IMG/VR virus record: IMGVR_UViG_3300023174_005299
Coordinates: 1-64,000 of that record
Strand: one strand, 5' to 3'
Source of the DNA: a virus
Length of the DNA stretch: 64,000 nt
Shown: piece after piece, positions 1 to 64,000 of the stretch
Numbering within the stretch: position 1 is the first letter of the stretch
Layout of the letters: every line of letters begins with the position of its first letter
Notes under the pieces: model-generated
Databases searched by the model: none
What the model was told of the DNA's origin: nothing
What the model saw: the letters and a program-made list of their open reading frames with translations, nothing else
Position numbers and translations under genes: made by a program

Positions 1-60
1 TTGGTTCAGGCTGTGCTTTTTGCGGTTTTTCTTTTTTTCTTTTAAAGAATTTTTCAAACA

Positions 61-438
61 TTATTTTATCCCCTTGCTAACAAATGGCGCCAATTTTGGC
101 GGGTTCCATCCCATGGGCTTTAACACTTTGCCATCTTCACGTTTACGAACTTTGCCGGTTAGTTTATCAATTTTGGCAAAGTTGGTACTCATGACCTCTT
201 TCCATGCGCTTTCGCCATCTGCACCCATGCTGTGTATAGCACCAACAGTGACAACTAGGATATCAATTAAGGCATCAAGACATTCAACTTTGTCTGAGGC
301 AGAATTAGCAACCCACAATTCATCAACTTCTTCCTGTATCAATTTGGTGTACAAATCAAATTGATCTTGGTTGAATTGGTCAACTGTTTGGTCACAGGCC
401 CGCATAAATTTTTCTTGATCACGAAACACATTGGACAT
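61..438 (-). CDS. MazG-like / all-alpha NTP pyrophosphohydrolase
   Basis: Acidic ExxE...DxxxD helical motifs (IQEEVDEL, CLDALIDIL) and the C-terminal REDGKVLKP typical of phage NTP-PPases. Confidence 0.8.
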   Translation of the reverse strand: MSNVFRDQEKFMRACDQTVDQFNQDQFDLYTKLIQEEVDELWVANSASDKVECLDALIDILVVTVGAIHSMGADGESAWKEVMSTNFAKIDKLTGKVRKREDGKVLKPMGWNPPKLAPFVSKGIK

Positions 439-448
439 TGTAATTCCT

Positions 449-661
449 TTAGACGTCTAGGTCCATTTCGCCGGCTTCTTTGACTAGAGCCAGCACTTCT
501 TCTAATGTATTACAAAGAATCTTGGCGTTGACGTATTCGCCTTTTTTGTTGCGACCACCTGCTTCTACCATAAAACCGTTATCGTAACGATTGATGGTAA
601 AATTTTCATTGATCTTTGTCAGCTTGTCGCTGAACTTGGTTACTGATTTTGCTGTCGCCAT
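449..661 (-). CDS. hypothetical protein (70 aa)
   Basis: ATG at 661 preceded by AAGGAAAT; fits between metK and the MazG-like gene. Confidence 0.6.
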   Translation of the reverse strand: MATAKSVTKFSDKLTKINENFTINRYDNGFMVEAGGRNKKGEYVNAKILCNTLEEVLALVKEAGEMDLDV

Positions 662-678
662 TTTAATTTCCTTTAAAT

Positions 679-1779
679 TTAAAATAAATCTACTTGTTCC
701 CACGGCAAGTTTTCCTTGCCAAAGTGACCATAGTTGGTTGTTGAGCTGTAGATAGGGCGGAACAAGTTAAATCTTTCGATGATACCTCGAGGAGTTAGAT
801 CAACATTGTCTTGAATCCATTTAGTCAATCTACGTCCTTGTGCGGCATCGGCAGTTTCAACATAGAAACTCATTGGTTGTGCCATACCGATTGCATAACT
901 AATCTGTACGTTTGCCCAAGGTGCTTGGCCACTGGCTACAATATTCTTGGCAAGGTAACGCATCATATAGGCGGCACTACGATCCACTTTAGTAGGATCT
1001 TTGCCACTGAAGGCTCCGCCACCATGAGCACTATAGCCACCGTAAGTATCAACAATAATCTTACGGCCAGTAAGCCCAGTATCGCCATCAGGACCACCAA
1101 TAACAAATCTACCAGTGGGGTTAATAAAGAATTCAGTTTCATTGTCTACGTATTTCTCTGGTAATACTCCACGAATAATATTTTCTACTACCATTCGAAC
1201 TTGTTCAATGCTGGCGCTTTCTGCGTGTTGAGTTGAACACACCACTTTGGCAATACGTCGTGGTGTGCCATCATCATTGTATTCAAATGTGACTTGACTC
1301 TTGGCATCAGGTTCTAACCAGACTACTGTACCTGCTTTGCGAATTTTAGCAAGTTCTTCTACAATACGATGGCTCCAATAAATTGCACTTGGCATATATG
1401 AAGGAGTTTCATTGCAAGCATAACCAAACATCAAACCTTGGTCGCCAGCACCAAATGTGTCAGTACCTAGTGCAATATCGGCACTTTGTCCGTGTAGTAG
1501 GTTAGTAATCTCTACAGTACGCCAATCAAAGCCGGATTGTTCATACCCAACATCTCTAATAACTCTGCGAACAGCACTGTTGATTGCCTCATCGGGAACC
1601 AGTCCCTTAAACTCACCAGCAATAACTACACGATTAGTAGTAACCAATGTTTCACACGCACACCTCAATGCTGGATTCTTTTGCGCCATAAACAAATCTA
1701 AAACAGCATCACTGATGGCATCAGCAACTTTATCAGGATGTCCTTCACTGACACTTTCACTAGTAAACAAATAACTCAT
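679..1779 (-). CDS. metK: S-adenosylmethionine synthetase
   Basis: FTSESVSEGHPDK, GAGDQG, GGGAFSGKDPTKVDRS signatures; start at 1779 with AAGGA RBS. Confidence 0.98.
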   Translation of the reverse strand: MSYLFTSESVSEGHPDKVADAISDAVLDLFMAQKNPALRCACETLVTTNRVVIAGEFKGLVPDEAINSAVRRVIRDVGYEQSGFDWRTVEITNLLHGQSADIALGTDTFGAGDQGLMFGYACNETPSYMPSAIYWSHRIVEELAKIRKAGTVVWLEPDAKSQVTFEYNDDGTPRRIAKVVCSTQHAESASIEQVRMVVENIIRGVLPEKYVDNETEFFINPTGRFVIGGPDGDTGLTGRKIIVDTYGGYSAHGGGAFSGKDPTKVDRSAAYMMRYLAKNIVASGQAPWANVQISYAIGMAQPMSFYVETADAAQGRRLTKWIQDNVDLTPRGIIERFNLFRPIYSSTTNYGHFGKENLPWEQVDLF

Positions 1780-1789
1780 TAATTTCCTT

Positions 1790-2083
1790 TTACCAACACT
1801 CAACGTCGGTGATGTCCATCTTAATTGATTGCTTGGGATCAAACTCAATGGTGACTGTGGGACCAATACCATTGGTGCTTACTTCACTCCACACTATTTG
1901 ATCCACGCTGTCATACATTTCAAAAACTTCTTGCAGTCGTTCAAACTGCTTACGTGTGATTATTATGGAAGTTGGTCGATTGCGCATCTTGATAAATTCC
2001 TCGTATTTTTCTTGTGTGCCCACACTGTAGCCACCGTCGCCTGAGTGGAGATCGGCACCTACTTGAATATTTTGGTTCATCAA
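1790..2083 (-). CDS. hypothetical protein
   Basis: 97-aa ORF with ATGA-type overlap to queE. Confidence 0.55.
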   Translation of the reverse strand: MMNQNIQVGADLHSGDGGYSVGTQEKYEEFIKMRNRPTSIIITRKQFERLQEVFEMYDSVDQIVWSEVSTNGIGPTVTIEFDPKQSIKMDITDVECW

Positions 2084-2964
2084 GTGCCCCAGGCATTGCG
2101 CCAGATGTCAACTTGTAATCTTGGACTGTAGCGATAACCACGACGCATGGCCAGTGTGGCCACCTGTTGTGTATTGAGATTGTACACACCTGGCACTCCG
2201 CCAATGGGCATTAAATACACAGGTCCGCCAAACCCGGCACTGCGAAACTCTTCCACAGCACGATCCACATCACGCAAGTCCTGCTCATTACCCACAACAA
2301 ACTTCAAGTAAGTCATGCCCACGCTTTCATACTCTTTGATGATATTGGGATTGATGGCCTTGTCCCACGACTCGCCGGAACACGGAAGCTTGGGACTGAC
2401 ACTGAATGTCAACCGGTCATAATCTCTACCATGACGAGTAAATTCCTCAAACAAGTACTCACGAACATTGTCATACAAGGGTTGAGTACCATTGGTTTCA
2501 AATGTTAGATTTCGCAGTCCACGATCTCGACACTGTTGAATCATTTCTGGGTACAGTTGTTGATACGCCAAAAACGGTTCACCACCTGTGATCACCAAGT
2601 GTACATCATCAAGTCCATTGACCCCACTCCATTGTTGTCCCGGGATCATGTCATGCATCTTGTTCACAATTTCTTCAACTGTGCCCTGCTCATTGAACTT
2701 TTTAAATTCTGGATAGATACTTGCATAAGTGTCACAGCCCGAAGTCACCAATGGCAATTCTTCAAACTTATTGTACTTGTCAATGTTACGAATGATCTCA
2801 ACGACTTCAGGATTGGGACCGTTGATGACTTCGTCGCGGTCTCGTCCAAATTTCTTGCAACGAAAGTTACAGCCAAAGGTACGAAAGAAAACGCTGGGTA
2901 CTCCGGCCCAACGTCCTTCACCTTGCAAACTATAAAAGATTTCTGTATAGGTAATTTTTTCCAT
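2080..2964 (-). CDS. queE: 7-carboxy-7-deazaguanine synthase (radical SAM)
   Basis: EIFYSLQGEG, RTFGCNFRC...CDT (long insertion in the Cys motif), ITGGEP, ETNGT, VSPK, SPRLQVDIW; folE and queD nearby. Confidence 0.92.
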   Translation of the reverse strand: MEKITYTEIFYSLQGEGRWAGVPSVFFRTFGCNFRCKKFGRDRDEVINGPNPEVVEIIRNIDKYNKFEELPLVTSGCDTYASIYPEFKKFNEQGTVEEIVNKMHDMIPGQQWSGVNGLDDVHLVITGGEPFLAYQQLYPEMIQQCRDRGLRNLTFETNGTQPLYDNVREYLFEEFTRHGRDYDRLTFSVSPKLPCSGESWDKAINPNIIKEYESVGMTYLKFVVGNEQDLRDVDRAVEEFRSAGFGGPVYLMPIGGVPGVYNLNTQQVATLAMRRGYRYSPRLQVDIWRNAWGT

Positions 2965-2999
2965 GTTGTATTATACTATAAAAATAAGATTTATGCTAG

Positions 3000-3776
3000 T
3001 TAAATTTTTCTTGCTTTTACCAAAAGGTGCCATCCTAGATACTCTCTAACAGCTTCCCTCATGACTTCTGGCATGGCAGCAAACCAGGGTTCTAATTCAA
3101 AATGTCCTTGTTTGTATTCAGGCACATTGTACATAAAACAATGATCCTGTCTCACTCGTTCAACGTTGAACAACCCATCTAAGAGTCCAACTATGTCTTC
3201 TTTGGTGTAGGCGTCGGCATATGGACATTCGGCTTGTGCTTCAAATTGGTCTAGACCTTTTTGTATCATGGCATACTTCCAACTGTTCCTTGCATATACC
3301 ATGAATCTAAATTCGCCGTCAACGTCCAAGACTTCATGCAAATTCTTAATATGCTCTCGCATGCCCGGGAAATGATGCAACACACCATAACTGTATACAA
3401 GATCAAATTTTCCTATGTGTGATAACAGATCTTTGTCAGTGACACTGCCTTCGTGAAATTCTCCAGCAAGATCCAACAACTCGAATCGATCTCGACAGAT
3501 TTGAATGCTCTGGGAACTTATGTCTATACCAGTGTAATGTGCGCCATGGCGAGCAAATTGCTCAGCATCAGTGCCAATGCCACATCCAATCTCCAACACA
3601 CGTTTGCCCCTCCACAAATGGAACTTGGCAAAATCCAGCACATGGGGTTCAGCACGATATCTTTTTTCTGTGACTTGTTGAAAATACAATTCAGTACCCA
3701 CAGGCTCGTTGCTGTGGTTGATGTTGCAAGGTTGTCGATTCCAGTAGTCAACTATGTTTTGATCTAATGTTGTCAT
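3000..3776 (-). CDS. class I SAM-dependent methyltransferase
   Basis: VLEIGCGIG motif I, GIDIS, FDLVYSYGVLHH. Confidence 0.9.
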   Translation of the reverse strand: MTTLDQNIVDYWNRQPCNINHSNEPVGTELYFQQVTEKRYRAEPHVLDFAKFHLWRGKRVLEIGCGIGTDAEQFARHGAHYTGIDISSQSIQICRDRFELLDLAGEFHEGSVTDKDLLSHIGKFDLVYSYGVLHHFPGMREHIKNLHEVLDVDGEFRFMVYARNSWKYAMIQKGLDQFEAQAECPYADAYTKEDIVGLLDGLFNVERVRQDHCFMYNVPEYKQGHFELEPWFAAMPEVMREAVREYLGWHLLVKARKI

Positions 3777-4591
3777 AAAAAGTTTTCTTTGTTTATCCGT
3801 TTAATCTGTTGATTGGGGTCATATTCGGGGCTGACCATTTTTTCCCAGGGATCTTGTGTGCCATTTAAAATATTTGTAAACCAAGAAATGTCTTCGCCTT
3901 GGCTTTTAAGATATTCTGCTATTTTTCGGCAATCACCAAGCCGATGAGTGCGCCAAGATATGAAATTAAAATCCTTGGGATGACCTGGATTACCTTCTAG
4001 CATGGGCCGATTGTTAAAAGTCTCATCGTTGTTGTTGCCAGTCAAATCAAATCTATCATGTGTTACATCAACATCAAGGTTGACAACAATGTCAACCATG
4101 TAACTAATTTGACTAATCCAAGCGTCGGATAACTGGTGAGCACTCAAATATCCAAACAGTTCAAACCATTTGCGTGGGACAATTGGAAAAACAGCATAGG
4201 GGTGGCAATTGTGTGTGGGTATACGCAATGTTCGGAATTTGCCAGTGTGTTCGGTGATTTTTAAATCCCAATCTTTGGTGTGAATAATTGCATCATCATT
4301 CCAAAACATAATCCAATCTCCAGTGGCATGTTTGGCCAATGAATTTACATATTCATTTAGTCTTTCATACCCAACTGGTTCATAGATCAGTGCTGTGAAT
4401 GGCATGCTGTGTTGCTCAATCACAGGTTGAATATTGGTTGAAAAGTACTCAATGCTGTCAGTGTCATCGTTGTCAAACGCCAGCAGTAATTGCACTTTTG
4501 TTATGTCATTGGCTGTGTCAATTAAACTTTTGACACTGGCTTCTAACGAAGCAGTCCTGCCACGAGTGGGTAATAGTACAGAAATATTCAT
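3773..4591 (-). CDS. glycosyltransferase, GT-A/GT2 family
   Basis: ISVLLPTRGR N-terminus, DNDD, GDWIMFWNDD DxD-like motif. Confidence 0.85.
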   Translation of the reverse strand: MNISVLLPTRGRTASLEASVKSLIDTANDITKVQLLLAFDNDDTDSIEYFSTNIQPVIEQHSMPFTALIYEPVGYERLNEYVNSLAKHATGDWIMFWNDDAIIHTKDWDLKITEHTGKFRTLRIPTHNCHPYAVFPIVPRKWFELFGYLSAHQLSDAWISQISYMVDIVVNLDVDVTHDRFDLTGNNNDETFNNRPMLEGNPGHPKDFNFISWRTHRLGDCRKIAEYLKSQGEDISWFTNILNGTQDPWEKMVSPEYDPNQQIKRINKENFL

Positions 4592-4602
4592 TTTAATATA
4601 TG

Positions 4603-5088
4603 TTAGATATCAAACTCGCCATCTTCTCTATGACCACTACGGCCTGCCATGTTACTATCAGTCTCACGCACCTCTACTCTACAGCACCATACACGTTTGG
4701 CTTCTTCACTACCGCAGTTGGGTAAAAAGATTGTGTTGATATATTCATATAAGAAATCAGCAAGACCTTCACATCCTGTACGCTCAACTTCTGTGATCTT
4801 TGCCAGCTTTAAACGGCCTAGTTCCAGTAGGTGTTCACGCATGGGATCATCTTGTGCAACTAATAGAGTATGGTCAAACCATTCTTCTAATTTATCTTTG
4901 AGTGGGCGTAAGCCACCGAAGTCAGTTACCCAGTTACGGGCATCTAATGTATCAGCTTCAAACTCAAAGTGAAAACTCATGGCATAGCCATGAATCAAAT
5001 TACAATGACTGTCGGCACGCCATTGACGGTATGCCACAGGACCTGTTTGTCTGTATGTCTTTGTTGAAAAGAACTTTTTATTTGCCAT
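4603..5088 (-). CDS. queD: 6-carboxy-5,6,7,8-tetrahydropterin synthase
   Basis: CNLIHGY, DFGGL, FDHTLL, E-x-LA, VEVRET motifs of the PTPS/QueD T-fold. Confidence 0.9.
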   Translation of the reverse strand: MANKKFFSTKTYRQTGPVAYRQWRADSHCNLIHGYAMSFHFEFEADTLDARNWVTDFGGLRPLKDKLEEWFDHTLLVAQDDPMREHLLELGRLKLAKITEVERTGCEGLADFLYEYINTIFLPNCGSEEAKRVWCCRVEVRETDSNMAGRSGHREDGEFDI

Positions 5089-5160
5089 GTTTTCTCCTAT
5101 GTTAGATTATAGCATAGGCAGCAGAATTTGTAAAGCGGGAGTGATGCCAAAAGACCGCTA
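5089..5160 (-). promoter_or_regulatory. candidate cis-regulatory RNA (pseudoknot plus SD-sequestering hairpin) in the queD leader
   Basis: Minus strand: AGCGG/CCGCT stem, loop GGCA can pair with downstream TGCC, and a CCTATG...CATAGG hairpin covers the AGGAG RBS. Confidence 0.5.
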
Positions 5161-5164
5161 ATAA

Positions 5165-5821
5165 TTACAAGGTTTTCCAAGTCTCAATTGATATAAACTC
5201 TTTGACCCATGTTTGCTTGTTGTACTCGATATCACTGTACTGACAAGAGCAATGCCATTGAAAATTTTCCCAAGCAATTAAATCTCCCGGGGATTCCCAT
5301 TTTATAGTTTCTCGAACACTAAAGTTTGCTGATTCTTCTTTAAAAGATTCTGAATAGTTAGGCAAAATATCCAGCATATCTGAGTAAAGTGGTTCGTCTA
5401 GATTAGGCGGACTGTTAAAAAAAGCAGTACCCGGGGCGTAGCCTTTCTTCCACCATAGTGGTATCAAGAAAATAAAACCACCGCGATGGCCATTATTGCG
5501 ATGTTCAGTTAACCAACTTGTGTTCCTGACATCTGAGTGAGGTCCAATTGGCGCTGAAAGATATCTTATACTAGAATCATAAATGGTAAAGTCTCCAAAG
5601 TCTTCTTTTAATTTAGAAACTATTTGATGAATTGGACTGTCTAATTTTTCGTAGTGTAAAATTCGATCCCAACATCCTTGATATCCAATTTTTGATTTTT
5701 CCCAGGTATATGGTCCACTGGATGCCAACAAAGAATCATTTATTTTATTATAGTATGATCTAAATTGATCAACAAAATCTACTGTAAGGTAGTTCTTTTT
5801 GTATATAATTTTTTTCTGCAT
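5165..5821 (-). CDS. hypothetical protein, possible 2OG-Fe(II) oxygenase fold
   Basis: HSD...H pattern (GPHSD, GDLIAW, WHCS); AT-rich. Confidence 0.45.
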   Translation of the reverse strand: MQKKIIYKKNYLTVDFVDQFRSYYNKINDSLLASSGPYTWEKSKIGYQGCWDRILHYEKLDSPIHQIVSKLKEDFGDFTIYDSSIRYLSAPIGPHSDVRNTSWLTEHRNNGHRGGFIFLIPLWWKKGYAPGTAFFNSPPNLDEPLYSDMLDILPNYSESFKEESANFSVRETIKWESPGDLIAWENFQWHCSCQYSDIEYNKQTWVKEFISIETWKTL

Positions 5822-5829
5822 ATTGTTAA

Positions 5830-6222
5830 TTATGCTGGGATTCGATAACTAGTTTTCTTGTAGTTGGCCTGCCCAACTATCACGCCCCGAACCCCACCGA
5901 CTGGGTCTGCACAATCACCGATGCGTCTTGGGATAAGATGCACATGTGGATACATCACTGTTTGACCAGCGGCTTCACCCGAGTTGATGCCCACATTAAA
6001 GGCATCACATTCACCAGCATCCACCATTCGTTGACCTTCAAACAACGCTGACGCCAGGGCTTCTCGAATCACGCTAGGCGTGTTGTATTTGGGTACAAAC
6101 AAAAGATGGCCCTTGGTCACTGGATAACGATCGCTGTATACAACAATGTGGAAATCTTCCCAAACTTTTTGATCCCACGGAGCCACACCTTGCTGTTGTG
6201 CAGTTTCTAGATCCACTATCAT
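5830..6222 (-). CDS. HIT family hydrolase
   Basis: YPVTKGHLLFVP, NVGINSGEAAGQTVMYPHVHLIPR; start could alternatively be 6249. Confidence 0.92.
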   Translation of the reverse strand: MIVDLETAQQQGVAPWDQKVWEDFHIVVYSDRYPVTKGHLLFVPKYNTPSVIREALASALFEGQRMVDAGECDAFNVGINSGEAAGQTVMYPHVHLIPRRIGDCADPVGGVRGVIVGQANYKKTSYRIPA

Positions 6223-6223
6223 G

Positions 6224-6907
6224 TCAGTTTCTCTTGCAGTTGTTGACAATGTTCATGAACTCCACACGCACTGATGGATCATTCTTAAAAACACCACCAA
6301 GCTTGCTGGTAACTGTTGAACTACCTACATCTTCGACTCCGCGGCTCTTGACACAATAGTGTTGTGCATCTACCACAACTGCAATATCGTCGGTTTCTAG
6401 AATATACTGTAGAGCATAGTACACTTGTTCGGTCAGGCGTTCTTGAATCTGAGGTCTCTTGCTAAAGTACTCAACCACTCGATTGATCTTTGACAAGCCT
6501 AGTACTTTTTGTTTGGGAATGTAGCCCACTGTGGCCACTCCATCAATGACAACAAAGTGGTGCTCGCAGTTGCTTTGCACGTTGACGTTGCGCTCAACCA
6601 CCATCTCATCGTACTTCATCTTGTTGTCAACTGTGGTACATTTGGGAAATGCTTCGTAGTCTAGTCCCCAAAAGATTTCATTCACATACATCTTGGCCAC
6701 ACGCTTGGGCGTGTCCATCAAGCTGTCATCGCTCAAGTCCAGGCCCAACACTTCCATGATGTGTTTAAAATCACGCTCAATCAAGTCAATCTTGTCTTTG
6801 CGATCAACAGCATGTTGAAATGTGGGAGTTTCTACTCCACACTTGACCAAGTGTTGGTGTACACGTTGACCCAGATCGGGGTCACATTTAGTTTTATTAT
6901 AACTCAT
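6224..6907 (-). CDS. folE: GTP cyclohydrolase I
   Basis: TPKRVAKMY, CEHH, GLSKINR, QIQERLT, HYCVKSRG; RBS AAGGAAGG before ATG 6907. Confidence 0.97.
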   Translation of the reverse strand: MSYNKTKCDPDLGQRVHQHLVKCGVETPTFQHAVDRKDKIDLIERDFKHIMEVLGLDLSDDSLMDTPKRVAKMYVNEIFWGLDYEAFPKCTTVDNKMKYDEMVVERNVNVQSNCEHHFVVIDGVATVGYIPKQKVLGLSKINRVVEYFSKRPQIQERLTEQVYYALQYILETDDIAVVVDAQHYCVKSRGVEDVGSSTVTSKLGGVFKNDPSVRVEFMNIVNNCKRN

Positions 6908-6943
6908 TTTGTTTTCCTTCCTTACGCGGATTAATTTGAAAAG

Positions 6944-6965
6944 TTTGCTACCTTTGTGTAGCAAA
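6944..6965 (-). promoter_or_regulatory. 8-bp perfect hairpin in the folE leader
   Basis: TTTGCTAC-N6-GTAGCAAA lying just downstream of a CTAAATA motif. Confidence 0.4.
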
Positions 6966-6999
6966 AGATATTTAGTAAATTATAGCAGTATCTAAGAGA

Positions 7000-7965
7000 T
7001 TATGCAAGTTTTTTATTATACCAGGCCCAGGCATGAGTGATCATGTCAGCTAATGTGTATTCTGGTTGCCAATTGCCCACTTTGGCAAACAGCGAGCTGT
7101 CAGCACACAACTTTTCTGGGTCTCCAGTCCGACGGTCACCGTACACTACGTTGACATTTTTTCCAGTAATCTTTGATACAGTATCAATTACTTCTTGGTT
7201 ACTGTGCATTTTATTCACACCAAGATTGTAAATGCCACATGGTACAGATGGATCAATGGCAGCCACATGTGCCCGAGCAATATCTGCCACATGCACATAG
7301 TCTCTTAAACAAGTTCCATCAGCAGTGTTATAATCTTTACCATAGCAAGTGAACTCGGTGTTGTCTCTAACGCTTTCAAGCAATTTTGCAATAATGTGTG
7401 AGGCACCAGTTCCTTGTCCATGTCTTGCTTCGGGGTCTGCGCCGGCAGCATTGAAGTACCTAAACGTCACAAAGTCCAAGCCATAAGCTTGTGCATAGCT
7501 TTGTAAAAACCATTCAGTCATTAATTTACTTTGCCCATATGGACTTATCGGTGCAGTAGGGTCGACTTCAAAACAAGGAGTCATTACAGGATCACCATAT
7601 ACTGCGGCACTACTGCTGTAGATAACTCTGGGACGATTTTCAAGGAACAACAATGCATCCAGCATTGCCAAAGTTTTGGCTGTGTTGTTGTGGAAATATT
7701 CTCTGGGATTATCATGACTTGGTCCCACCAAGCTTGTGCCAGCACAATGTACCACTGCTAGCACTTCCTCCGAAGCCAACATCTCCAACGATCTATTGCT
7801 GGCAAAATCAGTTTGTACAAACTGTCCAACATATGTTTGTAGATGCTCAGGCAATGGTAGTAAGTCAATGCCCACTACTCTGTACCCTTGTGAGTGCAAC
7901 TGTATTGCAGTCTGTCCACCAATGTAACCGCTTACTCCGGTCACTATAATAATATTACGATTCAA
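7000..7965 (-). CDS. galE: UDP-glucose 4-epimerase (extended SDR)
   Basis: TGVSGYIG, SSSAAVYG, YGQSK, FRYFNAAGA, DGTCLRDYVHV. Confidence 0.92.
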   Translation of the reverse strand: MNRNIIIVTGVSGYIGGQTAIQLHSQGYRVVGIDLLPLPEHLQTYVGQFVQTDFASNRSLEMLASEEVLAVVHCAGTSLVGPSHDNPREYFHNNTAKTLAMLDALLFLENRPRVIYSSSAAVYGDPVMTPCFEVDPTAPISPYGQSKLMTEWFLQSYAQAYGLDFVTFRYFNAAGADPEARHGQGTGASHIIAKLLESVRDNTEFTCYGKDYNTADGTCLRDYVHVADIARAHVAAIDPSVPCGIYNLGVNKMHSNQEVIDTVSKITGKNVNVVYGDRRTGDPEKLCADSSLFAKVGNWQPEYTLADMITHAWAWYNKKLA

Positions 7966-8025
7966 TTTTTACCACCTAACATTTTTAACAAGATTTCACT
8001 ACCAATAAATTTGGTACAACTTTAA

Positions 8026-8583
8026 TCATTTGAAATTTTTACTATACCATACTTTGTGTAATTTATTTACGGCATCAACGTTAAGATTAATTTTTAAAAA
8101 ATAATTAATTCTATTAATAACAGAAGTTATGTCTTCAACAAACCATTCTGAAATAGAAATATTCATAATATTGTCTAGTGATTCATTAAAATAGTGCTGG
8201 TACATAAAAGGTTCATATAAAAATACTTGCTCGCCTTCAAAATAATCGCCGTTTTTAAAATAAACATATCCTAATTGTTTTCTTCTTTTGGATAGTAATT
8301 GGTGATCTTGTGAATTGTCGTTACAGATTATGATAAATTTTTTATTTTTTATATCTCGTATTTGATTTTGATAAGACATAATTTCACCAAAGTGTCCATG
8401 CAATACGTGTGTATTTTCTGGATCAGCCAATGCTGTTTCGATTTGGCTTGCTTGTAAATTTCTTCCTGGAGTTTGATGCACAGTTGGGTTGGTATACTGC
8501 AATTTAGAAATATCACTAACAAGTATATTTTTTAAATGATTACCTCCGGCAGCCGGAGGAAATGGTATTATAATAGTAGTCAC
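8026..8583 (-). CDS. hypothetical protein, possible P-loop/sulfotransferase-like
   Basis: N-terminal FPPAAGGNHL loop; very AT-rich. Confidence 0.4.
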   Translation of the reverse strand: MTTIIIPFPPAAGGNHLKNILVSDISKLQYTNPTVHQTPGRNLQASQIETALADPENTHVLHGHFGEIMSYQNQIRDIKNKKFIIICNDNSQDHQLLSKRRKQLGYVYFKNGDYFEGEQVFLYEPFMYQHYFNESLDNIMNISISEWFVEDITSVINRINYFLKINLNVDAVNKLHKVWYSKNFK

Positions 8584-9782
8584 TGTATAATTTTGTTGAC
8601 TTGATATTTTTCATGTGCGGCATGGTCGCGATAGCGATTGCCTGCGCGATTCCATTCTTCGCCTCGTCCTGTCATAATGTCAATTACACGATCAATGGTG
8701 CCATTATTCCAGTCTGAAATCAATCCCATGTTGTGATGCGGATCACGCAACAAATTTTGCATCTTGTGATAAGCATCATCTATGCTCCAGGGAACGTAGA
8801 GCCTATTGGGGTCATTTGCAAAAGTTTCAGGGAAACTGCGATAAGCAGGATATAGAACGTTGGCTCCAAGCGTGTCTGCTTCACTGACAGTGTTTGATAC
8901 CCAATCTTGGAGAGCACAATTAAACAACACACGAGTATTGTTAAGGTGAGCATAGTATTCGTTCTTGGTTATGTTGTCAAATATTTTGAGTTTGCCTTCT
9001 GCCTCCATGCGCCGAGCACGTTCAACATACTCTGGATTGTTGCTTCGCAAAGGACCACCACTGTATATTGCAAATTCACAAGGCTCGCTGGTAAGTTCGC
9101 CATACATTTCAATCAAGTCCATAAAGAAGCCAGGCTGCTTCTCTTGATCAAATCTTGCGGCAAATCCCACACGACGTGGACGCTGATCAAATGCCTTGAT
9201 GTTCTCTGCACCACCAATGCGTTCTAACACTTCTTCCTTGCCAAATGCTAGGCCACTAATATTGTATATAGGAGCACGCCATCCAGCAATGCGCATATGA
9301 GCAACCATCTCTTCGTTTGTGGCGAGAACTCCATCCACGAACTCATTAACCATTTGTTCGTAGAGTCCCATCCATTTTGCCATACCCCATACATGTACGA
9401 AGTCATCAGGATCAATGGACTGAGCAAGACAGCGCACATACACGCGAGGACGTTGATCAGCAGGAACCTGATCAAGGATGTAGGGTAAACTCTCAATGCC
9501 GGGTTGAAACATGTCTTCAAAGTAGATAACATCTTCACTGGTGACCTCTCCGTTCTTCATCATTTGAACCAAGTTCATCATCTGACTCATGCCAAAGTAA
9601 CTGCGCCCATGTGCATCCAACACTTGACCTACTGAGATAGCTTGACTATTGTCAATGGTAGTTCCAGGAACATACACAACGTCAAGACCTCTACGGTCAA
9701 ACACACGTCGGTTCCACTCTGTTAGTTGTAGTGTGTAGCGGGCTTCGTAGCTTTCCAAGCCCATGTAGTAGAGCTTTTTCAT
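8580..9782 (-). CDS. GT-B (GT4-like) glycosyltransferase
   Basis: FAARFDQEKQP, ALQDWVSNTVSEA, YPAYRSFPE resemble the GT-B donor-binding region; ATG 9782 overlaps the upstream stop. Confidence 0.75.
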   Translation of the reverse strand: MKKLYYMGLESYEARYTLQLTEWNRRVFDRRGLDVVYVPGTTIDNSQAISVGQVLDAHGRSYFGMSQMMNLVQMMKNGEVTSEDVIYFEDMFQPGIESLPYILDQVPADQRPRVYVRCLAQSIDPDDFVHVWGMAKWMGLYEQMVNEFVDGVLATNEEMVAHMRIAGWRAPIYNISGLAFGKEEVLERIGGAENIKAFDQRPRRVGFAARFDQEKQPGFFMDLIEMYGELTSEPCEFAIYSGGPLRSNNPEYVERARRMEAEGKLKIFDNITKNEYYAHLNNTRVLFNCALQDWVSNTVSEADTLGANVLYPAYRSFPETFANDPNRLYVPWSIDDAYHKMQNLLRDPHHNMGLISDWNNGTIDRVIDIMTGRGEEWNRAGNRYRDHAAHEKYQVNKIIQ

Positions 9783-10009
9783 TGTTGTACTCTTGGACGG
9801 AAAGTAGGTCGAGCGTCCTGGTCCCACATGTCTTTGACATTTTTTCCTTGGGTGTACTTATTAAATTGTTGGAACGCATAACTTTTCCAGTTGTACAACT
9901 CGGCTTCGTTGTACCGATATCCAAATCGTTGACAGAACTCTAAGAAGTTTTCAAGATCTTCAAAGATCTGAGTCACACGGGGATTAGTAGTAAATGTAAT
10001 TTTTCCCAT
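9779..10009 (-). CDS. hypothetical protein
   Basis: 76-aa ORF with RBS (AAGG), translationally coupled to the glycosyltransferase. Confidence 0.6.
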   Translation of the reverse strand: MGKITFTTNPRVTQIFEDLENFLEFCQRFGYRYNEAELYNWKSYAFQQFNKYTQGKNVKDMWDQDARPTFRPRVQQ

Positions 10010-10023
10010 TTTTATTACCTTGA

Positions 10024-10467
10024 TTAAATTTTAATTGATTGAGTAGGGCGGTGAGTGTTGTACTGAATTATGGCACCGTTCTCACCATCTTCGGCGACTT
10101 CAATCCAGACACTACGATCTGGATATCGACTTGCTATTTGTATATATAGGTCATCACTGATCATCTCACAACTTTTATAGTTGAGTTCCAGTATTCCACC
10201 GGCATAGAGATTCTCCAGCCAACGTTTAAACTGGATGAATTCAATATCGCGATCATTATGAAAAACATCGATCCAAACTCGGAAATGAAAGATGTGTCTA
10301 TGAGGCACCCCAAGGAAAGACACATCATATTCATCACCGGTCGCCAATAGTGGATCAGTGGCAGCGGCAGGGTACTTGTGGATTCCTTCTTTGCGGAAGG
10401 TGACCCAGATTTTTCTATCTGCATATTGCTTGCATCTTTCAATTTGTTCTCTTTGTTCTTGATTCAT
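10024..10467 (-). CDS. dpdL: QueD-like T-fold protein, putative 7-carboxy-7-deazaguanine decarboxylase
   Basis: LGVPHRHIF matches the LxxxHRHxF signature reported for DpdL; also DIEFI, SCEMI, EVAEDGENGA; sits among folE, queD, queE and a TGT-like gene. Confidence 0.75.
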   Translation of the reverse strand: MNQEQREQIERCKQYADRKIWVTFRKEGIHKYPAAATDPLLATGDEYDVSFLGVPHRHIFHFRVWIDVFHNDRDIEFIQFKRWLENLYAGGILELNYKSCEMISDDLYIQIASRYPDRSVWIEVAEDGENGAIIQYNTHRPTQSIKI

Positions 10468-10973
10468 AATTTTGAATCTCCCTTGTAGTCATCCCAAGAA
10501 GTAAAAGTGTCACGGCTCATCAAGCTGTGTAGACTATGGCACCAAACGCCGGGATTGGTGGCGTCAAAGTCTTTGTCATCTATTTTTAACATTGTATTAT
10601 AATTCCATAGCTTTGTATATGGTATGCTTACTCGAATCTGTGGAATAAAGTTGCGATGCTCGCACAAACCACCATCATGAAATTCTTCCACATGGGTGAT
10701 TGGGATATCCAAACTACACAAATAGCCCTTGCTTAAAAAAGGCTGGATCATACTTTCCCAACGTTGCCATTCAAGTGCGCTATCAGGGTGAAAGCTGTGA
10801 TTGGCACCAAAGAAGATATGTTCGATGCCATCTGGATTTTTGCTAAAATGGTATGCAATTTTGTCAACTGGTTGTATGCCAACCACAAACAAAGTAGTTT
10901 TACCAAATGCTGGAGTACGCTCTACTTCGACCCCGGTAAAAAAATCAACATTGTCATGACCTTCTCGATTCAT
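10464..10973 (-). CDS. hypothetical protein between the dpdA-like and dpdL-like genes
   Basis: 169-aa ORF overlapping both neighbours (coupled); HIFFGANHSF motif. Confidence 0.65.
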   Translation of the reverse strand: MNREGHDNVDFFTGVEVERTPAFGKTTLFVVGIQPVDKIAYHFSKNPDGIEHIFFGANHSFHPDSALEWQRWESMIQPFLSKGYLCSLDIPITHVEEFHDGGLCEHRNFIPQIRVSIPYTKLWNYNTMLKIDDKDFDATNPGVWCHSLHSLMSRDTFTSWDDYKGDSKL

Positions 10974-12493
10974 TATACACTATCCTCTAATGCTGTCAGT
11001 AGTTCTGGGTTTAAATCATCTTCGGAATCCAAAGGATTGTCAACGTCAAACAGGTTGTTAAACATGGTATTGGCATTCACTGCTCGCTTACCAGTATAGC
11101 CACGAGTACCAATCACTCGTTCCCATATATTAGCATGATCATCAATAATTTGCAAGCTCTTCTGGCGATCCTTGGCTGCAAACACACGATTAATTACACT
11201 ACGGAAATCATACCAACGATCAGTTGGGTGCAACAGCATATCTGGTCCTTGCCCAGAATCATACACTCGATTTGCACGTTGTACTGCTTCAAGGTGCATC
11301 CAAGCATTGTGTCCCATGAGCAAGGCATAAGAGAAACTGTCCCATGATGTTTTACCTTCCTTGCCAATCTTATTTAGATCACCAGGCTTGTAAATGCAGA
11401 TATCGGATATCTTTAATCTACTGCTTATGGGACTATCTTCAAACTTGTCATGGATTCCATCTTGGCGCACAGCATCTCCAAACAGTCTTGAATCAAGTGA
11501 ATACTTTTTGTCATCCGCAGTGGCACTCATTCTATAACTCCACTTGTCACGATTCTCAGTAACAATTGAATGATAGAGTTGTCCATTTGCTGTGGCCAAG
11601 AATGGACTTGCGCAATCAAAGCTGATGGTAAAATTGGCATTGTGATGATATCGCACAGCACGTTGAATGTCTGTGAGCAACACTGCCCACTCTAATTTAC
11701 TGGTGCCCAAGAAGTGCATCCAATCATGCAGACCTTTTTCCAGCAAACCATCATGCATGAGGTTTACAATTCTCTTTAGCACAAGGTGCACATCACACAT
11801 GTTCTGCCCGCCCATGCCCCACCCATCAAAGGGCCTTTGGTGTTTGGCGGGGTCGCAGTAGTCTTTCATTAGACCGTACCAATGATCAGCTTCACCGTGA
11901 TTTGATCCTTGCAACACATTGAGAATCTTGACATCGCCATGACGATTGTTGATCCAGTATTCGTTGTTGAACTTACTGGCATTCACTGCATCATCATAGC
12001 TGTGAATGCCACAGGCTGCGGCAGCTTCTTTGTTGAGGTATGTCCAAGTTGGAATGTCCATGGTGAGCCCATGGGTGGCAATACCACACTGCCATTCCAA
12101 CACAGCTCGGCGTTTTTTCTCTGCGGCCTTGTCTTTGGGATCTGCCCATTGTCCGGGCCAAACACCTTTGGCAATTTGGAAACCACCCGAGTCACACAGC
12201 AATGTTGTGCCTGGCTCTCGATTCCTGAGCATGTCTTCTTTGGGAACATGTTTGGTAAGGTCCAAGTCAGCATGACCGGCACTGTAAAGACTCCACTTGT
12301 AGGGAAACAAAGCTTTTTGAGAATTCAACCAGTTCAATTGTTCCATGTCTGTTATACCTGCCGGCATTCGAGACTTGGGGATGTATTCATTAGATCGCTG
12401 TTTGCCTATGTAGGTTGCATAGAAACCCGACACTGCTGGTAAAAACAAAGCGTAGTCTAATTGTTTGGCGGTTAAGTTGTCTTGTTCAGTCAT
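10973..12493 (-). CDS. dpdA: tRNA-guanine-transglycosylase-like protein (DpdA-like 7-deazaguanine insertion enzyme)
   Basis: DSGGFQ, MDIP, LNVLQG, GWGMGG, MHFLG, SFDCASP are the TGT TIM-barrel motifs; deazaguanine gene context. Confidence 0.75.
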   Translation of the reverse strand: MTEQDNLTAKQLDYALFLPAVSGFYATYIGKQRSNEYIPKSRMPAGITDMEQLNWLNSQKALFPYKWSLYSAGHADLDLTKHVPKEDMLRNREPGTTLLCDSGGFQIAKGVWPGQWADPKDKAAEKKRRAVLEWQCGIATHGLTMDIPTWTYLNKEAAAACGIHSYDDAVNASKFNNEYWINNRHGDVKILNVLQGSNHGEADHWYGLMKDYCDPAKHQRPFDGWGMGGQNMCDVHLVLKRIVNLMHDGLLEKGLHDWMHFLGTSKLEWAVLLTDIQRAVRYHHNANFTISFDCASPFLATANGQLYHSIVTENRDKWSYRMSATADDKKYSLDSRLFGDAVRQDGIHDKFEDSPISSRLKISDICIYKPGDLNKIGKEGKTSWDSFSYALLMGHNAWMHLEAVQRANRVYDSGQGPDMLLHPTDRWYDFRSVINRVFAAKDRQKSLQIIDDHANIWERVIGTRGYTGKRAVNANTMFNNLFDVDNPLDSEDDLNPELLTALEDSV

Positions 12494-12846
12494 TTAATTA
12501 AGTGTTGTGCTAATACCATACAGCTCAGCCATGCCCACATTGTGTTAAATGCAACCAAGGTTGGCAGTAGTTTTTTGTTGCTTGCCCAGATCAGTGTAAG
12601 GCTTGTTAATAATGTAAGCCAATAAAACTGCCATAACGAAACACCAAAAATTAAGCCTGGAATGATAATTAATGCTTTAGCAGTCCAACTAGCCGCCTCA
12701 ACTTTGTTATAAAAGTGGTCCCAGTATTCTTTAGTGAACCACATGTTATAACATTCTCGAATTTTATCCCAGCCTGTTTGATGATAAGTGAATGCTACTA
12801 ATATTAGTGACGCAGTAGTGGCCCATACAATTTGTTCTAGTGTCAT
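12490..12846 (-). CDS. small integral membrane protein
   Basis: Several hydrophobic segments. Confidence 0.6.
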   Translation of the reverse strand: MTLEQIVWATTASLILVAFTYHQTGWDKIRECYNMWFTKEYWDHFYNKVEAASWTAKALIIIPGLIFGVSLWQFYWLTLLTSLTLIWASNKKLLPTLVAFNTMWAWLSCMVLAQHLIK

Positions 12847-13046
12847 TCTATTTTACCCCACTTAATTTTAAGCCATATTCGTTCATGAATATAGTAATCT
12901 ACACTTAGGAGAATATGCAGTGCTGTGGCAAAACCTGTAGCACTACTGATATCTCCTGTAAACAAATATGTCCATAAGATAGTAAACAACCATGCTGTCA
13001 CACGGTATGTCAACATCCTTACAACTGTTCGTTTTTTAGTTTCCAT
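12843..13046 (-). CDS. DUF2061-like small membrane protein
   Basis: ETKKRT...TYR...YYIHERIW...WG pattern. Confidence 0.7.
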   Translation of the reverse strand: METKKRTVVRMLTYRVTAWLFTILWTYLFTGDISSATGFATALHILLSVDYYIHERIWLKIKWGKIE

Positions 13047-13777
13047 TACTTGCTCTGTGCTGGCAATGTGTAGGTGTACACAGCAACACCAGAATTCACA
13101 ATAATCTGCATGGCACCCTCATCGCTGATTTTCATAATCTTGTCGCCATCCAGGTCCAGGATACTAATTACTTGTTTGACTGGCCAGCCCCAAGAGTGTT
13201 TCATAGAGCCAGTTATGCCGGATTCAAATACAAAGTCACCGGCATGGGTGCTGTGATCACCAAACGCAAACTTTAAATTGTTGTTGTCAACCCGTACTTT
13301 AAAGTTTGGTTGCTCACTGTTGGCCTGAGCCTGCATTTTTAATTTTGTGATACCACTGAGCTTGGGTTCAAATTCTATGTTCCAGTTAACTGGTCGCATC
13401 TTGGCAGTTTTTAATTGGTCAGACACAATCTCACTGCTCATGAATCTATAATCATTTTGAAAGTCCCCGCCAGCATTAGTAAAATGCAAGCCCACTGGAA
13501 CATCAACATCATTGCGATTTTGTTTAGTCACAGTGATATCAGCATTTTCGCGATACTCTTGAATGTTTAAAAGAATTTTTAATTTATCCAAATTGGGCAT
13601 ACCAAATGTACCCACAAAGTCTGATATTGGTTGCAAGAAGCTTGCTTGCAATACCACAGATTTGTCAGTGGCCAAGCCAGCAATCTCTGTCACTGTGTCA
13701 GTGCCAATGATTTTAACAAGGCCAATACAACCGAGGTCGTGTGTGTGTTCAACTAAGTCTAATAGATTATCTCTCAT
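13046..13777 (-). CDS. putative sliding clamp (T4 gp45-like)
   Basis: 243 aa, beta-rich, FGMPNLDKL...YTYTLP pattern, close to the DNA polymerase. Confidence 0.6.
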   Translation of the reverse strand: MRDNLLDLVEHTHDLGCIGLVKIIGTDTVTEIAGLATDKSVVLQASFLQPISDFVGTFGMPNLDKLKILLNIQEYRENADITVTKQNRNDVDVPVGLHFTNAGGDFQNDYRFMSSEIVSDQLKTAKMRPVNWNIEFEPKLSGITKLKMQAQANSEQPNFKVRVDNNNLKFAFGDHSTHAGDFVFESGITGSMKHSWGWPVKQVISILDLDGDKIMKISDEGAMQIIVNSGVAVYTYTLPAQSK

Positions 13778-13821
13778 GTGTTCTCCAAAAAATTTGATGG
13801 TGTATTTAGATTAAGTCTAAA

Positions 13822-14802
13822 TTATTTGCTATTATTACTGATTTTCAAGCTCTTGTCAACGATCTTGGCCAAAGCCTGACCGCCACGCAATGTACTCAAT
13901 GTTCCGGGTTTTTTAATCTCCAACCAGGTATTGCTGGCATCCAGATGCCGTTCAATTTCAACTTCGTAATTCAATGATTTAACAACTTTATGGACTTGCT
14001 GGGCAGGTGTGTAACACATGTAACTTCGTTCCACTAGTTCTACTCCGGCAGCGTTTTCACAGTTGTTGAATGTAAATGCAAATATGCCGCCGGGTTTGAG
14101 TTTTTGATACATTTCAGTTAGATACTGAGTCATTACTTCAATAGGTTTGTAATTAAAATAGTTATAGGCCAACACAAATCCAAATTGATGATCGGGAAGT
14201 TGGTGCAATATTGCTTGTGTGCCAGTTTCTTGTGTGCCAACTTCTTGAACCTGGTACATTCTCAATCTTTCCAGGTAATGTTGATTAAATTTGTCCTTGA
14301 TTGGATGAAACAATGCCAAGTCTTGATCAACAAGGTACAACGGATCAAGCCCCACTAGCATGTCAACCCAAGGCTCCAATCCTGGACGTAGAATCATTCC
14401 TGGGTGCCTCCAATCGCTGTATTTTTTTAGTCTCCCTGTGAGGAATTCTTCTGACTTAGATGACAACACCAGGCGCCGGTTGAGTAGGTATTCAACTGAG
14501 TCCTGGCTCTTACCTTCCAGGTATATACGATAACTGTCTTCCAAATATGTTGGTTGCAGTGTACCAACTTCTTTGATTAAATTGGATCTAAGATTTACTA
14601 TACTGTTATCAAATCTTTCAATGGCTTGACGCACCTGAGACAGGTTGAAATCAACTGCCTTGGTAAAGTTAGGATACTGTAGATCGTGTGTAGTGATTAA
14701 ATGATGCAGGGGTTCTAGTTCGCCAAACACAGCCTGACGGGCATTATGTTCCAACATAGAATCAATTAGATTTAGATATCTTACTATTGCACTGAGTTTC
14801 AT
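13822..14802 (-). CDS. methyltransferase-like protein
   Basis: C-terminal FGFVLAYNYFNY...LKPGGIFAF. Confidence 0.6.
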   Translation of the reverse strand: MKLSAIVRYLNLIDSMLEHNARQAVFGELEPLHHLITTHDLQYPNFTKAVDFNLSQVRQAIERFDNSIVNLRSNLIKEVGTLQPTYLEDSYRIYLEGKSQDSVEYLLNRRLVLSSKSEEFLTGRLKKYSDWRHPGMILRPGLEPWVDMLVGLDPLYLVDQDLALFHPIKDKFNQHYLERLRMYQVQEVGTQETGTQAILHQLPDHQFGFVLAYNYFNYKPIEVMTQYLTEMYQKLKPGGIFAFTFNNCENAAGVELVERSYMCYTPAQQVHKVVKSLNYEVEIERHLDASNTWLEIKKPGTLSTLRGGQALAKIVDKSLKISNNSK

Positions 14803-17459
14803 GAAAATTCAAATAAAGACTGTAAGGTGTTATCGGTATTGGTAGCTGACTCTAGACCCCAACCCAGCACCCCCAATAAATTGTCAACCTTGCCATCGAT
14901 CACAGTGGCTTCCATTTCACTGTCGTCAAATGGTAAATCTTTAAACCACTGTGGCAAATGCAATTCATCAGTGGGATAAGCAATTGATGTCCAACCCAAC
15001 GGGTTTGATTTTAACTTGCAAACAATCACTTTCATGCCATCAACCACCTGCATGCTGTAGTTATCGCTGTTCATGCGCCTTAAATTATTCCAGTTCATTG
15101 CGGCACGAACATGTCCAGGCATGTTGGCTTTGCCTAATCGAGTTTCTTCCGCGCCATACTTGGTCAAATTGTTGACACGTTTGGGTGAACCTTTTTCCCA
15201 ACCTGGGCGTTCTTTAAAGATATATTTGAATTCACGGATCTTTTCAATGATTGCATCTTTGCCGACCCCTTGCAGAACATCATTGAGGATGTCACTGAGA
15301 AATTCTTGAATCACCTTGGGCGTGTCACTGCGCTTCAAATCCAAGCCCATGGCCTTGACCTTGCCAGGCTTGCCTTCAACATCCAGGCGCTTGCCTTCTT
15401 TGTCAATGATCATCACAGCATAACGCTTTTTAGTAATGAACAGGCCTTTGCTGGCAACAATCTCTCGACCACCTTTGATGATGGATCCATTTTCTCTAGG
15501 ACAATGAAATGCTTGCTCCATGAATCCCGGAAAACTGGCATTAACTTGTTCAGCAATTGAATCATACAATTGGATACAAATTTCTTTTGACCACTCCATG
15601 CGACCTTCGTTGACTTCAGACTTGAGCACACCCCAGGCACTGAAATAACAACTATCAGTGTCGCCATAAATTATGGTTTCACCAGTGTGATCATATTTGC
15701 CAGTCACACATTCATTGACATAGGCATCCATGTGCTTGGCAATAGCACGACCTGTGAGTGTGGTACTCTGTCCAATACGCTTGTCAAAGAATCTGCAACC
15801 AGGATTAAGAATAGCGCCATACAGGCTGTTCAAGTTAATCTTCTTAACCAACTGACGTTTGTCCCAGTATTCTTCTTCGGCCTTAGTTGCACAAGCCTTG
15901 AGTTTGGCCTGCATTTCTTTACGTTCTGCATACCAACGTTTGAGCAAGCCTGGAATGATTCCTTCCTTGTCATAGGTGAAGATAGTACCGTTGGCTGACA
16001 GTATCCAAGGATGATTACTGTCAAAAATTATTTTCCAAATCTCTGCGGCACTGTGCACACTTTCATCACCGTCTTGCCAGTCAATGGTGATTTCCGTGCC
16101 ACGTTGTTGTTCCATCACAGCAGTGTATTCTAGGCTACCAAACAAACCCTCCCAGGCAGCCGCAAAACTCATGTTTTGTGACTGTCGGTCATGAATGTAT
16201 TTGTCGGTCATGACCGGTCTGAGTTGTCCAACAATTGTTTCGGGCCCCATGTTAAGAGCACGGATTGCTGACGGGTAGAGCGAGTTAATGTCAATGGAGC
16301 CAATGTATTCGTGAATCCCTTTTTTGGGATAAGCAACATAGGCACCTGCGGCTTGCGTATCATCATCTGTGAGTCTCTGTTGTCGGTTGGGAACTACTAA
16401 ACCACGTTCGTGGGCTTCATTGATAATTGCTTGTTCAGTAACTGCCACAGCACCCATGGTGGTTTGTAACAGCACTGTGTTTTCGTGTGCCAGGGTATTG
16501 GCCAAGTCCAAGAAACGCAGTTTCTTGTCAATGGCAGCTAGTCCATTTACGTCTTGCCGGTTGTACTCGATAAATGTTTTGAAATTTTGATTGTACAATT
16601 GATCAAGTGTGCCTTCAAACTTGGTTTTGCTGCCAAGGTCCTCATACTCAAGGATGGCATCTAAGCTATAACTATGGCGTTCTTCATATGTGTACTTGCG
16701 ATACAGTTGCATGTAGTCAAGATGTACACGCCCAATTAAATCATATGTTTGTTGCTCAGAACCAAATCGTTCAAACATGCGCGGCTTAGGCAGTTGATTT
16801 AGTAGACAAAATCGACGAGTGTCATCTTTGCTAAGGACTCGAATACATCTGTTGATGGTGTAGGGAATATCATAGCCCTCACTGTTCCAGCCACTGACCA
16901 CATCTGCATCTTCAATGAGATTTAAAAATGTGTCAATGAGTTCAGCCTCGGTTTCATACACAAAGGTGTTGGGGAATTCGGCAGCAATTTCCCTAGCAGT
17001 TTCTTGACTCATGTGCCGGGGCGGGACCACCACTGTTACTAATTGATCTAACCAATCCAAATACACTGATATGGCAGTGATGGGGTTGAATGGGTCATCG
17101 GGTCTGCTAAAACCACGCTCGGGATCAAAGTCTACTTCAATGTCAAAAAATGCTGTGTGCAGTTTTGGTCCGTCTTGACCTTTGTAGTTTTCTTCTAGGC
17201 ACCGAAAGATAGGATTGATATCACTCTCATACAATCGCTTGCTGGAGTGCATTTTGACTTCCTTGCGGAACTCTTTGTTGTTGCGTGTGCTGAAACGACT
17301 GACAGGTGTGCCATAGATGCTTTGAAACTTGCCTCTGGCATCGTCATAGTAAAAGATGTAGTTGGCAGGATACTCTCGGTATTGCCTTTCACCATCGCGG
17401 CGTTCCACAATGTGAATGCGATCGTGTTCACGATCAAAAAGTGCGTCAATATAACTCAT
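14799..17459 (-). CDS. DNA polymerase, family B
   Basis: Exonuclease FFDIEV, GWNSEGYDIPY, YNRQDV; polymerase DINSLYPS, KINLNSLYG, YGDTDS, KKRY. Confidence 0.97.
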   Translation of the reverse strand: MSYIDALFDREHDRIHIVERRDGERQYREYPANYIFYYDDARGKFQSIYGTPVSRFSTRNNKEFRKEVKMHSSKRLYESDINPIFRCLEENYKGQDGPKLHTAFFDIEVDFDPERGFSRPDDPFNPITAISVYLDWLDQLVTVVVPPRHMSQETAREIAAEFPNTFVYETEAELIDTFLNLIEDADVVSGWNSEGYDIPYTINRCIRVLSKDDTRRFCLLNQLPKPRMFERFGSEQQTYDLIGRVHLDYMQLYRKYTYEERHSYSLDAILEYEDLGSKTKFEGTLDQLYNQNFKTFIEYNRQDVNGLAAIDKKLRFLDLANTLAHENTVLLQTTMGAVAVTEQAIINEAHERGLVVPNRQQRLTDDDTQAAGAYVAYPKKGIHEYIGSIDINSLYPSAIRALNMGPETIVGQLRPVMTDKYIHDRQSQNMSFAAAWEGLFGSLEYTAVMEQQRGTEITIDWQDGDESVHSAAEIWKIIFDSNHPWILSANGTIFTYDKEGIIPGLLKRWYAERKEMQAKLKACATKAEEEYWDKRQLVKKINLNSLYGAILNPGCRFFDKRIGQSTTLTGRAIAKHMDAYVNECVTGKYDHTGETIIYGDTDSCYFSAWGVLKSEVNEGRMEWSKEICIQLYDSIAEQVNASFPGFMEQAFHCPRENGSIIKGGREIVASKGLFITKKRYAVMIIDKEGKRLDVEGKPGKVKAMGLDLKRSDTPKVIQEFLSDILNDVLQGVGKDAIIEKIREFKYIFKERPGWEKGSPKRVNNLTKYGAEETRLGKANMPGHVRAAMNWNNLRRMNSDNYSMQVVDGMKVIVCKLKSNPLGWTSIAYPTDELHLPQWFKDLPFDDSEMEATVIDGKVDNLLGVLGWGLESATNTDNTLQSLFEFS

Positions 17460-17513
17460 AGTCTCCGTTTGTGGCCGGTAAGCCGTGATGTGTGCTCGTA
17501 AAGTGAGCGGCTC
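17460..17513 (-). promoter_or_regulatory. GC-rich structured leader of the DNA polymerase gene (candidate translational operator)
   Basis: GCTC-N7-GAGC hairpin within an AGCC/GGCT stem, plus GGC-TTACCG-GCC next to the CGGAG RBS. Confidence 0.4.
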
Positions 17514-17602
17514 TTGTTGTTAATTATACACAATTTGCTTGACATTGTCAAGCTCATTTAGTATTTTTATTTGGTTAGTGATTGGTATATAAGCTTGCAT
17601 AC

Positions 17603-18670
17603 TCAAATAATACTGTTAAGAAATTGTAATGAAGATTGATTCTCGGACTCACACACTTTGTAAAAGTTTCCAGATAATATATGATTTTGATTGTGTAAGG
17701 ACGATTTGTGCACACAACTGGTAAGGTCTTTTAAATTGATGTCCTTGAGATCATCAATCAATTGAATAATTTGCTGGAACCTTGACAAATTCCCAGCATC
17801 ATTGTCCCAGTGTCGATTAAATCCGTAGTCAAACTGAAATCCTAGATTTTCTAATATCTTGTATGTATGGTATTGTCCTACTGGAACTAATGCTGTTCCG
17901 GCCACCAAACATTTGAGAGTTTTTTCTGTAATGTATGGCCCTGGGTAGATAAATTCTTTATCGTCGACTATCATATAACTGTAATGAAAGCTTTCGTTAG
18001 AAAAATGTACTACAGTATCGGTGTACCAGGGCTTCCAGGGATTACCGGATGATGTATGCTCGGTCTGTGCGTTTGAAAAATCATCTAAGCGAATTTCTTT
18101 GCCCTGGTATTTTTCTTGGAATTTTGTTGTAAGCTGATCTAAAACAGTATTTCCGGTCAGTTGCCAATTGTGTACGTTTTTATCTTCAATCCAGTTTCCT
18201 AAAATTATCAAACTCTCATCTGCGGCAACTTCAAGTAACTTAGTGGTAATCCAAACTTTACTCTGTGAGACTCGATTACAAACTGTGCTAAATTTATAAT
18301 TTCTCTCATGAGATACTGGATTGCCAAACCACTCAAGCATTAGGTCTGTCTGTACATGCCAATAAAAAAACGGCAGAAAAATCAGTCTTTCGTGGTCTGA
18401 CGGCATAGGTTCGCCGTCATATAAACAAATTATAGTTCCAGTTACTTGTTTAAGTTGTTCCGATAGCCAATCAAGATTGACTGCTTCTATGTGGTATGAC
18501 ACAAAATAAAAATCATAGCCATCTGGCAGACTTACCGTTTGATGCCAAGTAAGACCCAGTGCAAGATATATTTTTGCACTAGACTTAATTTGCTTGAGCC
18601 AGCTATATGCCGGAATGTCTGGCACCTGATCTTTTGGACCATGCCAGAGATTTGGATAAAACATTGGCAT
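17603..18670 (-). CDS. hypothetical protein, possible glycosyltransferase-like
   Basis: C-terminal NESF...ITEKTLKCLVAG...LENLGF pattern seen in GT-B-like phage proteins. Confidence 0.45.
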   Translation of the reverse strand: MPMFYPNLWHGPKDQVPDIPAYSWLKQIKSSAKIYLALGLTWHQTVSLPDGYDFYFVSYHIEAVNLDWLSEQLKQVTGTIICLYDGEPMPSDHERLIFLPFFYWHVQTDLMLEWFGNPVSHERNYKFSTVCNRVSQSKVWITTKLLEVAADESLIILGNWIEDKNVHNWQLTGNTVLDQLTTKFQEKYQGKEIRLDDFSNAQTEHTSSGNPWKPWYTDTVVHFSNESFHYSYMIVDDKEFIYPGPYITEKTLKCLVAGTALVPVGQYHTYKILENLGFQFDYGFNRHWDNDAGNLSRFQQIIQLIDDLKDINLKDLTSCVHKSSLHNQNHILSGNFYKVCESENQSSLQFLNSII

Positions 18671-18674
18671 GGTA

Positions 18675-18935
18675 TTATAATGTTTTGCCGACTGTTTCTA
18701 AAATTGTTTCCAGTAACTCATGATCCAGTTTGGCTTTACCAAACTCGGCTTTGTGTGCAACCCTTATTGCTTTTTTAAGCACAGCAGGTTTGATCTCTAA
18801 CTCCTCGGCAATGGCCTTGATGGTGTCATTAAGGCCAGCATTGAGAGTTTCAACTTCGTGCATGACTTGCATACCCTCATTGATGATTTGTGTGAGTTTG
18901 AGTTTTTGCTCACCATTAAAAGTTTTGGTATCCAT
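18675..18935 (-). CDS. small helical DNA-binding protein (DsbA/GapR-like)
   Basis: 86 aa all-helical, IKAIAEELEIKPAVLKKAIR; GAGG RBS. Confidence 0.55.
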   Translation of the reverse strand: MDTKTFNGEQKLKLTQIINEGMQVMHEVETLNAGLNDTIKAIAEELEIKPAVLKKAIRVAHKAEFGKAKLDHELLETILETVGKTL

Positions 18936-18979
18936 ATGTCCTCGGTAAAATTCAATTATACTAGCAAGTTTTCTATTTG

Positions 18980-20260
18980 TCAATACCTATAAGCATCGGG
19001 TTTGTATGGTCCGGCTTGATTGACACTGATATAGTTTGCTTGTTCTTCGGTTAACTCGGTGAGTTCGGCATGACATCTTGCAAGGTGCAGTCTAGCTACC
19101 ATTTCGTCTAAGTGCTTGGGCAATACATAAATCTCACCAATTTCATAATTGTTGGTATTAGTGTAAAGTTCAATCTGTGCCAACACTTGGTTGGTAAAAC
19201 TGTTGCTCATCACAAAGCTGGGGTGACCTGTGCCGCAACCCAAATTCACCAAGCGGCCTTTGGCCAACATGATAATGCGCTTGCCGTCGGGGAACACAAC
19301 GTGGTCCACCTGGGGCTTGATTTCTTCCCACACTAAGTCGCCTAAACTTGCAACATCAATCTCATTGTCAAAGTGTCCGATGTTGCACACAATGGCATTG
19401 TTTTTCATACGGCTCATGTGATCAAAGTTGATGACATTCACATTGCCGGTGGCTGTGACAAATATGTCAGCTTTGTCGGCAGCATAGTCCATGGTGACAA
19501 CTCGATATCCCTCCATAGCAGCCTGTAGTGCGCAAATAGGATCAATTTCTGTAACCCAGACTTGTGCGCTGAGTGCACGTAATGCTTGTGCACTGCCCTT
19601 ACCTACATCTCCATAGCCAGCCACCACAGCAATCTTGCCAGCAATCATTACATCAGTGGCACGTTTGATACCATCTACTAGACTTTCACGGCAACCATAC
19701 AAGTTGTCAAACTTGCTTTTGGTCACACTGTCGTTGACATTGAACACACGGAACGGCAAATTGTTGGCCAGTTGTTTTTCTTTTAGTCGATAGATACCTG
19801 TGGTGGTTTCTTCACTGACCCCTAGGATACCCGGCACAAGATCGGGAAAGTGTGTTTGAATACGATCAGTTAAATCATGTCCATCATCTAACACCATGTT
19901 GGGTTCCCAACCAATCAAGGTTTGATCAATGCACCACCAATACTCTTCTTCAGTCTCACCTTTCCAGGCAAACACCGGAACTCCCAAGTCAGCCAATGCG
20001 GCAGCGGCATGATCTTGTGTGCTAAAAATATTGCAACTTGACCAGCGCACTTCGGCACCTAGATCTATCAATGTTTTGACCAACACAGCAGTTTGAATAG
20101 TCATGTGTAGACTACCCACAATTCGTGCGCCGGCCAAGGGCTTTTGATCACGGAACTGTTCTCTAACTGCAATCAGTCCCGGCATTTCGGTTTCAGCGAT
20201 GGCAATTTCTTTGTGTCCCCAGCTGGCTAGGGCAATATCGGCAATTTTAAAATTATTCAT
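18980..20260 (-). CDS. ahcY: S-adenosylhomocysteine hydrolase
   Basis: [66 protein letters not shown]. Confidence 0.98.
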
Positions 20261-20281
20261 GTTTGTAATATAGTTGTTAAT

Positions 20282-20372
20282 GCTCACTTCAGACTACAAA
20301 GGTAGCGAGTCTTTTTCGTCTAGGCAGCAGCCGCCCACACACTCGGTAACGAGTACCGGTCCTAAGGTGTGT
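20282..20372 (-). ncRNA. candidate structured RNA upstream of ahcY
   Basis: GC-rich; ACACAC/GTGTGT stem enclosing CGGTA/TACCG, GGGC/GCCT hairpin, AGAC/GTCT stem, CTCGCT/AGTGAG pseudoknot potential. Confidence 0.45.
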
Positions 20373-20619
20373 TCTTTTTAAGTGTGTAATACACTTTAAT
20401 TTGATTTATCATTTCTTTGAGCACGGTGTCAGATTCTGACGCACGTCTAATTTCACCCCAAAGTTTATCTTCTCGAATCTGGTCAACAAGACTTTTGGCC
20501 CGAGTATTCTGTCCAATCATTATGCGTTCAGACTTACCAAGTTCTCTAGCGTATACTGTGTCACCACCGTCGGGACTTTCGTAGATGTAAGTAGCACCTG
20601 GTTTAAGTTTACCCATCAA
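20362..20619 (-). CDS. hypothetical phage protein
   Basis: YIYESPDGGDTVYARE motif common in T4-like phage small proteins. Confidence 0.7.
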   Translation of the reverse strand: MMGKLKPGATYIYESPDGGDTVYARELGKSERIMIGQNTRAKSLVDQIREDKLWGEIRRASESDTVLKEMINQIKVYYTLKKNTP

Positions 20620-21713
20620 TTTGTTAGGTAGTCCACAGCATAGTCTTGATCCACAAGACTTTTATGACACTTTTGTTCACACTCTACCCAAGCACAGCTT
20701 TGATCATCGAAGCTGTTGAATAAGTGCGACCAAGCATCATCATTTAACACATCCTCTAGACTGCGATGGTGTAGATTTATACTGTCCTTGAATTTGTTTT
20801 GAAAATTATCTTTGAAATGAATGGTTTTGCGATCATTGCCCATCTCTCGATAAGTGTAGCTGGTCCAACTGCAGGGATGCAATAACCCATCAGCACTGAC
20901 ATAGATGGCACGATTTCCAATTTCACACAATGGTGTGATAAATGTGTTGTGTTTGTTTTTGACCTGCTCAAATCTCTGCTGTGTTTCAGCCATGAATTGT
21001 TGATTCAACTGTTGCCGTCCTGACAAGTTGATCAACCGACGTTCGTATCTATGACTTTTGCTGATCCATTCTGCTCTAGGTTCAAGCTCATCGTGGTCGC
21101 CATTGTATCGCTCGCCATACTTGCTGCCAAACTTGGTGCTCAATGTCAACTGCAACCCATCACATCCAATGGATCTAGCCTGTTGTTCAATGTTGGCAAG
21201 ATGATCTTGATTGAATTGAAAAACAATTGTGGCCCAGTAAACAAAGGCCTTGCTGTGTTGGCACATGATATTCATGCCGGACATGATGCTGTCCCAGTCG
21301 CTGTTGACTCTGTATAAATTGTTGCTGGCTTGATCATAGCCATCTACACTGAAATTCACAGTGTCATACTCGTTGCTGATTTTTGCAAAGTCGTGCCACC
21401 AAGAGTCCTTTTTGTAACTGCCATTGGTGATGGTGTACAAGTGTATGCGATCATTGTGTGTTTTGATGTAATCAACAATGTCTAGATATTGACTGGCATA
21501 GATGGGGTCACCAATGTCACCGCACATAGTAATGCGTTGCACTTCGTTTTTCAACAGATCTGGACTCAGCACCTTTTTAAAGAAATTCAAATCAAGTTCT
21601 TTGTTTAATTTAAAAACAGGCTCTTCGTCATTTCTAGGACATCGTGGGCACTTCAGGGTGCATTTACCACTTACTTCAAAGTGCCAATGATATAACTGCC
21701 AGGGATATTTCAT
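20616..21713 (-). CDS. radical SAM protein with SPASM/twitch-like C-terminus
   Basis: CTLKCPRC, GDIGDP, TNG, FSVDG, C...DGLLHPC...C..C. Confidence 0.9.
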   Translation of the reverse strand: MKYPWQLYHWHFEVSGKCTLKCPRCPRNDEEPVFKLNKELDLNFFKKVLSPDLLKNEVQRITMCGDIGDPIYASQYLDIVDYIKTHNDRIHLYTITNGSYKKDSWWHDFAKISNEYDTVNFSVDGYDQASNNLYRVNSDWDSIMSGMNIMCQHSKAFVYWATIVFQFNQDHLANIEQQARSIGCDGLQLTLSTKFGSKYGERYNGDHDELEPRAEWISKSHRYERRLINLSGRQQLNQQFMAETQQRFEQVKNKHNTFITPLCEIGNRAIYVSADGLLHPCSWTSYTYREMGNDRKTIHFKDNFQNKFKDSINLHHRSLEDVLNDDAWSHLFNSFDDQSCAWVECEQKCHKSLVDQDYAVDYLTN

Positions 21714-22330
21714 TTTTCTAATCTAATGTGTTTTAGCAAGTGCTGTTGATCACCCAATGCAGTTCTCACTGGTGCCACCAAGTCTTCGGGCACCATGTAA
21801 TTTTGTCCAGCATACCAGGCATCAATCTCTGAGTGCGGCACTGTGCCGTTGTGTCGATTGTATCTAAGATTGGTTTTGCATAGACCGGGTTGTATGTAAG
21901 TGAGTCCAATCTCGGGAGGTAGTTCACGCTGTATGCCTTGGCAGAAAGTTTCAAGTCCAGTTTTGGACACTGTGTAGGGAATTTTACCCGGCCATACATA
22001 GTCGGTGGAGGTGCTACCAATCACAACGATCTTGCCCCAGTTGGGAGGCCGTTGAGCAAGATAGAATTTTACCAAGTGCATGTTGGCAATCAAATTCACT
22101 TGTATGTTGTATTGCCAGTCATCGTCGGGCATGTCAACAAATGGTTGGTTTCCACTGCGGTCAGCCCCGGCACACAACACAAGTGCATCAAAGTCATTTA
22201 ACAATGCCAAGAAAGGTTTGGATAGATCTAGTTCACTGCGAGGTAGTGCAACTACATCATGGTCTTTTTGTAAATCTTTATTAATTGCTTGTCCGATACC
22301 ACTCGAACCACCGGTCAAAAATACTCGCAA
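21710..22330 (-). CDS. short-chain dehydrogenase/reductase
   Basis: TGGSSGIG, YTVSK (YxxxK), PGLCKT; TTG start. Confidence 0.88.
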   Translation of the reverse strand: MRVFLTGGSSGIGQAINKDLQKDHDVVALPRSELDLSKPFLALLNDFDALVLCAGADRSGNQPFVDMPDDDWQYNIQVNLIANMHLVKFYLAQRPPNWGKIVVIGSTSTDYVWPGKIPYTVSKTGLETFCQGIQRELPPEIGLTYIQPGLCKTNLRYNRHNGTVPHSEIDAWYAGQNYMVPEDLVAPVRTALGDQQHLLKHIRLEK

Positions 22331-22420
22331 AATGTGTCCTTAAAATTTTAGTGTACTATCAAGTAGACTATAATTTATTATACAACCATTGTACAGCCAA
22401 TGTCAAGCTATTTTAAAGCT

Positions 22421-24724
22421 TTATTGCCAGACGCCGCCTTTGTTTTTGTACCAGATTTTAGCCCATCGATTGGCATCTTCAACAAGATGTTGATCAAACC
22501 TACTTGATGCTGCCACCTGTGCCTGTTCCCACAATAATAAATTTGAAGGTTTCAATTGGTTCTCAGTGATGCTTTCATTGGGCACACAGTTGCGTACTTG
22601 TCCGCCATTCTTACCTTTTTTAGTGCCCTCGGCGTGCTTGCCTGGCCAACAACGTGTGTAACCATTGGCGTCTTTTTGACCTTTTTTGATCTCATTGATA
22701 TTGCCATGTGTTTGACACATGCCACAGTCTTCACACACCATTTCCATCTCTGTGCTTTCATTGTGTTTCTTCTTACCTGCACAGTGAGCACGTTGGCTAA
22801 ACCCTTTAGGGTGAGAGCAGTTGATTGAATTTTTATACTTTTGGCTCCAGGCTTCGTTTAGTTCTAATTCACTGTGCGGGAAGGCAATATATGTGTCACC
22901 GTTGACATCGCCTGGACGAATTAAAAATACCCCTGCATCATCATCACCAGATTCATCTTGACCAATTTCCCAACCCATTGAAGCCAATGTTCGTTGTGCT
23001 TTGGCCATTTGTTGCTCTGTGCCCAACCACCATTGTGAGGCCAACTGCTTTAGAATATGTTCTTCATCGGGCTCACGGTCATCACCACCAGGTGGTGCAA
23101 ATTCACTTAATTCTTTTTTTTTAGCAATGGCAGCTTCTTCTACAGCCTTTTTAAACCCCTTGCCTGGTACCCAACCTGCAATGGGCTTGCACTTGCAACT
23201 ATCTCCGGGACATTTGCAGTTTTTCATACCACATTGCATACAGCGTTTTTCTGTGCTTTCGGCTACGCCCTGTTGTGGATCGTTGGGGTTGGTGGTCAAT
23301 ACAAACTCTTTGCCTTTGTTGAACAGTTTAGCCTGCATTGTTAATGCGGCTTTGTTTGCGGCAGCCTTGCCACGGTACGAGTAGGGATTGCCTTGTTTGT
23401 CTCTAATGAGTTTGCCATTGAGACGAATATACCAAGTCTGGGTGTCACGATCTAAGTCATGTCGCTCATCATCTCTTGCGCCACGTGCAAACCCTGTGGT
23501 ATTGGCATGATATTTTTGGCCTGCTTCGCCTAGACCTTGCTCCATTTGTCCCAATGTTTGTTCAACTTGGCGTACCCACCCGCTGACATCACTGCTTCCA
23601 ATTTCTTCTACGTCGCCCACAAAGTCGGCAACTTCATCAATGGCATTTAAAACTTTTTCAGGACCGTACTTGCTCAATAAGTCAACTCGTTGGCTCATGA
23701 TGCGACGTGTGATAGCACCGGCCACTGGACTGTGTTCTTCACCTTCTGCCACACCTTGTTCTTTATCAGTGTCAATCAACGTAAAGTTTTGCATACGCAT
23801 TTTTGCTTGTTGTTTTAATTGTTGCCATTCTTGTTGCTTTGCGGCTTTTTGTTCTGGAGACATAGCGGCATACTCTCTACCACTAATGCGAACCTCGACC
23901 TTTTCTGGGTTGGAGCCTTCTGCCACGCTTTCTTTTTTAGCAGCCAGCTCAGCTCTTTTCTTCATTAATAATGCCAAGCCTGAATTAGGAGCAGGTTCTT
24001 TATTACCATCCTCTGCCACACCTTGCTGGCTATACTTGTCAATCGCTTGGCCAAGCCATAACCTATAAAAACCAGGGCGTTCATTATATGCGCTAGTGCC
24101 GAGTACAGTTATTAATGCGGCTATAGCATCATTTTCTGTTGGGCCTTTCATTTTGGCTGCTATTTTATCAACAAGTGGATCAAATCGTGGTGTATCTTCT
24201 GCCATACCTTGTGTCTGACTCAATGCTTGTTTCTGACGCAATGCATCACGAGCCATTACTGTGTTTTCACGCGAGTTGTCGGGACCAAACCCATGTAATC
24301 TATTGCCGGCAGCAACGCCTGCACCTGTGGCCTTGCTGACATCTTTTGGTGTTGAGGAATAGCCACTTGTTGGGTTTGCACTCCACGCATCCATCTTATC
24401 GTATGCTCTGTTTTGAACTGCACCCAGTGCCGCTCTACCTGCCGGAGTGTTTCCAATTTCACTTAATTGTTCTTCCGCTATACCTTGTTGATCTTTTTGT
24501 AACCATCCGTAAACACTTACTAGGTCACTGGGAAAGTCTGCGTCGTAGTTGAACACAGACATGGCTCTTTTATTACCCAGTGCTGTTACTGCCAAGGGCC
24601 AGGCCGCATCTAGTATTTGATTTTCATCATGGATGTTGGGATTGGCATCAAACACTTGTTTTGCCAGGTCTTCGGCATAGTTGCCGCCACTGTTTGTGTT
24701 TTCAAATAGTTGATTGAGATTCAT
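22421..24724 (-). CDS. modular polyvalent protein with repeated QGVAE-type linkers and Cys-rich micro-modules; probable virion-internal protein
   Basis: 767 aa; linkers QGIAE, QGMAE, QGVAE x3, ESVAE, QGLGE; Cys-rich modules near the C-terminus. Confidence 0.7.
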   Translation of the reverse strand: MNLNQLFENTNSGGNYAEDLAKQVFDANPNIHDENQILDAAWPLAVTALGNKRAMSVFNYDADFPSDLVSVYGWLQKDQQGIAEEQLSEIGNTPAGRAALGAVQNRAYDKMDAWSANPTSGYSSTPKDVSKATGAGVAAGNRLHGFGPDNSRENTVMARDALRQKQALSQTQGMAEDTPRFDPLVDKIAAKMKGPTENDAIAALITVLGTSAYNERPGFYRLWLGQAIDKYSQQGVAEDGNKEPAPNSGLALLMKKRAELAAKKESVAEGSNPEKVEVRISGREYAAMSPEQKAAKQQEWQQLKQQAKMRMQNFTLIDTDKEQGVAEGEEHSPVAGAITRRIMSQRVDLLSKYGPEKVLNAIDEVADFVGDVEEIGSSDVSGWVRQVEQTLGQMEQGLGEAGQKYHANTTGFARGARDDERHDLDRDTQTWYIRLNGKLIRDKQGNPYSYRGKAAANKAALTMQAKLFNKGKEFVLTTNPNDPQQGVAESTEKRCMQCGMKNCKCPGDSCKCKPIAGWVPGKGFKKAVEEAAIAKKKELSEFAPPGGDDREPDEEHILKQLASQWWLGTEQQMAKAQRTLASMGWEIGQDESGDDDAGVFLIRPGDVNGDTYIAFPHSELELNEAWSQKYKNSINCSHPKGFSQRAHCAGKKKHNESTEMEMVCEDCGMCQTHGNINEIKKGQKDANGYTRCWPGKHAEGTKKGKNGGQVRNCVPNESITENQLKPSNLLLWEQAQVAASSRFDQHLVEDANRWAKIWYKNKGGVWQ
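23258..24487 (-). repeat. dispersed 15-bp repeats (consensus CAAGGTGTGGCRGAA) encoding QGVAE-like linkers
   Basis: Copies at 24473-24487, 24197-24211, 24011-24025, 23918-23932, 23744-23758, 23525-23539, 23258-23272; further copies at 29139-29153 and 29523-29537. Confidence 0.75.
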
Positions 24725-25275
24725 TATTTTTCTTCCAAGTAGTCCGCATTGCCTTCGGCCATTTTGCGTCGATTACAGTACATTTCACAAGCCATGACTG
24801 CATGTTCTAAATTTTTAAATTTTGCTGAGTGTGGTCGGTTTTTAATAGATACACGGAACCCATCATCTTCGTTGCCGTGAATCTTGATTTCGTGGCCATC
24901 ATCTGTGGTGATTGTTTTCACAGCAGAACCAAGCATGTCATCCTGCATTTGTTTATTTGATTGTAGTCCAGTGTCATGATTGATTGCACTGGCAACATCC
25001 TGCAAATAGTCGCCCAAGCGTTTTTTGACATTGCTCACAACATCTTCACTGGCCATGGATTCTTCCACACTTTCACCGCCTACAAAATATTTCTTGGCAG
25101 GATGTGCAGGGTCTGTTTTATCTTTTAAAACAGAAATAGAATTTGGTTTAAACAATGCTGGCATCTGCGGCACAGATTTTTGTTGTTTGTTTAGTCCATG
25201 CTTGACATTGGTGGGGGTGACATCACCTTCATTAATGGCATCAATGCGAGAAAGAATTTTTCTAATGTCACTCAT
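24724..25275 (-). CDS. hypothetical protein (probable head-associated)
   Basis: 183-aa ORF coupled to both neighbours; MSDIRKILSRIDAINE leader ending in xxE. Confidence 0.65.
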   Translation of the reverse strand: MSDIRKILSRIDAINEGDVTPTNVKHGLNKQQKSVPQMPALFKPNSISVLKDKTDPAHPAKKYFVGGESVEESMASEDVVSNVKKRLGDYLQDVASAINHDTGLQSNKQMQDDMLGSAVKTITTDDGHEIKIHGNEDDGFRVSIKNRPHSAKFKNLEHAVMACEMYCNRRKMAEGNADYLEEK

Positions 25276-25712
25276 GCTCGATTATCTTTCAGGAAACTAC
25301 GCAACATCCAACCATGCTTGCCATGTGCATCAAGACGCTCGGCCACAAAGTTGGCAATGCCTTGATTGTTTTCTTGCTCAGCTGATGCAAAGCATTGATT
25401 TAACAAATCAATCATGGTGCTGTTGTTGTCAAGTAACTCTTCGATCATCAAACGAGCACGTGGAATCTTTGTTTGTCCTTGGATAACTGATAACTCTAAA
25501 AAACGCTCAAAACTGCCGGGACTGTACTCGTCTAATGTGCGAATGTATTCAGCAATTTTATCAACAACACCATACACCTCACTGTAAAAATCCCCAAAGA
25601 ATTCATGCATTTGAGCAAAGTCTGGACCTTCCACATTCCAGTGAAAGTTTTGTGCTTTGATACTCAGGGCATATTGGGTAGCAAGTAGGGTCTTTAAATC
25701 ATCAGCGAGCAT
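25272..25712 (-). CDS. dps: Dps / DNA-binding ferritin-like protein
   Basis: NFHWNVEGPDFAQMHEFF, DKIAEYIR, KHGWML. Confidence 0.93.
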   Translation of the reverse strand: MLADDLKTLLATQYALSIKAQNFHWNVEGPDFAQMHEFFGDFYSEVYGVVDKIAEYIRTLDEYSPGSFERFLELSVIQGQTKIPRARLMIEELLDNNSTMIDLLNQCFASAEQENNQGIANFVAERLDAHGKHGWMLRSFLKDNRA

Positions 25713-25866
25713 TCTTTTTTCCTTTAGGCCATGCATTTACATAGCTATTTTTATATTTAGTTTTATTGGGTAATCCTGGTCGCGTAATTACCTCGCCCAT
25801 GGGCATGGACACTGTGGCAATTCCACCGCTGACTGTGTTTTCTCTGACAAATTCTCGTGCTCGCAT
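25702..25866 (-). CDS. small protein (54 aa) with MRAREFVRE leader; absent from the ORF track
   Basis: Hand translation MRAREFVRENTVSGGIATVSMPMGEVITRPGLPNKTKYKNSYVNAWPKGKKNAR; TAATG overlap with the upstream gene. Confidence 0.7.
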   Translation of the reverse strand: MRAREFVRENTVSGGIATVSMPMGEVITRPGLPNKTKYKNSYVNAWPKGKKNAR

Positions 25867-26153
25867 TATTCAATCACCAAAACATTGTTTTCTTCCCAGT
25901 GTGCATCGCCATGTTCAACTGCATGGCAGTCAATGGTGATTTGTGATGCACAAGGAGCAATGGATTCAACTTCAAGTTGATATCTTCCAGGAACTGCTTC
26001 TATTTGTAATATTTGTTTTAGATAATAATTGGAGTCCCAGCGCCAACTGCGTTCGGTGAATAATTCACCGTTGAGATACACACGATAAACTGGGGGTATC
26101 CCCTCCCAGTTACATTCTAAATCAAACACAGCTAGAACAAATTTTTTATCCAC
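25866..26153 (-). CDS. hypothetical protein
   Basis: 95 aa beta-rich ORF, GTG start after CTAAATA. Confidence 0.6.
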   Translation of the reverse strand: MDKKFVLAVFDLECNWEGIPPVYRVYLNGELFTERSWRWDSNYYLKQILQIEAVPGRYQLEVESIAPCASQITIDCHAVEHGDAHWEENNVLVIE

Positions 26154-26160
26154 TAGATAT

Positions 26161-26367
26161 TTAGCGGAGTTTAATTTCTTTGGGTTGCCCTACTAGTACA
26201 TTGCGATCGTTGTATTGTGCCCGGATAATTCGACGAGCCATTTCAGCATTACGGGCCTGCACAGTGGTGTCTATGATGTTGGTGTATCCCGGCTGTTTTA
26301 GTTTTATTTTTACAGCAAAGGTTTTTAGGCCTGTTTTTTTAGGATTTAAAAAATCTTGTGCTTTCAT
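26161..26367 (-). CDS. small basic protein with MKAQDF leader
   Basis: ATGA overlap at 26364-26367; TTVQARNAEMARRII motif. Confidence 0.65.
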   Translation of the reverse strand: MKAQDFLNPKKTGLKTFAVKIKLKQPGYTNIIDTTVQARNAEMARRIIRAQYNDRNVLVGQPKEIKLR

Positions 26368-27197
26368 TTTTTCTTGCCCGATTTCATATTGGCGCACCAG
26401 TGATACATCCGAGCCCGTTCGCCTGATGCGTTTTTAGCACGAGCACGTAGATCAGTTACTGACCCATCACAACTGGCACCTGCACGTTTCACACGTCCAG
26501 GACGACTCTTGCCCTTGACCTTGCCATCTGCAAAGTTTTCTTTCATGATCCATGTATCTGGTACTTGTTTATACCGGTCTACCCACATGTCATGCAACTT
26601 CTGACCACTGATGCTGTGAGTTTTTGCAATACGTGTCATTATCTTGTCAATTGTGTCATACACTTGATCATTGCTGGCAGACTGTAATCGTTGTTTGCGA
26701 GCCGTCAATGCCGCTCGTAGTTCTTCCACAGCTTGATTATCTTTGCTGTGGTCCATGTTTTCCGCCACAGTGGATTCCGCGGCAGTACCGATCAAATGCT
26801 TTGCATCGCCTGCCTTGTTCCAGGCCGCCCACATTGCTTGGCCTTGACTTGTTTGATTGTAACTGGGTCGAATATCATTGCCTAACATTTTGGCATACGC
26901 ATACATTGTGGATGCCACACCTTTGTTTCTATATGCTGGGTCAACCTCAGTGCCGCCGCTTTCTAAGTAATCCGCGGATGGATCTCTCTTCCCTCCTGGA
27001 GATCTTACAATTATTTCAAACAGGATATGACCTATTTCCCTATCGCTATCATAGGCCTTAACTGACAATAATGGCTCACCCATAAACATTTCAACTGATG
27101 CTTTGTAAGTATAATCACCAATCTTTTGTGTGTGTCTGAATCTTCGATTAAGAATATCTGTGTTTATTGTTTCAGTAACAAACTCTTGTGCTCTCAT
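26364..27197 (-). CDS. GNAT-like acetyltransferase domain plus small modules; MRAQEFVTE leader
   Basis: VDPAYRNKGVASTMY (GNAT motif A), QTSQGQAMW; modules begin after VAE and MKE. Confidence 0.7.
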   Translation of the reverse strand: MRAQEFVTETINTDILNRRFRHTQKIGDYTYKASVEMFMGEPLLSVKAYDSDREIGHILFEIIVRSPGGKRDPSADYLESGGTEVDPAYRNKGVASTMYAYAKMLGNDIRPSYNQTSQGQAMWAAWNKAGDAKHLIGTAAESTVAENMDHSKDNQAVEELRAALTARKQRLQSASNDQVYDTIDKIMTRIAKTHSISGQKLHDMWVDRYKQVPDTWIMKENFADGKVKGKSRPGRVKRAGASCDGSVTDLRARAKNASGERARMYHWCANMKSGKKK

Positions 27198-28075
27198 GCT
27201 AGTCCAATCTTGCCAGGTGCCATTGGTCCGTCTTTGATTCTTTCACCGCCATCAAAGTAACGTATTTCAATGGGCATGTCCTGCCAGTTTAATCTGTAGG
27301 CAGCCATGATACGATGATTGCCTTCGTTGACCCATGCTTCACCATTGTAGGCCACCATGATATAGGGCAGGTATTCCTGATCGGGATTACTGCCCATGGG
27401 CGGCAACTTGCCTGTGCGTTCCATGTAATCCATCAACCACTTTAAGTCATCTCGACGCACATTGGTTTGTTCGTTGCGCATGCCGGGAAGAGAAGCCAAT
27501 CTCATTACACGCACTCTAGGTGGAGTTCCAACAACACCGGCAGTAGTGCTACCCATATAAGGAACACCGTAGCTGTTGCGGCCTTTGCTTTGAGCATAGT
27601 CTATTTTATCTTGTAACCATTCTTCGTTGGGTACATCTACACTTAACTTGCCTTCTGTTACTGTTTGCTCTTTGATTCGTGGATTTAGGGTTTTTATGTG
27701 TGTAGCATCGCCTTGTTTTTCCCACTTATTCCACATGGCCTGGCCATCATCTGTTTGATTGGTAGAAGGTGATATGTTGGCACCCAGCATACGCATCACA
27801 GCATACATGTTTGCGGCAATACCTTGTCCCTGCCACTCTGGCTCTACATGAGTGCTTAGACTTTCCAATCCCGGACGAGTTTTGTGCTTCCAAAATCCTG
27901 CTTGAGCAATCACTTCGTTGTTTTTGTCAGTCACAGTGACCACCGGGCCAAATCCTTGATCATTTGTTACTTCGTACATGACGCCATTGATTTCCTGACG
28001 GAACTCAAACCCCGGTTGCATCACATCCTGGTTGAATTTTTCTTTGTATTCGCGTAAAAACTCTTGTGCTCTCAT
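27194..28075 (-). CDS. GNAT-like domain fused to a ParB/Srx-like domain; MRAQEFLRE leader
   Basis: VEPEWQGQGIAANMY, QTDDGQAMW; C-terminal VNEGNHRIMAA (ParB GxHR). Confidence 0.72.
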   Translation of the reverse strand: MRAQEFLREYKEKFNQDVMQPGFEFRQEINGVMYEVTNDQGFGPVVTVTDKNNEVIAQAGFWKHKTRPGLESLSTHVEPEWQGQGIAANMYAVMRMLGANISPSTNQTDDGQAMWNKWEKQGDATHIKTLNPRIKEQTVTEGKLSVDVPNEEWLQDKIDYAQSKGRNSYGVPYMGSTTAGVVGTPPRVRVMRLASLPGMRNEQTNVRRDDLKWLMDYMERTGKLPPMGSNPDQEYLPYIMVAYNGEAWVNEGNHRIMAAYRLNWQDMPIEIRYFDGGERIKDGPMAPGKIGLA

Positions 28076-28076
28076 A

Positions 28077-29612
28077 TTAGTGGAACATTAAGTAACTGTC
28101 GATCACATCCTTGCGATTGGCTGCACGATCTCCGGCACCGGGCTGTACAATAACATTCCACTTGGGTGCAGGACCCACCGGTGTTGCCAGCATTTGATCG
28201 TAGGTGATAATTGACTTGGGATCAACCTGATATTGCTGTGCAAGACGTTGTTTAAATGTGTCAAGTGCTTCAGGACTGGCAAACTGTGTGCGGCCCTTGG
28301 CGTCTTTGATCAAACTGTTGCCGTTACGTGCAATCAAATCAAAAAACATGTTCTTGGGAACTGTAACACCTTGCTTGACTGTGGCTCCAGGATTTTGTTG
28401 TTTATAGAATTCCACTTTCTTTTCTTCGCCACGTTTACTACCTGATGAGAAGTTCATTGTAAAGTTTGCAGGTGACGCACCTGTGGCAACATCGCCCATC
28501 TTGGTGTAGGCATAGAATTGTACATCAGGATTGGATTTAGCAACATCATAAGCAAGATCCAAGTATTCCTTACTGAAGAAGTCACCAGCATCGTGCCAAC
28601 GCACAACTAGTTGAATACCAGCTTTGTCTGCTTTGGCTTTAATTGTTTTAATCTCTTGATTGACTCTGGCACTGTAACCTTCGGGATCATTCACCAAGAA
28701 ATTTAGTGCTTGCGCCGCTGACATAGAGCTAGCAGGGAACATGACATAGCCACCCTTACGTGCATAGCAGAATAATTGGCAAGCACCAGCACCAGGACAT
28801 GTAGTAATTTCCACAAAGTCACCGGTGTCTTCATCTACAACAATGCCACTCAGCGCCGGCAATGTCAAGTCATAAATGATTTCACCTTCAGTCTTGCTCT
28901 TTTCCATTTTGGCATTGGTACCAAGTATAGCTCGTGGGCGTGTAGTAATTTGACTAGCTAAGTCGTCTAAGTCCCACTCGGTGTTGTTATCGTCTTTGGT
29001 GATGGCTTTGATGTTGCTGCCGTGAATAATTGGGGCAAACTTATCACGCTTGGTCTTTGTACCGGTCTTGATACGATTAGCATAGCCCTGCAATTCATCA
29101 CGTGGTATTGTGCGTTGTGGTGCGTTGAGTTTGATTGCTTCCGCCACACCTTGCTCTTTTTTAACAACAAACGATATTTGTTTGTTTCCAGTGTTGGGAT
29201 CTGTGTATACGCTCTTGAACACTCTACCGCCATGTTGTTTGGCATGAGCAAATGCTTCTTGTTTGTTGTCAAATCTGTTAGTAGGTGGCTTGATCATTGG
29301 GCTGGCTTCTTCGCCTATGCCACGAACAGCACGATCTAATCGCCATCTTTGTTGCGGTCCCAGCAAATGATTGTCTTCGGGTTTGGGACTATGGCCACCG
29401 TAACGACTTGGGTCAGCATGATGTCTTATACCTGTGGCAGTTTTTTCCACCGACCCTAGGTTAACTGGGGAATTATCTGGCGGAGAATTTGGTCCACGAC
29501 GACCACTGTTGGCGTTGCCAGCTTCTTCAACACCTTGATCTTGAATGTTCAATACCTTGACTGGAAATCCACCCAGGGTTGTTTCTTTTAATATAAAATC
29601 GTGAGCTCTCAT
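28077..29612 (-). CDS. modular protein with C-terminal Gp88-like (radical-SAM-related) domain; MRAHDFILKE leader
   Basis: CPGAGACQLFCYA, VRWHDAGDF, FYAYTK; QGVEE and QGVAE linkers. Confidence 0.65.
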   Translation of the reverse strand: MRAHDFILKETTLGGFPVKVLNIQDQGVEEAGNANSGRRGPNSPPDNSPVNLGSVEKTATGIRHHADPSRYGGHSPKPEDNHLLGPQQRWRLDRAVRGIGEEASPMIKPPTNRFDNKQEAFAHAKQHGGRVFKSVYTDPNTGNKQISFVVKKEQGVAEAIKLNAPQRTIPRDELQGYANRIKTGTKTKRDKFAPIIHGSNIKAITKDDNNTEWDLDDLASQITTRPRAILGTNAKMEKSKTEGEIIYDLTLPALSGIVVDEDTGDFVEITTCPGAGACQLFCYARKGGYVMFPASSMSAAQALNFLVNDPEGYSARVNQEIKTIKAKADKAGIQLVVRWHDAGDFFSKEYLDLAYDVAKSNPDVQFYAYTKMGDVATGASPANFTMNFSSGSKRGEEKKVEFYKQQNPGATVKQGVTVPKNMFFDLIARNGNSLIKDAKGRTQFASPEALDTFKQRLAQQYQVDPKSIITYDQMLATPVGPAPKWNVIVQPGAGDRAANRKDVIDSYLMFH

Positions 29613-32600
29613 TTTGCTTTGATCTCTTTCAGTTGGTTTTGTAGTTTGGTCATCAATAACGGTGGGCTGCCATTATCATCAATTGCCCAACCCAATTTCT
29701 TGGCTTGTCGCTGTGTTTCGCCAGGCTTGATATCAACTGTTAGGCCTGACACATAACGTGGATCGTGCGCCAGTTTGCTGTCAACAGGAATAAAACCGGT
29801 GGCTTCTTTTAACTGAACTGTTTTGGCACGGGCCGCCAGTTTTTCTGGCAAGGTAAATTCTGAATCAGGAGCAACACACACTGTGTCGACGCATTGATTG
29901 AGAACTTCGGTGGGCAAATCAATATAACTCAATGCACCACCATAGGCTTCTTGGAATGGCAAAGCAATGCCCACCAGGGAGTTGGTGAACGTTGGATTCT
30001 GTCCCACTTCACCAGGGCGATTCCCCCTCCAAAGACGAGTCTGACCTGATGCAACTGCCGGTAATTGACTTTGAATTTTGTTTGCTTGAGCAACTAGACT
30101 GCGAATTCGCGGTGTGTTTGCATAGTCATGCCCGTCATGAGTTATTTTGCCTTCTTGCTGTTCGTTTGATCTGACATACACTTTTTGCGGCAGTTGTTTG
30201 TTGTCGTTATTATATTTTGCCGGCTCACTGGATTTTTCTTTGTCAAAATACTTTCGCATCTCTGCTGAACTTGTCTTGGATTTTCTTTCACCGGGGGCCT
30301 TGGGCTTTGTTAAAAATCCAATTACACCTTCATCTGCAATATCTTCCGCTATTGGTTTTATTCTACTCAATTCGTACATGACTTTGTTGCCGGTTTCTGC
30401 ACGGAACGCACGGAAGCCCAAAGCCCTTGCATAACGCTGAACCAAACTGTCATACAGTCTTGCCCTGGTCATTGCTTTCCTTTGATCCTCATCTGGTTTA
30501 ACTTCTTTTGAGGCTGAGAAATATATTTTATTGGGCTTGTATTTTCCTTTTGCACCAGGCACCCTGTCAGAAATAAATGTTTGAACAGCACTTAGCACAG
30601 TGGCAAATACACGCTGTTGATCACCCTCACCTGTCTTTTCTTGACTGTTGTTTCTAAAGAACTCAACACTCCAGGCTTCCTCTTTTGTCTCTTGTTTAAA
30701 TCCCTTGTTAAACATAATGCTTAGAAAAGTTCCGTCATCTAATCGTGCTATTGCGTCTACATCACCGTGGTCACCCTTTTCCCACCGAAGTATTTTATAG
30801 GGTTGGTCCAATGATTCATTTATAGATTCATCAAATCGCCAATTACCAGTAAAAAATGGATCATTAATGACTATCTCGCCATCACTGCCAAGCATAAAAT
30901 TACCGCCATGCAAATCAAGTCTGTATCCCTTTCGGTCAGCAAGCTTATCCAGTTGCTCAATGGTGTTGGCCAACAACAGAAATTGTTGCCGCCCACCAAC
31001 CAATGACATTAGTTTTCCTGTTTCTTGATCTCCGTGGCGTCTTAGGAATTTATTAACTCCACGGTCTGCACCATTGGACTGTATCAAACTTGCCAGTTGC
31101 CCTAGCCTGGAACCAACCAGTATCAACCCAGACTTGCTAAGATCAAACATTCTTTCACAGTTGATCTGCAGATATCGTTTACCTTCAAAGTCAAAAGGTT
31201 CCCAGCCGCCAAACTGTGGCAAAAATGGATTGTTAGGCTTTGCCATGCAGTAATCGGCAAAGTCTTTGAAACTTTGTTGTCCTTGGGATAACTTACCGCC
31301 TGGACCGTAACCGAATATTTTGAGAACAGTTCCGTCGGGTGCTAGATAGGCATCTTGGTCCTGACCTTTGCCCAAAAATGCGTAGCCTTTTTTTACAAGA
31401 ATTGGTTGAATGTTTTTGCTGATCTGAGCTTCGTCTATGCTTTGTTTATCTTCGTCAGTGGTTGATTCGGGCACCGCTTGCCCTTGGCGACGACGCAGAT
31501 CATCTTTCATGCGCTGTAATAATTCTTCGCGAGCACCGGCAGCACCCATGTGCTTGATGGTCTGCGATGCACGCCCTATGGTTTGTATGTCCTTGACTGT
31601 TTGTCCAACACCACTGGTGGTGGCGCAACCAGGTGTGCCAGCTATGCATGCTGCCGCGGCCACGGCTGCTAGTTGGTCTTTGACAGATTCTTCCAATGGA
31701 ATATCTTTAAAAAATTCTGGGTACTGATCCACCCAATGACGCATGATACGGCCTGCCATGGCATTGGCCTCATCTTCGTGGGGTGATCCTGTTTCGCCTG
31801 CATCTACAGGCATGGTGGCCAGTTCATCCTGACGAGCATGCGTGAGTTCGTGTGCTAGAGTACGCAGTATGTCCAAAGGATGTCGGTTACTTACTGCCAG
31901 GGTCACTGAATATGTGTCAGTGTCAAACTGACCAAACGTGCCGTGTCTACGTGTCCACTCAGGATCTTTTTTTATTATAATTTTTGGGGCTTGTTCAATA
32001 CCAAGATATTCCATACAACTGTTTATGAATGGTTGCAGTATTTCTTTAATGTCACGGGGTTGTTGAGCTTCGGCTATGCTTTCGCTGACACCACCGTCAT
32101 CGCCACTACCACCGTCAAGCATGTTCAATGGACCAAAGCTGCCATACACAAATTTGGGTTTTTTGCGTTCTTTGAGACTTAGACTTTGGCTTTTGGCTGC
32201 TTGGCGTGCGGCTGTTAATCGATCCAATGTGCCGTTGTTTCTCAGCACTTTGAATGCTAGATTCTCGGGACTGAATTCACCAGTGTCTGCCAAACCAGCT
32301 TTGCGCATGTCTTTGATTTTGTCAGCAACTTGATCCATGCTGTCAAGGTCGCCACTTGCAATAGCCGAGTCAACTCGGTGTCCTAGATCTTCATACTTGC
32401 TCTTGACACTGATGTCATTGATGCTGGGTTGACTACGTTTGGGTACGCTCAACCATTTGTTGTCGCGAATTGAATATATGCCTTGACTGACATGCGGCTG
32501 TTTGCTGTCTTGCACATACAACTCAATGTCATAAGGGCCAATTTTAAAATTGTACTCATCATTGTATTGATACTTCTTGGCATTGAACAGTTCTTGATAT

Positions 32601-32872
32601 ACAGGATCATCGGGAATGTCTACAACTAGGTGTAGGTCAATGTCGCTGTGTGGGGTATATGTGTAGGCAGCATTGCTGCCGCTCAGTGTTATATCTTTGA
32701 GTGCCAGGTCATCTACACCCAGAAATTCTCGAAAATCATCTGCAATTTTCAGCAGATGATCTCGAACATCCAGGCGTAAATGTTGGTTAGACCCCCATAG
32801 TCGAGGGTTTAACTCTTGGTTAAATTTAATTGCGTCACTGAGACGAAATGATTCTAGTTCGTTGATGTCCAT
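29609..32872 (-). CDS. large polyvalent protein: Pol-beta-type nucleotidyltransferase, HExxH metallopeptidase, protein-kinase-like domain and further modules
   Basis: GSNAAY...SDIDLH; LAHELTHARQ...EDEAN; LGKGQ...VLKI...DLHGGNFM...INDP. Confidence 0.8.
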   Translation of the reverse strand: MDINELESFRLSDAIKFNQELNPRLWGSNQHLRLDVRDHLLKIADDFREFLGVDDLALKDITLSGSNAAYTYTPHSDIDLHLVVDIPDDPVYQELFNAKKYQYNDEYNFKIGPYDIELYVQDSKQPHVSQGIYSIRDNKWLSVPKRSQPSINDISVKSKYEDLGHRVDSAIASGDLDSMDQVADKIKDMRKAGLADTGEFSPENLAFKVLRNNGTLDRLTAARQAAKSQSLSLKERKKPKFVYGSFGPLNMLDGGSGDDGGVSESIAEAQQPRDIKEILQPFINSCMEYLGIEQAPKIIIKKDPEWTRRHGTFGQFDTDTYSVTLAVSNRHPLDILRTLAHELTHARQDELATMPVDAGETGSPHEDEANAMAGRIMRHWVDQYPEFFKDIPLEESVKDQLAAVAAAACIAGTPGCATTSGVGQTVKDIQTIGRASQTIKHMGAAGAREELLQRMKDDLRRRQGQAVPESTTDEDKQSIDEAQISKNIQPILVKKGYAFLGKGQDQDAYLAPDGTVLKIFGYGPGGKLSQGQQSFKDFADYCMAKPNNPFLPQFGGWEPFDFEGKRYLQINCERMFDLSKSGLILVGSRLGQLASLIQSNGADRGVNKFLRRHGDQETGKLMSLVGGRQQFLLLANTIEQLDKLADRKGYRLDLHGGNFMLGSDGEIVINDPFFTGNWRFDESINESLDQPYKILRWEKGDHGDVDAIARLDDGTFLSIMFNKGFKQETKEEAWSVEFFRNNSQEKTGEGDQQRVFATVLSAVQTFISDRVPGAKGKYKPNKIYFSASKEVKPDEDQRKAMTRARLYDSLVQRYARALGFRAFRAETGNKVMYELSRIKPIAEDIADEGVIGFLTKPKAPGERKSKTSSAEMRKYFDKEKSSEPAKYNNDNKQLPQKVYVRSNEQQEGKITHDGHDYANTPRIRSLVAQANKIQSQLPAVASGQTRLWRGNRPGEVGQNPTFTNSLVGIALPFQEAYGGALSYIDLPTEVLNQCVDTVCVAPDSEFTLPEKLAARAKTVQLKEATGFIPVDSKLAHDPRYVSGLTVDIKPGETQRQAKKLGWAIDDNGSPPLLMTKLQNQLKEIKAK

Positions 32873-32892
32873 ACGAACTATATTTACCGCAA

Positions 32893-33765
32893 TTATTTTT
32901 TCTTAGTAGATGTCTTGGGTTTGGCTTTTTTAGCTGGTTCGTCGCTAGCCAGTACCACTGGTTCATTGCTGGCCAACACCACTGGTTCTTGAACTGGTGT
33001 TGCAGGCGTTTGTGTCTTTTGTAAATTGGCGTCCATGGCTTGGAATGCACGATACAAGGGTTCTTGTGCCTGGAAGTCAAACACATAGCTGCCGGTGTGC
33101 TTGAGCAACACACGTTTGTCCACCCAGATTTTGCCACCGATGTCACGCCAGTTTTCACAGAACGTCCAGTCTTCACTGTAGTAGCGATTTTCACGCACAG
33201 CAGTGTCATAGTAAGTGCGCAAATGCTGGTCCAGTTCCTTGGGCAAGCCAATGTCATTGTTGAATGGCTTGACTGCGGGGTGGGCATTGAGTTTTTCAAA
33301 CACATCGCGCTTGACCAACATAAAGCCGGTACCAGTCTTTGATACTTCTTGTAAGCCATCTTCGCCTTCTTCGGCGCCGTCAAACCCATTAACTACCCAC
33401 TTAACTGGCAAGGTCTTCATGGGATACAATCCACCAATCACATCAACTTGGCGATTCAACATCACCAGCAGATGCCAAGGTTCCCAGCCAATGTCAGCAT
33501 CGATGAACATCAAATGCGTTGAATCAGGATTGGCCAAAAACTTAGCCACTAGGGTATTACGTGCACGACTGATCAAACTTTCATTGGTCATGGTTTCCAT
33601 GGTCCAGTCAATGCCTAGTTGTCGGCATGTGTTGGCCCATTTGATGTAGCTCATGAATGTTGATTCAGTTAACATGCCACCATAACAGGGCATGCAGATG
33701 TGTACGCGAGTAGTGCGTAAGTAGTCGACGTTGACTTGAATTTGTTGTTGCTGTTGTTCGGACAT
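32893..33765 (-). CDS. GT-A-like glycosyltransferase
   Basis: ESLISRARN, THLMFIDADI, GTGFMLVKR, SEDWTFC; low-complexity C-terminal tail. Confidence 0.8.
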   Translation of the reverse strand: MSEQQQQQIQVNVDYLRTTRVHICMPCYGGMLTESTFMSYIKWANTCRQLGIDWTMETMTNESLISRARNTLVAKFLANPDSTHLMFIDADIGWEPWHLLVMLNRQVDVIGGLYPMKTLPVKWVVNGFDGAEEGEDGLQEVSKTGTGFMLVKRDVFEKLNAHPAVKPFNNDIGLPKELDQHLRTYYDTAVRENRYYSEDWTFCENWRDIGGKIWVDKRVLLKHTGSYVFDFQAQEPLYRAFQAMDANLQKTQTPATPVQEPVVLASNEPVVLASDEPAKKAKPKTSTKKK

Positions 33766-33945
33766 TGTTTCCTCGTAAAAAAATTGTGCAAATATTTAAC
33801 AAGGTCGCCAACCAGCGGTGATTTTTATGTGGGTATTTTGAGTCCAAGTCCGATTATTGGAGCATGGCGCACTGGGCGCGGTGTCATTTTTGTGAGTGGA
33901 GACCCGTGCTGTTGAGTCTTGGGCGCTCGTGTAGTGGATTGAGGT

Positions 33946-34980
33946 TTATTGGCTGGTTTCATCGATGTAATCGTTGTTCTCGCCAATGTCAATCTCACGG
34001 CCCCGGGCCACTGGGCGTCGCCCTTGTTTTTGTCTAAAATCTTCAAGTCTAGCCAAGGCCTGCAATTTGCTCTGCATTGCGCCGGCCTTGTACAATACAT
34101 GTTCAGCACCGCGATAATTGCCAGATTTTAACATCCCGATTATTTCTGCAAATTGTTTGGCCAGACTGGATTTCAATGTATCTTCAGTCCAAGTGCCAAG
34201 TCCGCCTGTGGGACGAATTAATTCGCCTTGATCAGGATCATTGACTAGTGTAGCCTCATCAACTGGTGATTGTTTCCTGACAATGTCGGCCATGGCCTTT
34301 TTGTTGAGATTTTTAGTTTCTGCTGGCGCTTGTTTGCTGTCAGTGCCCATGCCGTTGTCCATGAGCTTGACTGTGACGTCTGTGAGTCTTGGATTATTGG
34401 CTGTGGCTGGGTACATGATGTTAACCAACTGTGCTTTGGTAGCATCATCATAGTTGGCCCACTTGGCACGAATTTCACTGCCTGATGTCATGCCATTGAA
34501 TTCATGCACAGGCAGGTACTTCAAATAACCGTGTTGACTCATTGGGGCAAGGCCATTGCGCTTGTAGTACTGCAACCAATCACTCACAGGTTGCCCTTTT
34601 CTAGCACCGCGAGTGACCAAGGGCAACTGCCCAGTTTTGGGATCTACTTCAGCCGGGAATGGTCCTTCGGGATCGGGTCCGTTTTTGGCATTCTTTTGAC
34701 TCTTGACAAATATTAACTGTGTATCATTGTCGGGATAGTGGCTGGTGATTTCGTCGGGTTTAAACGGACTCTTAACTTGTATGAATCTATGTGGTGGCAC
34801 ACCGGCCAGTTGTGCTAGTTTTTTCTTGATAGCAAAAGGAAACGGTCGTTCACTGCGATCATCAGTGGCTGCAATATAAACATCAGCTGAAGGAAATGCT
34901 TCGACTGCTTTGTCATACAAAGCCTTGTGTCCTGCATGGAACGGGTGAAAACCACCGGGAATTATAACCAATTTTTTCAT
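33946..34980 (-). CDS. HIGH-family cytidyltransferase-like protein with C-terminal extension
   Basis: PGGFHPFHAGH, SGSEIR. Confidence 0.8.
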   Translation of the reverse strand: MKKLVIIPGGFHPFHAGHKALYDKAVEAFPSADVYIAATDDRSERPFPFAIKKKLAQLAGVPPHRFIQVKSPFKPDEITSHYPDNDTQLIFVKSQKNAKNGPDPEGPFPAEVDPKTGQLPLVTRGARKGQPVSDWLQYYKRNGLAPMSQHGYLKYLPVHEFNGMTSGSEIRAKWANYDDATKAQLVNIMYPATANNPRLTDVTVKLMDNGMGTDSKQAPAETKNLNKKAMADIVRKQSPVDEATLVNDPDQGELIRPTGGLGTWTEDTLKSSLAKQFAEIIGMLKSGNYRGAEHVLYKAGAMQSKLQALARLEDFRQKQGRRPVARGREIDIGENNDYIDETSQ

Positions 34981-34995
34981 ATTGATTATTTATGT

Positions 34996-35427
34996 TTAGA
35001 TGTTTTCTAGGAACCAAATATAAACTGGGCTAGAGAATTTAAACTCTACTTTACCATTACAGCCCATGATACCGTATAATTTATCTTCTATGATGTCTGC
35101 ATTTTCATCGTTGAAACTGTGATGATATGTGTTTAATTTGTAAAAAAGTTGAGTTGATTCCACACCTTCAAGGAAAATATCAAAGATTTCAATGACATGA
35201 TCTTCGACAATTACCCCGGCATCATCAACCACAGTGTGTTCACATGTTTTGCCACTTAGGAAAAATTCCACGACGTGATCTTGGTCATTTTCATCATCAA
35301 AACAGTGCTTGAAAGTGCGTTCGGCAGTGACTGCATCGGAGAATATCTCCTTGCCATCAAACACAAACTTAAAGTGCAGATCAGGGCTACAAGCCCTGAC
35401 AGTGAACGTAAACTCTGATTGGGTCAT
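34996..35427 (-). CDS. hypothetical protein
   Basis: 143-aa ORF in operon orientation. Confidence 0.6.
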   Translation of the reverse strand: MTQSEFTFTVRACSPDLHFKFVFDGKEIFSDAVTAERTFKHCFDDENDQDHVVEFFLSGKTCEHTVVDDAGVIVEDHVIEIFDIFLEGVESTQLFYKLNTYHHSFNDENADIIEDKLYGIMGCNGKVEFKFSSPVYIWFLENI

Positions 35428-35430
35428 TGA

Positions 35431-35799
35431 TTAATATGAAAGCATGACTTTGGTAATTGTGCCAGTTTGGAAATCTTCAACTCTGGCACGTAGCCATGTA
35501 AAATTTCCTGTGACGTTTGCGCTAAAATTGTCAGTGGTGGTAGTTGTAGTGCTATCAAAATCATAGACTTGAAACCAATCTGCCTCCACAGCCGGGGTAC
35601 TTTCTAAAGTGGCTTGTATGCGTATTCTACCTTCAAAACTCAGTAGAAAAAATGCAATAGTCTGCAGTCCCCCGTAGGCACCATAGTAGTTTGCTGCCTT
35701 TTGATCTTCGCCACTAAAGTCTTGACTAGACCCATCATAGTTGCCCGAAGGGGTTCCATAAGTGGTGGTTGGCAGCAGTTGTACTGTGGTGGTTTTCAT
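35431..35799 (-). CDS. hypothetical beta-rich protein (possible virion protein)
   Basis: IQATL...DWF...GNFTWLRA pattern. Confidence 0.6.
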   Translation of the reverse strand: MKTTTVQLLPTTTYGTPSGNYDGSSQDFSGEDQKAANYYGAYGGLQTIAFFLLSFEGRIRIQATLESTPAVEADWFQVYDFDSTTTTTTDNFSANVTGNFTWLRARVEDFQTGTITKVMLSY

Positions 35800-35963
35800 C
35801 AGGCTTTGTCCGCTTCAACAACAACGCCTGCGCCTGCTAGCTCTTCGGCCACGCTTTGCAGAGCCGCAATGACATCAGCAGTGGCAATCTCGCCACCTGC
35901 ATCACTGTCTTTGACCAATTTTGATAGTTTGATCACAACTATTTCTTCGTGTATTTTTGCCAT
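35799..35963 (-). CDS. small protein (54 aa); absent from the ORF track
   Basis: Hand translation MAKIHEEIVVIKLSKLVKDSDAGGEIATADVIAALQSVAEELAGAGVVVEADKA; TGATG overlap downstream, CTAAATA upstream. Confidence 0.7.
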   Translation of the reverse strand: MAKIHEEIVVIKLSKLVKDSDAGGEIATADVIAALQSVAEELAGAGVVVEADKA

Positions 35964-35969
35964 AGTAAA

Positions 35970-36689
35970 TTATTTAGTTAAGACTTGAATTGTTTTTCTA
36001 ATTAATCCTGGGGTAATTAATTCCAACATTTGAGATATTGCATCATTGTTGTGATCAAAATAGTAGTGACGTGCCACTAGATTATAGTGCCTTACACCAG
36101 CACTACTGAGCCAGGATTTGAAACTGGGACCTAGATTGATCCCTTGTTGACTTGTCAGGTACGCTGCCAAGGACTTTTTGGCTTCTTGAGAAATCAAACG
36201 TTCTTTAAAGTATGTTCGCCGAGTGTATTCACCAGTACCACGCACTGAATCAAAAGGTCTGTCAATTAACGCTTCGTGTACCACCTTGACATTGAAATCT
36301 TGAGCTGTTAGTTTGTCGACTTGTGTGATATCATTGGTGTAAACATAACACCAGTTTCTTGTGGTGGAAAATTTAAAATCTCCAGCTTGATTTTTGATCA
36401 AAGAATACAACCTGCACAATCTTTGTTCTCGATTAGCAAGAGTGAGTTCGTCATTTTGATAAGGTCTTGGAATCGCCCAAGACCCACCATAGTTGATATC
36501 CGGCTGCCAGCCCAGGCGTTTGGAAATAGTGTCAGGCGCAGTATCAACGTCATTGGAGAACAACCCACGCAACACACTGCATCTAGGTTCATTGATTGAA
36601 ATACTGTATTTGTATTTGTTAAAAAACAATCGATCTGTTGATTTTTTCTTATGCATCGGGATCAAGTTTTTCAAAAATAATGTAGCCAT
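35970..36689 (-). CDS. hypothetical protein
   Basis: 239-aa ORF; start could be 36656. Confidence 0.6.
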   Translation of the reverse strand: MATLFLKNLIPMHKKKSTDRLFFNKYKYSISINEPRCSVLRGLFSNDVDTAPDTISKRLGWQPDINYGGSWAIPRPYQNDELTLANREQRLCRLYSLIKNQAGDFKFSTTRNWCYVYTNDITQVDKLTAQDFNVKVVHEALIDRPFDSVRGTGEYTRRTYFKERLISQEAKKSLAAYLTSQQGINLGPSFKSWLSSAGVRHYNLVARHYYFDHNNDAISQMLELITPGLIRKTIQVLTK

Positions 36690-38934
36690 CTTTATTAACC
36701 TTGGGCAATTGAGGATCTAACACCGGCACAATATCAAACACCAATTGGTCATTGTCTAATCCAAGATTGATTGTGCAATCTTGCAGTCTATCAAACAAGA
36801 TTTTCTTTGACAGCGGAACTCGAATCAGTTCATCAATTTTTCTATTCAAGGGTCTTGCACCCATCTTGCTGTCATATCCTTTGTCGGCCAAATGTTCAAT
36901 CACAGACTCTGTGAGGTTTAGTTTTATGTTCTTGTCCACTAAACTTTGCTTGAGCACATCCACAAATTTTATTACAATCTTTTTAATTGCCAACTGATCA
37001 AGCTTTTTAAATTTGCAAATCAAATCAATTCGATTGCGCATTTCTGGTTTAAAAAAGTCCTTGACTGCGGCATCTTCACTGCCGGTTTTTTCCAGGGACT
37101 GTGAAAAACCAATGTTGTTGTTTTCGTTGTCTCTGGCACCAAGATTTGATGTCAGGATGATGATGGTGTTTTTACAATCCACAGTTTTGCCACTGCTGGA
37201 TGTGATCCTACCTTCATCCAGCATCTGCAACAAGATGTTTGAAACATCGGGGTGAGCTTTTTCAATTTCATCAAATAATAAAATAGCATAGGGGTTTTTG
37301 CTGAGATCTGAAATCAGTTTACCACCACTTAAATTGCCATCTTCAAATCCCACGTAGCCAGGAGGAGCACCAATCAAAGTACTCACTGTGTGTTTTTCCT
37401 GATACTCGCTCATGTCATAGCGCAACAATGGCATGCTTAGATTCTCTGCCAACAGTTTGGCCAACTCAGTTTTACCAGTTCCGGTGGGTCCCAGGAACAA
37501 GAAACTGCTCATTGGCTTTTGTGTGTTGCCCAAGCCTGCATAGTTGACATACACACGTTCCAGCACATTGTTTACCACTTCGTCTTGTCCATAGAGTCGT
37601 TGCTTGATATTGCTTTCAAGTTCTATGATTTTTGTGCTATCTTTGTTTTCTAGTTTGTCCATGGGCACACCGGCAACTCGACTCAACTGCTGTAAAATCA
37701 TGCCGCGATTCACAGTGACATTGCCCAGGTCTTTGACACGTTCCCGGCTACAGGCAGCATCCAGCAAGTCAATGCTCTTGTCAGGATTCTTTTTGTCATG
37801 AATATATCGTGCACTGAGTTCCACAGCCGCTGTGATTGCATCAGTGTCAATGAGCACATTGTGGAATTGCTCAAGTCTTGGACTCAATCCAATAAGAATC
37901 TGTTCTGTGGTATTTGCATCGGGCTCGTCTACTGCCAGTCTATGAAAGCGGCGCATCAAGGCACGATCCTTCTCAAAGCTTTCGTAGTATTCTTCCCAAG
38001 TGGTTGATGCCACAACTTTGAGGTTGCCTTTGGTGATGGCAGGTTTGATCATGTTGGCAAAGTCCAAGGAACTTGACCCCGAGCTACCAGCACCTTTCAT
38101 GGTGTGTGCTTCGTCGATGAATAACACACACTTCTTGTTGCTTTCGAGAGCCTGAATAACCATTTTTAATTTTTCTTCAAACTCACCGCGGTACTTGCTG
38201 CCTGCCAACAATGAACCAATCTCCAGGCTCCATACTTCATGATCCTTGAGAAAGTTTGGTACTTTGCCATCAGTGATTGACTTGGCAAGGCCTTCAATCA
38301 AGGCTGTTTTGCCCACGCCAGGGTCGCCTACCAACAACACGTTGGCCTTGAAGCGACGAGCTAATGCAGTGATCATTTCTTGAATATCAGTTTCTCTACC
38401 AATCACTGGCTCAAGACGATCTTCTCGTGCCAACTGTGTAAGGTTGACACAGTACTCTTCAAGAATCTCTGTGGCTTGTTGATGGTTGATTTTTGCATCA
38501 TTGTGATTGTAGTTTTGTTCCCAAAACTTTGCAAATTCTTGTTTGTTGACACCGTATTTGAGCAAGAAATAATGTGCATGACTATTGCTTTCGCTCATGA
38601 TGCTGAGATACAAGTCAAGTGTTGTGATGGTTCTGCGTCCGGTAAACAACACCTGAGTCAATGCTCGATTAAAAACTCTTTCCAGCGCATTTGTTTTCTT
38701 TGTGTTCCTGCCCGCTGCCTTGTTTTCGATGCTGGTCAGACTGTCAAGATACGCACCAAGTTCCTTGCCCATCAGTTCAATGTCAATGCCAAATTTGATC
38801 AACACTCGTTGAAACGGAGTGTGTAGTAGTAAACTGGCCAACAAATGTTCAGTGGTCACATATTCATGTGATCGCTCTCTGGCAATCTTTATAGCGTTCT
38901 CAATGATTTGTTCAATTTCTGGATTGTTTTGCAT
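36649..38934 (-). CDS. clpA: ClpA-like AAA+ chaperone
   Basis: N-domain HEYVTTEHLL, GDPGVGKT, LFIDEAH, GPTGTGKTE, GAPPGYVG, DEIEKAHPD, MGARPL; no ClpB middle domain. Confidence 0.93.
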   Translation of the reverse strand: MQNNPEIEQIIENAIKIARERSHEYVTTEHLLASLLLHTPFQRVLIKFGIDIELMGKELGAYLDSLTSIENKAAGRNTKKTNALERVFNRALTQVLFTGRRTITTLDLYLSIMSESNSHAHYFLLKYGVNKQEFAKFWEQNYNHNDAKINHQQATEILEEYCVNLTQLAREDRLEPVIGRETDIQEMITALARRFKANVLLVGDPGVGKTALIEGLAKSITDGKVPNFLKDHEVWSLEIGSLLAGSKYRGEFEEKLKMVIQALESNKKCVLFIDEAHTMKGAGSSGSSSLDFANMIKPAITKGNLKVVASTTWEEYYESFEKDRALMRRFHRLAVDEPDANTTEQILIGLSPRLEQFHNVLIDTDAITAAVELSARYIHDKKNPDKSIDLLDAACSRERVKDLGNVTVNRGMILQQLSRVAGVPMDKLENKDSTKIIELESNIKQRLYGQDEVVNNVLERVYVNYAGLGNTQKPMSSFLFLGPTGTGKTELAKLLAENLSMPLLRYDMSEYQEKHTVSTLIGAPPGYVGFEDGNLSGGKLISDLSKNPYAILLFDEIEKAHPDVSNILLQMLDEGRITSSSGKTVDCKNTIIILTSNLGARDNENNNIGFSQSLEKTGSEDAAVKDFFKPEMRNRIDLICKFKKLDQLAIKKIVIKFVDVLKQSLVDKNIKLNLTESVIEHLADKGYDSKMGARPLNRKIDELIRVPLSKKILFDRLQDCTINLGLDNDQLVFDIVPVLDPQLPKVNKDGYIIFEKLDPDA

Positions 38935-38989
38935 TTTGCTCCTTGTGCTTGTCATGTATAGTAACATGATTAATTGAATGCCACAATAT

Positions 38990-39769
38990 TTATTGGCTAT
39001 TCCAGTGCCGAATTTGTTCTATTTGTTCAGGTGTTAGGTCAGTGGGTAATTTGGCATTGAGTTCTACCATGAGGTCGCCACGTTGGCTGGTTCCTTTTCT
39101 AGGAAATCCATGCCCTCTAATACGCAAAGTGGCACCAGGTTGTGTTTTGGGAGGCACACTAACCACCACTTGATTTTTGTGAATAGTATCAACTGTGATT
39201 TCTTGTCCCAGTATCAATGCCCAAATGCTGATATCAAACTTTCTAATAGAGTTGGCACCTTCTCGACGCCATGTCAAATCTGGATGTATCCTAAAAGTTA
39301 TCACAAGGTCCATGCCATTGGGGCCAACCCTGGCATATCTAACAGTGTCACCATCTTCAATGCCAGGGGGTATTTGTATTTCAACATTGATTTGTCCTTG
39401 ATGGGTGCCCACAGCAATCAGTCTGGGTCCACCGGACGCAACATCTTCCATGTGAATCCACAAATTTAATCTAGCCGATCGATGTTGTGCATTTGGGTCC
39501 ATGCCGGGCCTGGCATTGAACATGTCAAATATGCTGTCAAAGCTAAATGGGTTGCCGCCGCCCATGTTGACTCTCATGCCTGGATTGTCGTACTGCTGTC
39601 GTTTGCCCGGATCACTCAGTGTGTCATATGCTATTTGTATTTCTTGAAACTTTTGTGTATCGCCACCTTTGTCGGGATGATGTTGACTGGCCAGCCGGCG
39701 GTAAGCACGTTTAATTTCGTCGGCAGTGGCTGTGCGGGTTACTCCCAATGTGGCATAGTGATCTGTCAT
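38990..39769 (-). CDS. DnaJ/CbpA-type co-chaperone (no zinc finger)
   Basis: J-domain with HPD, C-terminal LRIRGHG...RGDL. Confidence 0.92.
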   Translation of the reverse strand: MTDHYATLGVTRTATADEIKRAYRRLASQHHPDKGGDTQKFQEIQIAYDTLSDPGKRQQYDNPGMRVNMGGGNPFSFDSIFDMFNARPGMDPNAQHRSARLNLWIHMEDVASGGPRLIAVGTHQGQINVEIQIPPGIEDGDTVRYARVGPNGMDLVITFRIHPDLTWRREGANSIRKFDISIWALILGQEITVDTIHKNQVVVSVPPKTQPGATLRIRGHGFPRKGTSQRGDLMVELNAKLPTDLTPEQIEQIRHWNSQ

Positions 39770-39789
39770 TGCATGTAATTATGTGTCAG

Positions 39790-40089
39790 TTATGACCACC
39801 TCAATAAGAACGCAGTAGCGTCTTGGGGGTCTTTGAATAACCACTGCCCTTTTAACAACTTGTAATCACCTTGAGCGTTTAAGTGTACCCATTCTGCTGT
39901 TTGACTATACCAGTCATTGAAACTGCCAGACATCATTCCGTTAGGTGGAAAAGCAGGATTGATTTTAGTTTCGGTCCAACCTTCATCTTTAAGTACATCA
40001 ATCATAATTGTGTCCAGTATCTCTTTGTCTATTTTTTTGGCAATTTCGTCAGCCAAAGTCTGGGCTATTTTGTTTTCTAAATCACTCAT
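39790..40089 (-). CDS. hypothetical protein
   Basis: 99 aa; C-terminal F..P.DA.AF.L.W motif common in these phage ORFans. Confidence 0.6.
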   Translation of the reverse strand: MSDLENKIAQTLADEIAKKIDKEILDTIMIDVLKDEGWTETKINPAFPPNGMMSGSFNDWYSQTAEWVHLNAQGDYKLLKGQWLFKDPQDATAFLLRWS

Positions 40090-40462
40090 GGTACCATGAC
40101 ATTCCGTTGCTGAGTCTGGCCCAAACTAACAGTTTTTCCATGTGTGCTTTGAACTTTTCAGCCTGATAAATGTCAGTAAATCTTACCCCGGGTATGGTAT
40201 ATTCTGCCAGCCGCTTGGCCATGTGTTCACGTCCGTGCTCTTCTAGCCATAGTATATTTGAAATGTGCATGGTGCGCCAGTCATTGTCTCTGCCCCGTTC
40301 GTACAAACCAATCATGGCTTCATCTACACCCACAACATCAAACATGATCTCCAGCAACTTTAGTACTTTGCCAGGATTGTTGACCACATTGCGTTCAAAC
40401 CCGGGCCAGGTCACACTGTATGTTCCATTGGGTAAATTGTTAATAATAAATCTATCAGTCAT
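40082..40462 (-). CDS. hypothetical protein
   Basis: 126-aa ORF overlapping the next gene. Confidence 0.55.
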   Translation of the reverse strand: MTDRFIINNLPNGTYSVTWPGFERNVVNNPGKVLKLLEIMFDVVGVDEAMIGLYERGRDNDWRTMHISNILWLEEHGREHMAKRLAEYTIPGVRFTDIYQAEKFKAHMEKLLVWARLSNGMSWYHE

Positions 40463-40511
40463 GAAAAAGTCCTGTACAACAATTATACAGGACTTGTTGA
40501 GTTAAGTCAAG

Positions 40512-40730
40512 TTATTTCTTTTCAGGAATAGCTGTGCCTTCGTGCTTTTTGTGCTTTTTCATTTCTTTGCAGTCCTGTTTGGGTTTACCCGTTTTGGCGT
40601 CCAAGACAGGCTTGCCATCCTTGCCTTGTACGTCAATACAGACTCGTACAGTTTCTTTTTTTGGCTCTTCAGCCAACACTGGCTGTGCCAATGTCAAACA
40701 TAGTCCTGCTACAAATATAACGTTTTTCAT
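40512..40730 (-). CDS. small exported protein
   Basis: Signal peptide (AQPVLA), two Cys in the mature part, Lys-rich; AAGGA RBS. Confidence 0.65.
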   Translation of the reverse strand: MKNVIFVAGLCLTLAQPVLAEEPKKETVRVCIDVQGKDGKPVLDAKTGKPKQDCKEMKKHKKHEGTAIPEKK

Positions 40731-40740
40731 TTTAATTTCC

Positions 40741-41340
40741 TTAAATTAATGGATCGTCTTGTTGGGGCACAACCTTCTTGCCGCCCCAACCAGTTGTTAC
40801 CGTTGCTGGCCCAAAGCCATTAGACGCTGACGCTCCAAATCCTGAATTGCCACCAAAGCCTGTTGCCGGTGGTACTGCTCCAAATCCGGGTGCTGAGCTT
40901 CCAAATCCGCCGCCAACTGGTGTTGTGCCCCAGGACTGAGTAACTGTGGTTGCTGTTGGTGCACCAAACGCACCGGCTCCGGGCTGTTGTACTGCGCCCG
41001 GCGGTTGATATGTTGTACCGACATTTGATGGTAAGTTGATTCCGCCATTGTTAGCCCCTCCTAGTTTTTCTTGTGTACGACCATAAGCCGCAATACCCAG
41101 CACAGCACCCATGGCAATGTGGTACAGGCCCGCACCTTGAAGAGTAATAGGTTGCCACTGTACATTGACTTGACCCTTTGACACACTTTGTAACACGCTC
41201 CATAACACTGGAAATATCACAAAGTCTGCGATACAGGTTAACATGTAACTCCAGCCCATCATGGGTCGCCATTTACTGTTCATCCAGTCTTCTTTTTTCT
41301 TTTCACTTTCACTCATCTTGTTGTAGGTTTTTTCGGTCAC
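40741..41340 (-). CDS. 3TM-holin-like membrane protein with Gly-rich tail
   Basis: KWRPMMGW...LGIAAYGRTQEK resembles the GTA 3TM holin family. Confidence 0.65.
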   Translation of the reverse strand: MTEKTYNKMSESEKKKEDWMNSKWRPMMGWSYMLTCIADFVIFPVLWSVLQSVSKGQVNVQWQPITLQGAGLYHIAMGAVLGIAAYGRTQEKLGGANNGGINLPSNVGTTYQPPGAVQQPGAGAFGAPTATTVTQSWGTTPVGGGFGSSAPGFGAVPPATGFGGNSGFGASASNGFGPATVTTGWGGKKVVPQQDDPLI

Positions 41341-41480
41341 AATTTACTCCTAGGTTGCTTCAAAATATTTAGCTTTTATACATCAAACACCTTTTGGCAA
41401 ACTCTGCAGTTTATTTTTGGCAAAAACCACCTAAATATACACAAGAAATAGAATAAAAATTCTATCAAGGAGCTAGAAAA

Positions 41481-42767
41481 ATGAAAAAAATAATTGCATC
41501 TACGATTGTGTACGTTACACTGTTGTCTGGGGCTGTACAAGCACAAACTACAACAACATCAAGCTCGTCCGGTGGCACAACCACAGGTACAAGTACATTA
41601 ATTAATCAAGGTACCTATGACTCCAAGAGCCTAGTGGACACCAACAGCACCAGCAACAGCACCAGCACAGTTACTTCAAACAGCAATACTAATAGCACAA
41701 GTAACAGCAATAGTACTAGTGCTATCAACAGTACCAGCAACAATACCAACAACAACAATAGTACCAGCACCAGTGTGAATACTAACAATAACATTCAAAG
41801 TGGAACTGTCACTAACAATAACAACAATGTCAACAGTGGAACAATGACGTATAATAACAATAACGTCAACAGTGGCACAATGACCTATAATAACAATAAT
41901 GCAAGCACAAGTACCGCTACAAATAACAATAACAATGTTAATACCGGCACAATGACATACAATAACAACAATGTCAGTTCTAGTACTAGCAATAATGTTA
42001 ACACAAATAACAACATTAATACTGGTACAATGACATACAATAACAACAATGTCAATACTAGTACAAGCACTGCTACTAACAATAATAACAATGTTAATAC
42101 TGGTACAATGACATATAATAACAATAATGTCAATGCAAGTACCGCTACCAACAATAACAACAATGTTAATACAAGTACTGCTACTAATAATAATGTTAAT
42201 ACCGGAGATATGACTAATCGTAATATTAATACTTCTACAAGCGCAAGTACTTCAGTTAATAACAATGTTAATCAAAATAACTCAGTTAATACAAATATTC
42301 AGCAAGGTGAATTGACCAACAAAAATATTAATACAACTGAAATAACACAACGAATTATTCAACCTCCTCCAACTGCTGTTGCACCCGCTATGTTGAGTGG
42401 TGGCAATGCCGATTTATGTAGCACCGGAAGTAGTGGCAGTGTTCAAACACAAGTATTTGGTGTAAGTTCAGGTGGCACTATCCGTGATATGAATTGTGAA
42501 CGACTAAAGTTATCTAAGACGCTATATGATATGGGTATGAAAGTAGCCGCAGTAGCTACAATGTGTCAAGACCGTCGTGTGTTTGATGCTATGATAGCCG
42601 CAGGCACACCTTGCCCATACGAAGGCAAGATTGGTGAGCAAGCTAAAGCAAGTTGGGAAGCTAATCCAGATCGTATTCCAAAGATGGATGAGGAAAAGAT
42701 AGATGACACTTATAAGAAAGTTGGCATTGGGGCTGTTCTTGGTCTTATTGTCAACAAAATATTCTAA
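41481..42767 (+). CDS. exported Asn/Thr/Ser-rich repeat protein with Cys-containing C-terminal domain
   Basis: Signal peptide; NNNNVN(S/T)GTMTY repeats; C-terminal CERLKLSK...MCQD...GTPCP; AAGGAG RBS. Confidence 0.85.
   Translation: MKKIIASTIVYVTLLSGAVQAQTTTTSSSSGGTTTGTSTLINQGTYDSKSLVDTNSTSNSTSTVTSNSNTNSTSNSNSTSAINSTSNNTNNNNSTSTSVNTNNNIQSGTVTNNNNNVNSGTMTYNNNNVNSGTMTYNNNNASTSTATNNNNNVNTGTMTYNNNNVSSSTSNNVNTNNNINTGTMTYNNNNVNTSTSTATNNNNNVNTGTMTYNNNNVNASTATNNNNNVNTSTATNNNVNTGDMTNRNINTSTSASTSVNNNVNQNNSVNTNIQQGELTNKNINTTEITQRIIQPPPTAVAPAMLSGGNADLCSTGSSGSVQTQVFGVSSGGTIRDMNCERLKLSKTLYDMGMKVAAVATMCQDRRVFDAMIAAGTPCPYEGKIGEQAKASWEANPDRIPKMDEEKIDDTYKKVGIGAVLGLIVNKIF
41779..42290 (+). repeat. imperfect tandem AAC/AAT-rich repeats encoding NNNNVN(T/S)GTMTY units
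   Basis: About 10 poly-Asn units visible in both DNA and protein. Confidence 0.85.
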
Positions 42768-44535
42768 TAGTCAAGATATATCTACTACCGGTAACCTGAC
42801 TAACTTTACTAATCAGGCTACTGGTACTACCTCTACCTGGCAAAATGCCGGTACGATCGGTCAGCAGTTAACTTGCTGGGAAGCCGGAGGTCCAGGTTAT
42901 TGTGGTCCATTACCTAGAGTTGCAGCCTGGGGTTCAGGTAGTAATGTCATTAACTTCTCTTATGGACTAACAGACTTAAATCAAGTAGTCAATATTAAAA
43001 ACGCATTGCCTAATAGTGGCACAGGATTACAAGTTAACGGATTTAACTTTAGCTTCCAAGCTAAAAACGGTAACGGTTGGGACAATGGAATGACCGACAC
43101 GCTTAGTGCCTATGTAAACATTTATAATAACACAAACTCAAAAGTATTAGAGAGTTATAATTGGAATCTATCTTATAATACATATGGATGGAGAAACTTT
43201 AATCTTGGCAAAGACTTTACGACTCCATATACTGTACCTGATTTAGGTAATGCTCAGTATGGTTTTGTTGGAAAGGATAACAACTTTTGGGTAGGCCCAT
43301 ATGGTCCAGAAATAACTGCTGTGAATTTTAATTTAAAATACAGTGTTGATCCTTGTGCTAACAATCCATTATATTCTACTAGCTGTAGAGGATACAACGA
43401 TGCACTTGCAAAACTAAACCCTGTAGTAGTTACAGCAGAAGATGCACCTCCGCCGCCACCTGATGGTTCACCACCTCCGCCGCCACCTGGCTCAGAGCCT
43501 CCACCAGGCAGTCCGCCCCCACCAGGACCGGGTCCCGGTCCAGGTAATAATCCAAATGGTCCACCTCCCCCAGGTAGCCAACCACAAGGAGGAGGAGGGC
43601 AACAACCTAAGCCTGGTGAAACTAAAACAGCAAGTGATAGTAAAGCTGGGCCTAGTTTAGGATCAGTATTAAGCATGATTAGTAGTAATCAAGCTAGAAT
43701 TGGCAATGAAGCAAAGTCTGTGGTTCAAGCCGCAGAATCGGCTGCTGCCAAAGATGCATTGCAAGCACAAGAACAAGCAGAGACCGTTGCTGCCTCGGCA
43801 GTTAGTCAAAGTACCACAACTACTACAACAGCCAGTAGCACAACAACCAGTTCAACACAATCACAGAGTTCTAGTGGTCCATTTAGTAGTGCTACACAAA
43901 CAAATGTAGGTAAGGTTGAAGTACTAAAATCAAATACCTCATCACAATCAACAGATATAGCTTCATCAGTTGCTACATTTACTGTTGAAGTATTAAAGCC
44001 TGCAACTCAGTCAACACTCACAAGTGATAATACATTAACTACTATAGTGGCAACGGTTAATAATAGTTATGTTCAACCTTCTATTGAGAACATAACAAGT
44101 TTACAGAGTATTAATACAACAAGCGAAACATCTCGCTACGAACTGTTTGCATTGCGTTCTACAATTAATTCAAGTGTTGAAGTAGAAACTCCACAGCTAG
44201 AAGGTATTAAAATTGGAACACGTTCTGTAATAAATGATGCAATCGAAGAACGTACTATTTTACAAAACACAACTACACAAGAACAAAAAACAGACGCAGT
44301 AAACAAGAATGTGCAACCAAATGAATTGGCGGGTAAAGTAGATATTGCGTCAATGGCGACACAACCTACAGGATATCAAGCATATTCAGTAATGATGCCT
44401 GACGTAGCATTCTATGCACCAAAAGAAATATACAAAAATCAAGTCAATGTTGATAATATCAGATTGTTAAGAGGTCTAGGTAGCGATAGACTACACCAAG
44501 AGATGGTGAATCAACAATACCGAATCAAAAATTAA
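42703..44535 (+). CDS. exported protein with beta-sandwich N-terminus, poly-Pro linker and Ser/Thr-rich region
   Basis: Signal-like N-terminus, DPCANNPLYSTSCRGY, PPPPG run at about 43444-43610. Confidence 0.8.
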   Translation: MTLIRKLALGLFLVLLSTKYSNSQDISTTGNLTNFTNQATGTTSTWQNAGTIGQQLTCWEAGGPGYCGPLPRVAAWGSGSNVINFSYGLTDLNQVVNIKNALPNSGTGLQVNGFNFSFQAKNGNGWDNGMTDTLSAYVNIYNNTNSKVLESYNWNLSYNTYGWRNFNLGKDFTTPYTVPDLGNAQYGFVGKDNNFWVGPYGPEITAVNFNLKYSVDPCANNPLYSTSCRGYNDALAKLNPVVVTAEDAPPPPPDGSPPPPPPGSEPPPGSPPPPGPGPGPGNNPNGPPPPGSQPQGGGGQQPKPGETKTASDSKAGPSLGSVLSMISSNQARIGNEAKSVVQAAESAAAKDALQAQEQAETVAASAVSQSTTTTTTASSTTTSSTQSQSSSGPFSSATQTNVGKVEVLKSNTSSQSTDIASSVATFTVEVLKPATQSTLTSDNTLTTIVATVNNSYVQPSIENITSLQSINTTSETSRYELFALRSTINSSVEVETPQLEGIKIGTRSVINDAIEERTILQNTTTQEQKTDAVNKNVQPNELAGKVDIASMATQPTGYQAYSVMMPDVAFYAPKEIYKNQVNVDNIRLLRGLGSDRLHQEMVNQQYRIKN

Positions 44536-44536
44536 C

Positions 44537-44758
44537 ATGGACTACATTGCTTATTTTGTGCTAGGGCTTGGTATTGGAATGGCGTTCTATTATATATTTT
44601 ACAGCGATAATTCACAAGCTGTGTTAGAACGCATGCGGCATGACCTTGCTGTACGTAAAGAATGGTTTAGAATGTTGGCTGACCAAAAAATAAAAAACCC
44701 AAAATGGCCAGCAGGTTGGGAAGAAAAATTAGGAGAAAAAAATGACAGAAGAAATTAA
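44537..44758 (+). CDS. small membrane protein
   Basis: N-terminal hydrophobic helix. Confidence 0.55.
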   Translation: MDYIAYFVLGLGIGMAFYYIFYSDNSQAVLERMRHDLAVRKEWFRMLADQKIKNPKWPAGWEEKLGEKNDRRN

Positions 44759-45350
44759 AAACGTAAATGCCAAAGTTGATGAACTTGAAGCAGCCGCAAA
44801 AAAGTATGCCAGTAAAGATACTGTTATCAGTATTGGTGGCTATGAATTTACACCCGCTAAACTAATGGTGGCATTTACCATTGTAAGTAGTATCTTAGGT
44901 GGACTTTATGGCACATTTGAAGTGTACAAAGACTACGTGGGCATGAAGAAAAAGATTGCAGAATATAGTGCGCCTGATTTAACCGAGTTTGATAAACGAA
45001 TATCTATACTTGATCAAAAAATTAAAAAAGCCGAAGATTCTGTTGCCGAGGCAAATGGATACACACGTGATATTAAAAATGACCTAAAGAGTGATCTACG
45101 TAGGAACGAAAGTGTCACTGAACAAGTTGAGCGTAGCGTCAAAACTGCACAGCGCGAAACTGAAAGTGAAATGCGCCAAGCAAGAAAAGATGTGCGCGAC
45201 GACTTAGACAAAGCACGCTCAGAGGTCAATGCTATCCGTAAAGAAATGGCCGATGCTCGCAGAGAAATATCTAGAGAAGTTGAAGTGTTAAAGAAAGAAG
45301 TTGATGGTAAAATACAAAAAGCCATTGACAATCCATTGGCCAACAAATGA
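44742..45350 (+). CDS. membrane-anchored coiled-coil protein
   Basis: One TM segment then a long heptad region ending IQKAIDNPLA; AGGAG RBS. Confidence 0.75.
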   Translation: MTEEIKNVNAKVDELEAAAKKYASKDTVISIGGYEFTPAKLMVAFTIVSSILGGLYGTFEVYKDYVGMKKKIAEYSAPDLTEFDKRISILDQKIKKAEDSVAEANGYTRDIKNDLKSDLRRNESVTEQVERSVKTAQRETESEMRQARKDVRDDLDKARSEVNAIRKEMADARREISREVEVLKKEVDGKIQKAIDNPLANK

Positions 45351-46051
45351 CTGAAATAATTTACACCCTGATAGTCACACACATCACTATAGTATGTGTC
45401 ACGTTATTCTTGCATCGTGGACAAGCACATCGTGGAATAGAATTTCATCCCGTGCTTGCACACTTTATGCGGGCTTGGCTGTGGCTTACCACCGGCATGG
45501 TTACTCGGCAATGGGTGGCTATTCATCGCAAGCATCACAGACACACCGAATCTGAAGGTGACCCTCATAGTCCACACATTTACGGACTTTGGCGTGTGTT
45601 ATTCAAGGGTGCAGGATTGTATCATAGTGCCAGTAAAGATCAAGAAATGGTTCAACAGTATGGCGCTGGTACTCCTGATGATTGGATTGAACAAAATTTA
45701 TACACTAGATATAGCCGACTGGGCATTGTGCTTATGTTGATAATAAACCTGCTGATATTTGGCTTACCCGGTTTATTAATTTGGGGGATACAAATGATTT
45801 GGATTCCATTCTGGGCCGCAGGTATTATTAATGGTGTTGGACATTGGTGGGGGTATCGTAATGGTGAAACTCGAGATCACAGCAGAAACATTGTTCCTTG
45901 GGATATCATTGTTGGTGGCGAATGCCTGCATAATAACCATCATTTGGATCCTGCTAACCCTCGACTAAGCCGTCGTTGGTTTGAGTTTGATGCGGGCTGG
46001 ATGTGGCTGACTGTGTTTAGAATGTGTAGACTGGCTAAACTAAGAGCGTGA
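45347..46051 (+). CDS. fatty acid (acyl-CoA delta-9-like) desaturase
   Basis: His boxes HRGQAH, HRKHH, HNNHH. Confidence 0.93.
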   Translation: MTEIIYTLIVTHITIVCVTLFLHRGQAHRGIEFHPVLAHFMRAWLWLTTGMVTRQWVAIHRKHHRHTESEGDPHSPHIYGLWRVLFKGAGLYHSASKDQEMVQQYGAGTPDDWIEQNLYTRYSRLGIVLMLIINLLIFGLPGLLIWGIQMIWIPFWAAGIINGVGHWWGYRNGETRDHSRNIVPWDIIVGGECLHNNHHLDPANPRLSRRWFEFDAGWMWLTVFRMCRLAKLRA

Positions 46052-46729
46052 TTGTTTGAGAACAGCTTGCACCAGGCTGTCTATGCTGTTGACAATGGGT
46101 GTGTTTTCTTCTTGCGTGATTCTAATAGCCAAGGGTAGTTCTGTGCAACCCAACACAATGGCCTTTGCACCACGATCTATTAGGCTGTGAATCACTTTCA
46201 TCAACAGTAATTGAGACTCCATAATCTTATCTGCTTTGATCAAGTCAATTGCAGGTTGCACAAAAAAATCCATTTCTGCACGGTCTGGAACTATACATTT
46301 CCAGCCCTGTCGTTCCAGGCGGGATTGATAAATCCCATATTCAATTGTGCCTTGTGTGCCCATGATGCCAATGGTGGCATTCTCAAGTTGCAACGCACGT
46401 AATTCGTCAGCAATGCTGTCCACTATGTGAGTGATAGGCACGCCCATTTTGATCATGTCATCATACCAGAAGTGTGCAGAGTTGCAGGGAATAACAATAT
46501 GGTCGCAGCCTACTGTTTTTAATGCCTGTATACCTTGCAGTAACCACAGCAATGGTCGATTATCACCGTTACGCATACTGGTACTGCGGTCTGGGATTCT
46601 TGGTTCGTTCCACAACACAAAAGGTATGTGTTCCTGATCGCAAGTGGCCGGAGTTTGTTGAATTAATCTAGACACAAACTCCGCACTGGCCGCTGGGCCC
46701 ATTCCGCCAAGTATGCCCAGCTTTTTCAT
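46040..46729 (-). CDS. aspartate/glutamate racemase family protein
   Basis: LGILGGMGPAAS, IPCNSAH, LGCTELP (two catalytic Cys). Confidence 0.93.
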   Translation of the reverse strand: MKKLGILGGMGPAASAEFVSRLIQQTPATCDQEHIPFVLWNEPRIPDRSTSMRNGDNRPLLWLLQGIQALKTVGCDHIVIPCNSAHFWYDDMIKMGVPITHIVDSIADELRALQLENATIGIMGTQGTIEYGIYQSRLERQGWKCIVPDRAEMDFFVQPAIDLIKADKIMESQLLLMKVIHSLIDRGAKAIVLGCTELPLAIRITQEENTPIVNSIDSLVQAVLKQSRS

Positions 46730-47331
46730 TTTTTATTGAATAACAAACTGGAAGCAATGCCCATTGCGGTCTGCATCTCTTCTACGTTGTCTGGCGGTTC
46801 TTTCCAGCCCACACTAATCTGTCCTATAAACACACCAGGTTCAGCAGGTACACTGATACGGCACATGTAGTTCACACCATAGTCTCGGTACACAAATCCA
46901 ATGAGACTCTGAGGTTTCAAGTATGGACTGCAGGGAATCTTGCCTGACATTAGGCCAATCACATCATTGTTGTTATTGTAATCTTTGGAAAATAGTCCAA
47001 CTTGCAGACCATCGTGATTCTTATCTCTCCCAGCGCCGCGTGTGATCAAATAAACAACTCGACGAGTATTAATTAATGTGTTTACTTCTAGAATGGCAAT
47101 CATTTCTGCGTTGGTATTCTTCAACAGAAAGTTTGCGGCTTCTTCGTACTTGCCATTCATCTTGGGCAAGGCTTGTTGGGCACGATAAGTTGCCAGGAAG
47201 GCGTCTTTTTCAGTGTAAACAATCCAGCCGCCAAACCCTAGTATGCAAAGTAACACAACCGCAAACAAGCGGAATGGACTTGACCCAATCCATTCCAATA
47301 GTGTTAATAACGTGGCTTTAAGTTGTTCCAC
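46726..47331 (-). CDS. single-TM protein with periplasmic domain, possible T4 holin T-like
   Basis: N-terminal TM, two Cys, GQISVGW near the C-terminus. Confidence 0.45.
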   Translation of the reverse strand: MEQLKATLLTLLEWIGSSPFRLFAVVLLCILGFGGWIVYTEKDAFLATYRAQQALPKMNGKYEEAANFLLKNTNAEMIAILEVNTLINTRRVVYLITRGAGRDKNHDGLQVGLFSKDYNNNNDVIGLMSGKIPCSPYLKPQSLIGFVYRDYGVNYMCRISVPAEPGVFIGQISVGWKEPPDNVEEMQTAMGIASSLLFNKK

Positions 47332-48595
47332 CAGTAGCTACCTCTTTGTCACACACAAATGCTGTGACCGCTACGTTACCGTGTACATGACTTGCTGTGC
47401 GAATCATATCCATTAATGGATCAACTGCAATTAACAATACTAACACAGCTTCACTTGGCAGTTTCAACAAGTCACAAACAACTGCTACAGTAGCAACTGT
47501 TAAGATACCTGTTGTGCCTGCACTTGCCAAGCCTGCTAATATACTGCCAAACAATACAACTAACAATCCAGTAACGCCTAATGGAGCATCATAGATGTTG
47601 GCAATAAACACTGTGGCAATAGCATAATATACAATACTACCAATGCGGTTAACTGTGAAACTCAGTGGAACAGTTAGTTCAACTCCGCCCTTGTCAAAGT
47701 GTAATTTGTGTAGGGCTTCTTGTGCATAAGGGATACATGCTAGACTGCTACGTGAACTAACTGCTACAATCAGCGTTTCTTTAGTTTCACGAATCACGGT
47801 CATTAAACTCAATCCGCTACGTGCCCAAATCACAGCAGTACCTGCGGCTACAACTAATAATCCACCAATAAACTGCTGGAACACAAAGTCAAACATGGTC
47901 ATAAAAATGCCAACACCAACTTTGCCCACTTGACTACTGATCATGGCCAACAATGCTATCGGCAAGAAGTAGTTTAGGAATTTAAAAATACTAATACTTG
48001 CTTGCTGTATGCTTTTTAGAACTTCAACCAACATACGTTGACCTTCTGTTTTCAAGTGCCCAAGTGCAACACCAAATATCAAACAGAATATAACAATCTT
48101 CAAACTCTCACCATTGTTTAAGGTATTGAAGATGTTTTCTGGAATAAACTTCTCTGCCATTTTACCAGCATTAACCGGGGCGGCAGTTGGCATTGGTTCG
48201 TGTAGTGTGATGTTCAAGTCAGTGCCACTGTCCTTGTCATTGACCAGGACGCCAAGCTGTGTTTTCTTCTCAGGTGTCATTTCTGTACCTGTTACAAGCA
48301 CAGTGCCCACACCAATCACAGAGGCCAGGAACATGCTGCTCACAAATCCAATGATAATTTTGCGAATCAATGTTTGACTACCTTCTTTTTGTAGCAAGCC
48401 AATGATGCCCACCAGGATAGTAGCCAACAAGAATGGCAACACAACTACCTTGAGCAAGCTGATGTAGATACTACCAATGCTGTCAAGACCTATACTAAAG
48501 TCTGGCGCATACACACCGGCTAGAATACCCACAATGATTGAACCAAGTATGGTCCACGGGCTTGTTAAAAATGTTTTTAAATGTGTGGTTGTCAT
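47318..48595 (-). CDS. dicarboxylate/amino acid:cation symporter (DAACS, GltP-like)
   Basis: Multi-TM; FIPENIF, SSRSSLACIP, LASAGTTGI, AVDPLMDMIRTASHVHGN. Confidence 0.9.
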   Translation of the reverse strand: MTTTHLKTFLTSPWTILGSIIVGILAGVYAPDFSIGLDSIGSIYISLLKVVVLPFLLATILVGIIGLLQKEGSQTLIRKIIIGFVSSMFLASVIGVGTVLVTGTEMTPEKKTQLGVLVNDKDSGTDLNITLHEPMPTAAPVNAGKMAEKFIPENIFNTLNNGESLKIVIFCLIFGVALGHLKTEGQRMLVEVLKSIQQASISIFKFLNYFLPIALLAMISSQVGKVGVGIFMTMFDFVFQQFIGGLLVVAAGTAVIWARSGLSLMTVIRETKETLIVAVSSRSSLACIPYAQEALHKLHFDKGGVELTVPLSFTVNRIGSIVYYAIATVFIANIYDAPLGVTGLLVVLFGSILAGLASAGTTGILTVATVAVVCDLLKLPSEAVLVLLIAVDPLMDMIRTASHVHGNVAVTAFVCDKEVATGGTT

Positions 48596-48604
48596 GCTAG
48601 GTCC

Positions 48605-49423
48605 TTATTTCTTTTCAGCTTTGTATCTGTCCATTAACTTTCGAGTGTCAATGTTGTTGTATTCATTTTTAATAACGTAATTAACAATGCTGAGTAATTG
48701 CGTTGCTTTTGGATTTACAGCAATAGCAATGTTATCTACGCTGTCACTGATTGTAATACTCTTAGTAGTAATTGCCGCATCTGGCTTTTCAAAAGCAATT
48801 TTCTTAATTTCAAATTCATCACGGTAAGCGGCAGCAATGTCGCCACGTGTGACTTTGTCAATGATCACATCCCATTTTTCTTCAGGTTGGAATATGGCGT
48901 TAGGGAAGTTGACACGAGCAAATGTATCATAACTTGAGTTCTTGATAAAACTAATCTTGCCATTGAAATTTCTAATGACTTGATAGACTTCACGACCCTG
49001 GCTGTTTTGACTTAGCCATAGTCTATTGATAACTAAACTCTGTCTTAGTTTAATATAAGGTTCGCTGAACCTAACAACTTGTAAACGTGGACCAGTTACG
49101 GATAGTTTACTAACTGCTATGTCTGCTCGTCCGTCTCTAACTTGTTCTACAACTTCGGCAAAACTTTCGGCATCGCGCCTGAATTGCACCGGAACTCCGA
49201 GCATGACTCCAATACGTCGAGCAATCTCAACGTCAAGACCATGTATTGTATCCTCATCTCCACTGAAGAAGGGAGGATTATCTTTTTTGGTCATTGCTAC
49301 AACAAGCACGTTGGCTTTCTTGATTGCGGCAATGTCGGTGGGTAGTGGTACTGTTGATGTTGGCATTTGTGCCGAAGCAACAGACGCCAGCAATAGCAAT
49401 ACAGAGGTGAATAGTTTTTTCAT
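48605..49423 (-). CDS. amino-acid substrate-binding protein (family 3)
   Basis: Signal peptide, PPF, GLDVEIARRI, DGRADIA, RFSEPY. Confidence 0.9.
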   Translation of the reverse strand: MKKLFTSVLLLLASVASAQMPTSTVPLPTDIAAIKKANVLVVAMTKKDNPPFFSGDEDTIHGLDVEIARRIGVMLGVPVQFRRDAESFAEVVEQVRDGRADIAVSKLSVTGPRLQVVRFSEPYIKLRQSLVINRLWLSQNSQGREVYQVIRNFNGKISFIKNSSYDTFARVNFPNAIFQPEEKWDVIIDKVTRGDIAAAYRDEFEIKKIAFEKPDAAITTKSITISDSVDNIAIAVNPKATQLLSIVNYVIKNEYNNIDTRKLMDRYKAEKK

Positions 49424-49461
49424 TGAATGTAATCCATAATATGGGTAGTAAATACCCATTC

Positions 49462-49469
49462 TATTTATA
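49462..49469 (-). promoter_or_regulatory. T4-type late promoter TATAAATA upstream of the binding protein/transporter/racemase block
   Basis: Exact TATAAATA followed by an ATGGGTA/TACCCAT inverted repeat (49441-49459). Confidence 0.45.
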
Positions 49470-49549
49470 AAAAATTTCTATGTATCTGTTTGATTTAATA
49501 GAGTTATTTCCCAAACAACCAGTTAATAAATAAATCAAAGGAGCACATT

Positions 49550-50098
49550 ATGGCAGAACAAAAAACAGAACAAAAACCCTTGTCACGCAGTGAGCGTGAG
49601 GCACAGATCAAAGACAAAGCAGGCTGGGTAATCACAGTGATTGCTTGTTTGTTAGCAGCCACAACCTATATCAGCAACAATTTCAGTAGCAAGGCAATGA
49701 CCAACTTGATCAAGGCCAATGACACTTACAGCTTCTATCAAGCCAAAAGTATCAAACAAAGCATTGCCGAAGGACAGTTGGAAGATGCCAAGGATCCCAA
49801 GCGCCGAGCAGAATTAGAAGCAAAAATTGCCAGATACGAAAGCGATCCAGTTAAAGGTGAAGGCAAGCGTGAATTACTGGCCCGAGCCCGGGAACTAGAA
49901 GCCGAACGTGATGAAGCCAAGCTTCACTCTCCGTGGCTTACCTTTGCTGGTATGGCCCTGCAGTTTGCCATTGTACTATTAAGTGCTAGTATATTGGCAG
50001 TGAGCACAAAGATGTTCAAATGGAGCATTGCTGTGAGTGCGTTTGGTGCTGTGCTATTAAGCCAGGGTATCTGGCTGTGGTTACCGCTGTCTCTGTAA
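49550..50098 (+). CDS. DUF4337-like membrane protein
   Basis: TM segment, YQAKSIKQ, two C-terminal TMs (LQFAIVLLSAS); AGGAG RBS. Confidence 0.7.
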   Translation: MAEQKTEQKPLSRSEREAQIKDKAGWVITVIACLLAATTYISNNFSSKAMTNLIKANDTYSFYQAKSIKQSIAEGQLEDAKDPKRRAELEAKIARYESDPVKGEGKRELLARARELEAERDEAKLHSPWLTFAGMALQFAIVLLSASILAVSTKMFKWSIAVSAFGAVLLSQGIWLWLPLSL

Positions 50099-50389
50099 TT
50101 ACTCTACTGATTTTTCAAAAATAATTTTTTGAACTTGATACCACTCCTGCCAAGCGTCGGCTTTGATGGCGCACTCGTAGTACGTGGTATAGTTTATTGT
50201 AATCACATGACTTACATCACTGAGTTTGACACTGTCCGGCAGTTTTTCTAAATTTGGACAGCGTGTCATGGCTGCCTTGCCTGGCGGCTCAGGGAACTTC
50301 ATTGCCACTGGCACAGCAGTGGCACAGCCGCTGATAATCACTGCTATAGTGAGCAAAAGAACAAAAGTTATGATTGTGGGGATTCTCAT
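50099..50389 (-). CDS. putative o-spanin lipoprotein
   Basis: Lipobox ISGC, Pro-rich, C...YYEC; directly downstream of the i-spanin candidate. Confidence 0.75.
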   Translation of the reverse strand: MRIPTIITFVLLLTIAVIISGCATAVPVAMKFPEPPGKAAMTRCPNLEKLPDSVKLSDVSHVITINYTTYYECAIKADAWQEWYQVQKIIFEKSVE

Positions 50390-50862
50390 TTTGGGGGAGC
50401 CTCTGCCGCACGATTGTGTGCAATTATAAATTCCTGGGGGATTTCACAAACGCCACCAGGTGCAAACTTGACATCATATTTGACCACTTCACGGTCAACA
50501 TATTTGATAATGTCATCACCACGTGTGCGTACAAGTTCTATTCGCTTGACAACTTTTTCAACAATTTTGACATTTTCTTCTTTGCTTCGTTGTTCAGCCG
50601 CAATAACTCGGGCCTCGGCTTCGGCTACACGTTCGCGCCACTGCATTTCTGTGCTGTAGCCGCCTTTAAGGTAGACTCCCAGCAAAAATACTGCCACGCT
50701 GGCTGCCTGTAACAATCGATAGTAACCGGCTAGAGCCGGGAACCACATCAGCAATCTATTAATGACAAATAGTGTGACGATGGTACTTATTAAACCCACA
50801 ACCAAGATGCTGTTGATCACAAATTCTAAGAAACCTGCTGGCAAGAAATGTAAGATCCACAC
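50386..50862 (-). CDS. putative i-spanin
   Basis: TM segments then coiled coil and C-terminal Cys; between endolysin and lipoprotein. Confidence 0.7.
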   Translation of the reverse strand: MWILHFLPAGFLEFVINSILVVGLISTIVTLFVINRLLMWFPALAGYYRLLQAASVAVFLLGVYLKGGYSTEMQWRERVAEAEARVIAAEQRSKEENVKIVEKVVKRIELVRTRGDDIIKYVDREVVKYDVKFAPGGVCEIPQEFIIAHNRAAEAPPK

Positions 50863-50866
50863 CAGA

Positions 50867-51499
50867 TTATGCTCCTAGCACATGCAATGCATGGTTGTAG
50901 TGCTTGATGCGGTCTTCTAGGCCAATGGTACCACCATTGATGCGTTTGGTTGCAGTTAGCACATCGCCCTTGTCGGCCCACTGATTCAAATTATTGGTTT
51001 CCCAAAACCAGCAAGCACTTTGCACAGCACCTTCAAACGTGGCCAGGTAGTCAGCACACTCTTCCACTGGTATGCCAAGGCTGCCAGCAAACAGGGTGTA
51101 GTTGTTTTTGCCAGTGAGTTGGATCAAGCCGCGACCGCAGTAGCGATAACCATCACCACTGTCTTCGGGGCCATTGCCCATTCGATTGGCATAGATTCTA
51201 TTGGCAATGGCTTCTTGTTTGTTTGGCAAGGCACAATAGCGTGTGGCTGTGGGCAAGTCAAAGTACTTTTTAAACAACGCTACCAGACTGGCTGGACGAT
51301 AGTTCAAATTTTCTTTGATGGCTCTAAATCCGCCACTTTCGTGCGCACACTGTGCAATAAACATGGCTACTCTAGCCGGTGTGTTTATTTCATATTCAGG
51401 TAATATTTCAGCAATGGCTTCGTACCAGTGATCAATGTAGGGATTGCCTGGCACCATCTCTGCTAATTTTTGTTGTGTAAATTCAAATTCAAAACTCAT
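50867..51499 (-). CDS. glycoside hydrolase family 19 endolysin
   Basis: FIAQCAHESGGF, ENLNY, GRGLIQLTGKNNY, TKRINGG. Confidence 0.93.
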   Translation of the reverse strand: MSFEFEFTQQKLAEMVPGNPYIDHWYEAIAEILPEYEINTPARVAMFIAQCAHESGGFRAIKENLNYRPASLVALFKKYFDLPTATRYCALPNKQEAIANRIYANRMGNGPEDSGDGYRYCGRGLIQLTGKNNYTLFAGSLGIPVEECADYLATFEGAVQSACWFWETNNLNQWADKGDVLTATKRINGGTIGLEDRIKHYNHALHVLGA

Positions 51500-51620
51500 A
51501 GTAGGCCCTTTTGTTATATTTAGTGATCAGAGAGCCAGGATGTGGTTGACCAGGTCTTGACTTGATCACGGGTAATTGAATTCATTTTAGTGTCCATTTA
51601 CGTCACAATAAATATCTAAT

Positions 51621-52820
51621 ATGAACGTTCTAATACTTACTCCAGATGCAGTGGGAAGTACTCTTTTACAGAGACTGACCACCGTCTACATGCAGTTTCA
51701 TCAATATGACAAGCCTGTAATTAACTTACATGAACTAACCAATGGATTGTCCAAGTACTACAGCAGTGATTTCAATCGAGAAGTCCTGGGGAAAAAAGCT
51801 GACAAATGGGGCTATCATCAGAGTCTTCAGGAAGTTGTTGAATTACTGGAAAGTGTTGATCATTACAAAACATCTAGATTGGCTCAGTATCACATACGAA
51901 GAAGAAACGATTCCATGGCAGATCAGATCCCGTTTTACAATTATCTCAATGAAAACTTTTTTGTAATTGCCTGCCGAAGAAAAAATGTGTTTGAACATGT
52001 GCTGAGCTGGTCTCTCAACAAAATTACAAAAAAATTAAATGTGTACTCAGGTGAAGAAAAATTAGACACGTTTATTGACATGTATGCTCAACCCATAGAA
52101 ATCAATACTGAGGCCTTGGTTAAAAGTATATACGAATACAAGGATTATCTTGATTGGTCCAACAACTATTTCAGCGTGGGATCTTATTTTGAATATGACC
52201 ATGACATGGAAAACATCGAATCCTACATTTTAAATTTGCCGATGTTTGCCGCACAAAAAGAAAAAATTTCCTGGAAGAAAACTTTTGGCATAGAATTTAA
52301 TGACTGGAACCGTTGCCACTATCTAAGCAGTGATGTTGGGTCGTTGGCGCTGGACCACAAAGAAAGATTTAATTTGTTGTTGGCAGCGCCGGAATCAAAG
52401 TCACGTGATTTGCAGGTTGTCAACAGAAATTTTCTGGATCTATTGCCCAATGATCACAAGACATTTTTAAAAGACAATCTCAAATCATTTGTGGATGCCA
52501 AACAGAGTGTGAATCGCATGGTTGAACTTGGTATCATGGTCAGCACTATTCCCATCAAGAAACAAACACTGAGAGAAAAAATGCATATTGTTAAAAATCT
52601 CGACGAGTGCATAGATGCCTACAACATGTTCATTAAGCACAATCCCGGTGTGGGTGATCTCGTCAACAGAGAAGAACTCATGGAAGCTGCCAATGCAGAA
52701 CGAACACGCTGGCTACCAAGAATTAGTCAAGACGCAACAACGGCACAATCTGATTCACAAAACTTTGACTTGTTATTAAGTCAAAATGATGCGCATCACG
52801 GGCATAATCCAATTGCTTGA
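51621..52820 (+). CDS. P-loop / sulfotransferase-like protein
   Basis: ILTPDAVGSTLLQ, NLHE, IACRRKNVFE...S. Confidence 0.55.
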   Translation: MNVLILTPDAVGSTLLQRLTTVYMQFHQYDKPVINLHELTNGLSKYYSSDFNREVLGKKADKWGYHQSLQEVVELLESVDHYKTSRLAQYHIRRRNDSMADQIPFYNYLNENFFVIACRRKNVFEHVLSWSLNKITKKLNVYSGEEKLDTFIDMYAQPIEINTEALVKSIYEYKDYLDWSNNYFSVGSYFEYDHDMENIESYILNLPMFAAQKEKISWKKTFGIEFNDWNRCHYLSSDVGSLALDHKERFNLLLAAPESKSRDLQVVNRNFLDLLPNDHKTFLKDNLKSFVDAKQSVNRMVELGIMVSTIPIKKQTLREKMHIVKNLDECIDAYNMFIKHNPGVGDLVNREELMEAANAERTRWLPRISQDATTAQSDSQNFDLLLSQNDAHHGHNPIA

Positions 52821-53634
52821 TTTCACCAAGATAGTTTTTTGTAGATATTTTTTTTATTTGTTCAAGATAAAATACATCAAATGCAATATCGTCGTAGATT
52901 TTAAAAACAGTTTTAAGTTCATCAATGATGGTACCATCCAAAGATAGTAGTTGATCCATGGTCATGGGGGGATCAGAGGGCCAATTTGCACCTTTAATAT
53001 TATCCCAGGTAGTTTTTAAATGTCTTTCTCTACTACGTTGTTTGGTATAATTCCCAGCTAATCCGGACGCATGTGGGATAATACCGTGAATCACATTAGT
53101 AGAGTTGGCCTGGGCTATTACGTTGGTTGCGCACTCTACAAAGTTTAAAAAATCATCCTGATCTGTGGCATCTTCGGCGTTAAAAAATCTACGTACTTCG
53201 TCGGGATACTCATCTGCCCCTTCGCGGTTCTCTTCGCGGCGATGAAAATAACTCCAAAGAATAACAATATTTTTAGGGGCCACTGTTTGTATTAATTCAA
53301 TGGCTTTCCTTGCCATCCACATGTTGCTGGCACCATCCATACTGACATTGATAGTTCGTCTGTTGATTTTTGATTCTAGCACTTTTGACCAGGCATGGTT
53401 TATAGGAGCACCTAGTCCCACAGTGAAACTGTCTCCAATGCACCAAACCGCATCTTGCAATCCTGAATCAGGCCATTCAGAGTCTCTAAATCCTCGACTA
53501 TTGTAATTATAGCTGACACTGTGCGGATAGTTTTTGAAATGATCTACATCTTTGGTAGCTTCTAAAGAATCAATACCGGTCTGGTCCCACGCTTGATTAG
53601 CCCTGGACCTAAGATAAAATTTTGGTAGTATCAT
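52723..53634 (-). CDS. SGNH-hydrolase-like protein
   Basis: NSRGFR, IGDSFTVG, NVSMDGASN, RDAHH. Confidence 0.65.
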   Translation of the reverse strand: MILPKFYLRSRANQAWDQTGIDSLEATKDVDHFKNYPHSVSYNYNSRGFRDSEWPDSGLQDAVWCIGDSFTVGLGAPINHAWSKVLESKINRRTINVSMDGASNMWMARKAIELIQTVAPKNIVILWSYFHRREENREGADEYPDEVRRFFNAEDATDQDDFLNFVECATNVIAQANSTNVIHGIIPHASGLAGNYTKQRSRERHLKTTWDNIKGANWPSDPPMTMDQLLSLDGTIIDELKTVFKIYDDIAFDVFYLEQIKKISTKNYLGEIKQLDYARDAHHFDLITSQSFVNQIVPLLRLD

Positions 53635-54425
53635 TTAAGTCCAAGTTCTTTTCTTATTTTTGTTGCGCTAATACTGTGAATAGCATCATCAAATGTTTCC
53701 TGTTCAATTTTGTAGCCCACATCTCGACCATAGGTGATGTTGACAATGTTGGGAACAACTTGAATTTCGTATTGTCCTTGATACAGCATGTCTAGGTCAC
53801 GTTGAATAAATGATTTTACTTTGTCAATTTCAAATGGGTTGCTGCCTTGCCAACCCTGACAGTCGCGAATTTGAATAACAACTTGACCAGTTTTGGCAAT
53901 GGCACGTTCAAACAAGGCACGGTGTCCAGCATGCCATGGCTGCCAACGACCCAACATCTGCACAGTTTCTTTTTGCCAATCAAATACGGGTCTGCGTCTG
54001 TTGTCTAAAATATGTGCGGCAACAAACTCGCCCCACTTTTCTGCTTGTTGTTCTGTGATGCGGAAATCGTAGACCTCGGGTGCAATAAATGCTTTGTTTG
54101 TATCGTCGTAGCGACCTTTGTCAATGGTATCAACCCACACAGTCCAATCTGCTTTGAAATTGTTGCGCATCTCAACCAAGGGTGCAACAAAGTCACAGAT
54201 GACATAATCACAATCTGTCATAGCATCTGCTAGTTCACGCATACGCAGGCTTTGGCGGATCCGACCAGCTTCGCTAAAGTCCCAGTCATTGTACTTCTTA
54301 CGCACATCGTCGGCATTGAGCCAACCCACACGTTTTTTGTCAGCTTGTAGGTGATCTACAATGTGCTGTGCTAGATAGGTTTTGCCTGCTCCGGGCAGGC
54401 CCATGATTAAAATTCGTTGTGTCAT
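53631..54425 (-). CDS. adenylylsulfate-kinase-like domain fused to a HIGH-family nucleotidyltransferase
   Basis: GLPGAGKT, LNADDVR, DFS..GR.RQ, DFVAP; then GRWQPWHAGH and SISATKIR. Confidence 0.8.
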   Translation of the reverse strand: MTQRILIMGLPGAGKTYLAQHIVDHLQADKKRVGWLNADDVRKKYNDWDFSEAGRIRQSLRMRELADAMTDCDYVICDFVAPLVEMRNNFKADWTVWVDTIDKGRYDDTNKAFIAPEVYDFRITEQQAEKWGEFVAAHILDNRRRPVFDWQKETVQMLGRWQPWHAGHRALFERAIAKTGQVVIQIRDCQGWQGSNPFEIDKVKSFIQRDLDMLYQGQYEIQVVPNIVNITYGRDVGYKIEQETFDDAIHSISATKIRKELGLK

Positions 54426-55051
54426 TTCCATCTCCTTGAAGTGTGTCGTGCTAGATCATCTGTGGGATGATGATCTACGGGTTTGAAATATTTACTGTTA
54501 GTATCATCTGTCAAAATATTTGCCAGCTGGGTGCTGGAGTAATCCACAGGGAATTCTAACTGTTGTGCTATTTGTTGTAGATAAAGATTGCCATAAAGAT
54601 GCAGTAATTCATAACTTAAAAACACTGGTGCCCAAGTACGTAACCGCTTGTATTCTTTTAATGCAATATCATATGTGGGCTCACCACGCACACGACGTTC
54701 TTGATAGGTTAATATGTTACGGTCACGACCTATAATGGCAATCTTTACCTGTATGCCCAGCCCCATGGCAGTGGCAGCAAAACGCACAATGTTGGGCACA
54801 GTGCGCTCACCGTTGAGCATGTAGGGAGTGCTGATACTGGTAACATAGTGATCACACTGACTCCAGTCAAACTCTTGTAAAAGATCAGGATTTTCCCAAC
54901 AGGCTGCAAAAGGTTCTTGATCATGCCCTATCCAGTATTCGTGTAACAGCGCATGCCAGGCATATACATCGGGATGTAAGGCAAAGATCTTGCTCCATAA
55001 ATGATTACCTGACCCTTGAGGCCCAGTTAATATTAAAAGAGTTTTTGTCAT
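54422..55051 (-). CDS. P-loop / sulfotransferase-like protein
   Basis: ILTGPQGSGNHL, IIGRD, LSYELL. Confidence 0.6.
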   Translation of the reverse strand: MTKTLLILTGPQGSGNHLWSKIFALHPDVYAWHALLHEYWIGHDQEPFAACWENPDLLQEFDWSQCDHYVTSISTPYMLNGERTVPNIVRFAATAMGLGIQVKIAIIGRDRNILTYQERRVRGEPTYDIALKEYKRLRTWAPVFLSYELLHLYGNLYLQQIAQQLEFPVDYSSTQLANILTDDTNSKYFKPVDHHPTDDLARHTSRRWK

Positions 55052-55053
55052 GG

Positions 55054-55278
55054 TTAATCTTTATCTGTGACAATGACAGCAACTTGCTCAACCCAGACCA
55101 TTCTGCCCCGACAAGCAATGTTCCACTTTGTTTCGCCATGCTCGTGTGTGCACTCTGTGTAAGTTTCTCCAATGATGCGAACATCTGTTGCCAAATGTTC
55201 TACACCATTTTCAAAAATGCGCCATACCAGCGGGCTACCGTTGTGCTTAGTATTAAATCTAACGTGGTACTTGTTCAT
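55054..55278 (-). CDS. hypothetical protein
   Basis: 74-aa ORF coupled to the upstream gene. Confidence 0.6.
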   Translation of the reverse strand: MNKYHVRFNTKHNGSPLVWRIFENGVEHLATDVRIIGETYTECTHEHGETKWNIACRGRMVWVEQVAVIVTDKD

Positions 55279-55940
55279 CTGGGCATGTTGGCCAAATAGT
55301 TTTGTGTGCGATCAGTTATGACGCCTGTGAGCTGTAGCGTCACTCGTGGATGGTGGCCTGCATTGGCTGTGCTGTGTGGCATGTTGGCCCAGTCAAATGT
55401 TGAAACATCTCCGGCACGCCATTGATTCCAGTGGTGGTTGCCGTATTCCCAGAACTGTCCAGGTTGCCAATCAGTTAGTTGTACAAAGATACGCATTACA
55501 CGACTGGGATCTTCGGGATTCCATTTCTGTAGTTTGTCCATGTGTAGATTCCACACTTCACCCGGGCGTTGTACATGAATGCGTTCCATGCAGTCTGCCA
55601 GTCCAAATTGTGCACTGACTCGTTTTAATGATTCGGGCATGTTCCAATTTAAATGAGTGATTGTCATTTTGGGGTCAGCACCCACACGCTCTAGATCATA
55701 TTCTTCTGCCACTAAATCTTCACGTGGAGGCAGCACACCCTCACCTTTGTAACCACGTGTTTCCCAGGTTGCTGGCTTGGAATTGGCAACAATGTCTGCT
55801 ATGTCTGCCGACCAAGTGGGTTCAATGTGTCCTAGATGTGCAATCACATCTTCAAAACGATCTTTTTTCTTGGGATCAAAATGGTATGTGCTGGTGCTTT
55901 TAGTAAAATCCCAACTGCTTTTAAATTCGTCTGTTATCAT
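55275..55940 (-). CDS. 2OG-Fe(II)/cupin oxygenase-like protein
   Basis: PGEVWNLHMD (HxD), WRAGD, PHSTANAG...R (Asp/Asn beta-hydroxylase-like). Confidence 0.7.
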   Translation of the reverse strand: MITDEFKSSWDFTKSTSTYHFDPKKKDRFEDVIAHLGHIEPTWSADIADIVANSKPATWETRGYKGEGVLPPREDLVAEEYDLERVGADPKMTITHLNWNMPESLKRVSAQFGLADCMERIHVQRPGEVWNLHMDKLQKWNPEDPSRVMRIFVQLTDWQPGQFWEYGNHHWNQWRAGDVSTFDWANMPHSTANAGHHPRVTLQLTGVITDRTQNYLANMPR

Positions 55941-56566
55941 ATTACTTTTACCCTTATGTCGTTTACTGCGTATTCTTGTGTGTACTCTGGGGGAGGTGCA
56001 TCTATGCCCAAGGCCGCAGCCAGTCGTAGATTGTTGTCCATTACAGGCTGATCATTGTACTTCCACCATGCGGCCAATATGTCTCGATTCTGGCTGCGAA
56101 TGATCTGTGCCATGTTCTTTAAGTCTCGAAAGTACTCATGATAGTCAGGATACGTTATATCAAAATGCCCACATTTTACCCACCAGCCCAGGCATGCGTC
56201 ATCATTTCGATGCACAATTACAATGGGTGTTTCAGGGAATAGTTCGCGCAAATAGTCAATGTGATTTGAGAACACATGACTTTTGATAATACGCACACCC
56301 TTGGATTCTTTAAATTGAAATGGCTCAGCAAATATTTCTTCTAGTTGCTGCCGATTCAATGTGGTCAAATCTTCAGGCAAGGGTGATGCCATGCCCGGGT
56401 CAAAGTAAGCACCCAGGTGCATGAGTTCCATTTTTCCCGATGCGTCATGATAATAGGTCCATTCATCTCTATAGTCTGACCGATCAATGTCGGGACTATA
56501 GTAGATGTTTTTGACTACACTGCTCCATTTACTGCCTGGAGCACCGGCTACAAAGATATATTTCAT
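55937..56566 (-). CDS. P-loop / sulfotransferase-like protein
   Basis: FVAGAPGSKWS, IIKSH, LFPETPIVIVHR. Confidence 0.6.
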   Translation of the reverse strand: MKYIFVAGAPGSKWSSVVKNIYYSPDIDRSDYRDEWTYYHDASGKMELMHLGAYFDPGMASPLPEDLTTLNRQQLEEIFAEPFQFKESKGVRIIKSHVFSNHIDYLRELFPETPIVIVHRNDDACLGWWVKCGHFDITYPDYHEYFRDLKNMAQIIRSQNRDILAAWWKYNDQPVMDNNLRLAAALGIDAPPPEYTQEYAVNDIRVKVI

Positions 56567-57549
56567 TCTTTACTTAAATCAATTTTCTCTAGTACGGGTA
56601 AAAAGGTGGTTCTCAAGCTGTCCATTTGCTTTCGAAGCCCAGCTGGAGTTAACTCATCTTCTACATAAAACACCACATTAAGGTCACGCCATTCTGCATA
56701 CTCTTTGCTTTTAATTGCAGTACTAAATGTCTTTTGATACCAGTCCACAATCTCGGGTGCAGTACCTTTGGGCAATTGAATACTCCAGGCAGCATACACA
56801 TTTATACCTGGTGCTACATCACGCAACAAAGGTACTGAGGGGAATTGTGGCATACGTTGTGTGCCTGTGAATCCAATGGCCTTGACCTTGCCTGCTTCTA
56901 CTAGAGGGCGTGCCACAGCAATGGGCATGACACCAAATTCTGTTCCTCCCAGTTTGGGATCAAATGATGCCACACTCATCACAGCGGGCTGTGGGCCGTT
57001 GAATTTAATGGGCTTGACTTGATCTCTGTTGCCATTACCACGTTCCATTAAAAATTCAAATGCAGTACGATGTGCACCGCCACCTACTCCAATATTAATG
57101 GGCTTTGTAGTAGTTGAAATTAACCGTACAAAGTCCTGCGGTGTGTTAACTGCACTACTGGGATGTGCCACCAATACCAATGGGCTTTTGCCCATGGTTA
57201 ACACATCAATGAAATCATCATATCGAAATTTCTTTACTGACTTTTCCCAGATGTCATTTGTGACATATGTGCTCATGTGGCTGGGCAAGTTAATTGTGTG
57301 GCCGTCGGGTGCTTCAGTTTTAAAATGATTTTGTGCGATTACGCTGTCTGCACCTGGACGATTTTCAACTACGTATACAAACTTGGGGTGACTTGTTTTT
57401 TGTACAATCTCGGCTAATTTTCTAAATGCAATTTCGTTGCCGGCTCCGGGCGTGTTGCCTACAATCACAGTGACTGGCTTTGTGGGCTGCCACTGGGCGT
57501 GGACTAAGGTGCTTGCGGTAACAAGCAATAGTGCTAATAAACGTTTCAT
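56563..57549 (-). CDS. Bug/TctC tripartite tricarboxylate transporter substrate-binding protein
   Basis: Signal peptide, PTKPVTVIVGNTPG, VVENRPGA, APDGHT, PKGTAPEI. Confidence 0.88.
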   Translation of the reverse strand: MKRLLALLLVTASTLVHAQWQPTKPVTVIVGNTPGAGNEIAFRKLAEIVQKTSHPKFVYVVENRPGADSVIAQNHFKTEAPDGHTINLPSHMSTYVTNDIWEKSVKKFRYDDFIDVLTMGKSPLVLVAHPSSAVNTPQDFVRLISTTTKPINIGVGGGAHRTAFEFLMERGNGNRDQVKPIKFNGPQPAVMSVASFDPKLGGTEFGVMPIAVARPLVEAGKVKAIGFTGTQRMPQFPSVPLLRDVAPGINVYAAWSIQLPKGTAPEIVDWYQKTFSTAIKSKEYAEWRDLNVVFYVEDELTPAGLRKQMDSLRTTFLPVLEKIDLSKE

Positions 57550-58106
57550 TTTGTTTCCTTAAAAAGTAAGTTTTCTATTTCGTCTGGAAGCCATGGCCTA
57601 TCCATGCGTTCGGGATGCCAGACCACCCCTGCCAGTGTACCATCAATCCAGGACTCAACATGTCCATCTTGATCCGTACACAGCACAGTACCTGTGGGGT
57701 GCAATTGTTGAATAGCCAGGTTGTGAAAGCTATTGACCATTACTTCTTCCCCAAAGTACATCACCAGGTGCAGTGTTTCAGAGTGGTCACCAACAGCAGC
57801 CACCACACTACCTCCCAATAAATCTGTTAACATAAATGCACCGTGACATACACCAATCACAGGTTTGTTCAGGAACATCATTTGTTTTGCAAGTTTAATT
57901 TCTGTTATTCTGCGTAAAGAACTATCATCACCACCGGTGATAACAAACGCATCTAAAGATTTGGCAATTATTTTAAAATCCTGCCCAGGATCATTTCTTA
58001 TAGGGCAGAGCGTATGTTGTTTAAAATATGAATACCATCCATGTTCAAGTGCATCATACGCTCTTCCTTGATGCCATAGGATTCGTTGACTTAATCCTAT
58101 GTGCAA
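57546..58106 (-). CDS. class I glutamine amidotransferase / peptidase C26-like
   Basis: ITGGDD, IGVCHG, VNSFH, WHPE triad. Confidence 0.88.
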   Translation of the reverse strand: MHIGLSQRILWHQGRAYDALEHGWYSYFKQHTLCPIRNDPGQDFKIIAKSLDAFVITGGDDSSLRRITEIKLAKQMMFLNKPVIGVCHGAFMLTDLLGGSVVAAVGDHSETLHLVMYFGEEVMVNSFHNLAIQQLHPTGTVLCTDQDGHVESWIDGTLAGVVWHPERMDRPWLPDEIENLLFKETK

Positions 58107-58107
58107 A

Positions 58108-58806
58108 TTACCAACCGTATGCGTCAGCTACTAGTTCACGGCCTGAATTGGCTGCAACTGTGTTTTTGCATGAAATTTCATACAAGTCACGACGCATGGC
58201 TTTTACCAAACTTTCGATACGCTCTTGCTCTTCGGCTGTGCCTACAAACTTCTCTAATGCTCTAGCACCGATCTTTGCGTGAAAACCTTCATCGCGGGCA
58301 ATTTTAGCATAAGCACCAGAGATGAATGTATCATCAATGCAACGTGCCATTTCGTCCCACACAGCTTCTGCACGGCCTTCGGCGACCAACTGATAAGCAG
58401 CCAAGGCAGCAGGATCAGTCTCAGCACTGTACTTGGCCAGCAATCCAGCACCTTTGGCAGTGGGCTTGGCGGCTTCTGCGGCAATGGCAGCGTTGACATC
58501 AACTGGGCTACCTTGAATGTGCTCAATGACTTCTTTGACTAAACGGAAGTGAATTGCTTCGTCATGTGCTTGTTGCGTTAACAATTGCAATTCAACTGGA
58601 TCTGCATCAGCTGGCATGTCAGCAATGGCACGGCTGATTTCAACCATGTTCATACGCTCGTTGACCATGCGACCAATAAAGTGCTCTACCAATTCTTCTT
58701 GAGCAGGTTTTGAATCAAAGTAAGCCTTGACATTGTGTTGGCTGGCTTTGAAAAGGGCTTGGTTGTCCTGAACCAATTTTTCTACAAACTGTTTTCCTGT
58801 AAGCAT
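58108..58806 (-). CDS. ferritin-like di-iron protein
   Basis: E...DEAIH...E...DEGFH paired ExxH motifs; AAGGAG RBS. Confidence 0.75.
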   Translation of the reverse strand: MLTGKQFVEKLVQDNQALFKASQHNVKAYFDSKPAQEELVEHFIGRMVNERMNMVEISRAIADMPADADPVELQLLTQQAHDEAIHFRLVKEVIEHIQGSPVDVNAAIAAEAAKPTAKGAGLLAKYSAETDPAALAAYQLVAEGRAEAVWDEMARCIDDTFISGAYAKIARDEGFHAKIGARALEKFVGTAEEQERIESLVKAMRRDLYEISCKNTVAANSGRELVADAYGW

Positions 58807-58902
58807 GTTGTCTCCTTAGATATATACTTAATCAAAAAACAAGAGACTGCAAAATTTTTTGCTATTTCTTGTAAAATTATTTACCTTTTTAAAAAAATTT
58901 AT

Positions 58903-59637
58903 ATGAACACCAAAATTTTTAATCTAATCCACGAAAATTTGCTTCGTGCGTTTAATTTACCCAAGTATGAAAATATTTGTGACAACATTGGACCGCATAC
59001 AATTGTGGACACGTTGCCCTGGACTCCAGCACGTTATCGCAAGTTCAAAGATGCGGTAGAAGCAGAATTGCAATTGCCTTGCGATTATGTAGGTACATTA
59101 CGCGGCATTGTAGACGATCTATCTGAACGCTACATCCTGCGTTTCTTTAGTGAGATTTGGAAGCCCAGAACCGGCGATTATGAACACACCGGATGGGAGT
59201 TGGCTGAAGAAATTAACAAGTTAAATCCTGAAAAGGTGCTAGATGTTGGCTGCGGGTATCATCCGTTTAAAGGGCGTATCAACAACCTAATTGGTATTGA
59301 TCCCTATAACAACTGTGCCGACTACGAAGTAGATATCCTAGACTACAAAGTCAAACCTGAGAGTCACGATGTCATCATGGCCTTGGGTTCAATAAACTTC
59401 AATGATCGTGCGGAAATCGAAGCACGTTTTGCACACTGTGTGAATTTACTGAAACCGGGCGGTCGATTCTATTTGCGAGCCAATCCTGGTATCACACACA
59501 AGACAGGTCCTTATGTTGAAATCTTTCCTTGGACGTTTGAAGTGGTAAATGATTTTGCAGAAACCTACAATTTACACCTAGACACATTTAAAAAAGATGC
59601 CAACGATAGACTGTATTTTGTCTACACCAAGTTGTAA
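58903..59637 (+). CDS. class I SAM-dependent methyltransferase with N-terminal extension
   Basis: VLDVGCG, GIDP, LKPGGRFY. Confidence 0.85.
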   Translation: MNTKIFNLIHENLLRAFNLPKYENICDNIGPHTIVDTLPWTPARYRKFKDAVEAELQLPCDYVGTLRGIVDDLSERYILRFFSEIWKPRTGDYEHTGWELAEEINKLNPEKVLDVGCGYHPFKGRINNLIGIDPYNNCADYEVDILDYKVKPESHDVIMALGSINFNDRAEIEARFAHCVNLLKPGGRFYLRANPGITHKTGPYVEIFPWTFEVVNDFAETYNLHLDTFKKDANDRLYFVYTKL

Positions 59638-60305
59638 TTGTTAAGTGCAGATTGTACGTGCGGCCAAAGATACTCACTGGCCGCTTGGTGTGCATGTTCC
59701 AAGGGATGCAATGTTTTGCTGATGTCAAAATTGTTGTCCTGGCTCCAGTGCAAAAAGTTCTTTCCATCAAAATCTGTTATGTAAGGACGCACTTGATTCT
59801 GCAGTTCTATGATGCTTGATGGCACATGCCAGTTTTGATCAAATATCAGTGAAGAATCCATGCAGGTCATCACAAACGGACACTTCTTTTCTTTGAGTAT
59901 GTCTATGGCCACTTTGATGTTGATCAAGGTTGTGAACTTGTCCCTAAACTCGCTGTGAAAATTTTTGTAATATGTCTTGGCTTCCGGGGAATCTGTAATT
60001 GGACAAATAGTGGTGTAATCCTTGGTGGTGCTACTGGTATCCAGGTCACCATAGTCGAATCGAGCACTGTAAGACCAACCAATCAAGAACAACGATTGTT
60101 CGTTGCTGGCAGCGTCCCTGAGTATGCAATCTAAAATTTGTAGATTTCCAGCTCCGCCCTTGGCTCGACACACATAGGGTTGCTGTAGTTTTGCAGCCGT
60201 CAATGCTGGCCATGTAAAATTGCTGGGAGTATAAGAGCCGTTGCGGCCTTCGTCAGCTAAATCTGTGCCAAAGATAAAGCTACATCCATAACTTCGTGTA
60301 ATCAT
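59622..60305 (-). CDS. SGNH-like hypothetical protein
   Basis: YGCSFIFG, GGAGN, GWS...R, HPLE.AH. Confidence 0.6.
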   Translation of the reverse strand: MITRSYGCSFIFGTDLADEGRNGSYTPSNFTWPALTAAKLQQPYVCRAKGGAGNLQILDCILRDAASNEQSLFLIGWSYSARFDYGDLDTSSTTKDYTTICPITDSPEAKTYYKNFHSEFRDKFTTLINIKVAIDILKEKKCPFVMTCMDSSLIFDQNWHVPSSIIELQNQVRPYITDFDGKNFLHWSQDNNFDISKTLHPLEHAHQAASEYLWPHVQSALNNYNLV

Positions 60306-60319
60306 AGTATATAAAAAAA

Positions 60320-60874
60320 TTATATACCAGCGATGTTCTGTAGTTGTCGAATATCTGGTTGGCGGTCAAAAATCTGCACTGGTTGTATACCAGCAGCCAC
60401 TCGCATCTCATTGAGACCTTGTTCTTTTTCTTGACGATATAGGTGCGGACTCAATGGAACCAAACGATCAAATTCTTCACGACTGAAGGGATAATCTTTG
60501 TCATTGTAATGCATGGTCCAATCCTTGGGCTCAAACTCAGTTAGAGTGGATAAATCTTCGAGTAGCTGTGCAACCCATTCTCCGGCATTGCTTCTGCGAC
60601 GCATTTCAATGTACACCAAATAACGCCCGGGCTTGATTTCTCCGGGACTTTGATCAGCATCCATGACAAAATCATAGCCTTTTTCAAACCAAGATGCCAG
60701 ATCACGAGCAGCCTGTTTGCTACGAACAAAGAAACTGATGACAATGATTTCATCATCATCACCCATTTTGCTGGCAAACTCATCTATGTGAACAGTGGGC
60801 TTTAACATGCCCTCCATGTCTTTGTATTCAAGAGCTTCAAATAGATGGAGCGATTGGTTGTTGAGGTTGTGCAT
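60320..60874 (-). CDS. hypothetical phage protein
   Basis: Well-formed ORF (IDEFASKMG, DADQSPGE); start uncertain. Confidence 0.65.
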   Translation of the reverse strand: MHNLNNQSLHLFEALEYKDMEGMLKPTVHIDEFASKMGDDDEIIVISFFVRSKQAARDLASWFEKGYDFVMDADQSPGEIKPGRYLVYIEMRRRSNAGEWVAQLLEDLSTLTEFEPKDWTMHYNDKDYPFSREEFDRLVPLSPHLYRQEKEQGLNEMRVAAGIQPVQIFDRQPDIRQLQNIAGI

Positions 60875-61439
60875 TTGGTTGTCCTGGTGCCAGCTCAGTC
60901 TGTTGTGCTTGTGCTGGCGCATTTTTAAATTCTTCTTGATCTATGTCTTTTTCGTAGGCCTGATCCAAGTCTTCAAGATCAATGGATTCGTCTTCTAGAT
61001 CAATACTGCCGGTCCTGATGTCAGTCATCAAGCTCTTGGGCATGGTGATCTCCACCAGCCAGACTGGACGCTTGATCAATCTTGCCTTGTGTGTGCCCGG
61101 AAGATAATCATCAGGATCTTCGACTTTGATTGGAATACTTATTTCGGTTTTTTTGAACTTGACTTCGCAGTCAAACGGCAATAATCTGCGACCGCCGCGG
61201 GGGTCAGGCATCAATGATGCTGGGTACATGAACGTACAACTGACCTTGTATCTGCCAATCACTGGTCCTGACACCAGCTCGCCAAGACTCCAGTTTTTAA
61301 AGGCATATAGATCCAATTCATCTAACACACGCTCAAAGTCCAAAAGGCTGAGAATACTGCCATCGCTCATGTACAGTTTTTTGATATTGTCAGCTACTAG
61401 CCAGTAGTCTGTGTGATTGCGGAAAATGTCCTTGTCCAT
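60837..61439 (-). CDS. hypothetical phage protein
   Basis: 200 aa (LLDFERVLDELDLY, MPDPRGG); preceded by TATAAATA. Confidence 0.7.
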   Translation of the reverse strand: MDKDIFRNHTDYWLVADNIKKLYMSDGSILSLLDFERVLDELDLYAFKNWSLGELVSGPVIGRYKVSCTFMYPASLMPDPRGGRRLLPFDCEVKFKKTEISIPIKVEDPDDYLPGTHKARLIKRPVWLVEITMPKSLMTDIRTGSIDLEDESIDLEDLDQAYEKDIDQEEFKNAPAQAQQTELAPGQPNAQPQQPIAPSI

Positions 61440-61444
61440 GCAAG

Positions 61445-61452
61445 TATTTATA
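61445..61452 (-). promoter_or_regulatory. T4-type late promoter TATAAATA
   Basis: Exact TATAAATA 5 nt upstream of the ATG at 61439. Confidence 0.55.
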
Positions 61453-61581
61453 CTTGCTGTAGGCTTTTGTTGTATAACAAGATTTCAGAGTTAGAATAAT
61501 ACTTAGTCGATATTAATTAGATATAACACACACGAAAACTGGCACAACAACACTCTAAATACTTGTGCAAAGGTAGCCACT

Positions 61582-62349
61582 ATGACTAAAGGAGAAATAG
61601 ATTTGAGTCGAGCAAGAGGAACCAAGGCGCAACAACGTCGTTTGTTACACCAACAAATGGAAGTCGAAAATACAATCAACTTCAAACTAGCTTCAAAACA
61701 ACAATCAAAGCGTATTGAATTAAAACCAAAATCGCTGGCACAAGAAAAGCTAATACTAAGTCTAACAGACCCCAACACATATGTAACTGTGGCTGTGGGT
61801 CCAGCGGGCACCGGAAAAAGTTATCTAGCAATGCTGGCAGCTTTGAAGGCCTTTAAATCAGGAGAATGCCAAAAAATAATTCTCACACGTCCAGCAGTGG
61901 GTGTGGAAGATGAAAAACATGGATTTTTACCCGGGGACTTAAACAAGAAAATGGAACCTTGGACTCGTCCATTACTTGACATAATGAAGGAATTTTACCA
62001 TCCCAAAGATGTCATGAAAATGATCGAAGATGAAGTCATTGAGATTTCGCCCTTGGCATTCATGCGTGGTCGAACATTTAAAAATGCCTGGATTGTGGCA
62101 GATGAAATGCAGAATGCCACGCCTAACCAAGTCAAGATGTTGTTGACCCGCATTGGGGAAAACAGCAAGATCATTGTCACTGGTGACGTTGAACAAACGG
62201 ACAAAAACACCAGCAACAATGGGTTACTAGATCTCTGCGCCAAACTCAAGGCTTCAAAGTTTGCTGGCCTAGAAGTGTGCGAGCTAGGAGTGCGCGATGT
62301 CCAGCGCCATCCAATTATAAGTTCAGTACTTCAGCTATACAGCCAATGA
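61582..62349 (+). CDS. phoH: PhoH-like ATPase
   Basis: GPAGTGKS, LTRPAV, GFLPGDL, LAFMRGRT, DEMQN, TGDVEQ, VQRHP. Confidence 0.96.
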   Translation: MTKGEIDLSRARGTKAQQRRLLHQQMEVENTINFKLASKQQSKRIELKPKSLAQEKLILSLTDPNTYVTVAVGPAGTGKSYLAMLAALKAFKSGECQKIILTRPAVGVEDEKHGFLPGDLNKKMEPWTRPLLDIMKEFYHPKDVMKMIEDEVIEISPLAFMRGRTFKNAWIVADEMQNATPNQVKMLLTRIGENSKIIVTGDVEQTDKNTSNNGLLDLCAKLKASKFAGLEVCELGVRDVQRHPIISSVLQLYSQ

Positions 62350-62350
62350 C

Positions 62351-62944
62351 CTAAGATTGACCCACAATGATTTCGTAAATCTCTCGCCAGTTTTTTACAC
62401 GAGGAACTTGTGGGTCTTCATAGTCCATGTTATGACCATGCTCCATGAGCAATGGTTTTAGTCCCACTGCTAACCCAGACTGACAGTTTGCAATCTTGTC
62501 TTCAATCCACCAAAGCCCAGTGTCGGTGTAAGGGGCCAAGGCCTCATCTTTGTCTGCTCCAGTGTCCAGGAATATGAATTTATCAAATGCTGTTTTGCCA
62601 AACAATTTGTTGAGATTCATTCTACGCAGTTCTTGTGCATTTTCATCTTTGCTGAGTGATGTGATGGCATGAAACACATACCCATGTTCCTCGTGCAAGC
62701 GTTTAATGTAGTACATGGCATCACGCAAGGGCGGTAAAAAGCCAATTGATGCTGACTCATTGAAAATTTTAATTAGTTTTTTGCCTTGGCTGCTGTCAAT
62801 ACCATATTTTTTACCAATATCATACTTGAGCTCACCGCCGGGCACTTTGTTAAAGCCGTGTTGCTGTAAATAGACGTTGAATGCATATTCCCAGTCCAGG
62901 CAAACACCATCAATGTCAGTTAGTATTACTTTGTTTTGCTTCAT
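62351..62944 (-). CDS. HAD-family 5'(3')-deoxyribonucleotidase-like protein
   Basis: TDIDGVCLD, ITS, K, WIEDK, VKNW.EI. Confidence 0.85.
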   Translation of the reverse strand: MKQNKVILTDIDGVCLDWEYAFNVYLQQHGFNKVPGGELKYDIGKKYGIDSSQGKKLIKIFNESASIGFLPPLRDAMYYIKRLHEEHGYVFHAITSLSKDENAQELRRMNLNKLFGKTAFDKFIFLDTGADKDEALAPYTDTGLWWIEDKIANCQSGLAVGLKPLLMEHGHNMDYEDPQVPRVKNWREIYEIIVGQS

Positions 62945-63215
62945 TTATTTTTTTCAAGTTGTCAATGATTGATAATTTAGATTCAATACCGTCAATGATT
63001 TTAGAATAGTGTTGGTAGTAAAAATCTCTAATTCGCTGCCATTCTTTTGGTACCTGAGTACCGGCCAAACTACATTGTAGCACAGATTGGGTTTTAAAGT
63101 CAAGAATGACGTTGGCCATTTGATAGTGTCTGGGTTTTAAACTTTTTTCCAAGGTCACTTGCTCATCCATTTTGCCATCTGGTTTGCGCACATAAGTGAT
63201 TACAAAATATCTCAT
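62916..63215 (-). CDS. hypothetical protein
   Basis: 99-aa ORF coupled to neighbours. Confidence 0.6.
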   Translation of the reverse strand: MRYFVITYVRKPDGKMDEQVTLEKSLKPRHYQMANVILDFKTQSVLQCSLAGTQVPKEWQRIRDFYYQHYSKIIDGIESKLSIIDNLKKINEAKQSNTN

Positions 63216-64000
63216 GTTAATTCAATTCCTAAAAAATCTTTGTGTTTTAAATTTCTACGCTGGTCAATGTCATTGATGTATTTGGCCAGAATATCTGGCT
63301 GTCCAGTCTTGGCCAACAATGTCAATACTGTGTCCACTCGTGATTTAAAAATTACATCCTTGGTGTAGAACTTGCTGTTTTTCAATGTGTCCCATTTGGA
63401 TTCCATTAGTTTTTTCACTGATGTTGGCAAATTTTCCACCTGTAGTTCCGGGGGATTTACTAATATATCCAAGTCCCAGTGATCTGCATAATGTTCTATA
63501 CTCACTAACTCAGGTATGCCCATGATCGATACTGCATCAACCACAGTGTTGAACATGATGGTGCAATTAATTGATTTGGCCCACTCTAAATTACGAATAA
63601 ATTTATTCCATTTTAACGGCCAGCGATGATATTCATTCACAGCACCATATGCGTCAACACTGACTGTGAGTGTGAGTTTTTTGATTTTTGCCAGCGTTTG
63701 TTCAAGTTCGTCGGTGACCGAAGTCAAGTTGGTGTTGATCACAACTTCAGGCTGTGTTTCCAATTCACTAACTGCCTTTAACACATCAATGAATGACTCA
63801 ATGATCAATGGTTCACCACCGGCCATGTAGATCTTCTTAGATTTTAGTATGTCACTAAGTGACCATGGGGGAGTGTGTTTTGCAACAGTGACTTCTAGTT
63901 CTTTGGCCCAAAGGCTGCTGTGCCTGGGTCCACATCCAATACAGGCTAGATTGCATTTGTTGTCATACCGCAGATCATAAAACCAAATTTGATCCGGGCT
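63212..64000 (-). CDS. radical SAM protein (5' end beyond the window)
   Basis: Frame is open to the window edge: KCNLACIGCGPRHSSLW then AGGEP, NTN, VSVDA. Confidence 0.88.
   Translation of the reverse strand, partial: SPDQIWFYDLRYDNKCNLACIGCGPRHSSLWAKELEVTVAKHTPPWSLSDILKSKKIYMAGGEPLIIESFIDVLKAVSELETQPEVVINTNLTSVTDELEQTLAKIKKLTLTVSVDAYGAVNEYHRWPLKWNKFIRNLEWAKSINCTIMFNTVVDAVSIMGIPELVSIEHYADHWDLDILVNPPELQVENLPTSVKKLMESKWDTLKNSKFYTKDVIFKSRVDTVLTLLAKTGQPDILAKYINDIDQRRNLKHKDFLGIELT

Follow-up and report, generated by a model that had tools for sequence, protein, structure and literature searches.

A covarying pseudoknot leader before phage QueD-like genes: a candidate translational ON riboswitch with a preQ1-I-like fold

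What is the role of the 76 nucleotides (5164-5089, minus strand) that separate a 218-aa ORF from a queD-like gene in an uncultured phage: do they form a promoter, a set of chance hairpins or an RNA that senses a metabolite? We address this in a stretch of 64,000 nucleotides (hereafter, the window), which covers positions 1 to 64,000 of IMG/VR virus record IMGVR_UViG_3300023174_005299 and is part of a 72.5-kb record with an estimated completeness of 21%. The record encodes a T4-type DNA polymerase, and complete relatives are about 350 kb long. An earlier note, made from the letters of the window, had described a riboswitch-like leader at 5089-5160 (minus strand) in which an H-type pseudoknot competes with a hairpin that buries the ribosome-binding site (RBS) of the gene, and we located all of the stems that it had named, each in its place (Table 1).

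The leader and its neighbourhood

The gene that follows the leader encodes a protein with a PF01242 match (Table 1) and a score of 35.6 bits for the QueD model TIGR03367, under the cut-off of 89.25; a PDB sequence search with this protein gave 0 matches. When aligned with the canonical-looking relatives at loci L120 and L180, it carries Tyr where these have His (GH-R to AY-R and HGH to HGY). As the replaced histidines are zinc ligands in QueD/PTPS, this QueD-like clade may have an altered active site.

The minus strand also encodes a HIT protein, a GTP cyclohydrolase I (FolE) and a QueE-like radical-SAM ORF (Table 1). In the regions that flank folE-queD (679-4591 and 7000-7965, minus strand) we found a SAM synthetase, the QueE-like ORF, a methyltransferase, a family-2 glycosyltransferase and an NAD epimerase/dehydratase, a set that suggests a larger base-modification or sugar-modification cluster. 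Further away, a 506-aa ORF (10973-12493, minus strand) matches nothing in Pfam or NCBIfam; searched by its features in the protein Atlas, it gave at rank 14 (score 0.93) a viral TGT-like cluster in which 17% of the members carry PF01702, and that the ORF is a DpdA-like enzyme is only a lead. Pfam searches for QueC and TGT found nothing in the window's own record, while in five relatives they found QueC matches that are partial or sub-threshold only (one of them partial, over 57 positions) and no Pfam TGT. QueC above cut-off was not found beside the motif loci either. Thus, preQ0 and preQ1 are not obvious products of these phages.

Taken by itself, the leader of the window is not beyond chance and could be a promoter with chance hairpins. 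When 91 nt were folded as a single sequence, the minimum free energy (MFE) had a z of -0.31, with 73 of 200 shuffles equally or more stable, and Rfam, scanned with 2.5 kb, with the 111 nt that surround the element and with 19 diverse loci, gave chance matches only. A preQ1-II match (16.6 bits, E = 1.3) was rejected, as it aligned only the unstructured ends and deleted 69 core positions. The GenBank phage collection held no relative of the leader, and its sole match was a segment of 114 nt inside the PTPS coding part, in Sinorhizobium phage Phosso. Our literature search, which covered openly accessible text so that a published description could exist, found no paper on the motif. An intrinsic terminator of the upstream gene was rejected too: none of the 15 terminator-like sites in 12 kb lies at 5089-5164, and the P1 loop measures 16 nt and has no T run, where the criterion for a terminator was a G+C-rich stem, a loop of 3-8 nt and then a T run.

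Table 1. Features of the leader and of the genes around it, by position in the window
Feature	Position	Strand	Remarks
GTP cyclohydrolase I (FolE)	6224-6964	-	Same strand as the queD-like gene
Upstream ORF, 218 aa, no known family	5165-5821	-	Stop TAA at 5167-5165, 5 nt before P1
P1 5' strand, AGCGG	5155-5159	-	Pairs with 5134-5138
L1, UCU and variable spacer UUU	5149-5154	-	Spacer of 0 to 8 nt across relatives
P2 5' strand: variable GGCA 5148-5145, invariant U 5144, CA 5143-5142	5142-5148	-	GGCA complementary to UGCC (5120-5117); A5142 pairs with U5123
L2, CUC	5139-5141	-	Last letter is the invariant C and adjoins the P1 3' strand
P1 3' strand, CCGCU	5134-5138	-	Partner of AGCGG
L3 linker, UUACAAAUUC	5124-5133	-	10 nt
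P2 3' strand: UG 5123-5122, C 5121, UGCC 5120-5117	5117-5123	-	C5121 lies opposite U5144
Sigma-70-like promoter, TTTACA-17-TGcTATAAT	5106-5134	-	11/12 hexamer matches plus TG; overlaps the element
Anti-SD hairpin: CCUAUG 5118-5113, 11-nt loop, CAUAGG 5101-5096	5096-5118	-	Seen also in the centroid fold
Shine-Dalgarno (SD), AGGAG	5094-5098	-	5 nt before ATG (5088-5086); three letters lie within the hairpin 3' arm
Start region, CAUGGCA	5083-5089	-	Alternative partner of UGCC..AUG (5120-5113)
Candidate regulated gene: PTPS/QueD-family protein, 161 aa	4603-5088	-	PF01242, E = 7.9e-16
QueE-like radical-SAM ORF	2080-2964	-	NCBIfam E about 1e-12, below cut-offs

Covariation, conserved letters and gene linkage

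To place the leader among its relatives, we used two samples. With the QueD-like protein as query we obtained 80 viral loci, whose proteins are 91-99% identical, and the element is present in 79 of them (the remaining one, L026, ends 35 nt before the gene). The leaders of these 80 loci diverge far more than the proteins do, and with compensating changes. A degenerate DNA pattern of the conserved core added at least 120 further stretches, and from the 199 instances among the matches listed we drew 100 distinct aptamers, which were aligned with MAFFT (alignment A1). In A1, the rows found by the DNA pattern (L082-L200) have invariant loop letters partly by construction. Because half of A1 was thus found with a pattern that fixes loop letters, we collected the second sample via proteins, from two divergent PTPS types (35 and 80 loci).

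Model R1, which holds four P1 pairs, matches immediately before the gene at 81 of the first 100 loci found by protein, and in 29 of the 100 it scores under 40 bits or gives no match; about 12 of the 35 loci of the L098 type are without the element. Alignment A2 comprises 61 distinct rows from protein-found loci. It is not wholly independent of the bias in A1 because R1 was built from A1 rows; P2 is absent from R1.

Both helices of the pseudoknot covary in both alignments. In A1, 84.7% of the cells in the four scorable P1 pairs and six P2 pairs are paired (66.5% when shuffled), and the covariation score is 0.469 (0.156 shuffled); in A2, 85.9% are paired (62.0% shuffled) and the score is 0.574 (0.179 shuffled). 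None of 500 shuffles reaches the pairing or the score in A1, and none is as high in A2. When the registers are slid, by 1-3 columns in A1, pairing falls to 29-55% in A1 and 19.5-50.6% in A2. The earlier note had proposed conservation and covariation of the stems as a check on its own reading, and on these two separately gathered alignments the stems come through it, with a covariation across relatives that is far beyond chance.

P1 is 98.5-99.1% paired across relatives and changes on both sides in three of its four scored pairs, occurring as AGCGG/CCGCT, ACCGG/CCGGT, AGAGG/CCTCT, AGTGG/CCACT, ATCGG/CCGAT and TGCGG/CCGCA. P2 is more variable: each of its four junction-proximal pairs takes 3-6 pair types, and A1 has 20 distinct 4-nt strand pairs that are fully paired, and A2 has 17. 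Its core forms include GGCA:TGCC (the window), GGCG:CGCC, GGTG:CACC, GGAA:TTCC, ATGC:GCAT and GACG:CGTC. Within this core G.U is commoner than A.C (28 versus 15 in A1, 26 versus 7 in A2), which points to an RNA of the gene's strand.

As a rare change from UCA to UCG coincided with one from CUGC to CCGC, we examined whether P2 has an extra pair. The scan for UCG with CCGC (G-C) found 81 stretches, of which 78 are true instances with a proper P1 and N-C-U, spanning five P1 types and several platform types; by comparison, UCA with CCGC (A x C) gave 9 stretches with one true motif, and UCG with CUGC (G.U) gave 0. This A-U/G-C swap indicates that P2 continues past the invariant U facing the invariant C into a C-G and an A-U (or G-C) pair. 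It agrees with the covariation of the two helices, and the H-type pseudoknot that the earlier note had proposed for the window stands: the comparison establishes a compact H-type pseudoknot as the predicted fold of the first 43 nt of the leader (5159-5117).

The refined architecture has a P1 of 5 bp, a P2 made of four variable bp, the U facing C, C-G and A-U, an L2 of 2-3 nt that ends in the invariant C, and an L3 of 10 nt with three invariant adenines. Over the 59 protein-ascertained rows, UCA, the C of L2 and A-N-A-N-A-Y-U-C-U-G-C are invariant or nearly so. L1 is N-C-U (ACT in 23, TCT in 20, CCT in 15), columns 26-27 of A2, at the end of L2, are C in 56-57 of the 59 rows, and the three alternating adenines of L3 with the Y-U-C that follows are invariant in 59/59. 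The linker consensus of A2, W-U-A-H-A-N-A-Y-U-C-U-G-C, is conserved also where no -10 box follows. One locus without an R1 match (L233:1420-1500) has a shorter linker after P1, CTAATTCTGC, with 10 letters versus 13; linker length is therefore not absolutely fixed.

The element is closely tied to one gene family. The downstream protein belongs to the PTPS cluster in 122 of 124 distinct cases among the matches listed, the exceptions being L073 (a cupin ORF, then queD) and L121 (an ORF of no family). These proteins are 26-100% identical to that of the window, and eight of eight divergent representatives pass PF01242. At L141, L145 and L121, aptamer and platform precede an ORF that starts with TTG and is very short or unrelated, and such non-PTPS ORFs may reflect gene replacement or decay.

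The element occurs once in the window, and R1 finds one strong match (51-62 bits) per genome in five of five records (the window's record and four complete relatives), with a second-best match of 18.6 bits in the per-genome scan that is noise. A repeated cassette of the PeSL type was rejected on this count; PeSLs are promoter/stem-loop cassettes of T4-type phages with many intergenic copies per genome. Hundreds of uncultured phages retain the element, and its instances lie on viral contigs only. A strict pattern, by which divergent forms could be missed, did not find the motif in 185,579 prokaryote species genomes (one genome each). Bacterial occurrence was rejected: seven stretches match the pattern, none with P1 pairing or a PTPS gene.

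Predicted hiding of the ribosome site, and promoters

That the pseudoknot and the RBS-hiding helix compete for one strand, as the earlier note had supposed, is borne out well beyond the window: of 197 distinct leaders, 187 share the P2 3' strand between the two, the six letters after CUGC pairing in the MFE fold with the region from the SD to AUG+5, compared to 53% in a control with the upstream part shuffled. In the window, the P2 3' strand and the anti-SD hairpin have CC (5118-5117) in common, and the CCUAUG/CAUAGG hairpin covers the AGG of the SD; the MFE fold of the platform (-7.3 kcal/mol) instead pairs UGCC with the GGCA of AUGGCA, and AUG with CAU. Other phages carry a G(U/C)CAUC:GAUGGC helix that spans the start codon, or anti-SD helices of the ACUCC:GGAGU type, so that RBS or start hiding is done by at least three unlike designs. 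Along with the predicted fold, its conservation and its link to a PTPS/QueD gene, this shared strand is established by the comparison of leaders.

The hiding helices themselves appear weak in covariation. The CCUAUG-type hairpin, present in 113 leaders, is identical in 101, compensated in 2 (CCUAUA/UAUAGG) and has U.G in 9, and in the start-codon type the observed pairing is attained by 787 of 2000 and by 32 of 2000 shuffles. The platform has a z versus shuffles of -1.1 in the window and of -1.7 on average across leaders. Blocking its first four letters in silico costs a mean of 3.4 kcal/mol; the lower of the SD and AUG accessibilities then goes up in only 96 of 197 leaders and down in 69.

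As its P2 strand is shared with a helix that hides the SD or AUG, we read the element as an ON device. The 76-nt gap would be transcribed together with the queD-like gene, and the end of the P2 3' strand would be the start of the SD-hiding helix (CCUAUG/CAUAGG, or UGCC/GGCA across the start codon). A stable pseudoknot would keep the hiding helix from forming, and the gene would be translated; were the pseudoknot open, the ribosome site would be hidden. We infer switching, its ON direction and a small-molecule effector. Such a competition implies an ON switch, the opposite of preQ1-I, and ON switches on biosynthetic genes are unusual, which counts against the ON-riboswitch reading.

The strong promoter-like site that overlaps the element (Table 1) also counts against a riboswitch. 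Its -35 and -10 hexamers have a spacing of 17 nt, within the 16-18 nt of sigma-70 promoters, and their 11 of 12 matching letters plus TG give it the joint best match count among the 40 sites that we found in 12 kb, and this arrangement is kept in 105 of 200 distinct leaders. Both points would fit an element that acts at the DNA level only, namely a sigma-70 promoter for queD, perhaps with an operator, with incidental RNA pairings. We consider this very improbable. The remaining 95 leaders hold the aptamer without its -10 partner, so the inner site cannot explain the conservation; the spacer letters are invariant, though promoters do not conserve spacers; and both stems covary, with G.U exceeding A.C. 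In addition, 31.4 sites were expected by chance in the 12 kb, which makes the match to the promoter consensus alone weak evidence. The promoter may well coexist with the RNA element, and may add an unregulated transcript.

Other boxes bear on where the transcript begins. TAAATA occurs 24 times in the window (both strands), 15 of these within 80 nt upstream of one of 73 ORFs, and owing to this concentration before genes it probably serves this phage as a promoter box. Of 200 leaders, 65 have TAAATA at 3-9 nt before P1 and 38 have a TTGACA-N17-TATAAT-like promoter whose end is 4-9 nt before P1, so that in these relatives the aptamer would stand at the transcript's 5' end. The window's own leader is without a TAAATA box, and transcription of its aptamer probably starts further upstream, for example at the box in front of folE. 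The T4 late promoter consensus, TATAAATA, is not enriched in the window (2 found versus 2.36 expected).

Candidate effectors and comparison with known systems

Covarying stems, conserved unpaired letters and a position in cis to coherent genes, by which riboswitches are generally recognized, are all present here. With a probability that we put somewhat above even, the leader would be a translational ON riboswitch of a new class, whose preQ1-I-like pseudoknot, ahead of the queD-like gene, owes its stability to a small molecule. The stabiliser would most likely have a guanine-like face, as do the candidates that we consider, a pterin, a compound of the 7-deazaguanine pathway, or guanine/GTP. More tentatively, and at somewhat less than an even chance, the element may be a viral-only class in which the invariant U/C of P2 or the C before P1 reads dihydroneopterin triphosphate, CPH4, CDG or 7-deazaguanine and switches on the phage's QueD-type enzyme. 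To our knowledge, riboswitch classes have so far been defined in cells. If true, it would be the first class to be known from viruses alone, and during infection it would couple the making of a modified DNA base to the availability of the metabolite. A phage-only class on a gene of a 7-deazaguanine-type pathway would also mean that phages evolve metabolite sensors of their own.

The same pseudoknot could control translation with no small-molecule ligand, either as the operator of a phage or host protein or as a ligand-free folding device whose folding depends on the transcript start or on ribosomes finishing the upstream ORF. We regard this as fairly unlikely, yet it fits all of the structural evidence equally well. 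The upstream stop is so near to P1 (5 nt) that a terminating ribosome would cover P1, and relatives vary in the promoter box just before P1. Against it stand at least 11 invariant unpaired letters in an RNA of 43 nt, held while the protein falls to 26% identity, which is the usual picture of a small-molecule pocket. Furthermore, no candidate binding protein is linked to the element and the neighbouring genes vary, with which a protein would still be compatible.

For the small-molecule switch that we prefer, among the closest known systems is preQ1-I, in which a specificity C immediately precedes the 3' strand of P1 and L3 carries adenines (PMC10622847). The element has the H-type pseudoknot of this class, with a P1 of 5-6 bp and a short P2. 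It resembles preQ1-I (RF00522, types I-III) in its small size, in a P1 of 5 bp, in the C next to the P1 3' strand, in the adenines of the linker across P1, in preceding a queuosine-type gene and in its proposed translational level of action; its invariant L2 C takes the same position as the preQ1-I specificity C, by place alone (PMC10622847). These likenesses, and the link to a que-type gene, favour a divergent preQ1-I member that has kept its affinity for host-made preQ1 or preQ0.

Several results make such a member improbable. With E allowed up to 10, RF00522 gives no match in the 111 nt that hold the element, none at the element in five of five genomes (the best elsewhere reaching at most 19.7 bits versus a cut-off of 39) and none in the 19 diverse loci, while one of 14 control genomes passes the cut-off; the earlier note's remark that the preQ1-I consensus is lacking thus proved right. 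The P2 3' strand holds the anti-SD strand and not the SD, an opposite logic, and both the lack of QueC above cut-off beside the loci and the failure of the strict pattern to find the motif in prokaryote genomes speak against membership. The element is not a member of RF00522, failing its covariance model as well as its logic.

The proposal is directly testable, given a short RNA, a small number of largely obtainable candidate ligands and natural variants that suggest compensatory mutants; the element would also mark this divergent PTPS clade in metagenomes.

Two other systems share parts of the design. In control of the T4 lysozyme type, an RBS-hiding hairpin has a promoter inside, which is a late promoter, and no aptamer is known to precede the hairpin. 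The window resembles this in that its TATAAT box sits in the loop of the anti-SD hairpin, and a transcript starting at this inner box would drop the 5' arm of the hairpin and be freely translated; unlike there, the site inside the hairpin is of a sigma-70-like kind, and 95 of 200 relatives lack it. The adenine (add) riboswitch is a translational ON switch whose bound aptamer takes a strand from the RBS-hiding helix, the same logic as that proposed here, whereas it is built on a three-way junction, belongs to a cellular host and has a known ligand.

Compared with preQ1-I, finally, the element differs in several respects. The linker of the element has 10 nt with alternating A and then YUC, not a poly-A run beside P2; P2 is longer (4-6 plus 2 bp), with an invariant U opposite C in its interior; the P2 3' strand would pair with the SD or AUG, where in preQ1-I it contains or abuts the SD and the ligand turns expression off, which implies ON versus OFF; and the element occurs only on viral contigs, in genomes without QueC above cut-off. 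We know the preQ1-I fold family only as OFF switches, and to this family the leader would, if our reading is right, add a translational ON switch of 43 nt.

Follow-up and report, generated by a model that had tools for sequence, protein, structure and literature searches.

The alpha- and beta-glucosyltransferases of phage T4 are GT-B enzymes that glucosylate 5-hydroxymethylcytosine in DNA. The DpdL-type dDG system of Cellulophaga phage phiST consists of FolE, QueD, QueE, DpdL and DpdA3 (Nucleic Acids Res 2023, PMC10516641), and in DpdL the signature LxxxHRHxF replaces the CxxxHGH of QueD (Cui et al., 2023). Decarboxylation by DpdL is a published proposal whose reconstitution failed, and the words 'glycosyl' and 'sugar' are absent from the main text of that paper (PMC10516641). 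In huimycin, the glycosyltransferase HuiG attaches GlcNAc to the 2-amino group of a free 7-deazapurine base, with methylation by the methyltransferase HuiC, and in dapiramicin a methylated disaccharide occupies this position (PMC7439116; bioRxiv 10.64898/2026.04.15.718813).

We analysed a window of 64,000 nucleotides from a giant uncultured phage (IMG/VR record IMGVR_UViG_3300023174_005299, positions 1 to 64,000), for which an initial annotation had described a GT-B glycosyltransferase (GT) and GalE inside a co-oriented, partly translationally coupled deazaguanine operon. Open reading frames, Pfam, PHROG and NCBIfam profiles, Foldseek and tblastn led to the minus-strand order TGT-fold DpdA-like protein, u169, DpdL, u76, GT-B enzyme, insert, GalE and FolE. 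Every gene named before was found on this strand at or adjoining its assigned place, including the GT2-family and methyltransferase genes said to lie between queD and queE:

2080..2964, minus strand: QueE-like protein (phrog_2076, 7.6e-49; Pfam Radical_SAM and NCBIfam QueE matches all under their cut-offs)
3000..3776, minus strand: class I SAM methyltransferase, clade-specific (Methyltransf_12/25/11, ~1e-17; phrog_22502, 4e-59)
3773..4591, minus strand: GT2-family glycosyltransferase, clade-specific (PF00535, 26.9 bits against a cut-off of 23.3; phrog_14945, 2.4e-13)
4603..5088, minus strand: QueD-like 6-carboxytetrahydropterin synthase (PF01242, 7.9e-16; phrog_2389, 1e-41)
5830..6249, minus strand: HIT-family protein, conserved in the clade (PF01230, 1.5e-9; 48 of 80 close loci)
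6224..6964, minus strand: FolE, GTP cyclohydrolase I (PF01227, 1.7e-61; NF006824, 322 bits against a cut-off of 202)
7000..7965, minus strand: GalE, UDP-glucose 4-epimerase (TIGR01179, 285.8 bits against a cut-off of 262.3; Pfam Epimerase, 1.1e-49)
8026..8583, minus strand: variable insert ORF, 185 aa, outside the conserved module
8580..9782, minus strand: predicted GT-B (GT4-like) glycosyltransferase, 400 aa (AlphaFold/Foldseek, Pfam matches of the family, gene linkage)
9779..10009, minus strand: small conserved ORF u76, 76 aa
10024..10467, minus strand: DpdL, proposed 7-carboxy-7-deazaguanine decarboxylase, T-fold (motif and tblastn)
10464..10973, minus strand: conserved protein u169 of unassigned function, 169 aa, module member (72 of 80 close loci)
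10973..12493, minus strand: putative TGT-fold, DpdA-like base-exchange enzyme, 506 aa, 'A506 type' (predicted fold, motifs, hhalign)

Partial translational coupling is borne out at several junctions, which overlap by 1-4 nt: 1 nt between the A506-type gene and u169, and 4 nt at u169/DpdL, u76/GT (stop over start), GT/insert and GT2/methyltransferase, with gaps of 14 nt at DpdL/u76, 60 nt at insert/GalE and 35 nt at GalE/FolE. The order PolB-u326-u243-TGT-u169-DpdL-u76-GT-GalE-FolE-HIT-QueD-GT2-(methyltransferase)-QueE is common to the 80 loci of a close-clade scan, and because u76 directly precedes the GT in 79 of them and GalE directly follows it in 76, this order is not a matter of chance. 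The u76 protein, which also occurs in 22 of 164 diverse loci, has no Pfam or PHROG family. The ORF at 8026-8583, matching no Pfam, PHROG or NCBIfam family, was found in only 2 of the 80 close relatives and is therefore rightly called an insert. GalE co-occurs with the GT in 79/80 close and 38/164 diverse loci. The GT2 gene (48/80 close, 6/164 diverse) and the methyltransferase gene (16/80 and 3/164), whose close-locus counts may fall short where a locus ends before the gene, are clade-specific add-ons.

The GT reading frame extends to 9827, but the ATG at 9782 was taken as its start since this fits the 400 aa of most homologues (about 100 of the 120 listed). The AlphaFold model (pLDDT 95.7, pTM 0.93) consists of two Rossmann-like domains with a cleft between them, as in the GT-B fold, and Foldseek led to GT4-type GT-B enzymes, with BshA (3e-12), MshA, PimA and glycogen synthase (PDB 5D00, 3C4Q, 2GEJ, 2BIS) sharing this fold at a probability of 1.00 and TM scores of 0.56-0.71. 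The window's protein itself matches no Pfam family at E 0.01; among 115 diverse aligned members of its family, PF00534 (Glycos_transf_1) was matched by 71 and PF13692 by 46, and the family profile found WlaC (4.3e-4) and GlgM (4.2e-3) among PDB sequences. R210 and K215 are invariant and E301 is nearly invariant in the C-terminal (donor) domain of these 115 sequences, and they may correspond to the donor-binding basic pair and glutamate of GT4 enzymes. Model fold, structural neighbours and PF00534 matches thus agree with the earlier GT-B assignment, and the product of 8580-9782 is, judged from its predicted structure, a nucleotide-sugar glycosyltransferase of GT-B fold that resembles GT4. It differs from the GT4 enzymes in sequence (9-14% identity among the 34 structural alignments listed), in an invariant N-terminal set of its own (R15, Q67, D90, D127, W137) and in belonging to a family almost confined to phages: four matches, all on short MAG contigs, were obtained in prokaryotes (one genome each of 185,579 species), and the family forms 768 clusters at 50% identity. 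It is also acidic (median pI 5.8; 5.2 for the window's protein), which counts against a GT acting on DNA, though an acidic median (6.1) was also obtained for the TGT-like family.

The A506-type protein has no Pfam, PHROG or NCBIfam match. Its label as dpdA-like is supported by an AlphaFold model (pLDDT 88.6) for which all 50 Foldseek matches listed are tRNA-guanine transglycosylases (TGT) at ~1e-6 (E from 7e-7), pointing to the TIM-barrel fold of this superfamily. Across 44 homologues D101, S102, G103, G104 and Q106 of the DSGGFQ motif are invariant and F105 is nearly so, as are, without exception, D293 and P297 of FDCASP; the DSGG(F/Y)Q and FDC motifs, which hold the catalytic aspartates of this superfamily, are presumably the counterparts of the Zymomonas TGT motifs with Asp102 and Asp280. 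Comparison with the DpdA type of phages BUDD and ACP17 by hhalign gave 98.6% (E 1.4e-15). A homologue 34% identical occurs in PA5oct, a phage with the GT module and a modified G of unsolved base identity in its DNA (PMC12191111), an indirect hint that the A506 type may act on DNA and not on tRNA. Assignment to the DpdA3 subfamily was rejected: the 259-aa DpdA3 of phiST (CGPG_00065) has no detectable similarity to the 506-aa protein, jackhmmer from DpdA3 gave no match in the diverse loci, the 13 records found by tblastn with A506 include no Cellulophaga, and the A4 profile found nothing in the phiST genome though it found Phosso.

The neighbouring u169 is homologous to ACP17 gp122 (phmmer 1.1e-8) and is matched by a second group of GT-adjacent proteins (hhalign 97.6%); Pfam, PDB sequences and the Atlas gave no match. 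In DpdL, LGVPHRHIF fits the published signature, whose L, H, H and F residues do not vary among 12 DpdL sequences, and tblastn led to matches in 28 phage records, with 56% identity to ACP17 (1e-39) and, where CGPG_00067 lies, 36% to phiST (7e-9). FolE, QueD, QueE and the DpdA-like protein are all present in the window together with DpdL. QueC (PF06508) was not found in any of five related genomes, two of them complete (347 and 353 kb), with a positive control in 13 of 14 genomes; the absence rests on these five relatives, the window's own contig being only 21% complete. A ThyA-type hydroxymethylase (PF00303) was likewise found in none of the five, which leaves no other obvious acceptor for a sugar.

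A GT without linkage to dpd genes in relatives had been named initially as a refutation, but many phage lineages show this linkage. In 164 diverse IMG/VR loci, which come from three scans other than the close-clade one, the GT was accompanied by DpdL (128), FolE (116), QueE (102), an A506-type TGT (72), QueD (63) or a BUDD-type TGT (18), with all these partner genes on the strand of the GT. It adjoins DpdL or a TGT-like gene in 110 and lies within two genes of one in 140 of the 164, both counts including the candidate TGT-like family c6. Conversely, 75 of 79 loci of a DpdL-centred scan contain the GT, and the remaining four end 1-645 nt past DpdL. As the loci are inter-related and some contigs were sampled twice, these counts do not represent independent events. 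Among 13 cultured DpdL phages the GT was present beside dpd genes in seven, BUCT-ZZ01, BUDD, X1, ACP17 (gp124), PA5oct (EST35_0317), Phosso and BCSR5, and in none of the other six, which include phiST. The linkage spans PolB-type and PolA-type phages, two verified TGT-like families (in PolA-type loci the candidate c6 family stands in their place) and differing gene orders, and the genes sit among replication genes, adjoining DNA polymerase. Hundreds of other phages pair the deazaguanine gene set with the same GT family. No DpdL was seen in 36 of the 164 loci, among them a clade with full flanks and the order QueD-QueE-FolE-phosphoribosyltransferase-PolB-GT-TGT (e.g. L158, L237, L238), and therefore the GT is not strictly dependent on the product of DpdL.

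From the linkage of the GT to dpd genes and its co-occurrence with GalE, the sugar-decorated deazapurine proposed initially is still the best reading, and we consider a glycosylated 7-deazaguanine in DNA somewhat more probable than all else; that deazaguanine is the acceptor, as well as the sugar-bearing atom, the identity of the sugar and the order of steps, we infer. FolE, QueD and QueE would convert GTP into 7-carboxy-7-deazaguanine, from which DpdL would strip the carboxyl group to give 7-deazaguanine (as proposed in PMC10516641), and the TGT-fold protein at 10973-12493 would exchange this base for guanine in DNA. The GT would add a hexose to deazaguanine, drawing on a pool of UDP-glucose and UDP-galactose set by the phage GalE, and in this clade a second sugar and a methyl group may come from the GT2-family enzyme and the class I methyltransferase, respectively. 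Virion DNA would thereby end up with a glycosylated 7-deazaguanine that shields it from host nucleases. Whether the free base or the DNA would be glycosylated is nearly balanced, with a slight lean towards the free base, as hinted at by the distribution of the two large TGT-like subfamilies, which occur in 6 of the 7 cultured phages with the GT and in 0 of the 6 DpdL phages that lack it, few lineages in all. Plain 7-deazaguanine offers no obvious hydroxyl group for a sugar, which would need an N-, O6- or C-glycosidic link; candidate positions are N2, the one used in huimycin, C7 with a C-glycosidic bond, and O6. A link at N2 or O6 would disturb base pairing, a point that counts against such a base. 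As phiST makes plain dDG without a GT, the core pathway can run without this enzyme, whose family would, under the favoured reading and with the same narrow preference, supplement QueC-less 7-deazaguanine DNA-modification modules. No published description of a glycosylated 7-deazaguanine DNA base was found in the literature; if the reading is true, phage DNA may carry a sugar-bearing purine not yet described.

An alternative that we regard as unlikely is that the GT helps to make or deliver deazaguanine, for example by way of an intermediate that is glycosylated only transiently or by acting at the nucleotide level with a phosphoribosyltransferase, leaving plain dDG or dCDG as the virion base. 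Such a phosphoribosyltransferase occurs in 38/164 GT loci and in BUCT-ZZ01 and PA5oct, but was not found in either complete related genome, and GalE, which adjoins the GT in all but four of the 80 close loci, suggests bulk sugar use instead of a catalytic carrier. We know of no GT-B enzyme that serves as a mere transient carrier in base biosynthesis, which also counts against this role. In its favour, plain dDG was reported for phiST, the sole DpdL phage with measured DNA (PMC10516641), and ACP17 gp124 (the GT) and gp122 (the u169 family) fall between two genes treated by Cui et al.; reconstitution also failed for the GT-less phiST, however, so that it does not implicate the GT.

More doubtful still is a free small molecule as product, either a huimycin- or dapiramicin-like 7-deazapurine or a pterin glycoside of cyanobacterial type, with a GT that never touches DNA. 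Pterin synthesis, too, begins with FolE and a PTPS-like enzyme, the closest structural neighbours listed are GT4 enzymes acting on small molecules, a Synechococcus UDP-glucose:tetrahydrobiopterin glucosyltransferase (5ZE7) appears at Foldseek rank 27 (4e-10), and the acidic GT family would suit such a substrate; QueE, however, has no role in pterin glycosides. The huimycin cluster as reported likewise comprises FolE, QueD, QueE, a GT and a methyltransferase (PMC7439116), but according to a 2026 survey metabolite clusters are without base-insertion machinery (bioRxiv 10.64898/2026.04.15.718813), whereas at least 88/164 diverse loci and 67/80 close ones have a base-exchange gene of TGT fold together with the GT. 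The placement among replication genes beside DNA polymerase and the modified G in the DNA of the module-bearing PA5oct (PMC12191111) also argue against a free metabolite. That the GT has an unrelated target (a phage or host protein, LPS, teichoic acid or a hydroxymethylated pyrimidine) and shares only an early-gene neighbourhood with dpd genes is very improbable: GT4 enzymes such as PimA, TarM and WbaZ commonly build cell-envelope glycans and the missing Pfam match leaves specificity without a clue, but the linkage persists across phage types, TGT-like families and gene orders with direct adjacency in most diverse loci, bacterial genomes hardly ever encode the family, and the five relatives are without a ThyA-type hydroxymethylase.

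A GT acting on 7-deazaguanine in or for DNA would resemble the T4 glucosyltransferases as a phage-encoded enzyme of GT-B fold with a UDP-sugar donor, its gene linked to those of a pathway for replacing a canonical base of DNA, with escape from restriction as the expected role. Unlike in T4, the partner base would be a purine analogue without a hydroxymethyl group, and no ThyA-type hydroxymethylase accompanies it in the relatives. The T4 analogy drawn initially is weak, as the nearest structural neighbours listed are GT4 enzymes acting on small molecules and the 34 Foldseek matches listed from ranks 1-49 include neither of the T4 enzymes; a T4-type DNA glucosyltransferase was rejected on these neighbours and on the absence of PF00303 from all five related genomes. 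With phiST the window shares FolE, QueD, QueE and DpdL with the same signature motif, the lack of QueC (in the complete related genomes), a TGT-superfamily enzyme beside DpdL with a small gene of unassigned function between them, and a nearby MazG-like gene (61-438), but the phiST genome has no member of the GT family and its cluster no GalE, GT2 or methyltransferase. The huimycin and dapiramicin clusters are actinomycete, proceed via preQ0 with QueC present and are without a nucleic-acid transglycosylase, whereas the phage module lacks QueC and has DpdL and a TGT-fold enzyme. In both, a sugar goes on a 7-deazaguanine-derived base, a likeness to the phage GT that is a chemical precedent only; the arrangement of FolE, QueD and QueE genes beside a glycosyltransferase and a SAM methyltransferase is that reported for huimycin, and the methylated disaccharide of dapiramicin mirrors the GT, GT2 and methyltransferase of the window (PMC7439116; bioRxiv 10.64898/2026.04.15.718813).

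Every gene in the first 20 kb of the window lies on the minus strand. In the direction of transcription, the order is:

14799-17459, minus: family B DNA polymerase (family search)
13822-14802 and 13046-13777, minus: two conserved proteins of unknown function, preceding two small ORFs
between the 13046-13777 gene and the 506-aa gene, minus: the two small ORFs
10973-12493, minus: 506-aa DpdA-like protein with tRNA-guanine transglycosylase (TGT) fold (motifs and fold)
10464-10973, minus: u169, a 169-aa protein of unknown function
10024-10467, minus: DpdL, 147 aa, proposed 7-carboxy-7-deazaguanine decarboxylase (signature motif and homology)
9779-10009, minus: u76, a 76-aa ORF
8580-9782, minus: GT, a 400-aa GT-B glycosyltransferase (family profile and fold)
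8026-8583, minus: 185-aa insert ORF without family
7000-7965, minus: GalE (285.8 bits, passing the NCBI equivalog cut-off of 262.3)
6224-6964, minus: FolE
between FolE and QueD, minus: HIT protein, then a 218-aa protein of unknown function
4603-5088, minus: QueD
3773-4591, minus: GT2 glycosyltransferase
3000-3776, minus: class I methyltransferase
2080-2964, minus: QueE-like radical SAM enzyme
3' of the QueE-like gene, minus: SAM synthetase

The ORFs and family assignments reproduce the gene order given in the initial annotation, and overlaps of 1-4 nt at five junctions bear out its description of the operon as partly translationally coupled. The insert ORF has a 4-nt overlap with the GT stop and was found in just 2 of 80 closely related loci, indicating a recent insertion into the operon. 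A SAM-recycling set surrounds the modification genes, with SAM synthetase (679-1872), S-adenosylhomocysteine hydrolase (18980-20287), two further radical SAM proteins (20616-21713 and 63212-63826) and a MazG-like (PRA-PH) pyrophosphatase (61-438). Elsewhere in the window, host-like metabolic genes (45347-49459 and 53631-58106) include a fatty acid desaturase, an Asp/Glu racemase, a sodium:dicarboxylate symporter, SBP_bac_3 and TctC solute-binding proteins, an APS-kinase-like kinase, a sulfotransferase and a glutamine amidotransferase. Further phage genes specify a ferritin-like protein (25272-25736), an ATP-dependent protease of 772 aa (36649-38967; phrog_4871, 2.9e-240) and a DnaJ homologue (38990-39769).

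The 147-aa protein carries LGVPHRHIF, which fits the DpdL signature LxxxHRHxF as given by Cui et al. (2023; PMC10516641), and shares 56% identity with its ACP17 counterpart and 36% with CGPG_00067 of phiST. In the 506-aa protein, five of the six residues of the DSGGFQ motif are invariant and F105 is nearly so; D293 and P297 of the FDCASP motif are fully invariant. Its model (pLDDT 88.6) retrieved tRNA-guanine transglycosylases as all 50 Foldseek matches listed, and the protein is homologous to the DpdA type of about 420 aa in BUDD, ACP17 and BUCT-ZZ01 (hhalign 98.6%), whereas DpdA3 of phiST (259 aa) has no detectable similarity to it. As the family profile gave no match among PDB sequences, the TGT assignment rests on fold and motifs; single-query searches of PDB sequences with this protein or the GT gave chance-level matches only. 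A predicted complex of the two scored 0.00, which speaks neither for nor against binding, and both families are acidic, so that overall charge was discarded as a clue to DNA binding. The window GT alone matched no Pfam, PHROG or NCBIfam model. An HMMER scan of 1.84 billion representatives placed it in a family of 768 clusters at 50% identity; at the 90% level, the clusters scored as homologues number at least 7,987. Glycos_transf_1 was matched by 71 of the 115 members aligned. Structurally, its AlphaFold model (pLDDT 95.7) matches GT-B enzymes of the GT4 type, among them BshA, MshA, PimA and glycogen synthase.

For u169, nothing usable was obtained from the Atlas, a profile search against PDB or Pfam on 24 members, and a paralogy with DpdL was rejected (hhalign 0.1%). 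The family, whose window copy lies between the TGT-like gene and DpdL, recurs in the module: it includes gp122 of ACP17 (locus L249, 6330-6728), and 12 more GT-adjacent proteins match it (hhalign 97.6%). A protein family of about 300 aa, c6, is encoded right after the GT in 52 loci of PolA-type phages (L089-L122, L142-L151, L165-L171; for example L097, 11145-12134). It was suspected as a DpdA because an N-terminal DSG[GA] motif is present in all 30 members checked; D13, S14, G15, D177 and S178 are invariant in a 20-sequence alignment. From its motif, c6 may be a further DpdA-like family, but comparison with both TGT-like families (hhalign 0.5% and 4.0%), Pfam and the PDB profile gave no support. 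Two other clusters, c8 and c25, likewise showed no similarity to TGT by hhalign and were rejected. In several phages the same gene cluster includes a second transferase, more distant and of GT1 type (about 450 aa), which often adjoins GalE (L182, L187, L203-L207, L235 and others); the BUCT-ZZ01 copy (L001, 12301-13644) lies between DpdA and FolE.

The initial annotation had proposed a sugar-decorated deazapurine or other hypermodified base, a reading that would fall if the GT of relatives were not linked to dpd genes; the linkage persists in all three samples of loci. Among 80 IMG/VR loci with 79-94% GT identity, u76 directly precedes the GT in 79 and GalE follows it in 76, and DpdL (77), u169 (72), FolE (68) and the TGT-like gene (67) are found at frequencies whose shortfalls come mostly from loci ending early. 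Three further scans begun at distant branches of the GT tree gave 164 diverse loci (at least three contigs sampled twice), spanning PolB-type and PolA-type phages with differing gene orders. These contain DpdL (128/164), FolE (116/164), QueE (102/164), QueD (63/164), the 506-aa TGT type (72/164), the BUDD type (18/164), GalE (38/164) and a phosphoribosyltransferase (38/164), all on the strand of the GT, and u169 in 17. In 110 of the 164 the direct neighbour of the GT is DpdL or a TGT-like gene, and in 140 such a gene is at most two genes away, counts that include c6, whose TGT kinship is that of a candidate. Conversely, a scan centred on DpdL found the GT in 75 of 79 new loci, almost all of the GT-positive, 506-aa type and several on contigs previously sampled; the other four end 1-645 nt after DpdL. 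An IMG/VR scan started from the PA5oct homologue as a single protein gave no matching pattern. Across 185,579 prokaryote species, each represented by a single genome, GT relatives were confined to four short MAG contigs. Taken together, the three sets of loci and the near absence in prokaryotes indicate that the link between GT and deazaguanine genes is real, old and nearly exclusive. One clade (L158, L221, L224-L234, L237, L238, L243) combines the GT with a 400-aa TGT-like gene, QueD, QueE, FolE and a phosphoribosyltransferase, with DpdL undetected; this clade may carry carboxy-deazaguanine in place of deazaguanine.

Among cultured phages, the GT lies beside dpd genes in BUCT-ZZ01, BUDD, X1, ACP17 (gp124, between DpdA and DpdL), PA5oct (EST35_0317), Phosso and BCSR5, and is missing throughout the genomes of phiST, RHph_I1_18, Bakedbeans, Ahp1, D479 and MA9V-3. 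With positive controls run, the two large TGT-like subfamilies were found in six of the seven GT-positive and none of the six GT-negative phages, which hints, across few lineages, that transglycosylase and GT are matched. The DNA of phiST contains plain 7-deazaguanine, as described where DpdL and DpdA3 were defined (Cui et al., 2023; PMC10516641), so DpdL can work without the GT. A GT rarely found away from deazaguanine genes and a DpdL able to act without it together form the pattern to be expected of an optional step late in the pathway. In the Vibrio phage Bakedbeans, DpdL forms the C-terminal part of an annotated 383-aa protein (gp176; L252, 7212-8363) and may be fused to an N-terminal domain without assigned function.

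Giant phages make up the clade of the window: related contigs of 346,856 and 352,754 bp (those of L009 and L059) both bear direct terminal repeats and have a completeness rating of 100%, against 21% for the 72,511-bp source contig of the window. QueC was absent from all five related genomes (two complete, three partial), with a positive control in 13 of 14 genomes, so the pathway would stop at 7-carboxy-7-deazaguanine and DpdL. A ThyA-type enzyme was likewise absent from these five, leaving the GT without a hydroxymethylpyrimidine acceptor. Among the five, including the window's 21%-complete contig, a phosphoribosyltransferase occurred in one and in neither complete genome; a nucleotide-level, pre-replicative route through such an enzyme is thus not obligatory in this clade and was rejected as a general mechanism.

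From these observations we propose a putative pathway, which we hold to be just about probable. FolE, QueD, QueE and DpdL would yield 7-deazaguanine, the TGT-fold enzyme would place it in DNA, and the GT would add a hexose from the UDP-Glc/UDP-Gal pool set by GalE; further extension of the sugar in this clade would fall to GT2 and the methyltransferase. We lean slightly towards attachment of the sugar before base insertion, because the structural kin of the GT act on small molecules, because the TGT subfamilies seem matched to the GT, and because of the precedent of huimycin. For huimycin and dapiramicin, a glycosyltransferase encoded alongside a methyltransferase is described as glycosylating the free 7-deazapurine at its 2-amino group (PMC7439116; bioRxiv 10.64898/2026.04.15.718813). 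Against a glycosylated deazaguanine stand the retention of the GT in the clade lacking DpdL, the acidic nature of its family and the fact that 7-deazaguanine has no hydroxyl. A GT that acts as a helper, with sugar-free final DNA, we consider unlikely. A free metabolite as the product of the module, for which huimycin is again the model, is more doubtful still, the operon encoding a TGT-fold enzyme of the DpdA type. An acceptor unrelated to deazaguanine is very improbable, given the nearly exclusive linkage and the missing ThyA-type enzyme.

Extending the glycosylated-deazaguanine pathway to the phages themselves, we tentatively suggest, with more doubt than conviction, that a glycosylated 7-deazaguanine (possibly with a methylated disaccharide in this clade) takes the place of guanine in the DNA of these very abundant uncultured giant phages (complete relatives 347-353 kb) and of cultured ones such as PA5oct, ACP17, BUCT-ZZ01 and Phosso. 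The sugar-bearing base would be made free and then inserted by a new enlarged DpdA subfamily evolved to accept it. The module occurs in seven cultured phages, one with modified G in its DNA: PA5oct DNA resists five restriction enzymes, and a modified G of open identity was deduced in a 2025 preprint (PMC12191111). DpdL and DpdA of phiST and of ACP17 are reported to have yielded no 7-deazaguanine in E. coli (PMC10516641), and involvement of the GT may explain the failed rebuilding of the ACP17 pathway from two genes alone. The main text of that paper contains neither 'glycosyl' nor 'sugar'. In the literature searched, with most subscription journals and supplements outside its scope and the gene tables of Cui et al. 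(2023) possibly naming the GT, no paper on glycosylated 7-deazaguanine in DNA was found; the core pathway is already known, and that literature describes neither the dedicated GT family nor its GalE partner nor the enlarged TGT-like subfamily. If true, the proposal would bear on restriction and CRISPR evasion, on type IV and END-type nucleases sensing modified G, on enzyme tools and on sequencing, as both nanopore signal and polymerases would be affected. To our knowledge, the known sugar-bearing DNA bases are all pyrimidines (glucosyl- and arabinosyl-hydroxymethylcytosine, base J and glycosylated 5-hydroxycytosine), and all eight published 7-deazaguanine DNA bases that we know of carry small groups only. 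A sugar-bearing deazapurine would add a chemically new class to the DNA bases, and natural DNA would have its first glycosylated purine analogue.

Follow-up and report, generated by a model that had tools for sequence, protein, structure and literature searches.

Genes and linkers of the cassette block

The stretch analysed here, referred to as the window, comprises 64,000 nucleotides of a 72.5-kb viral contig (about 21% complete), which is a piece of the genome of an uncultured, lake-derived, T4-like jumbo phage. The contig encodes a T4-like DNA polymerase (phrog_262, E 1.6e-195), PhoH and MazG. At positions 22421-32872 the window contains a block of genes, all those described below lying on the minus strand, which is surrounded by metabolic and chaperone genes rather than head genes. 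Searched as nucleotides, the block has no match among cultured phages, no RNA run was found to contain the stretch, and the T4 late-promoter consensus TATAAATA is not enriched (2 observed vs 2.36 expected).

The gene at 22421..24724 encodes a cassette polyprotein of 767 aa that begins with the leader-like MNLNQLFE, followed by about 11 linker-joined modules. Seven linkers have the form [QE][GS][VILM][AG]E, namely QGIAE (aa 80-84, 24473..24487, CAAGGTATAGCGGAA), QGMAE (aa 172-176, 24197..24211), QGVAE (aa 234-238, 24011..24025), ESVAE (aa 265-269, 23918..23932), QGVAE (aa 323-327, 23744..23758), QGLGE (aa 396-400, 23525..23539) and a last QGVAE (aa 485-489, 23258..23272), which is written in different codons (CAGGGCGTAGCCGAA). 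The preliminary description had presented this ORF as a chain of unrelated modules separated by seven named linkers that share a near-conserved 15-mer. The chain and all seven linkers are indeed there, while the 15-mer holds for five of the seven, the linker at aa 485 having other codons; the modules can be called unrelated for six of the 11 segments (M3 and M6-M10), whose homologues occur in other contexts, and M1, M2, M4, M5 and M11 have no matches among 79 related loci. Pfam and PHROGs assign no family to the ORF, which contains 19 hydrophobic-x-E sites, only about 11 of them at junctions.

With up to two mismatches, the 15-mer CAAGGTGTGGCRGAA matches seven times in the 64-kb window, always on the minus strand, in the coding frame and inside the block: exactly at 23744 and 29139, with one mismatch at 24011 and 24197, and with two at 24473, 26721 and 29523. 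The expected number of matches is 0.35 (sd 0.54), and seven were reached in none of 100 shuffles. The linker had also been said to recur in the neighbouring gene at 28077..29612, and this 511-aa ORF, which starts with MRAHDFILKE, does contain an exact copy encoding QGVAE at aa 154 (29139-29153) as well as QGVEE at aa 26 (29523-29537, two mismatches); its small N-terminal modules and the two linkers are followed by a Pfam GP88 domain.

Several further ORFs of the block begin in a similar way. The 54-aa ORF (25702..25866) starts with MRAREFVRE, which resembles a T4 capsid targeting sequence (CTS), the 277-aa ORF (26364..27197) with MRAQEFVTE, and the 293-aa ORF (27194..28075) with MRAQEFLRE. An internal module of the 277-aa ORF (aa 146-219) is flanked by STVAE and IMKE, and the C-terminal half of the 293-aa ORF follows QTVTE/GKLSVDV. 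The 183-aa ORF (24724..25275) has a longer leader-like start, MSDIRKILSRIDAINE, and is fused to M9-type modules in relatives. The largest ORF, at 29609..32872, encodes a polyvalent-type protein of 1087 aa with a nucleotidyltransferase-like N-terminus, the linker ESIAE (32069-32083), an HExxH module (aa 269-400, 31673..32068) and a kinase-like region; its matches are phrog_36119/NTP_transf_2 (weak, E 0.0014), the kinase-like phrog_15752, and phrog_16075. Multiple functionally diverse domains are thus seen in a single polypeptide, and the chains of relatives reach 2082 aa.

Two modules of the 767-aa ORF recur widely. M9 (FAPPGG..., aa 542-624, 22853..23101) is acidic, with a net charge of -13, and is predicted to fold into a small domain of the alpha/beta type whose ends are floppy; its model finds no fold match in the PDB (best E 1.1). 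M10 (WSQKYK..., aa 625-721, 22562..22852) is Cys/His-rich and basic and is the commonest module across the relatives; its first part is also present in T4-like cyanophages, and an Atlas search with it returned only viral clusters without names, at scores of at most 0.87. A loose regular expression for M9 caught unrelated proteins (46 of 64) and was replaced by a BLAST-based list. Whole-protein alignments built from module segments (A1 and A3) were visibly misaligned, with M9 segments 14-32% identical as compared with 75-85% by BLAST, and were dropped without being used for folding.

Leaders, putative cut motifs and the proposed head-cargo reading

The internal proteins of T4 are the textbook case of proteins that are injected with the phage DNA and disarm host defences, with one protein per gene. 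Like the window genes, IPI, IPII, IPIII and Alt carry a leader of about 10 residues that ends in F-hydrophobic-x-E (MKTYQEFIAE, the N-terminus of IPII and IPIII, vs MRAQEFVTE). This T4 sequence is the capsid targeting sequence, which gp21 takes off. According to a review, the first 10 residues of IPIII are enough for packaging, gp21 cuts by the rule L/I-X-E, and an Asp at position 10 prevents the CTS of T4 from being processed (PMC9026906). Leaders of this kind, about 10 residues long and ending in hydrophobic-x-Glu, are present in the window genes, and an ORF of one relative begins with MKTYQFITE. A hydrophobic-x-E site lies within the first 12 aa of 58 of 90 family ORFs, whereas a complete relative has one there in 46 of its 267 ORFs (Fisher p 3e-16); it is missing from the other 32 family ORFs, and some fusion partners, namely cytidylyltransferase-like proteins with a C-terminal M9, carry no leader. 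Further leader classes read MxxxDLFE/N and MSxDIRxILxRLxxVE. At the DNA level, the leader pattern has seven copies in the relative G001, on one strand only and with 0 control matches, and it was not found in the four nearest cultured jumbo phages searched. What follows the conserved leader is hypervariable, with 79 distinct leader-bearing ORFs unrelated downstream (2923 such pairs); a conserved leader with highly variable cargo is likewise described for the T4 internal proteins in the relevant parts of PMC3012670 and PMC9026906.

The same modules also stand behind linkers and leaders alike. Among 37 distinct contexts of M10, 35 have [LIVMF]xE immediately before the module, which in 15 of them stands directly after an N-terminal leader, and 11 different residues occupy the middle (x) position of the motif; M9 is preceded by hydrophobic-x-E in all 38 listed contexts. 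The window's ...SINE/SLD corresponds to MRSQEFITE/SLD at the start of a stand-alone gene in one relative (L048), the C-terminal half of the 293-aa ORF is a separate gene with its own leader in relatives, and the module at aa 679-893 of the 1087-aa ORF occurs there alone behind a leader. Leaders and internal linkers are interchangeable ahead of the same module.

A protease of the right type is encoded by the relatives. Peptidase_S77, the family of the T4 gp21-type prohead protease, scores above the Pfam cut-off in five of five near-complete relatives (331-356 kb), which also carry the same putative cargo locus, and an S77 protease is likewise what T4 uses. In the relative G001 the S77 protease is a 208-aa ORF (L090, 8563-9189). 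The gene order in one relative is portal, small protein, acidic protein, protease, scaffold, capsid protein. No S77 gene was found on the window's own 72.5-kb contig, which is a fragment.

The block may therefore be read, with a probability of roughly 0.6, as an internal-protein (head cargo) locus in which the T4 principle is extended to polyproteins. A short leader (M-R/K-A-x-E/D-F-hydrophobic-x-E, or, for example, MNLNQLFE) would direct the polyprotein into the prohead's scaffolding core, and a gp21-type serine protease would cut after the Glu of hydrophobic-x-Glu, stripping the leader and splitting each internal linker (QGVAE and variants). One gene would yield up to about 11 small, independent proteins, which would be retained in the head and would probably exit with the DNA at infection. 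By analogy with T4, we infer that the chains would be packaged, cleaved and injected, as had been proposed in the preliminary description, whose interpretation as a whole is partly supported. Its reading of the linker as a prohead-protease site gains independent support from the CTS-like leaders, the interchange of leader and linker and the S77 genes of the relatives. Counting against the head-cargo reading are the low information content of hydrophobic-x-E, of which the family has 2.4 sites per 100 aa, and the Val at P3 of the commonest linker, where the printed T4 rule has L/I, together with the 32 family ORFs that have no early site, the unenriched late-promoter motif and the metabolic and chaperone neighbours of the block.

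An unlikely alternative is that the chains are uncut polyvalent proteins, acting or delivered as one molecule, whose linkers are stereotyped hinges kept alike by recombination. The linker motif is short, and the portions of PMC5512222 that treat these proteins report polyvalent proteins of 2-15 domains as frequent in phages and the virion RNA polymerase of N4 as packaged without processing. An invariant Glu with a hydrophobic residue two positions before it and a free residue in between would, however, be unusual for passive hinges; moreover, the N-terminal leaders end in the same motif and resemble the cleaved T4 CTS, and the same modules are found as separate small genes with leaders.

It is quite unlikely that another enzyme does the cutting, in the head or once the proteins have been injected, whether a host protease or the zincin-like metallopeptidase module carried by the 1087-aa protein. 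The HExxH module is predicted to adopt a minimal zincin-like metallopeptidase fold: all 18 sequences compared share H73, E74, H77 and a Glu further downstream, and the structure model (pLDDT 84.4, pTM 0.80) has small zincins as its first Foldseek matches, among them abylysin (4jiu, E 6.7e-3), jannalysin, Wss1, SPRTN, IrrE and selecase. Iyer et al. 2017 (PMC5512222) propose that MPTase domains process polyvalent proteins in this way. On the other hand, no Foldseek match of the model reaches E 0.001 and a Pfam search of the module finds no peptidase family, many chains of relatives lack the module within the same protein, relatives have it as a cassette with a leader of its own (MRLREFAE...), and the linker motif matches the S77 rule.

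Module shuffling and frozen DNA at the linker

The linker is also where the chains are rearranged. Across 79 related loci, modules shared with the window appear in different orders (M10-M8-M3-M7 in L046), behind a linker or directly behind a leader and almost always with hydrophobic-x-Glu in front. The 67 distinct QG[VILM]AE sites give 66 combinations of left and right module, nine left modules having at least two different right partners and six right modules at least two left partners. DNA identity between relatives falls to background at the very edge of the linker. Of the alignment breakpoints, 34% are no more than 3 aa away from a candidate cut-motif site; the null gives 15.8%, with a maximum of 17.6% over 200 trials. 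Gains, losses and exchanges of modules among relatives fall on the linker 15-mer, a positive outcome of the alignment test proposed in the preliminary description.

Variants in assembled lake-metagenome contigs show the same shuffling. The 12 joints found include eight replaced or divergent stretches ('between: not known' or 'goes back'), which are left out of the clean skips and of which only 23132->23258 ends at a linker; the clean skips end in linkers in four of four cases. A skip of 276 nt, found in runs X2 and X3 from two studies, is the exact loss of aa 85-176 (M2) from the 767-aa ORF, joining the linker at aa 80-84 to that at aa 172-176, with 15 letters common to both sides. The module at aa 146-219 of the 277-aa ORF is missing from the X2 and X3 contigs; for X2-X4, the interpretation is confined to the parts of the stretch covered by contigs. 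The linker at aa 485-489 ends both 23132->23258 and 23263->29320. A 6-kb joint in X1 has a depth of 2.7 and a shorter side of only 35 letters.

Between unrelated modules, the linker DNA hardly varies even at silent sites, a conservation that exceeds the needs of the peptide. Exactly CAAGGTGTGGCGGAA, including the rare codon GCG, encodes 33 of the 67 distinct QG[VILM]AE junctions, and Ala is GCG in 35 of 42 linkers as compared with 3.0 expected (p 1.8e-79). GTGGCGGAR is found in 42 of 52 QGVAE but in only 11 of 99 non-linker VAE, the freeze being specific to (Q)GVAE. Across 2110 pairs of linkers with unrelated flanks, identity is 0.89 within the 15-mer and 0.27-0.30 beside it. Together with the swaps at linker edges in relatives, this conservation bears out the earlier suggestion that the linker DNA serves as a joint for module shuffling. 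The linker is a recombination joint, exactly at which modules have been gained, lost, swapped, fused or split in relatives, and a stop codon together with a new leader can take its place.

It is improbable that the 15-mer is mainly a DNA or RNA signal, such as a recombinase or nuclease target or a translational pause on the rare GCG, with the peptide being secondary. Silent sites frozen far past codon usage, specifically for (Q)GVAE, and the clean linker-to-linker deletions that exist in nature would fit such a signal, but many junctions (LNE, ITE, IEE, ESVNE) are written in other words and still follow the hydrophobic-x-E rule, so that the rule for the peptide extends beyond the DNA word, and no recombinase was seen adjacent to the block. 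This signal reading is compatible with head cargo and does not exclude it. A rather doubtful extension combines the two, making the linker a dual-use word of 15 nt, at once a cut site in the head and an address for active, perhaps dedicated, recombination that reshuffles the cargo in populations. Such a system would resemble an integron inside a gene; it is equally doubtful that such an event has been captured in a population by a low-depth contig of the probable source sample, in which a linker of the 511-aa gene is joined to one of the 767-aa gene.

Known systems and significance

No description of such a system was found in the searched literature. In contrast to the T4 internal proteins, the window chains join many unrelated modules in one ORF through internal copies of the putative cut motif; their leader is one residue shorter, additional leader classes occur, and the linker is a frozen word of 15 nt. 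Polyvalent proteins (Iyer, Burroughs, Anand, de Souza, Aravind 2017, PMC5512222) are likewise long and multidomain, and their delivery together with the DNA is predicted in the part of that work concerned. The 1087-aa ORF is similar to them in that it combines a domain resembling nucleotidyltransferases with a zincin-like HExxH module and a region resembling kinases; Pfam detects GNAT domains in a relative's chain, and a ParB-like module may be present, judging by eye from a motif. Most window modules differ in being 30-100 aa long and in having no known family, and the same part of PMC5512222 proposes autoprocessing by zincins and does not describe hydrophobic-x-E linkers, a T4-type leader or a linker DNA word.

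Short conserved DNA flanking cassettes is also known from PeSL shuffling in T4-type phages, where it provides sites for recombination within the hyperplastic regions of T4-like genomes (Arbiol et al. 2010, PMC2839356), and T4 recombination requires only patches of less than 50 bp (PMC2839356). PeSLs are intergenic composites of a promoter and a stem-loop, about 100 bp long, that move whole genes (PMC2839356), whereas the element repeated in the window is not of this type: it is an in-frame coding word of 15 nt inside ORFs and moves protein modules within genes. In the giant phages phiKZ and SPN3US, a diverged gp21 homologue cuts many head-internal proteins of the inner body or ejection type after the Glu of a short motif and at several places in each protein, as is proposed here (PMC9026906, in its treatment of these phages); those are single proteins with propeptides and not chains of swappable modules, and both lineage and motif differ from those of the window.

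If the head-cargo reading is true, a large lineage of uncultured freshwater T4-like jumbo phages has made the T4 internal-protein scheme combinatorial, with one leader loading a chain that the head protease would turn into many mini-proteins, and with a frozen linker word that permits modules to be swapped without breaking the frame or the cut sites. This would account for the ability of such phages to carry a large arsenal and to keep renewing it, would make hundreds of small module families candidate anti-defence proteins, and would offer a natural design for packaging multiple cargoes into T4-type capsids. A wide protein search yields 1423 related chains of 421-1343 aa.

Linkers and their frozen DNA

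In the block (22421-32872, minus strand), where the ORFs abut or overlap, small modules are joined by short linkers whose DNA is frozen. The ORFs measure, as listed, 1087, 511, 293, 277, 78, 95, 54, 154 (Dps/ferritin-like), 183 and 767 aa. The 767-aa ORF (22421-24724, minus strand) carries QGIAE, QGMAE, QGVAE, ESVAE, QGVAE, QGLGE and QGVAE, starting at residues 80, 172, 234, 265, 323, 396 and 485, which is the series read in the preliminary description. The 15-mer encoding this type of linker occurs in seven copies in the window at up to two mismatches, all on the minus strand, in frame and inside the block; 0.35 copies are expected, and seven were attained in 0 of 100 shuffles. The claim of a near-conserved word applies to five of the seven linkers of this ORF; the one at residue 485 has other codons. 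Outside the block, the linker peptide pattern occurs only twice on the whole 72.5-kb contig, as QSVAE and QSIAE.

The 67 distinct QG[VILM]AE sites form 66 different left/right pairings, in which nine left modules are found with at least two different right modules and six right modules with at least two left ones. Exact CAAGGTGTGGCGGAA stands at 33 of these 67 sites. Codon choice in the linkers is far from that of the ORFs that contain them, with alanine as GCG in 35 of 42 linkers (expected 3.0), valine as GTG in 28 of 33 (expected 7.7) and glycine as GGT in 34 of 42 (expected 19). GTGGCGGAR encodes 42 of 52 QGVAE, 20 of 38 xGVAE, 4 of 16 xSVAE and 11 of 99 other VAE, and the DNA freeze is specific to the linker. 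Among 2110 pairs of linkers with unrelated flanks, identity is 0.89 across the 15-mer and 0.27-0.30 alongside it; when the pairs have a single module in common, be it the left or the right one, identity shifts at the linker edge. No description of such a linker-jointed arrangement was found in the literature searched. Its nearest known counterparts are the T4 capsid targeting sequence (CTS) with its prohead protease gp21, the polyvalent proteins (PMC5512222) and PeSL-mediated shuffling (PMC2839356).

Module exchange at the linkers

Modules are exchanged, gained, lost, fused and split exactly at the linkers. From 119 relatives confirmed by scanning IMG/VR, 79 loci were retained, and in these the modules of the 767-aa ORF (M1-M11) reappear alone and reordered, for instance as M10, M8, M3, M7 in locus L046. 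A wide protein search returned 1423 proteins of 421-1343 aa, none with an informative name, that mostly have 10-30% of the query in common, equivalent to one or two modules. Of the 37 distinct contexts of the WSQKYK module (M10), 35 have [LIVMF]xE in front of the module, and in 15 of these it lies immediately after an N-terminal leader; the two others are a QTE after a leader and a spurious ORF. The end of M10 lies at most eight residues from a hydrophobic-x-Glu site in 26 of 29 cases, and the FAPPGG module (M9) has the motif in 38/38 listed contexts. The 1087-aa and 293-aa ORFs have domains that stand in relatives as leader-bearing genes of their own: SINE followed by SLD in the window matches MRSQEFITE followed by SLD in locus L048, and QTVTE followed by GKLSVDV matches MRAQEFITE followed by GKLSVDV in the complete relative G001, so that a linker is interchangeable with a stop codon plus leader.

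In an unbiased count of alignment breakpoints (n=2797), 34.1% lie within three residues of a site, versus 15.8% for random positions (200 trials, maximum 17.6%); the raggedness of alignment ends keeps this enrichment down to roughly twofold. The shortness of the motif, with 2.4 sites per 100 aa, is a weak point.

Parts of the stretch are contained in 20 public runs, nearly all from lake water, one of which contains 96% of its words and is possibly the sample of origin. Assembled contigs, not reads, from four runs (X1-X4) were compared over 22421-29700, and the joints were converted to residues. The skip 24194->24471, found in X2 and X3, which come from two studies, removes 276 nt, exactly residues 85-176 (QGIAE to QGMAE), with 15 letters matching both sides. 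In the same two runs, 26541->26764 removes 222 nt, or residues 146-219 of the 277-aa ORF (STVAE to IMKE), and in X2, X3 and X4 the skip 23733->24226 exchanges the M3-M5 region for 21 nt coding a GVAE linker. The joint 23263->29320, between GIGEE in the 511-aa ORF and QGVAE in the 767-aa ORF, is weak, as it is seen only in X1, at a depth of 2.7, and its shorter side has 35 letters. The remaining eight joints are replacements or divergent stretches. The expectation that module gain and loss break at the linker is thus borne out, both by the clean skips, 4/4 of which end in linkers, and by the shift of identity at the linker edge.

Leaders, proteases and the predicted cargo

T4-like leaders are present in the block and an S77 protease in its relatives. 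Four block genes start with MRAQEFVTE, MRAQEFLRE, MRAREFVRE and MRAHDFILKE, and MKAQDF is an internal start of a fifth; T4 IPII and IPIII both start with MKTYQEFIAE (T4 record). According to PMC9026906, gp21 recognises L/I-X-E and cleaves on the C-terminal side of the Glu; for packaging, residues 1-10 of IPIII are enough, and processing is governed by residues 8 and 10. The T-even internal proteins are, according to PMC3012670, a very diverse set with the CTS as sole common part. The strict nine-residue leader was found on 79 distinct ORFs in the 79 related loci, each on the cargo-gene strand, and a hydrophobic-x-E lies in the first 12 residues of 58/90 family ORFs versus 46/267 ORFs of the complete relative (p 3e-16). 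That genome (352,754 bp) contains the leader DNA pattern seven times on a single strand, five at 54-74 kb and two near 263 kb; four cultured jumbo phages searched contain 0 copies. Leader DNA is far less frozen than linker DNA. The 767-aa ORF starts with MNLNQLFE, of a second leader-like class (MxxxDLF-E/N) found on many relatives. Together with MSxDIRxILxRLxxVE and MSNILKGL, it makes up a set of N-terminal classes that recur alongside the T4-like one (window 24701-24724, 25840-25866, 29583-29612; relatives), and a T-x-x-GG motif often comes after the leader (ENTNSGG, ENTVSGG, ETTLGG).

Following the T4 model, the leader would drive packaging, the head protease would cut every hydrophobic-x-E junction, and the released modules would be delivered into the host, with any effector role being a putative one. 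The window's own 72.5-kb fragment, about 21% complete, has no S77 gene; 5/5 near-complete relatives carrying the same locus have one (81-92 bits, cut-off 27), and in G001 it stands in T4-like order (portal, small protein, acidic protein, protease, scaffold, capsid protein). Linker cutting might instead fall to a zincin-like module of the 1087-aa ORF, in which HExxH and a downstream Glu are both invariant. Its model (pLDDT 84.4) is matched best, if weakly, by small zincin peptidases (best E 6.7e-3), and it fits the MPTase domain that polyvalent proteins carry (PMC5512222). Weak points of the T4-based reading are the Val at P3 of the most frequent linker, the chains that lack a leader, a search for a late-promoter signal that found none, and the absence of the leader from the cultured relatives searched. 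A leaderless cytidylyltransferase-like enzyme (window 33946-34980, minus strand) bears M9 cargo modules at its C-terminus in L070, L071, L075 and L081; modules are therefore also joined to proteins outside the leader model.

Modules, phage and neighbouring genes

Most modules gave no family in the family search, and their net charge spans -13 to +6. The model of M9 is a small alpha/beta domain (pLDDT 77) without a match in the PDB, with low confidence at the first nine and last few residues, those beside the junctions. The first part of M10 is present in T4-like cyanophages, there too after hydrophobic-x-E. The S-SM2 protein SSM2_108 (L109 2683-3111), encoded between the terminase genes gp16 and gp17, starts with MKTLKQFLKE, closely similar to the T4 CTS, and the P-TIM68 gene (L110 2464-3585) lies two genes downstream of the major capsid gene. 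These cultured cyanophages offer a possible test system.

The IMG/VR contig, whose first 64 kb make up the window, belongs to a T4-like phage, as marked by DNA polymerase phrog_262 (E 1.6e-195), PhoH, MazG and queuosine-type genes. Polymerase comparison places Phosso, Atu_ph07, Vibrio 2.275.O, fHe-Yen9-04 and Serratia BF nearest among cultured phages, at 43-50% identity; all are jumbo phages, with genomes of 349-490 kb. Block genes share 1 or 4 nt (TAATG, ATGA) at 24724, 25866, 27194-27197 and 29609-29612, overlaps that suggest coupled translation along the whole cargo-gene chain. The Dps/ferritin-like gene (25272-25736, minus strand; 154 aa; Pfam Ferritin E 3.4e-24) lies within the block without a leader and has homologues in related loci (41 ORFs matched). 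Immediately before the block (18980-22330, minus strand) are a radical SAM/SPASM enzyme, a short-chain dehydrogenase and a 435-aa ORF, which gave no match in the family search and which, judged by eye, is probably an S-adenosylhomocysteine hydrolase. Just past the block (36649-39769, minus strand), a ClpB-type two-ring AAA+ chaperone of full length (772 aa) adjoins a DnaJ (259 aa) with J domain and C-terminal domain. QueE-like, QueD-like and GTP cyclohydrolase genes, together with a methyltransferase and a glycosyltransferase (2080-6964, minus strand), suggest a 7-deazaguanine-type DNA modification.
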